Shown: positions 1 through 42,866 of the stretch, piece after piece
Numbering within the stretch: the first letter of the stretch is position 1
Layout of the letters: every line of letters starts with the position of its first letter
Assembly: GCA_027340875.1 (NCBI GenBank)
Contig: DAIENX010000105.1
Coordinates: forward strand, 1 to 42,866
Length of the DNA: 42,866 bases
Direction: 5' to 3'
From: Elusimicrobiota bacterium
Lineage (GTDB): Bacteria > Elusimicrobiota > Elusimicrobia > Elusimicrobiales > UBA9959
Position numbers and translations under genes: made by a program
Notes under the pieces: generated by a model
What the model saw: only the letters and a program-made list of their open reading frames with translations
Databases searched by the model: none
Told to the model about the DNA's origin: nothing

Positions 1-1104
1 GCAGGCTTTCAGCGTCAGCAGCGCCTCGCTGACGTCGAGCCGCAGTATCTCCGGCGAGAGCGACCGGGGCCTGCCCGCGTTGTCGCGCTCGGTCCAGAGG
101 CGGGCGCAGACTCCCGGCGCGGTGCGGCCCGCGCGGCCGGCCCGCTGCTCCGCGGAGGCGGCGGAGATGTTCTCGGTGAAGAGGGTGTTGATGCCGCGCG
201 CCCCGTCGAAGCGGGCCACGCGGGCGAGGCCGCTGTCCACCACGGCCGTCACGCCGTCTATCGTCAGCGACGTTTCCGCTATATTGGTGGCGATTATGAC
301 CTTGCGTTCCGCACAAGGCGAGACCGCCGCGTCCTGGTCGCGCGGCTGCATCTCGCCGTGCAGCGGCCTGACGGCCAGGCCGGCCAGCGCCGGGCTCTTC
401 GCTATCTCGGAGGCGGTCCTGCTTATCTCGTAGGCGCCGGGCATGAAGACCAGCAGATGGCCGTCCTTCACCTGCGAGACTACCTGCGCGCAGGTCTTCG
501 CCGCCGCCTCCCAGGGCTTCAAGCGGGCCGTCTCCGGCGTGCAGTAGGCCACGGTCACCGGATAGGCGCGGCCCTCGGCCAGTATCGTCTCGCACGGCGC
601 CATGTAGGCGGCCAGCTTTTTCTCGTCGAGGGTGGCCGACATGACGACTACCAGCAGGTCCGGCCTGGGCCCGGCCTGCAGGGCCAGGCAGGCTGCCAGC
701 GTGATGTCCCCGTGTATGTGCCGCTCGTGGAACTCGTCGAGCACTATGGCTGAATATTTGGAGAGCTTAGGGTCCGAGACCAGCTCGCGCAGGAGTATGC
801 CTTCCGTCTCGAATATAATGCGCGTCTTCGGGCCGGTCCTGTCCTCGAAGCGCACCCGGTGGCCGACCTCCCCGCCGGACGAGCCGCCGCGCTCTTTGGC
901 CACCCGGTCGGACAGCATGCGCGCGGCGAGGCGCCGGGGTTCCAGGACCGCGACGCGGCCTTTAAGGCCGCAGGAGTCCAGCAGTATCTGCGGGACCTTC
1001 GTGGATTTGCCGGAGCCGGGAGGGGAGGAGACGATGAGCCGGCGGCTCTTGGCCGCGGCTTTGATTATCTCCGGCGCGCTGCGCTGTATCGGGAGCAGGC
1101 TCAC
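1..1104 (-). CDS. hrpB: ATP-dependent DEAH-box RNA helicase, HrpB/HrpA family (3' part runs off the window)
   Basis: Manual translation from GTG at 1104 (not in the ORF track). Motifs: PPGSGKST (Walker A), LEPRRLAAR, VRFED, TEGILLR, LDEFHER (DExH), MSAT, ATNIAETSLTI, QRAGRAGR, PEILRLD. Confidence 0.9.
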   Translation of the reverse strand, partial: MSLLPIQRSAPEIIKAAAKSRRLIVSSPPGSGKSTKVPQILLDSCGLKGRVAVLEPRRLAARMLSDRVAKERGGSSGGEVGHRVRFEDRTGPKTRIIFETEGILLRELVSDPKLSKYSAIVLDEFHERHIHGDITLAACLALQAGPRPDLLVVVMSATLDEKKLAAYMAPCETILAEGRAYPVTVAYCTPETARLKPWEAAAKTCAQVVSQVKDGHLLVFMPGAYEISRTASEIAKSPALAGLAVRPLHGEMQPRDQDAAVSPCAERKVIIATNIAETSLTIDGVTAVVDSGLARVARFDGARGINTLFTENISAASAEQRAGRAGRTAPGVCARLWTERDNAGRPRSLSPEILRLDVSEALLTLKAC

Positions 1105-1121
1105 GCCTATATTCTATGAAA

Positions 1122-1901
1122 TTACTGCTTCACGGACGGCAGCGCATCGGACGGCCAGTCGTATTCGGCCTCGGCCAGGAAGGCGGCGTGGTCGGAGACG
1201 TCCTTCCAAGGGCCTTCGTTCAGGACCTGCGCCTTGATCACCTTGAAGCCGCGCAGGTAGATGCGGTCCAGGGGGAAGACCGGCAGGGCCGCCGGGAAGG
1301 TGCGGAGCTTGCGGCCGTGCAGGTGAAGGCCCGCGTCCTTCATGGCCAGCGCTGTCTCCAGCACGTCCTTCTTGCCTTTGCGCCACTCGTTGAAGTCGCC
1401 GGCCACCACCACGGGCTCGTGGTCCGGCACCTCGCGCAGGATGAAGTCCCGTATCTTGCGGAACTGCTTGGCGCGGGAAAGGCAGAGCAGGCCCAGGTGC
1501 ACGCAGACGCAGTGCAGCGGCGGCTTGCCCTCCGGCAATTGTATCCTGGCGTACAACAGTCCCCGCTTCTCCACGCGGTTGGTGGAGATGTCCACCTTCT
1601 CCGACGCGAGTATCTGGAAGCGGGTCAGTATGGCGTTGCCGTGGTGGCCGGCGGTATAGACGGCGTTGCGGCCGTAGGCGTGGCTGAAGCCCGACAGCTC
1701 GGTCATGAACTCGTGCTGCGGTTTCTTCGGCCAGCCGAAATACTTCTCGGCGTGGCGCAGGTTCTGCCCGACCACCTCCTGCATGAAGACTATGTCCGCG
1801 CCGGAGGCGTGCACGCACTCGCGCAGCTCCGGCAGCGCGAAGCGCCGGTTCATCGCGGAGAAGCCCTTGTGGGCGTTTATCGTCAGCAGCGTAAGCTTCA
1901 T
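1122..1901 (-). CDS. Endonuclease/exonuclease/phosphatase (EEP) family protein, YbhP-like
   Basis: Motifs LTINAHKG, DIVFMQEV, GNAILTRF, VHL, GDFNEW, TFP...LDRIY, SDH. Confidence 0.9.
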   Translation of the reverse strand: MKLTLLTINAHKGFSAMNRRFALPELRECVHASGADIVFMQEVVGQNLRHAEKYFGWPKKPQHEFMTELSGFSHAYGRNAVYTAGHHGNAILTRFQILASEKVDISTNRVEKRGLLYARIQLPEGKPPLHCVCVHLGLLCLSRAKQFRKIRDFILREVPDHEPVVVAGDFNEWRKGKKDVLETALAMKDAGLHLHGRKLRTFPAALPVFPLDRIYLRGFKVIKAQVLNEGPWKDVSDHAAFLAEAEYDWPSDALPSVKQ

Positions 1902-1984
1902 ATCCCCCTGGGATATGATAACAAAAACTCCGGGAGCAGCGGTGATCCGGCCGCGGGCTAGGCTAATTTATGTAGAATTGCGGT

Positions 1985-2641
1985 ATGCAAGCCATGCCTC
2001 CCCTGGCCCTGCCGCCTACGACGGCCGCGGCTCCGCCCGACCCGCTCATAGGCATCCTTTTCAGCATGACGGCCGCGCTGCTGATAGCCGGCGCCGTGCT
2101 CTGGGGGCTCGCCAGGATAGGGGCCTCGCGCGGCAGGGTGATAAACCTGCCGGCGGGCTTCGTGACGGGGGCGGTCTCTTTCACGCTGCTTTACGCGCTC
2201 AACCGGCTGGCGCTGGCCAGCTGGCCCAGGACGGCGGTCGCGGCCGACGCGCTGCTGCTGGCCGCCGCGCTCGCCCTCCCCGCGCTCAGACTGGGCGGCA
2301 GGCGCATCCGCCTGAGCGCGGCAAGGACGCTGCGGGCCCGCAAAGGCCTGGGGCCAGCCCCGAAGCGCTCCGGTCTGCCGGGGCTCAAGAGGGCGGGGAA
2401 GCGGGCCCTTTCGGCCGCTGACCTCCAGCTCCGCATAGAGACGGCTAACCTGGAGAACATGCTCAAGATAGACCCGCTCAACACCTTCTGTCGGGAGCGG
2501 CTCAGCGAGCTGTACGAGAAGCAGGGGAAAATGGAGCAGGCGCTGGCGGCCGCGCGCGCCGCGGCCAAGCAGGACCCGACGGTGAAGAACCAGTGGCGGG
2601 TAGGGGAGCTGGAGGAAAAGCTCGGTCTGAAAGGACGCTGA
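1985..2641 (+). CDS. Hypothetical membrane protein with about 3 N-terminal TM segments and a C-terminal TPR-like motif
   Basis: Three hydrophobic stretches, then LKIDPLNTFCRERLSELYEKQGKMEQALAA (TPR-like). A -10 box lies upstream and a terminator downstream. Confidence 0.65.
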   Translation: MQAMPPLALPPTTAAAPPDPLIGILFSMTAALLIAGAVLWGLARIGASRGRVINLPAGFVTGAVSFTLLYALNRLALASWPRTAVAADALLLAAALALPALRLGGRRIRLSAARTLRARKGLGPAPKRSGLPGLKRAGKRALSAADLQLRIETANLENMLKIDPLNTFCRERLSELYEKQGKMEQALAAARAAAKQDPTVKNQWRVGELEEKLGLKGR

Positions 2642-2660
2642 GCGGCGCGTGAGCCGGAAG

Positions 2661-2694
2661 AAAAGCCCGGGGCGGGAGCTCCGGGTTTTTTTAT
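2661..2694 (+). terminator. Rho-independent terminator
   Basis: aaagcccggggc-ggga-gctccgggtttt hairpin followed by a T-run. Confidence 0.8.
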
Positions 2695-2829
2695 TGCGCG
2701 CCTCCTCGCGCCGGCCCGCCTTGCCCCGCCCGGCCGCGGAGTTCCCGGCCTCAGGGCTCCGGGGACTTTTATCCCGCGGCCCGTTATCTTTTATCAATCC
2801 TTGCATCCGAGTTCCCTCAAGTCGCGGGT

Positions 2830-2867
2830 TTGCATGCGGCAATACCGGGCCTTGCAAGCGGCAATAC
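2830..2867. promoter_or_regulatory. Tandem palindromic putative transcription-factor sites upstream of the hdr-mvh operon
   Basis: TTGCATGCGGCAATAC (2830-2845) and TTGCAAGCGGCAATAC (2852-2867): 15/16 identical, 22-bp period, each containing TTGC-N5-GCAA. Confidence 0.55.
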
Positions 2868-3019
2868 GTCCGCTGTTTACCGTCACGGCGGAAGCGGCCG
2901 CATTTTGTTAGCATTTTTATGTCGGCAGTATGGGCGTTCCGGCCCGGGGTACTCCGACATGACCGCAAGGTCGGGGGGCGGGGGCGCTGCAACTGGGATA
3001 GCTATCTGGAGGTGGCCTC

Positions 3020-3613
3020 ATGCCGCTCGAACGGAAGATAAAATACGAAAAGGACTGCGACAGGGAGTTCGCGGACTGGGTCACGAGCCAGACCGGGGGC
3101 GAGAACCTGCGCCACTGCATACAGTGCGGCGTCTGCAGCGCCGCCTGTCCGCTGTCGCTGTACATGGACTACACGCCGCGCAGGCTCATCAACATGGCGC
3201 GCGCCGGCTTCAAGAAGGAGGTCCTCAGCTCCTTCACTATCTGGCTTTGCACCAGCTGCTACTCCTGCAGGGCCGAATGCCCCAAGCAGATAAAGGTCAC
3301 GGACATAATGTACCTGCTGAAGCGGCGGGCCATAGAGGAAGGCGTCTATCCGAAGCGCTTCCCGATACCGGTGCTCGCGCGCGAGTTCGGCAGGATGATC
3401 TTCACCTTCGGCCGCGTCGACGAGTCGCTGCTGGTGGCCAACCTCTTCCTGCGCACCAACTGGCTGCGGTTCCTCGACATGGCGGGCGTGGGCCTGGGCC
3501 TGATGCGGAAAGGGCGGATGTCCTTCGTGCCGCACGGCATCGAGGCCCGCGGCCAGCTCCGCAGGGTGCTGGAGGCCATAGATTCAGAGGAGAGCAAGGA
3601 GGCTGCGAAATGA
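3020..3613 (+). CDS. hdrC: Heterodisulfide reductase subunit C (2x[4Fe-4S])
   Basis: CIQCGVCSAACP and WLCTSCYSCRAECP motifs; SD ggagg upstream; position in the operon. Confidence 0.9.
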   Translation: MPLERKIKYEKDCDREFADWVTSQTGGENLRHCIQCGVCSAACPLSLYMDYTPRRLINMARAGFKKEVLSSFTIWLCTSCYSCRAECPKQIKVTDIMYLLKRRAIEEGVYPKRFPIPVLAREFGRMIFTFGRVDESLLVANLFLRTNWLRFLDMAGVGLGLMRKGRMSFVPHGIEARGQLRRVLEAIDSEESKEAAK

Positions 3614-4470
3614 GATACCAGTATTTTCCCGGCTGTTCGCTGAAGGGCTCCGGCCGGGCCTACGAGGAGTCCTTCCTGGCCGTGTTCAGGGCGCTCGGCG
3701 TCGAGGTCAGGGAGCTGGAGGACTGGAACTGCTGCGGCGCCACGGCCTATATGTCGGTGGACGAGACGAAGTCCTACGCGCTGGCCGGCCGCAACCTGGC
3801 TATAGCCGCCCGCGACAGGGCCGACGTGATGGCCCCGTGCAGCGCGTGCTACCTGGTGCTGAACAAGACCATGAGGGGCCTGGGCGAGAACCCGGAACTG
3901 AAGCGAAAGGTTACCGGCGCGCTGAAGGCCGGCGGCCTGGATTACCGGGAAGGCGTGAAAGTGCGGCATCCGCTGGACGTGCTGGTCAACGACATCGGCC
4001 TCGATGAGATCAGGAAGCGCGTCAAGAAGCCGCTGTCAGGGCTGAAGCTGGCCTCCTATTACGGCTGCCAGATAGTAAGGCCGTTCGCGACCTTCGACGA
4101 CCAGGACGACCCGGTTACGATGGACAGGCTGATGCAGGCCTGCGGCGCCGAGTGCGTGGACTGGCCGCTGAAGACCCACTGCTGCGGCGGCAGCCTGACC
4201 GGCACGCTGCCGGACGCGGGCCTGCGGCTCGCCTATATTATCCTTAATGAGGCCAAGAAACGGGGGGCCGCGGCCCTTGTTACGCCCTGCCCCCTCTGCC
4301 AGTTCAATCTTGACGCCTACCAGGGGCAGATGGCGGGAAAATTCGGGCGCCCGAACATGCCGGTGCTCTATTTCACGCAGCTGATAGGGCTGGCGATGGG
4401 CCTGGACGCCGACGAGCTGGGGATCGGGCGCGGGATAATACCCGCGCAAGCCGCCCTGGCGGGGAGATAA
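3610..4470 (+). CDS. hdrB: Heterodisulfide reductase subunit B (two CCG domains)
   Basis: Start MRYQYFPGCS overlaps the hdrC stop (ATGA). Motifs DWNCCGA...CSAC and YYGC...CCG...CPLCQFNLD. Confidence 0.93.
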   Translation: MRYQYFPGCSLKGSGRAYEESFLAVFRALGVEVRELEDWNCCGATAYMSVDETKSYALAGRNLAIAARDRADVMAPCSACYLVLNKTMRGLGENPELKRKVTGALKAGGLDYREGVKVRHPLDVLVNDIGLDEIRKRVKKPLSGLKLASYYGCQIVRPFATFDDQDDPVTMDRLMQACGAECVDWPLKTHCCGGSLTGTLPDAGLRLAYIILNEAKKRGAAALVTPCPLCQFNLDAYQGQMAGKFGRPNMPVLYFTQLIGLAMGLDADELGIGRGIIPAQAALAGR

Positions 4471-4472
4471 AG

Positions 4473-6473
4473 ATGCCGAAAAAAGACCATAAGACCAACG
4501 GCCTGCCCCGGGTAGGCTTCTACATCTGCCACTGCGGCAGCAACATAGCCGGCACGATCGACGTAGCCGCCGTGCGGGAGTACGCGGCCGGGCTGCCGGG
4601 CGTGGCGGTGGCGCGGGACTACAAGTACATGTGCTCGGACCCGGGCCAGGAGTTGATAGCCTCCGACATAGAGAAGTACGGCCTGGAGCGCATCGTCGTC
4701 TCCGCCTGCTCGCCGAACCTGCACGAGGAGACGTTCCGCAAGGCCGCCGCCAAGGGCGGGCTGAACCCGTTCCGGGTGCAGATGGTCAACATACGCGAGC
4801 ACGCTTCCTGGGTTCATACGGACAGGGCCTCCGCCACGGAGAAGGCGAAGGACCTCGCCCGCGCGGCCGTGGCGCGCGTCGTGCATCACAGGGCGCTGGA
4901 ACGCAAGCGCGTGCCGGTGGACCCGAACGTGCTGGTGGTAGGCGGCGGCATAGCCGGCATACACGCCGCGCTCACGCTGGCCAACGCCGGCAAGAAGGTC
5001 ACGCTGGTGGAGAAAGAGGCCACGATAGGCGGGCACATGGCCCTGTTCGACAAGACCTTCCCGACGCTGGATTGCGCGGCCTGCATCCTGACGCCGAAGA
5101 TGTCGGCCGTCAAGGCGCATCCGAACATCCGTCTCTGGACCTGGTCCGAGGTGGAGAAGGTGGAGGGCTACGTCGGCAACTACAAGGTGACCGTGAAGCG
5201 CAAGCCGCGCTACGTCAACGAGGACCTCTGCGTGGGCTGTATGGAATGCATAGACGCCTGCGTCTACAAGGAGCCCAAGTTCCACGACAAGTTCAACCAG
5301 GGCCTCGGAAAACGCAAGCCGGTCTATATAGACTTCCCGCAGGCTACGCCCAAGGTGGTGCTGGTGGACCCGGAGACCTGCCTGCAGCTCAAGACCGGGA
5401 AGTGCCAGAAGAAATGCGCCTCGGTCTGCGACCGCAACGCTTTCGATTTCGGGCAGAAGGAGCGGTCCGAGGAGATCCAGGTCGGCTCCATAGTGCTGGC
5501 CACGGGCTTCAGGACCTACGACGCGAAGAAGGACAAGCAGTACGGCTACGGCCGCTACCCGGGGGTCTACACGGCGCTGGAAGTAGAGCGCCTGGTGAAC
5601 GCCTCCGGCCCGACCTCCGGAGAGATAAAGCTGCGCGACGGGCGCGAGCCGAAGGCGGTGGGCATCATCCACTGCGTCGGGTCGCGCGACGAGAAGAGCA
5701 ATAAATGGTGCTCCCGCGTCTGCTGCATGTACTCGCTGAAGCTCGCGCACCTGATCAAGGAGCACTCGGGGGCGGAAGTGTACAACTTCTACATCGACAT
5801 GCGCGCCCCGGGCAAGGCCTACGAGGAGTTCTACGACAAGCTGCTGGGCGAGGGCGTGCACTTCGTGCGCGGCCGCGTCGCCGAGGTGACCGACTGGGCG
5901 GTGAGCCCGGAGGAGGAGGGCAAGCTCGTGATGCGCGTGGAGGACACGCTGGCCGGCATAGTGCGCAGGATCCCGGTGGACATGGTGGTGCTCTCCACGG
6001 GGCTGGAGCCCCAGGCGGACGCGCAGGAGGTGCGCCGCCGCTTCAACATAGGGTGCGGCAGCGAGGGCTTCTTCCAGGAGCGGCACCCAAAGCTGGCCCC
6101 CGTTAACACCTTCACCGACGGGGTCTACATAGCCGGGGCCTGCCAGGGCCCGAGGGACATCCCGGACACGGTGGCCCAGGCCGGGGCCGCCGCGGCCGAG
6201 GCGCTGGCGCTGATAGACGCCGGGCACGTAGAGCTGGAACCCAACACCTCCGCGGTGGCGGAAGCTGAGTGCAGCGGCTGTAAGACCTGCGTGCCGCTGT
6301 GCCCGTACGGCGCGGTATCGTTCGACGAGGCGAAGCGGAAGGCCGCGATCAACGAGGTGCTCTGCAAGGGATGCGGGGTATGCGCGGCGGCCTGCCCTTC
6401 GGGCTCCATAACGCAGAACCTGTTCGGCGACGATGAGATCTTCAGCGAGATCGAAGGAGTGCTTGCGAAATGA
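4473..6473 (+). CDS. hdrA: Heterodisulfide reductase subunit A (FAD/Fe-S, electron-bifurcating type)
   Basis: CHCGSNI, ACSP..HE, GGGIAG FAD motif, LFDKTFPTLDC, inserted ferredoxin, CVGSRD, CSRVCCMYSLK, C-terminal 2x[4Fe-4S]. Confidence 0.96.
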   Translation: MPKKDHKTNGLPRVGFYICHCGSNIAGTIDVAAVREYAAGLPGVAVARDYKYMCSDPGQELIASDIEKYGLERIVVSACSPNLHEETFRKAAAKGGLNPFRVQMVNIREHASWVHTDRASATEKAKDLARAAVARVVHHRALERKRVPVDPNVLVVGGGIAGIHAALTLANAGKKVTLVEKEATIGGHMALFDKTFPTLDCAACILTPKMSAVKAHPNIRLWTWSEVEKVEGYVGNYKVTVKRKPRYVNEDLCVGCMECIDACVYKEPKFHDKFNQGLGKRKPVYIDFPQATPKVVLVDPETCLQLKTGKCQKKCASVCDRNAFDFGQKERSEEIQVGSIVLATGFRTYDAKKDKQYGYGRYPGVYTALEVERLVNASGPTSGEIKLRDGREPKAVGIIHCVGSRDEKSNKWCSRVCCMYSLKLAHLIKEHSGAEVYNFYIDMRAPGKAYEEFYDKLLGEGVHFVRGRVAEVTDWAVSPEEEGKLVMRVEDTLAGIVRRIPVDMVVLSTGLEPQADAQEVRRRFNIGCGSEGFFQERHPKLAPVNTFTDGVYIAGACQGPRDIPDTVAQAGAAAAEALALIDAGHVELEPNTSAVAEAECSGCKTCVPLCPYGAVSFDEAKRKAAINEVLCKGCGVCAAACPSGSITQNLFGDDEIFSEIEGVLAK

Positions 6474-6970
6474 GTACCGTGAAATTCGAACCGAAGATAG
6501 TGGCGTTCTTCTGCAACTGGTGTACCTACACGGCGGCGGACCTCGCCGGCGTGTCGCGCCTGAAATACGCCCCCAACGTCCGCGTGATCCGGGTGATGTG
6601 CTCCGGCCGGGTGGACCCGCAGTTCGTGGTGGAGGCCTTCGCGAAAGGCGCCGACGGCGTGCTGCTGGGCGGCTGCCATCCGGGCGACTGCCACTACGCC
6701 GAGGGCAACTACAAGACCCTGCGCCGCATGAAGATGCTGGAACGGATGCTGAAGGCGATGGGCGTCGAGGACGGCCGCTTCCGGCTGGAGTGGATCTCCG
6801 GCGCGGAGGGGGACAAGGTCCGCTCCGTGGTCAACGAGATGACCGAGAAGGTCCGCTCCCTCGGCCCGCTGGACCTGCCCGGCAAGTTCAGGGAGTGGGA
6901 CAAGGAGATAGAGGAGTTGGAGGCCCGCGTGAAGGCCTCCGAGGCCGAGGAGGAGAAGATCCATGCCTGA
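6470..6970 (+). CDS. mvhD: F420-non-reducing hydrogenase [2Fe-2S] subunit D
   Basis: FCNWCTYTAADLAG, RVMCSGRV, GCHPGDCHY, WISGAEG. Confidence 0.95.
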   Translation: MSTVKFEPKIVAFFCNWCTYTAADLAGVSRLKYAPNVRVIRVMCSGRVDPQFVVEAFAKGADGVLLGGCHPGDCHYAEGNYKTLRRMKMLERMLKAMGVEDGRFRLEWISGAEGDKVRSVVNEMTEKVRSLGPLDLPGKFREWDKEIEELEARVKASEAEEEKIHA

Positions 6971-7928
6971 CAAGCCTAAGGTAGCTTTTTACTGGTGCGC
7001 GTCCTGCGGCGGCTGCGAAGAGGCTGTCGTGGACCTCGCCGAGGACATACTGAAGGTGGTGGAAGCCGTGGACATTGTGCTCTGGCCCGTGGCGATGGAC
7101 TTCAAGAAGGAAGACATCGAGGCCCGGGCGGACAAGTCCATAACGGTCTCCTTCATAAACGGGGCGGTACGCACCTCGGAGCAGGAGGAGTGGGCGCGCC
7201 TGCTCAGGAAGAAGAGCGCGTTCGTGATCTCCTTCGGGGCCTGCGCCAATTCCGGCGGGATCCCGGCCCTGGCCAACCAGTCCGCCAGGGAGGACATACT
7301 GAAGTACGTCTACGAGGACTGCCCCAGCGTGGAGAACCCGGCCAAGTCCCGCCCGGCCACCGCGCACGCGGAGGAGGGCCGGGCGCTCACGCTGCCCGAG
7401 TTCCGCGGCATGGTCCGGGCGCTGGACGAGGTCATCGACGTGGACTATTACCTTCCCGGCTGCCCTCCGACGCCCAAGCTGATACAGGAGGCCGTAGGCG
7501 CGCTGCTGACCGGGAACCTGCCGCCGAAAGGGACGGTGCTCTCGCCCGACGTGGCGCTCTGCGACCAGTGCAAGCGCAAGGATTCCAAGCCCGCCGACCT
7601 GTCGATAAAGGAGTTCAAGCGGCCGCACCAGGTGCAGATAGACCCGGAGAAGTGCATGCTGGCGCAGGGGCTGCTCTGCATGGGCCCGGCCACCCGCGCC
7701 GGCTGCGAGGCGCTCTGTCCCGGCGGCAACATGCCCTGCACCGGCTGCTTCGGGCCCACCTCCAAGGTGCGCGACCACGGCGCCAAGTTCATCTCGTCGG
7801 TGTTCTCCAACCTGGCGGCCAAAGAGCCGGGGGAGATCGACGCCGCGCTCGACGGCGTGCCGGACCCGGTAGGCACTTTCTACCGCTATGGCCTTGCCAA
7901 GAGCCTGCTGAGGCGCAAGATCAACTAA
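6963..7928 (+). CDS. mvhG: [NiFe]-hydrogenase small subunit (group 3c)
   Basis: CASCGGC, GACANSGGIP, PGCPP, LCMGPATRAGC...CP...PCTGCFGP. Confidence 0.92.
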   Translation: MPDKPKVAFYWCASCGGCEEAVVDLAEDILKVVEAVDIVLWPVAMDFKKEDIEARADKSITVSFINGAVRTSEQEEWARLLRKKSAFVISFGACANSGGIPALANQSAREDILKYVYEDCPSVENPAKSRPATAHAEEGRALTLPEFRGMVRALDEVIDVDYYLPGCPPTPKLIQEAVGALLTGNLPPKGTVLSPDVALCDQCKRKDSKPADLSIKEFKRPHQVQIDPEKCMLAQGLLCMGPATRAGCEALCPGGNMPCTGCFGPTSKVRDHGAKFISSVFSNLAAKEPGEIDAALDGVPDPVGTFYRYGLAKSLLRRKIN

Positions 7929-7939
7929 GGAGAAGGACA

Positions 7940-9454
7940 ATGGAAAAGACAGCCCAGGAAGTCTGGAACCAGGCGCACAAGAACGCGAACTCCGGCCGCC
8001 GCTCGGTCACGATAGACCCTATAACGAGGCTGGAGGGGCACGGCAAGATAGAGATCTTCATGAACGACAAGGGGGACGTGGACCGGGCTTACCTGCAGAT
8101 ACCGGAGCTGCGCGGCTTCGAGGTGTTCAGCAGGGGCCGCCCCGCCGAGGACATGCCGCAGATCACCTCGCGCATCTGCGGCGTCTGTCCGACGGCCCAC
8201 CATATGGCCTCGGCGAAGGCGCTCGACGACCTTTACGGCGTGGAATGCCACCCGGTGGGGCGCAAGATCAGGGAACTGGTCTATAACGCCTTCATGCTGG
8301 AGGACCACGCGATACACTTCTACATCCTGGGCGGGCCGGACTTCATCGTGGGGCCGGACGCGCCGAAGGAGCTGCGCAACGTGCTTGGCGTGATAGGCAA
8401 GGTCGGCCTGGACGTGGGCAAGAAGGTCATCTCGATGCGGCGGCGGATCAGGGAGATCATCAATTACGCCGGCGGCAAGGTGATACACCCGGTGATGGGC
8501 CTGCCGGGCGGGGTGGCCAAGGGCATCTCGGCGGAACAGCTCCCGGCCTTCAGGGAGATCGCGAAGGAAGGCCTCGAGTTCGCGCGGTTCACGCTGCAGG
8601 TCTTCCACGACATAGTCCTGAAGAACCCCGGATACGTGAACCTGATAACCTCCGACGCCTACACCCACAAGACCTACTACATGGGCCTGGTGGACGGGCA
8701 GAACAAGGTAAACTTCTACGACGGCGATATCCGCGTAGTGAACCCGGAGGGGAAGGAGTTCGCCCGGTTCCCCGTGAGGGACTACCTGCAGCATATAGCG
8801 GAGCACGTGGAGCCCTGGAGCTATATCAAGTTCCCTTTCCTTAAAAAAGTGGGCTGGCACGGCTTCGCGGAGGGAGGCTCCAGCGGGGTCTACGCCGTCG
8901 CCCCGATGGCGCGGCTGAACGTGGCCGACGGGATGGCCACGCCCGAGGCGCAGAAGGCCTACGAGGAGTATTTCCAGGTGCTGGGCGGCAAACCGGTGCA
9001 CCACACGCTGGCCAACCACTGGGCCCGCGTGGTCGAGATGCTGCAGGCCGCCGAGCGCATGGTGGAGCTCACTAACGATCCGGAAATAACGTCGAAGGAG
9101 TTCCGCACGCTGCCGACCAAGACCCCGGGACTCGGGGTTGGCGTGGTGGAGGCACCGCGCGGCACGCTGATACACCAGTACGAGACGGACGAGCGGGGGG
9201 TGATCACCAGGGCCAACCTGATAGTGGCCACGCTGAACAACTCCGCCCGCATAGCCATGAGCGTGGACAAGGCGGCCAAGGGGCTCATCAAGGGCGGGAA
9301 GGTGAACGACGGCCTGCTGAACATGGTGGAGATGGCCTTCAGGGCCTATGACCCGTGCTTCGGCTGCGCCACGCATACGCTGCCGGGCGAGATGCCGCTG
9401 CAGGTGACGCTGCGCACTATGAAGGGGGAGGTCATAAAGGAGATCTGGCGTTGA
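7940..9454 (+). CDS. mvhA: [NiFe]-hydrogenase large subunit (group 3c)
   Basis: ATG at 7940 after SD aggag. TRLEGHG, L1 RICGVC, EAPRG, L2 RAYDPCFGCATH followed by a cleavable C-terminal extension. Confidence 0.95.
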   Translation: MEKTAQEVWNQAHKNANSGRRSVTIDPITRLEGHGKIEIFMNDKGDVDRAYLQIPELRGFEVFSRGRPAEDMPQITSRICGVCPTAHHMASAKALDDLYGVECHPVGRKIRELVYNAFMLEDHAIHFYILGGPDFIVGPDAPKELRNVLGVIGKVGLDVGKKVISMRRRIREIINYAGGKVIHPVMGLPGGVAKGISAEQLPAFREIAKEGLEFARFTLQVFHDIVLKNPGYVNLITSDAYTHKTYYMGLVDGQNKVNFYDGDIRVVNPEGKEFARFPVRDYLQHIAEHVEPWSYIKFPFLKKVGWHGFAEGGSSGVYAVAPMARLNVADGMATPEAQKAYEEYFQVLGGKPVHHTLANHWARVVEMLQAAERMVELTNDPEITSKEFRTLPTKTPGLGVGVVEAPRGTLIHQYETDERGVITRANLIVATLNNSARIAMSVDKAAKGLIKGGKVNDGLLNMVEMAFRAYDPCFGCATHTLPGEMPLQVTLRTMKGEVIKEIWR

Positions 9455-9464
9455 AGACGACGCA

Positions 9465-9523
9465 GGCGGGGTACGTGCGCAAGGCCCGGGGGGAGTGAGG
9501 AGGGCCCGAGGCGCGTCCCCGCC
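9465..9523 (+). other. Stem-loop just downstream of mvhA (possible 3' stabiliser)
   Basis: ggcgggg(t)acgtgc pairs with gcgcgtccccgcc; inner ggccc/gggcc; no U-tract. Confidence 0.45.
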
Positions 9524-9574
9524 GCCGGAGTGGATTGCCTGGCTGTATATGAATGGAACGGGTAATGAGGCTGT

Positions 9575-9689
9575 GGTGTCAGCGTTCGGATGGCAGGGAT
9601 ATGGGCCGGAAGGCCTTCGCGCAGGGAGGCGCTTGCACAGCGCGCCGACCGCGTGCCTGACGGTCATATCCCTGCCATCCGCTGGCGCT
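9575..9689 (+). repeat. Structured intergenic element, copy A
   Basis: Perfect 17-bp inverted repeat 9587-9603/9665-9681, extendable with G-U pairs. Internal cores are shared with the element at 17849-17988. Confidence 0.75.
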
Positions 9690-9700
9690 CTGTAAGTCTG

Positions 9701-10183
9701 ATGACCTACTGCATAAATAAGCCGCTGGTGCTGGCGCTGGGCAATGACATGCTCGGGGACGACGGCGTGGCCTTCCACGCCGCCGTCGCCCTGCGGGAGG
9801 AGTTCGGGGACAGGGCGGATATCCTGCCCACCGGAGAGGCGGGCCTGCCGCTCCTTGACCACATGGCCGCCTACAGGAGGGTGCTGATACTCGACGCGGC
9901 CTATACGGGCCTCTGCCCGCCGGGCACCATACTTCGCTGGGACAGGGAGGATTTCAGGCGCTGCGTGGCGCCCTCACAGCACGCCGCCGGCCTGCCGCAG
10001 CTGCTGGACCTGGCCGAGCGCCTCGGGCTGGAGTTCCCTTCGGAACTCAGGGTGGTATGCATGGAAGTGCACGACCCCACCGTTTTCAGGGAATCCCTTA
10101 CCCCGGAAGCGAGGCGGGCGCTGCCGGACATGATCGCCGCTTCACGCGGCATCATCTCCTCCTGGACCGCGTCCCCCGTATAG
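9701..10183 (+). CDS. Hydrogenase maturation endopeptidase (HycI/HoxW family)
   Basis: LVLALGNDMLGDDGV, LILDA...PGTI, SQH motif; directly follows mvhA. ATG 9701 preferred over the ORF-track start. Confidence 0.88.
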   Translation: MTYCINKPLVLALGNDMLGDDGVAFHAAVALREEFGDRADILPTGEAGLPLLDHMAAYRRVLILDAAYTGLCPPGTILRWDREDFRRCVAPSQHAAGLPQLLDLAERLGLEFPSELRVVCMEVHDPTVFRESLTPEARRALPDMIAASRGIISSWTASPV

Positions 10184-10270
10184 GCTCCCCGCGCGCCGCT
10201 ACCGTTCCCTTTTTGATATCATTTCAATGCCCGCCGCCAGGCGGCAGGGTTCGCTTTGCGAGGGGGGAGC

Positions 10271-11017
10271 ATGAAAGCCACTTTCAAGAAAGGTTCGCTG
10301 ATAATGGAGGAGGGGAGCCGCGGCAGCGAGGCTTATCTCATCACCAGCGGCAAGGTGCGGGTCTTCCGCATGAAGGACGGGGTCAAGGTGCCTCTGGCCG
10401 TGCTGGGCAGGAACCAGATCTTCGGCGAGATGGGCATGCTGGACGACAGGCCGCGTTCGGCCAGTGTAGAGGCGCTGGAGGACACCGAGGCAGTGGTGGT
10501 CGGCCCTGACGAGTTCGCCTCCCTTTCCTCCTCAGACCCGGAGCTCTTCATGTTCATCCTGAAGACCATCTTCGAGCGGCTGCGCAGCGCCAATCAGAAG
10601 ATAATGGAACTGAGCGTCTCCCTGCCCGAGGAACAGTACGTCGAGGGGCGGGTGTTCCTGTCGGGGTTTACCGCCGAGGCCTCGGCCGCGCTGGGGAAGG
10701 CGGAGCTGGAGGTCAGGACTTTTCCGTTCAAGGTCGGACGGAAGACGGAGAATTTCGTGAACGACGCTTTGTCCCACAACGACCTCTATCTGCCGGACAA
10801 GGAGCCTTTCGGGGTCTCCAGGAACCATTTCTCCGTAGAATGCCGCGGCGCCTCTTTCTTCGTGGTGGACAGGGGCAGCCACTCCGGCACGCTGGTCAAC
10901 GGCGAGCGGATAGGCGGCTCTTCCGGCAGGAGGGAGCTGGAGCTTGCAAGCGGCGATAACACCGTGGAAGCGGGGCCGGAAGGCGGGCCCTTCAGGTTCA
11001 GGATAACGCTGAAGTGA
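10271..11017 (+). CDS. Cyclic-nucleotide-binding domain plus FHA domain protein
   Basis: N-terminal FGEMGMLDDRPRSASV (cNMP phosphate-binding cassette). C-terminal VGR...VSRNH...DRGSHSGTLVNG (FHA). SD precedes ATG 10271. Confidence 0.85.
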   Translation: MKATFKKGSLIMEEGSRGSEAYLITSGKVRVFRMKDGVKVPLAVLGRNQIFGEMGMLDDRPRSASVEALEDTEAVVVGPDEFASLSSSDPELFMFILKTIFERLRSANQKIMELSVSLPEEQYVEGRVFLSGFTAEASAALGKAELEVRTFPFKVGRKTENFVNDALSHNDLYLPDKEPFGVSRNHFSVECRGASFFVVDRGSHSGTLVNGERIGGSSGRRELELASGDNTVEAGPEGGPFRFRITLK

Positions 11018-11028
11018 GGCCGGCGGCG

Positions 11029-11063
11029 AAAAAAAAGCCCGGGAGAAGTCCCGGGCTTTTTTT
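11029..11063. terminator. Bidirectional rho-independent terminator
   Basis: A-run, gcccggga-gaag-tcccgggc hairpin, T-run, between convergent genes. Confidence 0.9.
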
Positions 11064-11077
11064 ATTCCCAGCAGGGC

Positions 11078-12505
11078 TCAGTAGCGGTAGTGCTCCGGCT
11101 TGTACGGACCTTCCTGCTTCACGCCGATGTAGTCTGCCTGCGCCTGCGTGAGCTTGGTCAGCTTCACGCCTATCTTCTCAAGGTGCAGGCGGGCCACCTC
11201 TTCGTCGAGGTGCTTCGGCAGGCGGTACACGCCGACGTCCATCTTCTTGGTCCAGAGCTCCAGCTGCGCGAGCGTCTGGTTGGAGAAGGAGTTGCTCATC
11301 ACGAAGGACGGGTGGCCCTTCGCGCAGCCCAGGTTCACGAGGCGCCCCTCGGCCAGCAGGTAGATGGCCTTGCCGCCGGGCAGGTCGTAGCGGTCCACCT
11401 GCGGCTTGATGTTGACGCGCTTGACGCCCTTGGCGTGGTTCAGCGCGTCCACCTGGATCTCGTTGTCGAAATGGCCGATGTTGCAGACTATGGCCTGGTC
11501 CTTCATCTTCAGGATATGCTCGAGGCGGATGATGTCCTTGTTGCCGGTGGTGGTGACGTAGATGTCGCCCTCTCCCAGCGTGTCCTCGACGGTCTTCACC
11601 TCGAAGCCCTCCATCGCGGCCTGCAGCGCGCAGATGGGGTCGATCTCGGTCACTATGACGCGCGCGCCGAAGCCGCGCAGCGACTTGGCCGAGCCCTTGC
11701 CCACGTCGCCGTAGCCGCAGACCACGGCCACCTTGCCGGCTATCATCACGTCGGTGGCGCGCTTGATGCCGTCCGCCAGCGACTCGCGGCAGCCGTAGAG
11801 GTTGTCGAACTTGGACTTGGTCACGGAATCGTTGACGTTGATGGCCGGGACCATCAGCTTGCCGGCCTCGTGCATCTGGTAGAGGCGGTGCACGCCGGTG
11901 GTGGTCTCCTCGGAGACGCCCTTCCAGTCCTTGGCGACGCCGTGCCAGCGCTTAGGGGAGGCCTTCAGTATGGCTTTAAGGCAGTTGTTGAGCTCCAGCT
12001 CGTCCTCGCCGGAGGTCTTCCTGTCGAGGACCTTGGCGTCGTTCTCGGCCTCGTAGCCGCGGTGTATCATCATCGTGGCGTCGCCGCCGTCGTCGACTAT
12101 CAGCTGCGGACCTTTGCCGCCGCCGAAGTCGAGCGCCCTTTCGGTGCACCACCAGTACTCGGCGAGCGTCTCGCCCTTCCAGGCGAACACCGGGATGCCG
12201 GCCTTGGCTATAGCGGCCGCGGCCTGGTCCTGCGTGGAGAAGATGTTGCACGAGCACCAGCGCACTTCGGCGCCGAGGGCGGAGAGCGTCTCTATCAGCA
12301 CGGCGGTCTGCGTGGTCATGTGCAGCGAGCCCATCACGCGCGCGCCCTTCAGGGGCTTCTTGGAGGAATACTTCTCGCGGATGGCCATCAGGCCGGGCAT
12401 TTCCTTCTCGGCTATCTCTATCTCTTTGCGGCCCCAATCGGCCAGCGAGATATCCTTGACCTTGAAATCGTTCTTCATGGCTGTCCTCTCTTTAACTTCG
12501 GGCAT
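11078..12505 (-). CDS. ahcY: Adenosylhomocysteinase (SAH hydrolase)
   Basis: [61 protein letters not shown]. Start at 12505 chosen for its AGGAG SD; 12478 is an alternative. Confidence 0.97.
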
Positions 12506-12600
12506 GGGTTTCTCCTGTCTCACCGGTATACAGCTAGTATATCTTTTTCTCCGGGCCCGGGGGAATAGCGGGCAGGGCCCCCGTTTTGTACAATTTCCTC

Positions 12601-13320
12601 ATGAAACTCAGGAAATTGCTGCTTTTAGCCGCCGTTCCGCTGCTCCTGGCCGCTCCCGCTCTCTGCGGGGAATGGGTGGTTGAGCATACTACCTATTATA
12701 TAACCGCCGACCAGCAGCAGTTACCCGACTTCCCGCCGCCTCCGGCGCCGGGCTCCCCGGCGGACAGGGCGGACCTCAAGGCCGTCTTCGACTGGCAGGT
12801 GAAGCATACGGAGGCGCAGTGCGAGGCCGTCAGGGCCCAGCGCTACGCCCGCTTCAACGAGTTCTTCGGGGACATCAGCCCGTTCCCGTCACCGCTGCCG
12901 GAGGAGGCCGAGGCCGTCTTCAAGCGGGTCAGGAAGGAGACGGACGGGGTGGTGGTGTACCTGAAGGAGCGGTTCAACAGGCCGCGCCCGTTCCTGCGCG
13001 ACCCCGCGCTGCAGCCCTGCGCCGGCCGCGACGGCGGCCTTTCCTACCCCAGCGGGCATTCGACCATCTCCAGGGTATTCGGCCTCATCCTCTCCGACCT
13101 CGTGCCGGCGAGGCGGACCGAGTTCATGAAGCGCGCCGACCAGGCCGCCCTTAACAGGGTCATAGGCGGCGTGCACCATCCCTCGGACATCGAGGCCGGC
13201 AAGAAGCTCGGCGACCTGCTTTACGCCAAATACAGGAAGAGCAAGACCTTCCAGGCCGACATGAAGGAACTGAAGCGCCTGCTGGCCAAACCGGCCGCCG
13301 CGGCAAAGGCGGCCCGATGA
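12601..13320 (+). CDS. Secreted PAP2-family (class A non-specific) acid phosphatase
   Basis: Signal peptide; K..F.RPRP, SYPSGH, R..GGVHHPSDI motifs. Confidence 0.9.
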   Translation: MKLRKLLLLAAVPLLLAAPALCGEWVVEHTTYYITADQQQLPDFPPPPAPGSPADRADLKAVFDWQVKHTEAQCEAVRAQRYARFNEFFGDISPFPSPLPEEAEAVFKRVRKETDGVVVYLKERFNRPRPFLRDPALQPCAGRDGGLSYPSGHSTISRVFGLILSDLVPARRTEFMKRADQAALNRVIGGVHHPSDIEAGKKLGDLLYAKYRKSKTFQADMKELKRLLAKPAAAAKAAR

Positions 13321-13679
13321 GCGCCGATAACGGCAGGCTGGTCTATTCCACGGGGCCCGGCGGGCCGGTAAAATGCCCCAACTGCGGCAAGCTGCCTTGC
13401 GAATGCGCGGAAGGCCTGGCCGGCGAGCTGCGAAAACGGACGCAGACGGAGCCGGTAAGGGTCTCGTTCCGGAAGACCGGCAAAGGCAGCGGCATGACCT
13501 ACGTCGAAAAGCTCCCTATGCACCCGGAGGGGAAGGAAGAGCTGCTGAGGAAGTTCAAGAAGCGGCTCGGCGCCGGCGGGGCCGTGAAGAACGGCGCGCT
13601 GGAGATACAGGGCGACAGGCGGGATTTCGTGAAGGCGGAGCTCGAGGCCGCCGGCTACAAGGTCAGGCTCATCGGCTGA
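13317..13679 (+). CDS. yciH: SUI1-family translation initiation factor-like protein
   Basis: LVYST, CPNC..C.C, KKRLGAGGAVKNGALEIQGD. Confidence 0.88.
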   Translation: MSADNGRLVYSTGPGGPVKCPNCGKLPCECAEGLAGELRKRTQTEPVRVSFRKTGKGSGMTYVEKLPMHPEGKEELLRKFKKRLGAGGAVKNGALEIQGDRRDFVKAELEAAGYKVRLIG

Positions 13680-13688
13680 GCCAGCCGC

Positions 13689-15557
13689 TCAGGCCGCTTC
13701 CCAGTACCACTCTATCTGCGACGGGTTCGGGGCCCCGTCCTTGGTTCTGTCCTCGCCCGACTGGTCCATGCGCGGCAGGATATCCCGCATCTTCCAGCTT
13801 TCGTTCTGCCTGCCGAACACCCAGTATTCCGTGAAGGGCTCGGGCGAAGAGTCGTGGTGCAGCTCCCTGCCGTTGCGGCGCATCGAGCGCTGGGCGGTGG
13901 CGGTTATCCTCGCGGTGAACTCGTCCAGGCGCAGGGGGTTCTTCTCCGCCGGGGACGTCAGGACCACCTCGGCGCGGCGCGTGTAGAAGCTGTCGAGCCC
14001 GAACGTGATGCCTTCCGCCTTCCGCGCGTCCATCAGCCTGCGCAGCTTGGCCAGGGCCTCGGCAGAGACGAAGTCCGCGCTCAGGCCGCCCGGATCGTTG
14101 GCTCCCCAGGCCGTATAGATGCTCTCGAAAGCCAGCGTGGCCGCTATCTCCATCTTCTGGCGGTCCCAGCGGGAAGCGGCGGTGACGTTGCGGGCGGAGG
14201 CGGCCGGCAGCGGGTCCTGCCGGTGTGGGCGGAAGCCGCTCCCAGGGCCTTCCGCCGGCAGCACCGGCGGGCGCATCGGGGGAGAGGCGAGCGGAACGTC
14301 CCCGGGATGCCCCATGGGCATGGGGAAAGCGCCAGGGTCGCCGAGCGCGGCCACGGCCGCCGCGCCGGCCGTCCGGACGGAGGCCGGCCTGTCCGCGAGG
14401 CCCTCGGTCCTGTTGGGCGCGCCGAGGTAATCCGTCTCGCCCACCTGGTCTATCCTGGCCAGGGCCCAGCGGTCGTTAAGCTGGTGGAAGGTCCAGAACT
14501 CCTGAAAGTCGGAGGAGAGCCTGCTGCCGCTGATCAGCGAGCCGGTGCTCTCGTCTATGGTATAGTCCCTGGCCGACGCGGTTATCAGCGCGGTGAAGGC
14601 GCGGCCTTCCTTTTCGGCCGGGCAGCTTACGTGGACGAAATCTATGCGCGTGACCGACACGTCCTCCATCATGTTGATCTCGCCGCGCCGGCGCATGTTC
14701 TCGACCTTAGAACTGTGGCCGGCGCGCAGGTACGGGAGCATGATGTCCTCCAGGCCGCTGTAATCCCTTTTCTGCCAGGCGTCCTGCACCTTGAAGAAGA
14801 TGTCCCTGACCACGCCGCGCAGCGGCTCCGGAGCGAATTCCGGGGCGGAGGGGGCTAGGCTCTCCATCAGCGCGGCGGTCTCGCCGGCCTTGGCCGCCAC
14901 CGCGCTCTGCGGGAGCTTGCCGCCTCCTGACCGGCTTCCGCCGTACAGGTTCTGTCCCGCCCATTTGAAGGCCAGGACCACCAGCATGAGGCCGTAGAAG
15001 ATGTAATCGAAAAGAGTGGTCTTGCGGCTGTGATAGCGGCCGCCGTAGTAATGTCCGCCTCCGCCGAAGCCGCCTCCCTTGTTGTGGACTATGAAGCCCC
15101 CGGCGATGAAGGTGTGCGGCGGCGCGACCTCCAGGTTGTAAACCTCGGCCACGCCGGCCGGTTTGATGGACTTTATCCGGGCCCAGACCCGTTCGCCCTC
15201 CTGGAGGACCGCCACTGCCCCGCCCTTCTCCAGGTTCCTGACCTCGGCGAAGCCGTAACGGGTCAGCAGCGGATGTTCCGCGGTGGCCACCAGGCTGCCG
15301 CGGCTGGTCGCTATCTTCACGAGGCGGTCGGTCTTCTTGATGAACTTCAGCACCTCGATCTTCACGAAACGGTCGTTGGAGAAAGCGAGCACGGTGTCCC
15401 CGGGGCGGACCCTCTCTATCGGGACGTCGCCGGCCGGGGTGAGGATGGGAGTGCCGGCGGGGAAGCAGCCGCCTCCCCCGCCTCCTCCTCCCCCGGCGCG
15501 GGGCCAGGCGGGGGCGGCGGCCATCAGCAGCGCCGCCGAGAGGAAGAGCCCTTTCAT
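13689..15557 (-). CDS. Exported membrane protein: signal peptide, poly-Gly, Hint (intein-like) domain, TM, two Tim44-like domains
   Basis: Hint blocks CFPAGT, TAEH, VYNLEV, FIVHN; TM LFDYIFYGLMLVVLAF; two repeats of (Q/Y).AW...D ... F.E(F/Y)W.F......W....I. Confidence 0.85.
   Translation of the reverse strand: MKGLFLSAALLMAAAPAWPRAGGGGGGGGGCFPAGTPILTPAGDVPIERVRPGDTVLAFSNDRFVKIEVLKFIKKTDRLVKIATSRGSLVATAEHPLLTRYGFAEVRNLEKGGAVAVLQEGERVWARIKSIKPAGVAEVYNLEVAPPHTFIAGGFIVHNKGGGFGGGGHYYGGRYHSRKTTLFDYIFYGLMLVVLAFKWAGQNLYGGSRSGGGKLPQSAVAAKAGETAALMESLAPSAPEFAPEPLRGVVRDIFFKVQDAWQKRDYSGLEDIMLPYLRAGHSSKVENMRRRGEINMMEDVSVTRIDFVHVSCPAEKEGRAFTALITASARDYTIDESTGSLISGSRLSSDFQEFWTFHQLNDRWALARIDQVGETDYLGAPNRTEGLADRPASVRTAGAAAVAALGDPGAFPMPMGHPGDVPLASPPMRPPVLPAEGPGSGFRPHRQDPLPAASARNVTAASRWDRQKMEIAATLAFESIYTAWGANDPGGLSADFVSAEALAKLRRLMDARKAEGITFGLDSFYTRRAEVVLTSPAEKNPLRLDEFTARITATAQRSMRRNGRELHHDSSPEPFTEYWVFGRQNESWKMRDILPRMDQSGEDRTKDGAPNPSQIEWYWEAA
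15081..15467 (-). other. Hint / bacterial intein-like domain, 129 aa (C31-N159), no homing endonuclease
   Basis: N-terminal Cys, TxxH, terminal His-Asn; the +1 residue is Lys. Confidence 0.88.
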
Positions 15558-15826
15558 CAGTAAAGCGCCGCGATGAGACCGCCGAGCACGGCGGCCGCGA
15601 TGATGATGCTGACACCGAGTATGGCGGCGGACACGATGCGGCCGAAATAGTCCGCCACCGCCCTGTTGCCGCGCAGTATCTCCTTGCCCTCGTCCAGCTC
15701 GGGCGTGAACTTGTCGAATACGGCCGGGAGATGCGCCGATATCCAGATCAGCAGGAAAGCTCCCGCCAGGCCGCCGGCCAGCGCGAAGAAGAGCGCCCAG
15801 GCCACGTTTATTATGGTGCTGAACAT
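15557..15826 (-). CDS. Small membrane protein, DUF350/YjfL-like
   Basis: Two TM helices flanking FDKFTPELDEGKEILRGNRAVA (DUF350-like pattern, recognised by eye). Its stop overlaps the next start (TGATG); SD GGAGG. Confidence 0.7.
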   Translation of the reverse strand: MFSTIINVAWALFFALAGGLAGAFLLIWISAHLPAVFDKFTPELDEGKEILRGNRAVADYFGRIVSAAILGVSIIIAAAVLGGLIAALY

Positions 15827-15831
15827 AGTCC

Positions 15832-15879
15832 GACCTCCGTGAACTCGCGGGCCGCTAGCGGCCTTCGCTCACCGAAGTC
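15832..15879 (-). promoter_or_regulatory. 5' hairpin overlapping the SD of the DUF350-Hint operon
   Basis: On the minus strand, gacuucggugag...uucacggagguc pairs with G-U wobbles; inner ggccgc-ua-gcggcc; the 3' arm contains GGAGG. Confidence 0.45.
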
Positions 15880-16020
15880 TACATTTTTTGCCGGCGCAAA
15901 GAAAGACGAGCGGCTAAAATGGTAAAATATATACGACAGGCAGTTCCGGCATCCTGACCCGCAGTTCATCAGTTCCCGGCGAATTTTACTGCTTTCGCGC
16001 CCCCGGGGCGCCGCGCTTCT

Positions 16021-17832
<1,812 letters not shown>

Positions 17833-17848
17833 GCGGATTGAGAGACAT

Positions 17849-17988
17849 TCAGCGTAACGGGCTGAGGGGAATAGTCCGGAAGGCCGTCGCGCAGGCCGAG
17901 GCTTGCGAAGCGCCGAGGCCGAGTGTCGAGGCGCGGCCACGGTGTGGCCGACGCCGTGCCTGACGGACTATTCCCCGAAGACCGTACG
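17849..17988 (+). repeat. Structured intergenic element, copy B
   Basis: Perfect 13-bp inverted repeat 17866-17878/17964-17976. Cores are 19/20 and 18/20 identical to copy A. Confidence 0.75.
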
Positions 17989-18013
17989 GGATTTCAAGGA
18001 GCGAACGAAGTAA

Positions 18014-19861
18014 ATGCAACAAGATAACGCCAAGCGCAGGCAGGACCTGCGCAATATAGCCATCATAGCCCACGTCGACCACGGCAAGACCACCCTCGTC
18101 GACGCCATGCTCAAGCAGACCGGCGCCTTCACCGACAAGGCCGGCGAGGAGGCCATCTGCATCATGGACTCCAACGACCTCGAGCGCGAGCGCGGCATAA
18201 CCATCCTCTCGAAGAACACCTCTGTGCGTTACGGCGATACCACGATACACATCGTGGACACCCCCGGCCACGCCGACTTCGGCAGCGAGGTCGAGCGTGT
18301 GCTGCGCATGGTGGACGGCGTGCTGCTGCTAGTGGACGCGCTCGACGGCCCGATGCCACAGACCCGCTTCGTCCTCAAGAAATCCCTCGCGCTCGGCCTG
18401 CGCCCGATAGTCGTCATCAACAAGGTGGACCGCCCCAACTGCGACCCGCACGCGGCCCTTGACAAGGTCTTCGCGCTGTTCATGGAGCTCGGCGCCACCG
18501 ACGCGCAGCTCGACTTCCCGGTGATCTACGCCGTGGGCCGCGACGGCTGGGCTTCGCACGACCACAATGTGAAGACCCACGACCTCAGGGAGCTTTTCGA
18601 GGCCATCATAAAACACGTCCCCGGTCCGCTGGACCTGGAGGACTCTCCGCTGCGCATGCTGGTCACCATACTCGACTACAGCTCCTATACCGGCCGCATC
18701 GGCATCGGGCGCATCGTCCAGGGCAGGATAGCCGCGGGCCAGCAGGTGGCCATGGGCTCTCCCTCGAAGACGCCCGCTAACCGCAAGGTCATGCAGCTGA
18801 TGGGCTACAGGGGGCTTGAGCGCGTAAATATCAAGGAGGCGCGCGCGGGCGACATAGTGGCCGTGGCCGGGCTCGAGGGCATAGAAGTGGGGGACACGGT
18901 AAGCGACGCCGAGAACCCCGGGGTCCTCCCCACGCTGGAAATAGAGCAGCCCACGCTCTCCATGGAGTTCTACGCCAACGACGGCCCGTTCTCCGGCCGC
19001 GAGGGCAAGTTCGTCACCGCCACGCAGATCCGCGACCGTCTCCTGCGCGAGCAGGAGACCAATGTAGGCCTCAGGGTGGAGGAGATGCCCGCCGGCGGCT
19101 TCAAGGTCAGCGGCCGCGGCGAGCTGCACCTTTCGATACTCATCGAGACCATGCGCCGCGAGGGCTACGAGCTCTGCCTCTCGAAGATGGCGGTGATCAC
19201 GCACGTGGAGAACGGCGTGACGGTGGAGCCAGTGGAGATGCTCCTGCTCGACGCTCCCGCGGAGTTTCAGGGCGCCGTGATGACGGCCATGGGCCAGCGC
19301 GGCGCGCAGATGAAGGACATGCAGACCGGGGACGACGGCCGCGTGCGTTTCGAGTACATCATCTCTTCCCGGGCGCTGATAGGCTTCAAGGGAGAGTTCA
19401 TGACCTCTACCCGCGGCTCGGGCCTGATGCACCACAATTTCCACGGCTTCCTGCCCGAGGGCTCCTTCAGCCTTCCGCAGCGCAACGGCGTCTTCGTGGC
19501 CAAGGAGTCCGGCAAGACCGCCAGCTACGCGCTCAACAGCCTGCAGGACCACGGTACCATGTTCGTGGCCCCCGGCGAGGACGTCTACGCGGGGCAGATA
19601 GTGGGCGAGAACTGCCGCAGCAACGACCTGGTGGCAAACCCCTGCAAGGAGAAGAAGCAGACCAACATGCGGTCTTCTACCTCCGACGCCTCCGTAATGC
19701 TCACGCCGCCGCGCGTGATGAGCCTGGAACAGGCGATAGAATACGTCGAGGAGGACGAGTTCGTGGAAGTCACCCCGAAGAGCATCCGCCTGCGCAAGAA
19801 GATCCTCGACCACAGCCAGCGCAAGCGCGTGGACCGCGGCGACGAGGTAATGGATACCTGA
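18014..19861 (+). CDS. typA: Translational GTPase TypA/BipA
   Basis: [64 protein letters not shown]. Confidence 0.97.
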
Positions 19862-20142
19862 TGGATCCCGCTATCGGCATCGGCGAGCTGGCCGGGACCG
19901 CCGCCGCCGGCAAGGCCGGCGGGCTGCTCTCCGGCATGACCGCCGGCAGCATGATAGCCGCGCTGTTCTTCTCGCTGGTGGGCCTGGTCTACCTCAAGCA
20001 GGGGCGCGCCTCCGCCGACGTGCCTAAGATAGCCTGCGGAGTCGGCCTGCTCTGCTACACCCTCTTCGTCTCGGGAACCCTCTACACGGTGCTCGTGGGC
20101 ACGGCGCTGGCGGCGCTTCCCTTCCTGCTGGACAGGTTCTGA
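19861..20142 (+). CDS. Small hypothetical membrane protein
   Basis: About three hydrophobic segments; translationally coupled (TGATG) on both sides. Confidence 0.7.
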   Translation: MDPAIGIGELAGTAAAGKAGGLLSGMTAGSMIAALFFSLVGLVYLKQGRASADVPKIACGVGLLCYTLFVSGTLYTVLVGTALAALPFLLDRF

Positions 20143-20672
20143 TGCCGGTGAACGTGGAGATAAAGGCGCGCGCCACCGACTGGGCGGAGCAGGTGCGCAG
20201 GGGTCTGGCCCTGGCGGACAGGACCGAAAGGCTTTTTCAGGACGATACCTTCTTCAACTGCGCCAACGGGCGCCTGAAGCTGCGCCGCGAGCGCGGCGCG
20301 GGGGCCAGGCTGATCTTCTACCGCAGGGCAGGACTGAAGGGGCCGAAGACCTCGGATTACGTGCTGCTGCCGGTAAGGGACGGGGCCTCCGCGCTGAAAA
20401 GGCTGACCCGCGCGCTGGGAGCCGTGAAGCGGGTGCTGAAGAAGCGCCTGGTCTGCCACGCGGGCCGCACCCGGATACATTTCGACGAGGTGAGAGGCCT
20501 GGGCCGCTTCATAGAGCTGGAGGTGGTGCTGCGCCAGGGCGAGAGCGCCGCCGCGGGCCGCCGCGAGGCCGCCCGGCTGATGAGGGCCCTGGGCATACGC
20601 CGCGCCGACCTCCTCGCGGGAGCGTACGCCGATATGCCGGCGGACCATTCACGCCGCGGGCCCCGATGTTGA
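20142..20672 (+). CDS. CYTH-domain protein (class IV adenylate cyclase-like)
   Basis: NVEIKAR (ExK), QDDTFF, GRLKLR, TRIHFDEV.GLGRFIELEV. Confidence 0.88.
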   Translation: MPVNVEIKARATDWAEQVRRGLALADRTERLFQDDTFFNCANGRLKLRRERGAGARLIFYRRAGLKGPKTSDYVLLPVRDGASALKRLTRALGAVKRVLKKRLVCHAGRTRIHFDEVRGLGRFIELEVVLRQGESAAAGRREAARLMRALGIRRADLLAGAYADMPADHSRRGPRC

Positions 20673-20684
20673 TATAATCTGATT

Positions 20685-21872
20685 ATGGTCCAGAAGATAT
20701 TTTCCAAGGCCGGCGGCCTCCCCAGGGTGAAGCTGTCCCACGCTCCGGCCGGACCGAACGCCTTCAAGCGCATGATAGCCGAGGCTGACCGCGCCGAGCC
20801 CGGCCAGCTGGTGGCCGTCTACGACAAGAACGGCAATCCCTACGGCGTCGGCCTGTACAACCCGCACAGCCAGATCACGCTGCGCATCTTCTCCCGCGAG
20901 AACCCGGAGGACTTCGACCTGGACGCCTATTTCGCCTCCAGGGTGGACAGGGCCGTCTCGCTGCGCCGCGACGTGCTGAAGCTGCCGCAGCGCACCGACG
21001 CCTACCGGCTCGTCCACGACTTCGCCGACGGCCTGCCCGGCCTGACCGCGGACATCTACCGGGACCAGATAGTGCTGGAGTTCTATTCCCTCGGCATGTA
21101 CCGCCTGTGGCCCAATATCCAGGCGGCCTTCAAGAAGCATTTCCCCGAAGCCTCGTTCCACCACCGCGCCACCTCCTACACGCAGGAGATGGAGGGCTTC
21201 AAGATGAAGCCGGACGAGGCCCCGCCCCGCCGCACGCGCATCACCGAGAACGGCGTGCAGTTCGAGCTGGACCTGCGCTCCGGCTTCAAGACCGGCTTCT
21301 TCTGCGACCAGCGCGAGAACCGCCTCTACGCCTCGCAGTTCGCCGCCGGGAAGAAGATGATAGACCTCTGCGCCTACACCGGCGGCTTCGGCGTCTACGC
21401 CGCCAAGCTCGGCGGGGCCGAGGCCGTCACCTGTGTGGAGCTGGACCCGGAGGCCAGCGAGGCCAGCAAGCGCAACGCCAATATCAACAAGGTGAAGGTG
21501 GACGCGGTCTGCGCCGACGCTTTCACCTACATGCGCCAGATGATAGACCTGAAGAGGCGCTACGGGCTCGTGGTGCTGGACCCTTACAAGCTGGTCTCCA
21601 GCCGCGAGGAGAGGGAAAAGGGCATCTTCAAGTACCGCGACTTCAACCGCATAGCGCTGTCGCTGGTGGAGGAGGGCGGCACTTTCGTCACGTGCTCCTG
21701 CAGCGGCATGGTGTCGATGGAGGAGTTCTCCTTCATCCTTCGGGGTGCTGCCGCCAATGCCGGCAGGAAAGTGCAGATACTGAAGAAGGCCGGTGCGGGA
21801 CCGGACCACCCGGTCGCCGCCGACTATCCGGAGGGCGAGTACCTGAAGTGCATATTCTGCAGGGTGTTCTGA
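20685..21872 (+). CDS. rlmI: Class I SAM-dependent rRNA methyltransferase, RlmI-like
   Basis: PUA-like N-terminus, DGLPGL, KTGFFCDQRENR, YTGGF, VVLDP, TCSCS, DHP...PEGEYLK. Confidence 0.85.
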   Translation: MVQKIFSKAGGLPRVKLSHAPAGPNAFKRMIAEADRAEPGQLVAVYDKNGNPYGVGLYNPHSQITLRIFSRENPEDFDLDAYFASRVDRAVSLRRDVLKLPQRTDAYRLVHDFADGLPGLTADIYRDQIVLEFYSLGMYRLWPNIQAAFKKHFPEASFHHRATSYTQEMEGFKMKPDEAPPRRTRITENGVQFELDLRSGFKTGFFCDQRENRLYASQFAAGKKMIDLCAYTGGFGVYAAKLGGAEAVTCVELDPEASEASKRNANINKVKVDAVCADAFTYMRQMIDLKRRYGLVVLDPYKLVSSREEREKGIFKYRDFNRIALSLVEEGGTFVTCSCSGMVSMEEFSFILRGAAANAGRKVQILKKAGAGPDHPVAADYPEGEYLKCIFCRVF

Positions 21873-21882
21873 GGGGGAGGGG

Positions 21883-22329
21883 ATGAGGGGGAAGCATCTG
21901 AAGTTCATGAAGGCCGCCATCGCCGAGGCCCGCAAAGGCCTGCGCGAGGGCGGCATCCCTATAGGCGCCGTGCTGGTGAAGGGCGGGAAGATAATCGGCC
22001 GCGGCCACAACCGGCGCGTGCAGAGGGGCTCCGCGATACTGCACGCGGAGATGGACTGCCTGGAGAACGCCGGCCGCCTGAAGGCCGCGGACTACTGGAA
22101 GTGCGCCATCTATTCCACGCTCTCGCCCTGTCCCATGTGCACCGGGGCCATACTGCTGTACGGTATACCTACGGTGGTCATAGGCGAGAACAGGACCTTC
22201 AAAGGTCCGGAGAGCTATTCCCGGAAGTTCGTGAAGCTGATAAACCTGGACCTGCCGGAGTGCCGGGAGATGATGGAGCGTTTCATTGGGGAGCGTCCTG
22301 AGCTCTGGAACGAGGACATCGGGAAGTAA
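21883..22329 (+). CDS. Zinc-dependent nucleoside/cytosine deaminase (FCY1-like)
   Basis: EGGIPIG, HAEMD, TLSPCPMC, GEN.TF, W.EDIG. Confidence 0.88.
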   Translation: MRGKHLKFMKAAIAEARKGLREGGIPIGAVLVKGGKIIGRGHNRRVQRGSAILHAEMDCLENAGRLKAADYWKCAIYSTLSPCPMCTGAILLYGIPTVVIGENRTFKGPESYSRKFVKLINLDLPECREMMERFIGERPELWNEDIGK

Positions 22330-22356
22330 GGGCGAAAACACGAGAAGGAGGGGGGA

Positions 22357-23628
22357 ATGAAGGGTTTCATCAGGGCATTGGACCGCGGGCAGGTCACCAA
22401 CTTCTCCCGCAATTCATACGAGGTGGTCTTCTCCATCTTCATGATCGCGCTTGCGTGGTTCTATCGCGAGAACCCGCTGATAGTCTATCCCCAGGTACTG
22501 TACTGCTTCCTGGCGCTGCTGGGTTCCAACTTCGTCTTCAACTATCTGCTGCGCCGTCGCACCGCGGTGAATCTCTGGCTGATAGACCTCATACTGCTGC
22601 TGAACCTCTGGACGATAACCGGCATCCTCCTGTTCTCCGGCGGCGGCGACTCCTATTTCTGGGTGTTGTACCTGCTGCCGGTGTTCGCCGCCTCCCTGAT
22701 GGCCAGCCTGAAGGACGCGGCCGGGGTGGTCTTCCTCTGCGGCATAAGCCTGGTGGTGATGAGCTGGCCGGTCTCGCCGGACGACCTGGCCGGCCTGCTG
22801 GGGCTTTCGGCCAAGATAGCGGTGCTCGCCTCCTCTTCCTGGGTGGTCTTCAATACCGCTCAGGCCAGGAAGATCACCGAGGCCGGCCTCGCCTTCAAGA
22901 GGGCGCAGGTGGAAACGCTCACCCGCGATATCGCCGAGAAAGAGACGGAGCTAGTGAGGACCGCCTCGTCCAACGAGATCGGAACGCTGGTCAGCGGGGT
23001 GATGCACGACCTGGGGAACTGCGTCTCGGTCATACTGCTGAGCCTGGAGATCTTCTCGGCCGAGGAGAAACCGTCGAAGAGCGACCTCGACAGGATCGTA
23101 AAGGCGGCCAGGTTCGCGAAGGCCATGGTCGCCAACGCGCTGGGAATAGTACGCGGCCAGGAATACCTTTTCGAGCCGGTGAGCCTCGGCGAGATAGCCG
23201 AATCCGCCGAGATGTTGACCAGCTACGCGGCCAGGAAGGCCGGCGCCACGGTGGAGCTGCGCATCCCGGCGGACCTTCCGGAGATAAAAGCGAGCCGGGT
23301 CCATCTCGAGCGCATCTTCATCAATACCATACTGAACTCCGTCTCCTTCCTGCCGCAGGGCGGCGTGGTGGCCATTTCCGCGGGAGTGGATGGGGACAGC
23401 CTTAAGGTGGAGATAGCCGACAACGGCCCGGGTTTTCCGGCCAAGGTGCTGGAGGGCGGGGTCAAGGCGTTCGGGACCACCCGCAAGGAGAAAGGCGGTA
23501 CCGGCCTGGGGCTTTTCGTCTGCGAGCAGATAGCCAGGCGGCACGGCGGCCGCCTTAAGCTGGATAAGGCGGCCGGCGGCGGGGCCATGGTGCGCCTGAT
23601 CCTGCCTCTGGGCGGCCCGGCCGCCTGA
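22357..23628 (+). CDS. Multi-TM sensor histidine kinase
   Basis: About 6 TM helices; MHDLGN H-box; DNGPG and GTGLGL. Confidence 0.88.
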   Translation: MKGFIRALDRGQVTNFSRNSYEVVFSIFMIALAWFYRENPLIVYPQVLYCFLALLGSNFVFNYLLRRRTAVNLWLIDLILLLNLWTITGILLFSGGGDSYFWVLYLLPVFAASLMASLKDAAGVVFLCGISLVVMSWPVSPDDLAGLLGLSAKIAVLASSSWVVFNTAQARKITEAGLAFKRAQVETLTRDIAEKETELVRTASSNEIGTLVSGVMHDLGNCVSVILLSLEIFSAEEKPSKSDLDRIVKAARFAKAMVANALGIVRGQEYLFEPVSLGEIAESAEMLTSYAARKAGATVELRIPADLPEIKASRVHLERIFINTILNSVSFLPQGGVVAISAGVDGDSLKVEIADNGPGFPAKVLEGGVKAFGTTRKEKGGTGLGLFVCEQIARRHGGRLKLDKAAGGGAMVRLILPLGGPAA

Positions 23629-23752
23629 GAACCGGCGGCCCGGGCTCCGCCTGCGCCGGGGCTTGGCAGGCCGGGTTATTTTATATATATTGGTCTCTGC
23701 GTTTGGGGGAAGGCCGGCGGAAATACCGCGGACCGGCATAGCGGGGGTAACA

Positions 23753-26578
23753 ATGGAGACGGGAGACAGCCACAAGAACGGGTACATCCTTATCGTAGAG
23801 GACGATCCCGGAGTCATGGAACTCGAGGCGCAGCGCCTCTACCCGCTGGGCTATCCAATAGCCAAAGCCTCCGCCCCCACGGACGCCATAGCCATGCTGG
23901 CGCGCGGCACTCCGGAACTGATGCTGCTCGATTACTCCCTTCCGGGAATGAGCGCGCTGGACCTGATCTCCGGCCTGGAGCGAGAGTCCGTGCCTGTGCC
24001 GCCGTTCTTAATGGTCACAGGCCGCGGGGACGAAAAGGTTGCCGTGGAGGTCATGAAATCAGGCGCGCTGGACTACATAGTCAAGGACGCCCGCTTCCTG
24101 GATAACCTCCTACGCACCGTAAACAAGGCCCTTGAAAAATCCGCGTTGCAGAAGAATCTGAAGAAGGCCGAGGAGGAGCTGCGCAAGAGCGCGCGCCTCT
24201 ATAATTTCCTCGCGCAGGTCAACGGGGCCGTGGCCAGGGAGCGTGACGCCGTGCGGCTGCTGCAGGAGATCTGCCGCATAGCGGTGGAAGTGGGCGGCAT
24301 GCGCATGGCCTGGGTGGGAAGGCCGGATCCGGACCTGGGACGCTTCGTAGCCGTCTGTTCGGCCGGGCACGTAGAAGGTTATCTGGAGGGCGTCAAGATC
24401 ACTCTCAACGGGGACACCGGCAAAGGCCCCAGCGGCACTTCATTCCGGACCGGAGAGATCTCCGTATGCCCGGATATAGCCACGGACCCGCGCATGGAGC
24501 CGTGGCGGGAGGAGGCCCTCCGGAGGGAGTACCGCTCCTCGGCGTCCATCCCTCTTTCCATCGGAGAAAAAGTGATCTTCACGCTCAATCTGTACTCCTC
24601 GGAGGCCGATTTCTTCGTTCCGGAGGAGATGCAGCTGCTATCCGAGATACGGGGCGACATCTCCTTCGCGCTGGAGGCGCTGGACAGCGAACAGAAGCGG
24701 GCCGCCGCCCAGGCGGCCCTGGAACGCACCGCGGCGCACCTGGCCCACGTGATGGAGGCCAATCCGGTGGTCATTTTCAAGCTGCGCCTGGCCGGCGGGC
24801 GGTTCGTGCAGGAATGGGTAAGCGGCAACGTCCACGCACTCATAGGCTATGACCCCGAGGAAGTGCTGGCGCCCGGCTGGTTCGAGGGCGTGTTGCATCC
24901 GGAAGACCTGCCTCTGGTGGTCGAGGGGCGCCACAGGCTGGCGGCAGGCGAGACGGTGGTCTCCGACCTGAGGGTCAGGAAGAAGGGTAACGGCCATCTC
25001 TGGGTGCACGCCCAGCTCAAGCTGGTATCTCCGGACGAAGCCATAGGCTCATGGACGGATATCAGCCGGCTGAAGGAATCGGAGGTGGGGTTCCAGGAAC
25101 TGATAGACGCCTCGCCGTACGGCGTGGTGCTGCGCGACGGGCGCAATATCGCGTATATAAACAAACGCGGCCTGGAGATAGCGCGCGCCGCCTCGGCGAA
25201 GGAGGTCGTAGGACACGGAATACTGGAGCGCATCCCGGAGCGTTTCCATCCCGAGCTGATACGCAGGATGGCCGGGGTGGACGAGGGGATATCTGCCCCG
25301 CCCATGGAAATAGAAATAGAGGCGATGGACGGCAGCCTGGTGCCGCTGGAGATACACAGCCACCGGATACGGTACGGCGGGAAGGAGACGGCGGTGATCT
25401 TCTTCCGGGACCTTACCGAGAAGAAGCTGGCCGACCGCATGATGCGCGAGATCTCCGACATGCAACGGGTGGAATCCCTCGGCCAGCTGGCCGGCGGCAT
25501 AGCGCACGATTTCAACAACATGCTGACCGGCATTATGGCCAACATCTCCCTTCTGGAGAGGCGCTGCGGCGGGGACCCGGATACCAGGGACATACTGAAG
25601 GATACGCTGGTCGCGGCGGCCGAGGCCAAGAGCCTCACCGCCAACCTGCTGGCCTTCTCCAAGGGCGGAAAACCGGTCAAGAGGGAGATATGCCTGGAGA
25701 AGGTGCTCCGCGAGATATTCACCCTTTCCACCCGCGGCTCCAGCGCGGCCACGGAGCTGGAAATAGACAAGGAGCTCTGGAGCGTGGACGGGGACGAGCC
25801 CCAGCTCAAGCAGGCCGTTAACAACCTGCTGATCAACGCCCTGCAGGCCATGCCTAGAGGGGGGACGCTGCGCCTCTCCGCCGCTAACCACGGCGTGGAA
25901 CTGCCGCCGCCCGCTCTGCTGCCGGCCGGGAAATACGTGAAGATAACGGTGTCCGACACCGGCATAGGGATACCGGAGGAGTATCTGTCGCACATCTTCG
26001 AGCCCTACTTCTCCACCAAGAAGAAGGGCCACGGGCTGGGGCTTTCGATGGCCTGGTCGGTGGTCAAGAACCACGGCGGCCATATAGCGGTGGCCTCCAC
26101 TCCCGGTAAAGGGAGCGCCTTCGACATATATCTTCCCGCTACCGGCCGCTGCCTGAGAGCGGCGCAGGAGAAGAGCGCGGAGATCCGCCGGGGAACCGGC
26201 CGCATTCTGGTGCTGGAGGACGAAGAGATAGTTACGGGAGCGGTGCGGCGCATGCTGCGCGAGCTCGGCTACGAATGCGAAATAGTGCAGGACGGCAGGG
26301 CCGCGCTGCGGCGCTACGCGGAGGAAAAGGCCGCCGGCCGGCCTTTCGACGCCGTCATCATGGACCTCACCATTCCCGGAGGCATGGGCGGTAAGGACGC
26401 GGTGGCGGAGCTGAGGAAGAGCGACCCTTCCGCCAGGGTCATAGCCTCCAGCGGCTATTCCGACGACGCCGCGATGGCCGATTACGCTAGCAACGGGTTC
26501 GACGCCGTGCTGCCCAAGCCGTACAAGTTCGAGGAGCTGGCCGCGGCGCTGCAGAAGCTGCTGGCGAAACGGGACTGA
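23753..26578 (+). CDS. Hybrid histidine kinase REC-GAF-PAS-PAS-HisKA-HATPase-REC
   Basis: ILIVEDD...LLDYSLP; GAF region; AHDFNN; DTGIG; GHGLGL; C-terminal receiver MDLTIPG. ATG 23753 preferred. Confidence 0.9.
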   Translation: METGDSHKNGYILIVEDDPGVMELEAQRLYPLGYPIAKASAPTDAIAMLARGTPELMLLDYSLPGMSALDLISGLERESVPVPPFLMVTGRGDEKVAVEVMKSGALDYIVKDARFLDNLLRTVNKALEKSALQKNLKKAEEELRKSARLYNFLAQVNGAVARERDAVRLLQEICRIAVEVGGMRMAWVGRPDPDLGRFVAVCSAGHVEGYLEGVKITLNGDTGKGPSGTSFRTGEISVCPDIATDPRMEPWREEALRREYRSSASIPLSIGEKVIFTLNLYSSEADFFVPEEMQLLSEIRGDISFALEALDSEQKRAAAQAALERTAAHLAHVMEANPVVIFKLRLAGGRFVQEWVSGNVHALIGYDPEEVLAPGWFEGVLHPEDLPLVVEGRHRLAAGETVVSDLRVRKKGNGHLWVHAQLKLVSPDEAIGSWTDISRLKESEVGFQELIDASPYGVVLRDGRNIAYINKRGLEIARAASAKEVVGHGILERIPERFHPELIRRMAGVDEGISAPPMEIEIEAMDGSLVPLEIHSHRIRYGGKETAVIFFRDLTEKKLADRMMREISDMQRVESLGQLAGGIAHDFNNMLTGIMANISLLERRCGGDPDTRDILKDTLVAAAEAKSLTANLLAFSKGGKPVKREICLEKVLREIFTLSTRGSSAATELEIDKELWSVDGDEPQLKQAVNNLLINALQAMPRGGTLRLSAANHGVELPPPALLPAGKYVKITVSDTGIGIPEEYLSHIFEPYFSTKKKGHGLGLSMAWSVVKNHGGHIAVASTPGKGSAFDIYLPATGRCLRAAQEKSAEIRRGTGRILVLEDEEIVTGAVRRMLRELGYECEIVQDGRAALRRYAEEKAAGRPFDAVIMDLTIPGGMGGKDAVAELRKSDPSARVIASSGYSDDAAMADYASNGFDAVLPKPYKFEELAAALQKLLAKRD

Positions 26579-26579
26579 T

Positions 26580-29500
26580 ATGGCCGAGCTGCACCCCGAC
26601 CAGGGGTTACTGCGGTTCAAGCGGCGCCTGTGGGTGTTGTTAGCCCTTTTTTCCGCTGGCATCGTGGCCGGCGGCGTCATCTATCACGCCGATTTCCGCG
26701 GCGCGGTGGTCAGGGAGAAGTCTGACCTGTTAACCTCCATCGGCCGCACTAAAACGGCGGACCTCGTCTACTGGCGTGAGCAGCGGGAGCAAAGCCTGGC
26801 CTCGCTGGTGGACAGCCCGATACTGGGCGGCTACCTTGAACAGGTGGCTGCCGGGCAGGCCGGCAGCGAGCAGCTGCGTCTCCTGTCCGGCAGGCTGGCG
26901 GCCTTCGCAAAGAACAACCATTACGCTTCCGCCTACCTGAGCTCGTCCGACGGCAAAGTGCTGTTGGGTGCTGGCCTCGCCCGCAAGCGTGTCTGTCCCG
27001 GAGCCATGGCGCTGCTGAAAAGGATGGGGGACAGCAAGGCTCCGTTCATCGGCGACCTTGAATTGGATGAGGGCGGGCAGCCCGCGATCCACGGCGCCAT
27101 ACTGGCCGCGTGGGCCGGGGGACGGAAAACCTACCTGGTCATAACGATAGACCCTTACGTTTATCTGTACCCGTTCATGCGGACCTGGCCGACCGGCAGC
27201 GCTTCGGCGGAGACCCTGCTGGTGCGCAGGGACGGCGACTACGTCCTCTTCCTCAACGACCTGAAACATATCCGCCATACCGGGCTCAGGTTCCGCATCC
27301 CGATGTCCAACGAGACCCTTCCGGCGGCGGCGGGGCTGCGCGGGTTCAGCGGCGTCATGCGGGGAGTGGATTACCGCGGGGTCAAGGTGCTGGCCTACGT
27401 TTCCAGAGTGCCCGGCACCGACTGGGTCATCATCTCGAAGGAGGACGAAGCCGAGATCTTCTCCGGGCTGCACCGTACCACCAGCATCCTCTTCGCGCTG
27501 GTGCTGGCGCTGCTGGCCGGCGGCGGGGTCCTGGTTTATTCGCTGGTGATGCGGCGCGAAGCGGAATACGTATCCGGCCTGGGCGAGGCCGAGGCCCGTT
27601 TCACCCGCCTATATTCTCAGATGCTCGACAGCTACGCCTACGTGGACATGGCCGGACACATCATGGAATGCAACGCGGCCTTCGAGCAGCTGACGGGGTA
27701 TACGCTGGATGAGCTCAGGCGCCTGAGCTATTCGGACATAACCCCGGAGAAATGGCGCCAGGCCGAAAAGAGGATAGTGGAGGAGATAATAAGCAAAGGC
27801 GCTTACGGCCTCTACGAGAAGGAGTACCGCCGCAAGGACGGGACCATAGTGCCGGTGGAGCTGCGTACGGTGCTGGATCGGGACGGCGCGGGTCGTCCTG
27901 TAGGGATATGGACCATTATCCGCGACCTTTCCGAAAGGAAGAAGGCGGAGCTCGCCCTGGCCGGGAGCGAGGAGCAGTTCAGGCTGATGTTCGAGGAGCA
28001 TAACGCGGTAATGCTGCTGATAGACCCGGCTTCCGGCGAGGTGGTCAAGGCCAACAAGGCCGCTGAGGAGTTCTACGGTTATCCGAAGGCCAGTATGGTG
28101 GGAATGAACATCGCGAAGATGAACGGCCTGGAGAGGGCGGAGATAGCCGAGATGCACGGGAAAATACTCCGCGGCGAGCAGAACCTGTTCACCCTGCTGC
28201 ACCGCCTGGCGGACGGCTCCGGCAGGACGGTGGAGGTACGCTCATCCTCCATCCCTTCCGGCGGCAGGGAGCTGAACTTCGAGATAATCCACGACATCAC
28301 CGAGCGCGAGCGGGCGGTGGAGCGCCTGCGCGCCAGCGAAACGGCCCTCAAAGAGGCCCAGCGCCTGGCCAAAATAGGCAACTGGGAGCTGGACATCGCC
28401 TCCAACGGTCTCCGGTGGTCGGAGGAGATATTCTCCATATTCGAGATAGACCCGTCCCGTTTCGGAGCCTCGTACGCGGCCTTCCTGGACGCCATACATC
28501 CGGATGACAGGGAAGAGGTGAACAAGGCCTATACCGATTCCCTCAAGAACAGGACCAGGTACAACATAACGCACCGCCTGCTGATGAAGGACGGCCGGGT
28601 CAAGCACGTCAACGAGGTCTGCGAGACGTTCTACGACCCGGCCGGCAAGCCGCTGCGCTCAGTGGGGACGGTGCAGGATATCACCGAGCGCAAGACCGCC
28701 GAAGAGAAGATACGGGAGAGCGAGCTCGCCCTCAGGGAGGCCCAGCGCGTGGCCAGGATTGGCAGCTGGGACTGGGACGCCGGGACCGACACCATAACCT
28801 GGTCTCCGGAGTATTACCGCATCTTCGGTTTCGACCCGACCATGAAGCCGCCCGGCTATAAGGAGCATTTGAAGGTATATACCGCCGAGAGCGCCGCCAG
28901 GCTGGACGCCGCCGTCAAGAGGAACATGAAGACCGGCGAGCCGTACGTGCTGGATCTGGAGCTCGTAAACCCGAAGAACGGGACGAGATGGATAACCGCC
29001 CGCAGCGAGACCAAGCGGGACGACAAGGGCCGCATCACAGGCCTGCGGGGCACGGCCCAGGATATAACGGAGCGCAAGCTGGCCGAACGGACGCTACAGG
29101 AGACCCTTTTCTTCCTGAACGAGTCGCAGAATGCGGCCTGCATAGGCTCGTACACCACCGATTTCGGGAAAGGCAGGTGGGAGTCGTCCGAAGGCCTGGA
29201 CAAGATCTTCGGCATCGGGCCGGACTATGACCGCAGCGTAGAGGGCTGGATGAGCATGGTCCACCCGGACGACAGGGCGAGGATGGAGAAGTACCTGTGG
29301 GAGGAGGTCATCGGGAAGCGCAAGGACTTCGACAGGGAATATCGGATAACCCGCGTCAGCGACGGGAAAACGCGGTGGGTGCACGGACGCGGCGCCATGA
29401 CCTTCGGACCTGGCGGCTCCCCTCTGCGGATGATAGGCACCATACAGGACATAACGGAGCGGCGGGCGGCGGAGACCGAGCGCGCCGTGCTGCTCGAGCG

Positions 29501-31406
29501 TCTGAGGCTGGCCGCCGGGGCGGCGGGCCTCGGCATCTGGGACTGGGACATCCCGGCGGACAGGCTTACGTGGGACGACAGGATGTTCGAACTGTACGGC
29601 GTCCGGCGCGAGGATTTCAAAGGCGCCTACGAGGCCTGGTTCGGCGGAGTGCACCCGGAGGACCGGGAGCGCTGCGACGAAGCCCTCCGGCTGGCCCTCT
29701 CCGGGGATAGGAAATACGACATCGAGTTCCGGGTGCGCTGGCCGGACGGCGCCGTCAGGGAGATAAAGGCGGACGGGGAAGTGTACAGGGACGGCTCCGG
29801 GAAGCCGGTGCGCATGGTGGGCGTGAACCGGGACATCACGGAGAGCAGGACGGCCGAAAAACTGGTGCTCGCCGAGAAGCTCAAGGCGGAATCCTACCTG
29901 GAGATAATCGGCGTCATCATGCTGGCCCTCGAGCCGGACCAGACCATCTCCCTGGTCAACCGCAAATGCTGCGAGATGCTCGGTTATTCCCGGGAGGAAT
30001 TGATAGGCCGGAACTGGTTCGAGGTCGCCATACCGGAGGAGCAGCGCGCGGCCGTAAAGGAGGTGTTCCATAAGATCATCTCCGGCGACCTCGCGCCGGT
30101 GGAACATTACGAGAACGACGTGGTGACCAAGAGCGGGGAGCGCCGGACCATAGCCTGGACCAATGCCATGCGCACGGACCCGGACGGCCGCGTAACGGGC
30201 CTGCTGACCTCCGGAGAGGACGTGACCGAGCGCAGGCGCATGGAGGGCGAGCTGCGCGAACTGGCGCGGCAGCGGCAGCTGGCCCTGGACGCGGCCAGAC
30301 TGGGCTGGTGGTCCTACGATCCCGTGTCCAGCGTATCCACCTACGACGACGGTTATAAAAGGATATTCGAGGTGAACGGCCACAGCAAGCCTAACGACGA
30401 GATACTGAAGCTCCTCCATCCGGAAGACCTGCCCGGGGTCTGGACGAAGGTGCAGGCCGCGCTGGACCCCGCCGACCCCAGGCCTTACAGGGCCGAGTAC
30501 CGGGTGGTCATGCCCGGCGGCGCCGTAAAATGGGTGGAGGCGTACGGGGCGGCGGTGTTCAAGGGCGAAGGTCCGGAAAGACGCGCGGTGGATTTCGTCG
30601 GCACCGTGGCGGATATCACCGAGCGCAAGCTGGCCGAATCGCGCCTGCAGGAATTCGCCGCCAGCCTGGCGGACAAGAACAAGGAGCTGGAGGATTTCCT
30701 CTACGTGGCCTCCCACGACCTGCGCGGCCCGCTGGTCAACGTGCAGGGCTTCTCGCAGAACATCAAGAAATACTGCGTAGAAATGGCCGCCGAGCTGAAA
30801 CCGCAGGAGGGAAGCAAAGCCTGGGATATCATGAAAAGGAAGGTGCCGGAGGCCCTGGACTTCCTGCTGGGAGGCGCTTCCCGCATGGACGCGCTCATCA
30901 GCGCGCTGCTCAAGGTCTCGCGGCTGGGGCGCGCGGAACTGCGCCCCGAACGCGTGGACATGGGCAAGCTGATCTCCGAGATAGACGCCGCGCTGTCCTA
31001 CCAGCTGGCCGGAACGGGGGGAAGGATAAAAGCCGGTCCGCTGCCGCCTTGCCAGGGGGACAGGCTACAGCTCTCGCAGGTCTTCTACAACCTGGCGGAC
31101 AACGCGCTGAAATACAGGGAACCGGGCCGCCCGCCGGTCATAGAGATAGCCGGTGAACCGGAGGACGGCGGTTTTGTAAGATATACCGTGTCCGACAACG
31201 GCCGGGGGCTGACCCAGGAGGAGGCGGACGGGAAGATCTGGAGCCTGTTCTACCGCTCGGAGAGCAGCGGCGACGTGGAGGGGGAAGGGATAGGCCTCAC
31301 CTCGGCCAAGCGCATAGTCGAGCGGCACGGCGGCTCCATAGCCGCCTCGCGCAACGCGGAGGGCGGAACCACTTTCACGATCAGGCTTAAGGCAGAAAGG
31401 GGATGA
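26580..31406 (+). CDS. Large sensor kinase: periplasmic Cache-like domain, 8 PAS domains, HisKA-HATPase
   Basis: Two TMs around a domain containing DYRG..VL; eight repeats ending D(I/V/L)(T/S)E; SHDLRGPL H-box; GEGIGL. Confidence 0.92.
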   Translation: MAELHPDQGLLRFKRRLWVLLALFSAGIVAGGVIYHADFRGAVVREKSDLLTSIGRTKTADLVYWREQREQSLASLVDSPILGGYLEQVAAGQAGSEQLRLLSGRLAAFAKNNHYASAYLSSSDGKVLLGAGLARKRVCPGAMALLKRMGDSKAPFIGDLELDEGGQPAIHGAILAAWAGGRKTYLVITIDPYVYLYPFMRTWPTGSASAETLLVRRDGDYVLFLNDLKHIRHTGLRFRIPMSNETLPAAAGLRGFSGVMRGVDYRGVKVLAYVSRVPGTDWVIISKEDEAEIFSGLHRTTSILFALVLALLAGGGVLVYSLVMRREAEYVSGLGEAEARFTRLYSQMLDSYAYVDMAGHIMECNAAFEQLTGYTLDELRRLSYSDITPEKWRQAEKRIVEEIISKGAYGLYEKEYRRKDGTIVPVELRTVLDRDGAGRPVGIWTIIRDLSERKKAELALAGSEEQFRLMFEEHNAVMLLIDPASGEVVKANKAAEEFYGYPKASMVGMNIAKMNGLERAEIAEMHGKILRGEQNLFTLLHRLADGSGRTVEVRSSSIPSGGRELNFEIIHDITERERAVERLRASETALKEAQRLAKIGNWELDIASNGLRWSEEIFSIFEIDPSRFGASYAAFLDAIHPDDREEVNKAYTDSLKNRTRYNITHRLLMKDGRVKHVNEVCETFYDPAGKPLRSVGTVQDITERKTAEEKIRESELALREAQRVARIGSWDWDAGTDTITWSPEYYRIFGFDPTMKPPGYKEHLKVYTAESAARLDAAVKRNMKTGEPYVLDLELVNPKNGTRWITARSETKRDDKGRITGLRGTAQDITERKLAERTLQETLFFLNESQNAACIGSYTTDFGKGRWESSEGLDKIFGIGPDYDRSVEGWMSMVHPDDRARMEKYLWEEVIGKRKDFDREYRITRVSDGKTRWVHGRGAMTFGPGGSPLRMIGTIQDITERRAAETERAVLLERLRLAAGAAGLGIWDWDIPADRLTWDDRMFELYGVRREDFKGAYEAWFGGVHPEDRERCDEALRLALSGDRKYDIEFRVRWPDGAVREIKADGEVYRDGSGKPVRMVGVNRDITESRTAEKLVLAEKLKAESYLEIIGVIMLALEPDQTISLVNRKCCEMLGYSREELIGRNWFEVAIPEEQRAAVKEVFHKIISGDLAPVEHYENDVVTKSGERRTIAWTNAMRTDPDGRVTGLLTSGEDVTERRRMEGELRELARQRQLALDAARLGWWSYDPVSSVSTYDDGYKRIFEVNGHSKPNDEILKLLHPEDLPGVWTKVQAALDPADPRPYRAEYRVVMPGGAVKWVEAYGAAVFKGEGPERRAVDFVGTVADITERKLAESRLQEFAASLADKNKELEDFLYVASHDLRGPLVNVQGFSQNIKKYCVEMAAELKPQEGSKAWDIMKRKVPEALDFLLGGASRMDALISALLKVSRLGRAELRPERVDMGKLISEIDAALSYQLAGTGGRIKAGPLPPCQGDRLQLSQVFYNLADNALKYREPGRPPVIEIAGEPEDGGFVRYTVSDNGRGLTQEEADGKIWSLFYRSESSGDVEGEGIGLTSAKRIVERHGGSIAASRNAEGGTTFTIRLKAERG

Positions 31407-31861
31407 GAATGGAGAACATGAAGAACGATGTTCCGGTCACCATAGTGATAGCCGAGGACGACGACGGGCACGCCAGGCTCATAGCCGAGCAGCTGGAGGA
31501 GTCTGGCGTCAACAACCCGACGATAAGGCTGAAGGACGGACAGGAGACGCTGGACTTCTTCTTCCGGGAGGGGAAAGGCCGGAAGGCGGAGGAGAACCAG
31601 GGCTACCTGCTGCTGCTGGACATAAAGATGCCCAAGGTGGACGGGATCGCCGTGCTGAAGCGGCTGAAACGCGACGAGGACCTTAAAATGCTGCCTATCA
31701 TAATGCTGACCACCACCGACGACCCGCGGGATGTGGAAGCCTGCTACCGGGCCGGTTGCAACAACTACCTGACCAAACCCGTCGCCTTCGCCAGGTTCGC
31801 GGAGATCGTCAAGCGGCTCGGGCTCTTTATTTCCATAGTCAAAGTAGCCAGGATACAGTAG
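31403..31861 (+). CDS. Single-domain response regulator (Rcp1-like)
   Basis: IAEDD, LLDIKMP, LTTT, YLTKP; overlaps the kinase stop. The start could be 31418. Confidence 0.9.
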   Translation: MRMENMKNDVPVTIVIAEDDDGHARLIAEQLEESGVNNPTIRLKDGQETLDFFFREGKGRKAEENQGYLLLLDIKMPKVDGIAVLKRLKRDEDLKMLPIIMLTTTDDPRDVEACYRAGCNNYLTKPVAFARFAEIVKRLGLFISIVKVARIQ

Positions 31862-31886
31862 CCGGCGCGCCGGCGACCACAGCGAT

Positions 31887-32576
31887 ATGCCGCACAAGAA
31901 GATACTTCTGGTAGAGGACGACGCGCAGATGATGGCCGTCATGCGCCGTTATCTTGAGAACCACGACTACTCCGTGATATTCACCGACAATGGCAGCGAG
32001 GCGCTCATCATGGCCCGCGACTCCAGGCCGGACCTGGTGATAGCGGATGCCGGGCTCCCGGGCCTGGACGGCTTCGAGCTCTGCCGCTCGCTGAAGGGCT
32101 CCCCGGCCACCGCAGCGATGCCCGTCATAATCATCTCCGGGGGGCGCACGGGGAACGAGGACATAGTGGAGGGGTACGGGCGGGGGGCCGACGATTACCT
32201 GACCAAGCCGTTCGCCTATCCGGTGCTGATGGCCAAGATAGGTGCGGTGCTCAGACGCTACGAGGGGGCGCCGGCGGCCGCCACGCTGCGCGAGAAGGGG
32301 CTGGAACTCGACCCGGCGGCCAGAACGGTCCGGGTTTCCGGGAAGCCGGCGCAGCTGACGCGCAAGGAGTTCGACCTGCTGGCGCTGCTGCTGGAGAAGA
32401 AAGGGCGGGTGCTGGGCGTGCCGTACCTGCTGGAAACGGTCTGGGGCTATGACATGGCCTCCTACGATAATCCCCATACGGTCGAGACGCATATCTCGTC
32501 GCTAAGGAAGAAGCTGGGCCATAAGCTAGGCGCGCGCATACACAGCGTCACCGGGCACGGTTACAAGTTCGAATAA
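31887..32576 (+). CDS. OmpR-family DNA-binding response regulator
   Basis: Receiver plus winged helix (LTRKEFDLL, VWG, TVETHISSLRKKL, V.G.GY). Confidence 0.93.
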   Translation: MPHKKILLVEDDAQMMAVMRRYLENHDYSVIFTDNGSEALIMARDSRPDLVIADAGLPGLDGFELCRSLKGSPATAAMPVIIISGGRTGNEDIVEGYGRGADDYLTKPFAYPVLMAKIGAVLRRYEGAPAAATLREKGLELDPAARTVRVSGKPAQLTRKEFDLLALLLEKKGRVLGVPYLLETVWGYDMASYDNPHTVETHISSLRKKLGHKLGARIHSVTGHGYKFE

Positions 32577-32586
32577 GGAAGACGAC

Positions 32587-33711
32587 ATGGGAACGGACAA
32601 CGGCGAACGGGACGAGAAGCCGGCCGACGCGGCCATCGAGAACAAGATGGAAGCGCTCTCGCGGCTGGCGGGCGGCGTGGCCCACGACATGAACAACATA
32701 CTGGGCGCCATAGAAGGCTATGCCACGCTCTCGCAGCGCGGCCTGGACCCCTCGGAGCCGCTGCGTGCCGACCTGGAGGAGATCCGCAAGGCCGTGGCCA
32801 AGGGCTCGGCGCTGATGAAAAAACTGCTCTCCTTCAGCCGGCGCCAGGCGCTGAACAAGTCTCCGCTCAAGGTCGACGACCTGCTGGCGGGCCTCGCCGC
32901 CAAAGGAGGAGAGGCCGCCGGTCCGTCGATAAGCGTAGAGTGCCGCGCCCGGCCCGGGCTGCCGGCGCTGGACGCGGATCCGCGGCTGCTGGAACGCCTG
33001 TTCATGAATCTGATACTGAACGCCAGGGACGCAATGCCATCCGGAGGGACTATCTCCGTGCGCGCGGAGGCGGCGGGGCCTTTTGTGAGGATATCGGTCT
33101 CGGACCAGGGGACCGGCATGCCGCCTTCGGTGAAAAAACATCTTTTCGAGCCTTTCTTCACCACCAAGGAGAAAGGGAAAGGGATAGGCCTGGGGCTGGC
33201 GGAAACCTACGGTATAGCCCGCCAGCACGGCGGCCGCATAGAGGCGAGCACGGCCGAGGGCAAAGGGTCGGTATTCTCCGTGCTGCTTCCCGCCGCCGGC
33301 GCGCCCGGGGTTTCCAGGGAGGCAGCCCCCTCGGCGGAGCCGGTTTCCCGCCGGGCCTCGGTGCTGGTAGTCGAGGACGACGAGGATCTGCGCAACATGG
33401 CGCTCAAGGCGCTTTCTTCGGCAGGCTTCCTGGTTTCCTCCGTCCCGGACCTGGCCGGGGCCTTCGCGGCGCTCAAAAAAGGCGGTTTCGACGTGATCTT
33501 CTCGGACATAATACTGCCTGACGGGGACGTGACGCTGGCCGTGCCCGAGATGCGCGCTCTGGCGCCGCGCGCCGCCTTCATCTTCACCAGCGGCTACATG
33601 CAGAGCGAGGCGGTCACCTCCTTCCTCAAGACCGGCGGTTACGCCTTCCTTATCAAGCCCTACGCCATAGACGCCCTGCTCGCGGCTATACGCCGCTGCC
33701 GCGGGATATGA
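32587..33711 (+). CDS. Hybrid histidine kinase lacking a sensor domain (HisKA-HATPase-REC)
   Basis: AHDMNN near the N-terminus; NARDAM, FFTTK, GLGL; C-terminal receiver. Confidence 0.88.
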   Translation: MGTDNGERDEKPADAAIENKMEALSRLAGGVAHDMNNILGAIEGYATLSQRGLDPSEPLRADLEEIRKAVAKGSALMKKLLSFSRRQALNKSPLKVDDLLAGLAAKGGEAAGPSISVECRARPGLPALDADPRLLERLFMNLILNARDAMPSGGTISVRAEAAGPFVRISVSDQGTGMPPSVKKHLFEPFFTTKEKGKGIGLGLAETYGIARQHGGRIEASTAEGKGSVFSVLLPAAGAPGVSREAAPSAEPVSRRASVLVVEDDEDLRNMALKALSSAGFLVSSVPDLAGAFAALKKGGFDVIFSDIILPDGDVTLAVPEMRALAPRAAFIFTSGYMQSEAVTSFLKTGGYAFLIKPYAIDALLAAIRRCRGI

Positions 33712-33778
33712 GGAATATCTGAGCATACCCTGAAGTTCAGCGTAGCCCCTCCTCCTATACTATAGGCGAGGAGGGGTT

Positions 33779-34603
33779 ATGAGCGCCATCATAAAAACAT
33801 TATCGGTACAGGTCTGCGCTGTCTTCGCCCTTGCGGCGGCAGCCAGCGCCTCGGACTATTCCGACCTGGCCGTGCGTCTGGCCGGAGCCGCAGCCGCCAA
33901 CGGCATAACGCGCGTGGCGCTTGCTCCTTTCACGGCTCTTTCCGCGACGCCTGCCGACGCGGAATACGCCAGGGAGAGGACCGCGGCGGGGCTTTCTTCC
34001 GCCAAGGAGCTCGTGGTGCTGGACCAGGTGGCGTTGGAAGCTTATTCCGGAGCTCGGGCCTGGAGCAAGCTGTCTTCCCGCGAGCGCCCGCAGGCCTTCG
34101 TTAAGGGGGCCCTGTTCCAGGCGGGAGAGGAGCTCACCCTGCTGGTCAAGCTGGTGGACGCGGCCAGCGGCCGCGTGCTGGCCACCGGAGAGCTGCGCTC
34201 CTTTGCGCGCTCCGGCGGCCTGCCCCCGGTACCGGACATGGACTGGAACGCCCCGCCCTCCACCGCCAGGGTGGCCGACGAGTTCAGGGACGCGCCTTCC
34301 GACGACGGCTTCAACTGCGCGGCCGCCTTCAAACATATGAACCGGATAAACGAGGCCGCTGTGGACCTCAAGGCCCGCTACTGGGCCGGCAAGATGAAGG
34401 AGCCGGGTTTCGTGCTCGGCAGCCTGTCGCGCAACCCCGGCAGCGAGATACGCGACAGGGGCTTGAGGGGGAAGTTCTATGAGCTCCTTTCCGCTTACCA
34501 CGAGAAGGAGGGGACGCCCGCGCTGCCGGAAGCGCAGCGGAAGAAGCTCGAGGAATTCATGGGCCGGGAGAGCGACGTGATAGACCGCTGCGGCAGCAGA
34601 TAG
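33779..34603 (+). CDS. Exported protein with an N-terminal FlgO/CsgG-like domain
   Basis: Signal peptide; RVALAPF ... G.L ... L.VKLVDA.SG.VLA pattern; uncharacterised C-terminus. Confidence 0.6.
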   Translation: MSAIIKTLSVQVCAVFALAAAASASDYSDLAVRLAGAAAANGITRVALAPFTALSATPADAEYARERTAAGLSSAKELVVLDQVALEAYSGARAWSKLSSRERPQAFVKGALFQAGEELTLLVKLVDAASGRVLATGELRSFARSGGLPPVPDMDWNAPPSTARVADEFRDAPSDDGFNCAAAFKHMNRINEAAVDLKARYWAGKMKEPGFVLGSLSRNPGSEIRDRGLRGKFYELLSAYHEKEGTPALPEAQRKKLEEFMGRESDVIDRCGSR

Positions 34604-34611
34604 GGGGGGAT

Positions 34612-35550
34612 ATGCAGAGAAAGATACTGCTGGCTGACGACGACAAGATGATGCAGGAGGTCGTCAGCAAGCTGCTGAACGCCAGGGGGTGGCAGGTAAG
34701 CACGGCGGACGACGGGCTCTGCGCGCTGGAGGAACTGGCGCGGCAGGTGCCGGACGTCATCCTGCTGGACCTCAACATGCCGCGCCTCTGCGGCCGCGAG
34801 CTGCTGGCCAGGCTGCGGCGGGACCCCCGCACGGCCCTGGTGCCGGTGATAATACTGAGCGGGGATAACAGCCCGCAGGAGAAGGCCGCCGAGTTCGACA
34901 TCGGCGCCGACGACTATATCTGCAAGCCGTTCGACGTGGGCGAGCTCGCCTCCCGTATAGAAGGGGCGGCCAGGCGGGCGCGCCGCCTGCTCGCCGCGAA
35001 TCCCCTGACGCTGCTCCCGGGCGGGCCGGCCATAGAGGAGGAGGCGGGGGCGCGCATAGCTTCGGGCGCGCCGCTGGCCTTCTTCTACGTGGACATAGAC
35101 AATTTCAAGGCCTATAACGACAATTACGGCTACCTCAAGGGGGACGCGGCCATCAGGAAGGTCGCCGGCCTGTTGACGGAAGTGCAGAGCGATCTGCGCG
35201 GCGAGGACATTTTCGTCGGGCATATCGGGGGGGACGACTTCGTGCTGATGTGCGCCCCGGACAGGGCGGAGGCGATAGCCGGAGAGGTGGCCTCGCGGTT
35301 CGACAGGCTGGTGCAGGACCTCTACTCGGACGAGGATGCGGAGAGGGGCTACATAACCGCGAAGGACCGCTCCGGGCTGGAGCGCTGCTTCCCGCTGATG
35401 TCGCTGTCGATCGCCATAGCCACCAACGAGCAGCGCAGGCTGGACCACTACGCCAAGATTGCGGACATAGCGGCCGAGATCAAGAAGTTCCTTAAAGGCC
35501 GTCCCGGCAAGGGCGGGAGCGCCTTCCTGAAGGACCGGCGCAGGGACTAA
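34612..35550 (+). CDS. REC-GGDEF dinucleotide cyclase (GGDDF variant)
   Basis: Receiver, then NPLT.LPG, DIDNFKAYNDNYGYLKGD, GHIGGDDF. Confidence 0.92.
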   Translation: MQRKILLADDDKMMQEVVSKLLNARGWQVSTADDGLCALEELARQVPDVILLDLNMPRLCGRELLARLRRDPRTALVPVIILSGDNSPQEKAAEFDIGADDYICKPFDVGELASRIEGAARRARRLLAANPLTLLPGGPAIEEEAGARIASGAPLAFFYVDIDNFKAYNDNYGYLKGDAAIRKVAGLLTEVQSDLRGEDIFVGHIGGDDFVLMCAPDRAEAIAGEVASRFDRLVQDLYSDEDAERGYITAKDRSGLERCFPLMSLSIAIATNEQRRLDHYAKIADIAAEIKKFLKGRPGKGGSAFLKDRRRD

Positions 35551-35603
35551 TGATCTGTGTAGGGCGGGAAGGGAGGTTTTTATTCTATAATCAGAAGGTA
35601 GAT

Positions 35604-36353
35604 ATGGCCAAGGTCCTGATAATAGAGGACGACGGCATAGTGCGCGACGCGCTTTCCGTCTTCCTGATGCGCGGCGGCCACCAGGTGGTGACGGCCGCCG
35701 ACGGCGTCGCCGGCGTGGAGGCTTTCAAGGCCGAAATGCCGGACCTGGTGATACTCGACCGGGCCCTGCCCCGGCTTTCCGGCTCCGGCGTGTTCGAGGA
35801 GATCCATAAGGCGGGTCCGGACGTGCCGGTGATCGTGCTCACCGGCCACGACGACCCGGAGGAAGGCCGCATCTACCTCAAGCACGGCGCGGCGGCCTTC
35901 CTTTCCAAAGGCGACGGCCTGTCCAGCGTGCTGGACGAGATAGACAAGTTCATAGCTCCGCCGCCAGCCCCCCGGGTGCAGGCCCGCGTGCTGATAGCCG
36001 AGGACGACGAGGCGATGCTGGGAGTGCTGAAACGCTGCCTGTCGGCCGCCGGCTATTCCGTGATCACCGCCGCCGACGGCATCCAGGCGGAAAGACTGGC
36101 GCTGGAGCACAAGCCGGATATAATACTCCTGGACATCTTCATGCCGGGCAAGAACGGAGTGCAGGTGCTGGAGACATTGTCCCGGGAGCTGCCGTCCGCC
36201 GGCATCCTGATGATAAGCGGCAACGAGGACGAGGAAATAGCCAGGGACTGCCTGCAGAAGGGGGCCTTCGACTATATCCCGAAGCCTCCGGGCCTGGACT
36301 CCCTGGAGAACATCATCCGGAACAGGCTGTTCCTGCAGCGCGGCTGCCGTTGA
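35604..36353 (+). CDS. Tandem REC-REC response regulator
   Basis: Two receivers (ILDRALP and LLDIFMP). ATG 35604 follows TATAAT and an SD. Confidence 0.88.
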   Translation: MAKVLIIEDDGIVRDALSVFLMRGGHQVVTAADGVAGVEAFKAEMPDLVILDRALPRLSGSGVFEEIHKAGPDVPVIVLTGHDDPEEGRIYLKHGAAAFLSKGDGLSSVLDEIDKFIAPPPAPRVQARVLIAEDDEAMLGVLKRCLSAAGYSVITAADGIQAERLALEHKPDIILLDIFMPGKNGVQVLETLSRELPSAGILMISGNEDEEIARDCLQKGAFDYIPKPPGLDSLENIIRNRLFLQRGCR

Positions 36354-36426
36354 CGGCGCCGGGGCGGGGGCCCCGGGGGAATGAACGGGGCCGGGACCGC
36401 CTCCCAGACCTGCAAGAGTGCCGTTG

Positions 36427-36450
36427 TGCCCCGGCTAAATAGCCGGGGCA
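36427..36450. terminator. Hairpin between convergent genes, probable terminator
   Basis: tgccccggct-aaat-agccggggca, perfect 10-bp stem; weak U-tracts. Confidence 0.5.
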
Positions 36451-36461
36451 GGTCCTTACAA

Positions 36462-36809
36462 CTACGCGAGCGCCCTGGCGACGGCGGCCATGAACGCGTC
36501 CACGTCCAGCGGTTTCGCGAAGCAGGCCGCCGGCAATCGTTCGGCGGCCACGCCGTGCATGGACCCCGTCACCAGCAGGCTTCTGGCCCCGGCGCGTTTT
36601 TTCTCGAAGAGCCTGATCAGGTCCGTGCCGAGGCCGTCCCCCAGCAGCAGGTCGGTAATGAGCAGGTCGTAGTCGTTGGCGGCCACGAGCCAGGCGGCTT
36701 CGGCGAAGCTGGCGGCGAGCGATACTGCGTAGCCGGTTCCTGAAAATAGCCGCGCGTAGACGCCGAGCATGGCTTCGTCGTCGTCGGCTACGAGTATGTT
36801 TGCGGGCAT
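36462..36809 (-). CDS. Single-domain response regulator
   Basis: ILVADDD, ITDLLL, VTGS, FAKP; SD upstream. Confidence 0.85.
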   Translation of the reverse strand: MPANILVADDDEAMLGVYARLFSGTGYAVSLAASFAEAAWLVAANDYDLLITDLLLGDGLGTDLIRLFEKKRAGARSLLVTGSMHGVAAERLPAACFAKPLDVDAFMAAVARALA

Positions 36810-36896
36810 ACTGTCTCCCCCTTGCCCCGTAAATACCCCACCCGGCTGCGCCCCCCTTCCGGATGAAAGTGTACTATAAGCCGAGAAGGAACGACA

Positions 36897-36954
36897 TAGA
36901 CCAGAGGTCCAGATATTTCTAAAAATTAGACCTCTGGATTATGGGAGACCTCTG
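36897..36954. promoter_or_regulatory. Cluster of three GACCTCTG operator-like motifs
   Basis: One inverted copy at 36902-36909 and direct copies at 36929-36936 and 36947-36954, in an AT-rich divergent spacer. Confidence 0.55.
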
Positions 36955-37177
36955 AAATATATCCTAAAGTCTCATGGAGGGGTTCACTTCATCCGGACTG
37001 CTTCCGAAAGACCCGCGTGCCGCCAGGCTGCGCAAGTGTTGCAGCTTTAAGACGAGGCGCCTGCGGGCCGCTCCGTCCACGCCGGAGATGATCTGAGCCA
37101 GATCTGAGCGGCCCATGAGTTTTACCTTAGTTCCGCGGGCTATGGTATTGCACGGGCGGGACCGGAGAAGGACCTGT

Positions 37178-37534
37178 ATGAGGAAGGATATTTATGCCGT
37201 TCTTGCGAAGCAGCTGCGTCTGAAACGGCTGCAGGCCGGGCTCACTATAGAGGACCTGGCGGACGCCGCGGGAATAAGCGCGAGCTTCCTGGCGTACCTT
37301 GAAGCGGAGAGGAAGAAACCCAGCCTTGCCACCGTCGCGAGTATATCCGCGGCGCTGGACGTTCCGGTATCGGAACTGCTCAACGAGAGAACGCTCCCGC
37401 AGGGCGGCGGCGAAGAACAGAAGGTCCTGGCCAGGCTCCTGAGATTGCTGCGGGGCCAGAGCCGGGAGAACATGGAGATCATCCTGTCCGCGGCGGACGT
37501 TCTCGCCAAAAAGCTTTCCGGAAAACGAACCTGA
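37178..37534 (+). CDS. XRE-family HTH transcriptional regulator
   Basis: LRLKRLQAGLTIEDLADAAGISASFLAYLE...PSL; SD precedes ATG 37178. Confidence 0.9.
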   Translation: MRKDIYAVLAKQLRLKRLQAGLTIEDLADAAGISASFLAYLEAERKKPSLATVASISAALDVPVSELLNERTLPQGGGEEQKVLARLLRLLRGQSRENMEIILSAADVLAKKLSGKRT

Positions 37535-37546
37535 CGGTGCGGCGGC

Positions 37547-39610
37547 TCACCGGCGCTTCGCGTCCGTGCCGGCTGAGGGCAGGGCTTCCCTCACTTTCCG
37601 CGTAAGCGTGTCCAGCGTGAACGGTTTCTGGATGAAGTTCCTCGCGGGGTCCAGGATCTCGTCCTCAAGGGCGGCGTGTTCCGTATAGCCGGACATGAAG
37701 AGCACCGGGAGATCCGGATGCCGGGACCTCAGCCGCCGGGCCAGTTCGAAACCGTTAAGTTCCGGCAGCACCATGTCGGTCAACAGCAGGGAGAGGGGAG
37801 AGCCTCGCCGGCCGCAGACGGCCAGGGCTTCCTCCGCGCTGCCGGCTTCCAGCACTTCGAACCCGTCGGCGGCCAGGAGGCGGCGGATGACCGCGCGCAT
37901 CTGGACGTCGTCGTCGACCACCAGCACCGCGCCGCCAGCAGCGCAGGCCTTTGGCTCCGCCTTCGGCCCTTCCACGGCCGTAGCGGCCGGCGCCGCAGGC
38001 GGGAAATACAGCTTGAAGACCGTCCCGTGCCCTTCTTCGCTGTAGACCACGATATGCCCGCCGCTCTGCTTGACTATGCCGTGCACGGTGGAAAGACCCA
38101 GACCGGTCCCCTTGTCCCTCGGCTTCGTTGTGAAGAACGGTTCGAAGATGTGGGACTGGACCTCCGCGCTCATGCCGCAGCCGGTGTCGCTGACCGACAG
38201 CAGAACGTAATCTCCCGGAGTTATCGTGCCGTGGCGCTGCACATAAACCTCGCCCATCCGGACGATAGATGCCTCCAGGACCAGCCTGCCGCCCCTGGGC
38301 ATGGCGTCACGCGCGTTCACGCAAAGGTTCAGGAGCACCTGCTCCAGATGGCAGGGGTCCGCCTTGACGTAGACCGGAACTCTCTGCGTGACGATGGACA
38401 GTTTTATGTCCTCGCCAAGGAGGCGGCCCAGCATGATCGCCATCCCATGGAGAACCTGGTTGGCGTCCAGCACCTCCGGGTTCATCACCTGCTTGCGGCT
38501 GAAGGCTAGCAGCTGGCGCGTCAGCGCGGCGGCGCGCAGCCCCGCTTTCTTTATTTCCTCTGCGTCCTCCCGGCGGGGCCTGCCGCCGGCCAGACCTTTC
38601 AGCAGGAAATCGCTGTAGGCGAGTATGGCGGCTATGATGTTGTTGAAATCGTGCGCTATGCCGCCGGCGAGCTTGCCGGCGGTTTCCATTTTCTGCGACT
38701 GCCGCAACTGCTCTTCCAGCAGGAGTTTTTCCTGTTCCGCGTCTTTGACTGAACTTATATCCTCCGCTATTGTCAGGAAGCGGGTGCTGGAGTTGTCATA
38801 CGCCGGTAGCGAGGTGATAATAAGCTTTACCGGGACCGCCGATCCGTCGCGTCTCAGGCAGCGTTTTTCCGTCCGGAATATATCCGAGTTGTCCAGGCTG
38901 AGCGCCGCCAGTCCCTCTTCTACGGAACCTATGTCCTCGGGATGAGTGATGTGGCGCCAGGTCAGAGCGGACAATTCCTCTGCGGATCTGCCCGTTAGTG
39001 CGGTCAGGGCCGGATTTGCGCGCAAATACCGGCCGGTTCCGGAGTCCACAAGGCCTATGCCCATTGGGGCCCGCGCAAAAACGGTCTTGAACAATAGTTC
39101 GCTTTCGGCCATTTTTTCAAGCGCTTTTTCGCGTAGAGCGAGTTCCTGCGTCAATTCGCGGGTGCGCCGCGATACCATTTCCTGCAGGCGGGCGCGTTCC
39201 CGCTGCTGCGTGATAATGGACGCTTTGAGCTTGATCATGGCCCGTATCTGCACGGCCAGTTCCCATAATTTCAGGGGTTTTGTGATGAAGGCCTCCGCCC
39301 CCGTCCCGAAAGCCCTCTCGCAGAGCGCTTTATCCGGTTCTATGGCGGTGATCAACAGCACCGGTATATCCCTGAGGCGCATGTCGCCCTTTATGCTCAC
39401 GCACGCCTCGAAGCCGTCCATTTCCGGCATCACCACGTCGAGAAGGATGAGGTCCGGATCGTGGGCGAGGGCCAGCTCCAGGCCTTTTCTGGCGTTCTGC
39501 GCCGCAAGGAACGCCGCTCCGGGGAAGATATGCGCTATGGCCGCTTCCAGATTTTCAAGGCTTTCAGGCGAATCATCTATGGCCAGTATTTTCGGTCCGG
39601 CAGCTGTCAT
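37547..39610 (-). CDS. Hybrid histidine kinase REC-PAS-HisKA-HATPase-REC
   Basis: ILAIDD...LLDVVMP; PAS; AHDFNN; NARDAM; GTGLGL; C-terminal receiver. ATG 39610 preferred. Confidence 0.9.
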   Translation of the reverse strand: MTAAGPKILAIDDSPESLENLEAAIAHIFPGAAFLAAQNARKGLELALAHDPDLILLDVVMPEMDGFEACVSIKGDMRLRDIPVLLITAIEPDKALCERAFGTGAEAFITKPLKLWELAVQIRAMIKLKASIITQQRERARLQEMVSRRTRELTQELALREKALEKMAESELLFKTVFARAPMGIGLVDSGTGRYLRANPALTALTGRSAEELSALTWRHITHPEDIGSVEEGLAALSLDNSDIFRTEKRCLRRDGSAVPVKLIITSLPAYDNSSTRFLTIAEDISSVKDAEQEKLLLEEQLRQSQKMETAGKLAGGIAHDFNNIIAAILAYSDFLLKGLAGGRPRREDAEEIKKAGLRAAALTRQLLAFSRKQVMNPEVLDANQVLHGMAIMLGRLLGEDIKLSIVTQRVPVYVKADPCHLEQVLLNLCVNARDAMPRGGRLVLEASIVRMGEVYVQRHGTITPGDYVLLSVSDTGCGMSAEVQSHIFEPFFTTKPRDKGTGLGLSTVHGIVKQSGGHIVVYSEEGHGTVFKLYFPPAAPAATAVEGPKAEPKACAAGGAVLVVDDDVQMRAVIRRLLAADGFEVLEAGSAEEALAVCGRRGSPLSLLLTDMVLPELNGFELARRLRSRHPDLPVLFMSGYTEHAALEDEILDPARNFIQKPFTLDTLTRKVREALPSAGTDAKRR

Positions 39611-39768
39611 AAGTTCCCCGCTGGGCTGATGCGGCTGTAAGCCGCCGGACTGATTGTCGCGGCGGGGGGGCATGCTGTGTCGCCGATGATGGCCGCTGCC
39701 CCTGTTATCCATATCGTGCAGCATCGTCGGAAGTTTTTTGCTTGCCGCGGATCACGGCCGCGTGCCGG

Positions 39769-40125
39769 CTATTTTGAAAGCCTGCGTTTCTGCCGGAGCA
39801 GATGTTTTATGGTCTGGTAGACAAGCTGCTGTTCGCCGGTAGAACAGCCTTTGATGAGACCGAGGATCTTGCGTTCCAGGGGTCTGGGTTCGTAGGGCGC
39901 GTTCTCCGTGCCGTCCTCCAGAAGGTCTACAGGTTTCAAGCCGAAGACGACCCCGAGACGCTCCAGGGTCTTGAAGCTCGCTGCCCTTAGTCCGCGTTCC
40001 AACTGGCCGATGAAAGACGGGTGCAGGCCGGCCTTTTCTGCGAGCTCCTCCTGCGACCAGCCCATTTTGAGTCTTTCCTGGCGGATCCTTCTGCCTGACA
40101 TCGCGCGAAAATCATGTTGCGGCAT
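39769..40125 (-). CDS. XRE-family HTH transcriptional regulator (controller-protein-like)
   Basis: IRQERLKMGWSQEELAEKAGLHPSFIGQLERG; ATG 40125 lies 6 nt after TACAAT. Confidence 0.9.
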   Translation of the reverse strand: MPQHDFRAMSGRRIRQERLKMGWSQEELAEKAGLHPSFIGQLERGLRAASFKTLERLGVVFGLKPVDLLEDGTENAPYEPRPLERKILGLIKGCSTGEQQLVYQTIKHLLRQKRRLSK

Positions 40126-40199
40126 GGGAAAATTGTATAACCTATGCCCCGCCCGGTCCACATGCCTAAAGCATTCAATCTGTATGCGTACTATAGGCA

Positions 40200-40228
40200 T
40201 TGACAAGCGGCCGGCGGCGGATTATACT
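40200..40228 (+). promoter_or_regulatory. Sigma70-type promoter for the 40309 gene
   Basis: TTGACA (40200-40205), 17 bp, TATACT (40223-40228). Confidence 0.8.
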
Positions 40229-40308
40229 ATTAAGGTCTGACCGTAAGGGGTGCGGCGCATGTCGGTGATCCCGCGCTGCCGGGCGGGGCTGGAACGCGCG
40301 GGGGGGCG

Positions 40309-40701
40309 ATGGAACAACGGACCATATTGATGATCGACGACGAGAGGTCATGGCACGACCTTCTCCGCCGTTTTTTTATTCCTCTGGGGTATCGGGTATG
40401 GACCGCCTTCACGGCCGAGGAGGGGCTCCGGCTGGCGGCGTCCGGCAAGCCTGACTGCCTGGTGATAGATCCCCTCCTGGCCGCCGGCGGCGCGGTCGGG
40501 ATATGCGCCGCATTGAGGAACAGCGGCCGCGGCGGCATTCCGGTGATAATCTTCAGTTCTGACCCGGCCGTGGAGCTGGACGCCTATTCGCGATGCATGG
40601 CGGAAGGGTTCGTTCTTAAAGGCCGCCCGGGGTCCCTGGCGGCGTTGCAGAAAGCCATAGAAGCGGCGCTGGCTCCGCCCGGCCCGCAAGCTGCCCCGTG
40701 A
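40309..40701 (+). CDS. Single-domain response regulator
   Basis: ILMIDDE, LVID, IIFSS, FVLK. Confidence 0.8.
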   Translation: MEQRTILMIDDERSWHDLLRRFFIPLGYRVWTAFTAEEGLRLAASGKPDCLVIDPLLAAGGAVGICAALRNSGRGGIPVIIFSSDPAVELDAYSRCMAEGFVLKGRPGSLAALQKAIEAALAPPGPQAAP

Positions 40702-40737
40702 TCCCGGTGGGCCTGGGCGGCCCTTTCAGCGCCCGCC

Positions 40738-42234
40738 TCACTTCCCCGCAAGCGCGGCTATGACCGCTTCCAGGTCCTCTATAGCGAAAGGTTTGTGCAG
40801 CACCGGCCGGCCGGAGGACTGCAGTTCCTCCCCGCCGCTGGAGCCCGTGATGAAGATCCAGCGGTCGCGCAGCCGCGGCTTGAGTCCCCGCGCCCAGGCG
40901 AAGAGCTCCATCCCGGTCATCTCCGGGAGGCGGTAGTCGCAAAGCACGCCGTCGTAATCCCCGGCCGCGAGCTTCTTCTTCGCGGTAGCGGCGTCGCGCG
41001 CGGTATCAGGGGTCACGCCCATAAGGCGCAGTATGCGTACGCAGACGTCCATTACGCATTCCTCGTCGTCCACTATCAGGACCCGCAGCCCGCGGGCAAG
41101 GGCCGCCGGTCCGGTTTTACTGCCGGCCTCAGGCGCCTCGGGCGGGGAGAGGACAGGCAGCTCCACGCAGAAACGGGCCCCGCCGCCGTCAGGCCGCTCG
41201 GCCCAGATCCTGCCGTTATGTTCGGCTATGATGCCGAAGGCGATCGCCAGGCCCAGTCCCGTTCCCTTCCCCGCCTCCTTGGTGGTATAGAAAGGCTCGA
41301 AGATCGAATCCCCGGTGCCCTCGGGGATCCCAGGGCCGTTATCCGAGATCTCGACGCGTATCCTGCCGTCCCGCAGGCCGGTGCGAAGCTGCAGCCGCCT
41401 TTCCCCGGCCCGCCCTTCCAACGCGTCGCGGGCGTTCAGGATGAGGTTCACGAAGACCTGCTGCAACTGGTGGAAGTCGGCCATGGTCTTGGGCAGGTCC
41501 GGCGCGTAGTCCTGCAGCACGGACAGCCCGCCCACTCTCAGGTGGCTTTCCTGCAGCTTCAGGCAATCCGCCAGCAGGCCGTTGATGCCGATATAGGTCT
41601 TCTCCGGTTTGTGTTTCCTGGCGAAGGTGGTGAGACCGCGCACTATCCGCTGGCAGCGCTCCGCCTCGCGGAAGATTGTGCCGATGTCCTCGCGGTGGCG
41701 GGAATTCTGCTGTATGGACTCCTCGCGCAGCAGCAGCTGGCAGTAGCCCATGATGCCGGTGAGAGGATTGTTCAACTCGTGGGCGACCCCGGAAATGGTC
41801 TTGCCAAGAGAAGTGAGCTTCTCAGCCTGCAGGAGCTGCAGCTCCAGCGCGCGCTGCTTCTCCCGGGCTTCCCGTTCTTCTGTGACGTCGCGGGAGACCA
41901 GCAGCAGGCGCTCGACTTCGCCCGAGGGTGACTTCAGCGGTATCCCCTGCGACTGTATGTGCCGCATTCCTCCGCCAGGAAGCAGCAGCCGGTATTCGGT
42001 GCGCTGTCCGGAGCCGGTCCTGAAGGTCTCGTCGAAGATGGCCCTGATCCTGGTCCTGTCGTCCGGGTGCACGTCGGCGAAGGAGTCGGAACCGGAGAGC
42101 TTCTCCGGGGCGCCCAGCAGCTTGTAGTTGGGTGTGCAGTAGAGCCGTCTGCCATCCTTGTTCACTATGGACACCATGTCCGAGAGGTTCTCCGCTATCA
42201 GGCGGAAGTATTTTTCAGCGTCATTGGGTCGCAT
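40738..42234 (-). CDS. Hybrid histidine kinase PAS-HisKA-HATPase-REC
   Basis: PAS (HPDD...RDVTE), AHELNNP, FYTTK, GTGLGL, receiver CDYRLP. Confidence 0.9.
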   Translation of the reverse strand: MRPNDAEKYFRLIAENLSDMVSIVNKDGRRLYCTPNYKLLGAPEKLSGSDSFADVHPDDRTRIRAIFDETFRTGSGQRTEYRLLLPGGGMRHIQSQGIPLKSPSGEVERLLLVSRDVTEEREAREKQRALELQLLQAEKLTSLGKTISGVAHELNNPLTGIMGYCQLLLREESIQQNSRHREDIGTIFREAERCQRIVRGLTTFARKHKPEKTYIGINGLLADCLKLQESHLRVGGLSVLQDYAPDLPKTMADFHQLQQVFVNLILNARDALEGRAGERRLQLRTGLRDGRIRVEISDNGPGIPEGTGDSIFEPFYTTKEAGKGTGLGLAIAFGIIAEHNGRIWAERPDGGGARFCVELPVLSPPEAPEAGSKTGPAALARGLRVLIVDDEECVMDVCVRILRLMGVTPDTARDAATAKKKLAAGDYDGVLCDYRLPEMTGMELFAWARGLKPRLRDRWIFITGSSGGEELQSSGRPVLHKPFAIEDLEAVIAALAGK

Positions 42235-42340
42235 GGCGGATCCTTTCCCTTGCCGCGAGCCGCGGCGTGCAGTATCCGCTTATGATAACTTATTTGCCCT
42301 CGGGACAATAAGAAGCGGCCGGAGAGGGGCCGACCCGACC

Positions 42341-42369
42341 TTGACCTCCGCGGGAGAATATGGGATAAT
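42341..42369 (+). promoter_or_regulatory. Putative sigma70-type promoter of the RRM gene
   Basis: TTGACC, 17 bp, GATAAT with a TG extension. Confidence 0.6.
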
Positions 42370-42482
42370 ATACAGGTAGTTCAAACCGAGAACTCAAGTT
42401 TTTGAAGCCTATCCTTGCGGCTGTTAGCAGAGGAAAGCGCAGAGAGAGTTGAGATCAGGTAAACAGTCAGGAGGATAGTAAA

Positions 42483-42812
42483 ATGAGCAAGCGTATATAT
42501 GTGGGCGGCCTGCCCTTCAAGACCACCGAAGAGGAGATGAACGGCCTCTTCGCGGCTTACGGCCAGGTTTCCAGCGCCAAGCTGATCACCGACAAGTACA
42601 GCGGCCAGTCCCGCGGCTTCGGCTTCGTTGAGATGCCGAACGACGAGGAAGCCAATGCCGCCATGGAAAAGCTGAACGGCTCCGATTTCGGCGGCCGCAA
42701 GCTGACCGTGAACGAGGCTCGCCCGATGGAAGCCCGCCCCCGCTCCGGCGGTTTCGGCGGCGGCGGCCGCGGCGATCGCGGTGGCCGCGGCGGCTACGGC
42801 GACAAGTGGTAA
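42483..42812 (+). CDS. RRM-domain RNA-binding protein with Gly/Arg-rich tail
   Basis: RNP2 IYVGGL, RNP1 RGFGFVEM, VNEARP, RGG tail; SD aggagg. Confidence 0.95.
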   Translation: MSKRIYVGGLPFKTTEEEMNGLFAAYGQVSSAKLITDKYSGQSRGFGFVEMPNDEEANAAMEKLNGSDFGGRKLTVNEARPMEARPRSGGFGGGGRGDRGGRGGYGDKW

Positions 42813-42835
42813 TCTAAGATCCTTTAACGGTCTTG

Positions 42836-42865
42836 AGCGCCCCGGGTGACCGGGGCGCTTTTTTT
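42836..42865 (+). terminator. Rho-independent terminator
   Basis: agcgccccgg-gtga-ccggggcgct followed by a T-run. Confidence 0.92.
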
Positions 42866-42866
42866 G

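Follow-up and report, generated by a model that had tools for sequence, protein, structure and literature searches.

The window analysed here (the whole stretch of 42,866 nucleotides) encodes a putatively exported membrane protein with two Tim44-like domains that carries, close to its N-terminus, an intein-like Hint domain followed by a lysine at the +1 position. Together with a small DUF350-family gene, it belongs to a two-gene module that is real, conserved and apparently undescribed. Based on comparative sequence evidence, we give an even chance to the reading that Lys+1 accepts the Gly-thioester after export and re-joins the R-x-GGG tail to the membrane protein, the gene pair constituting an inner-membrane module made of a DUF350 protein and a double-Tim44 protein with an exported tail. 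More tentatively, these domains may represent an undescribed and widespread Hint class in which the side chain of Lys+1 would be the acceptor, an "isopeptide splicing" outside the cytoplasm that would amount to an ATP-free Gly-epsilon-Lys ligation.

The precursor is a 622-aa ORF on the minus strand (13689..15557), identified by ORF translation and Pfam, which starts with MKGLFLSAALLMAAAPAWP, followed by R-A-G9 and Cys31, and contains a signal peptide, R-A-G9, the Hint, K160, a Gly/Tyr tail, a TM helix and two Tim44 domains. The probable Sec signal peptide (aa 1-17, or to aa 19; 15507..15557, minus strand like all features of the precursor) was recognized by inspection (basic start, hydrophobic core, A-x-A) and by its family-wide conservation; cleavage could take place after A17 (A-P-A/W) instead of before R20. 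The N-extein R20-A-G9 (15468..15500), which ends in Gly-1, is the family version of the bacterial Tim44 R-x-GGG motif. The Hint (aa 31-159, 129 aa; 15081..15467), assigned by Pfam and conserved residues, comprises C31 (codon 15465-15467), T92-x-x-H95, V139-Y-N-L including Asn141 (position F:4), His148 and H158-N159. It is followed by Lys160, the +1 residue (codon AAG, 15078..15080), the sequence GGGFGGGG within a Gly/Tyr/Arg-rich tail (aa 161-181; 15015..15077) and a single TM helix (aa 182-200; 14958..15014), the sole hydrophobic window C-terminal to the Hint (mean KD 1.62). The architecture proposed in the initial annotation, which had called for an HMM scan, was borne out: PT-HINT scored 31.9 bits (cut-off 27.7) and Hint_2 29.1 bits (28.4), and Tim44 matched two stretches (E 6.8e-20). 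Tim44-like domain 1 (14448..14849) scored 51.2 bits, above the cut-off, and is separated by a variable Pro/Ala-rich linker, delimited from the family alignment (14178..14420), from Tim44-like domain 2 (13782..14144), an internal repeat of domain 1 that scored 27.8 bits here, below the 29.6 cut-off, and above it in three relatives; both copies of the same protein align with 26% identity (E 7e-7). Cysteines occur at positions 31 and 312 only, the Hint thus having no second Cys. No endonuclease family was matched in the Pfam and family scans of the protein, and the Tim44 part, when compared with the PDB, matched weakly just twice, both times on the Pro/Ala linker.

Contigs from three sequencing runs of one study (two of which are a possible source) spanned both Hint junctions without any difference, which rules out an assembly artefact, and a run from a second study matched exactly over 15063-15324; in the contigs from sequencing runs neither a joint bypassing the Hint nor a Hint deletion was seen. 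A single Hint of the Lys+1 kind was found in the genome. A recent foreign insertion was discarded, as the GC content of the Hint (63%) is like that of its surroundings (57-72% nearby) and the synteny with ABC-F/TypA and with SUI1 is conserved in 23-33 loci. The promoter scan returned no site, and two terminator-like matches do not exceed the chance level.

Directly upstream lies the gene of a DUF350-family small membrane protein of 89 aa (15557..15826, minus strand), assigned by the Pfam matches of its homologues and by a family HMM. Its stop codon overlaps the start codon of the 622-aa ORF by one base (TGATG), which suggests that both genes are translationally coupled. The 89-aa protein has no Pfam match of its own (PF03994 cut-off, 26 bits); among its scanned homologues, which share 38-78% identity with it, PF03994 was matched in 16/17, 6 of them above the cut-off. 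The initial annotation had overlooked this coupled gene as well as the existence of arrays with up to five Hints in relatives.

A homologue search with the 622-aa protein produced 465 matches, and the named close relatives among the 120 matches listed are Elusimicrobia. A Tim44-motif search of a genome collection retrieved 305 related stretches, the best 80 of which yielded 79 loci from Elusimicrobiota, deltaproteobacteria, Verrucomicrobiota, Planctomycetota, Legionella and others. By HMM, a DUF350-family gene lies directly upstream in 70 of these 79 loci, and the nine loci lacking it all stop at most 100 bases from the start of the Tim44 gene. In a reverse search of two other phyla by the DUF350 gene alone, the partner was present in 4/301 and 11/301 genomes, with an RGGGG-Hint gene following it in 15/15 loci (two search centres included) and HN-K-G in 36/36 Hints with a visible C-terminal end. 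Within its own phylum, the Tim44 gene was found in 22 of 401 genomes, all of one family; the distribution of the two-gene module is patchy and multi-phylum. In a structure search of the Atlas, the top row was a Tim44 plus PT-HINT cluster of 155 members, whose automatic name is misleading; searching it by features yielded no usable match.

The +1 residue was evaluated in a census of 630 distinct Hints, restricted to complete ones with an H-N/Q/D ending (partial matches and other endings left out), sequences that are related to one another. Lys+1 was present in 492/493 Hints with Cys or Ser at position 1 in Tim44 hosts, the lone exception being a Met in a split gene (L014), and none of the 502 Tim44-host Hints had Cys, Ser or Thr at +1. 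In the same 493 Hints the flanks are nearly as constant (Gly-1 in 488, Gly+2 in 492), Gly-1 being in keeping with the Gly-thioester of the initial annotation as a probable first step. The lysine is encoded by both codons (AAG 96, AAA 62), and Arg never occurred at +1 of these Cys/Ser1 Hints along a tree totalling 170 substitutions per site, compared with 4-35% Arg in eight Lys-majority columns of the Tim44 part, suggesting that an amine is needed, beyond mere charge. Cys1, His95 and His-Asn hardly vary among the 492 K+1 Hints, and the Hint dN/dS ranged from 0.08 to 0.24 in four pairs; this supports the view that the catalytic residues are conserved among homologues, as anticipated, and under purifying selection. 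Position F:4 is Asn in 95% of the family Hints; as 2LWY, a type-A BIL (bacterial intein-like) domain, shares this Asn, it was ruled out as a Lys-specific feature.

All 13 Cys-less Hints lack Lys+1 (they have Tyr, Arg, His or a stop) and retain His-Asn, and the block-B Thr is also lost in 69% of them. The Hint tree groups them in four clades, and the host tree separates those of Tim44 hosts into three lineages, so that the co-loss of Cys1 and Lys corresponds to some four to six events instead of thirteen. Other hosts were surveyed with a Hint-only query lacking the +1 residue, and among the best 150 of 7,645 matches Lys+1 was found in 38 of 56 Hints without Cys, Ser or Thr at +1. Four of these 38 are likely pieces of the Tim44-Hint family, and the remaining ones belong to pilin-like, LamG, PKD and other mostly exported proteins. 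Lys+1 is followed in this set by ten different +2 residues, and in nine cases it sits at most 8 residues from the protein end, even before tails of 2-4 residues. The +1 position is looser in other hosts (Arg 4, Tyr 3, also Ile, Val and Asp), and two short relatives (P0187 and P0269) keep Cys1 and have Tyr+1. Altogether, these patterns suggest that Lys+1 belongs to the Hint machinery, moving along with the Hint, and that it is linked to the Cys1 step, not to Asn cyclisation. The Lys+1 idea of the initial annotation is stronger than could be known from the window alone, considering its invariance, the lack of Arg and the co-loss with Cys1.

What the lysine would re-join is suggested by the ordinary Tim44 proteins. 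In 17 gammaproteobacterial loci encoding single-Tim44 proteins, 14 N-termini were readable and 12 of these start with [KR]-x-G-G just past the signal site (10 with Arg, 2 with Lys), which agrees with the R-x-GGG start of bacterial Tim44 proteins described in the initial annotation. The N-extein of the Hint family has 201 R vs 12 K (about 7 of the 12 being mis-read linkers of truncated genes). Since ordinary Tim44 proteins begin with [KR]-x-G-G, cleavage alone would cut off a conserved tip; the Hint lies between this tip and the membrane anchor, so that cleavage would sever the tip and ligation would restore the ancestral arrangement. The insertion site is fixed, with 0 to 5 Hints in tandem at this one site among relatives. 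On the host tree the Hint-less alleles nest within a one-Hint clade, indicating that loss of the Hint is secondary there (the label "0" of this tree includes P0004, L017 and L031_4217, which are truncated or without tip, the label "1" includes L022, a Cys-less form, and Hint counts of at least 2 are over-counted and were not used). The proposal that removal of the Hint restores a Gly motif stood for the tip, as R-A-G(n) is kept in the 7/7 Hint-less relatives, and failed for the leftover Lys, which is absent from all seven. A 9-bp direct repeat present in both Gly runs (15069-15077 and 15468-15476), 399 bp apart and in frame, flanks the Hint plus Lys and offers a plausible natural way for Hint-less alleles to arise, both being lost together.

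Based on these observations, the following sequence of events can be proposed for the preferred reading, in which Lys+1 re-joins the tail. After export and removal of the signal peptide, the Hint would fold outside the cytoplasm. The evidence for export of the Hint is good in multi-Hint forms, in which the positive-inside rule backs an N-out topology in 121/139 sequences; in the 622-aa copy it is suggested by the signal peptide alone, as one-Hint forms have a K/R excess before the TM in 45 of 75 sequences and after it in 18, and the rule does not back N-out. Cys31, aided by Thr92 and His95, would then convert the Gly30-Cys31 bond to a thioester by conserved intein chemistry, the R-A-G9 acyl group would move to Lys160, and His158-Asn159 would cyclise and release the 14-kDa Hint. 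The product would have the R-x-GGG tip back on the membrane protein, resembling the Hint-less relatives, and in tandem arrays the repeated reaction would string the K-G(n) linkers together. These inter-Hint linkers are KG (135), KGGG (116), KGG (28) and some longer ones. The block-F position is Gly in 95/113 Hints that precede a KG linker, compared with His or Asn in 171/176 and 200/204 of the other Hints; the loss of the block-F His could slow C-terminal cleavage in KG-linked Hints and would fit an ordered processing, although these Hints are largely one clade and count as a single observation.

Acyl transfer to the lysine may proceed by two routes. In the first, to which we assign a tentative possibility well short of even, the side-chain amine would attack before release, a stable isopeptide branch replacing the branched intermediate formed with Cys, Ser or Thr. 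In the second, which seems rather unlikely, the alpha-amine of Lys would act once Asn has cyclised, as proposed for type-A BILs. The alpha route has no obvious need for one particular side chain, and the invariance of Lys suggests that the side-chain amine matters; the presence of Lys before very short tails also counts for the epsilon linkage, since a dipeptide, once released, would do poorly as an alpha-amine acceptor. It also counts for re-joining that the side chain of Lys is longer than that of Cys. In intein structures the +1 side chain is typically about 8-9 Å from the scissile bond (PMC7664689). In type-A BILs an N-terminal thioester is formed, cleavage occurs at Asn and ligation via the freed alpha-amine has been proposed (PMC4031507), and a BIL with Tyr+1 spliced only after its change to Cys (PMC4031507). 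Several points count against re-joining: type-A BILs mostly cleave, according to two papers (PMC4031507, PMC7664689); the amine of a lysine is mostly protonated at neutral pH and no Lys-activating residue was identified in the Hint, F:4 being Asn as in 2LWY; Cys1 coexists with Tyr+1 in P0187 and P0269; other hosts show the variety at +1 described above; the Cys-less lineages have lost the R-Gly tip and retain the operon; the topology of one-Hint forms is ambiguous; and the K-G-G-G exposed by cleavage would resemble a normal tip.

The best of the alternatives, possible although doubtful, is that the Hint only cleaves: Lys+1 would help the N-S shift or thioester hydrolysis and/or yield a K-G-G-G N-terminus mimicking the R-x-GGG tip, and the Hint and short Gly peptides would be released, unmasking the membrane protein. 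Such a role would be in line with the predominant cleavage by characterized type-A BILs and with the invariant Gly+2 in Tim44 hosts, and it has a precedent in the catalytic Lys of the Tko CDC21-1 intein, which aids the N-S shift or hydrolysis (PMC5874633). It would also account for Lys before very short tails and for the co-loss of Cys1 and Lys, which fits a helper role equally well because Lys might only assist the N-S shift or hydrolysis. However, this reading gives no reason why a discarded N-extein would keep its Arg and a fixed RGGGG, nor why Arg never substitutes for Lys if any N-terminal basic residue would do.

It is quite unlikely that a Hedgehog-like transfer takes place instead, in which the thioester would hand the R-Gly peptide to an external acceptor (peptidoglycan amine, polyamine or another protein), Lys+1 positioning or relaying the peptide and the Hint working as an ATP-free ligase. 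This could be favored by the location of K+1 Hints at the extreme end of pilins and surface proteins, and by the occurrence of DUF350 elsewhere in PspA operons with spermidine-synthase-like and glutathionylspermidine-synthetase-like ATP-grasp ligases (PMC11237479). Nevertheless, no acceptor-binding domain is found past the Hint, and genes for ligases, polyamines or the cell wall do not recur in the neighborhoods examined (52 of 163 candidate neighbors scanned). Among the 79 loci LemA is upstream in 24 and an ECF sigma factor in 9, and beyond the Elusimicrobia synteny no other recurrent neighbor was detected. An envelope role of the DUF350/Tim44 module is plausible, by association alone, given the DUF350 gene itself plus LemA or the ECF sigma factor in some relatives.

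The evolution of the tandem arrays bears on two weaker explanations. Tandem Hints cluster largely by array position, not by host; same-type Hints from different hosts share 36-47% identity, compared with 44% for the Tim44 part and 32% between types within one protein. The persistence of position-specific types across phyla and their slow, Tim44-like divergence would be expected if the folded Hint were the functional part, acting in the periplasm to bind or sense, whether attached or released, with its chemistry being secondary. Four stand-alone genes of the same bacterial family (L132-L134 and P0171), which encode a signal peptide and a Cys-less Hint whose last two residues are His-Asn, point in the same direction. 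This explanation appears less probable still, as the Hint-less alleles L012, L024 and L025 retain the DUF350 gene and the catalytic residues are near-invariant in the 492 K+1 Hints. Finally, a selfish or neutral mini-intein-like passenger of floppy Gly-rich tails that self-excises leaving a Lys scar would agree with the copy number of 0 to 5, the recent near-identical duplications in P0122, the related K+1 Hints in many unrelated exported proteins and the nesting of Hint-less forms, but is very improbable given the lack of a homing endonuclease, the matching GC content, the position-specific types kept across phyla and the Hints in 15/15 DUF350-found loci, and would still require Lys-dependent splicing.

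In a literature search no account of the Tim44 plus Hint architecture or of a Lys+1 Hint was found; superscript formatting may hide "Lys+1", and a passing mention of the architecture is possible. According to reviews, BILs mainly cleave because they have no +1 nucleophile. The family described here is a natural experiment on the purpose of BIL domains and on their ligation in nature, with hundreds of fixed-Lys+1 copies, Cys-less and Hint-less alleles and a 14-kDa domain that is easily expressed, and there is a realistic chance of new splicing chemistry. Should Lys prove to be the acceptor, the chemistry would be new to splicing and might become a tool for site-specific isopeptide ligation; should it be a helper only, a large uncharacterized Hint subfamily and a conserved envelope module would still be at hand. 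Were isopeptide splicing true, it would be chemically akin to the last step of ubiquitin transfer, the tandem arrays would give an inner-membrane protein a branched Lys-Gly chain that resists proteases, and pilins and surface proteins of other bacteria, probably also of archaea, would be capped or cross-linked by the Hint.

Compared with known systems, the locus is similar to the DUF350 (YjfL) operons, in which a small DUF350 membrane protein is co-transcribed with an exported Gly-rich protein (PMC11237479), and differs from them in that PspA, the ATP-grasp ligase and spermidine synthase do not recur in the loci examined; Tim44 is absent from the main text of that paper. With the bacterial Tim44/TimA adaptors (NF033779, PF04280) the precursor shares the signal peptide, the [KR]-x-GG tip (here R20-A-G-G), the membrane helix and the Tim44 domain; in contrast, it has two Tim44 domains and scores 30.7 with NF033779 (cut-off 80), and in the 17 single-Tim44 loci (about 3 kb each) neither a Hint nor a DUF350-subfamily gene was detected. 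A polymorphic toxin with a pre-toxin HINT was rejected, since the C-terminus is a conserved double Tim44, the downstream gene is a convergent SUI1 homolog and no toxin or immunity genes are present; the initial annotation had likewise argued against a toxin.

Regarding the Hint itself, the resemblance to the Hedgehog Hog domain includes the Gly-Cys-Phe junction, the presumed thioester chemistry and the exported host (weak match, E 3e-6); unlike Hog, the Tim44-host Hint has a terminal His-Asn and a C-extein and is devoid of the sterol-recognition region. Class 1 mini-inteins (Mtu RecA, gp41-1, DnaB) matched with E 4e-14 and weaker and have in common Cys1, T-x-x-H and His-Asn; however, the Hint lacks Cys, Ser or Thr at +1, has Asn at F:4, where class 1 has Asp, and sits in an exported low-complexity site, whereas theirs is a conserved enzyme motif. 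A class 2 or class 3 intein, recognizable by a missing Cys/Ser1 together with Cys+1 or the Trp-Cys-Thr motif, was discarded, given the presence of Cys1 and no other Cys in the Hint. The best PDB match of the family profile was 2LWY (E 2.7e-23), a type-A BIL from Clostridium thermocellum, confirming the affinity proposed in the initial annotation. Both share a compact Hint, the T-x-x-H-P block B, Asn at F:4, the terminal His-Asn, the lack of Cys, Ser or Thr at +1 and an extracellular host, and judged by sequence (Cys1, T-x-x-H, His-Asn, no Cys, Ser or Thr at +1) the Tim44-host Hint fits a type-A BIL. Described type-A BILs are found in variable regions with diverse flanks (PMC7765530, PMC4031507). 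The Tim44-host Hints, unlike these, occupy a fixed site, within a low-complexity tail that is itself variable, have near-invariant Gly-Cys and His-Asn-Lys-Gly junctions and occur in ordered tandem arrays as part of a conserved membrane operon, not of a toxin.

Tandem intein-like Hints followed by Lys at +1 (K+1 Hints) were also detected in proteins other than the exported double-Tim44 membrane proteins (Tim44 hosts). The proteins P0175, P0183 and P0263 each carry two to three of them, separated by KG(n) linkers; a region rich in Ser, Thr and Lys comes next, a TM helix lies at the C-terminus, and Tim44 is absent. Proteins of this type are a second host of the K+1 Hint array. In P0155 and P0227, four to eight tandem Hints make up nearly the entire protein, with K/R-containing linkers of only 1–3 residues between them and a Pro/Cys-rich tail.

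Within the same bacterial family, a signal peptide and a Hint lacking Cys1 constitute the whole gene at four loci (L132:1498-2031, L133:294-767, L134:1498-1962 and L138:1324-1953) and in the proteins P0163, P0171 and P0191; in this whole set, the product either terminates precisely at the His-Asn of the Hint or has one short TM helix. No DUF350 gene adjoins these stand-alone genes, whose products look like secreted, catalytically dead Hints.

Among the Tim44 hosts some members were unusual. In the three-Hint protein P0186, Trp takes the place of the family's Gly, which would fit a host that decodes UGA as Gly and an erroneous database translation. The gene at L014:5950-7665 (the same as that of L127) contains the sole Tim44-host Hint with Cys1 but without Lys at +1, this residue being Met, and since it also has a stop within the second Tim44 domain, the gene may be decaying. 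At locus L031, a second double-Tim44 reading frame (4217-5434), without Hint or signal peptide, is located upstream of the DUF350 gene and is possibly a duplication remnant. A profile of this DUF350 subfamily produced a second, weak match (E 1.7e-5, in two stretches) on contig C79 of genome G000; this is probably an ordinary DUF350 protein with two repeats.

The window also encodes a heterodisulfide reductase/Mvh-type hydrogenase cluster (2830-10183) comprising CCG, flavin/Fe-S, FlpD, small and large subunits and a maturation protease, as well as about 12 densely clustered two-component genes (22357-42234), including a multi-PAS histidine kinase of 1608 aa.

K+1 Hints were additionally found in pilin-like and LamG/PKD surface proteins (P0223, P0213, P0174, P0259, P0243 and P0256), three of which have a C-terminal Hint followed by just Lys and 2–3 residues. 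In P0278 the Hint is placed at a Gly-Gly/Cys ... His-Asn/Glu-Lys site; the Pfam families of this protein are presumably of the alpha-2-macroglobulin type, and the Hint lies roughly at the position expected for the bait region.
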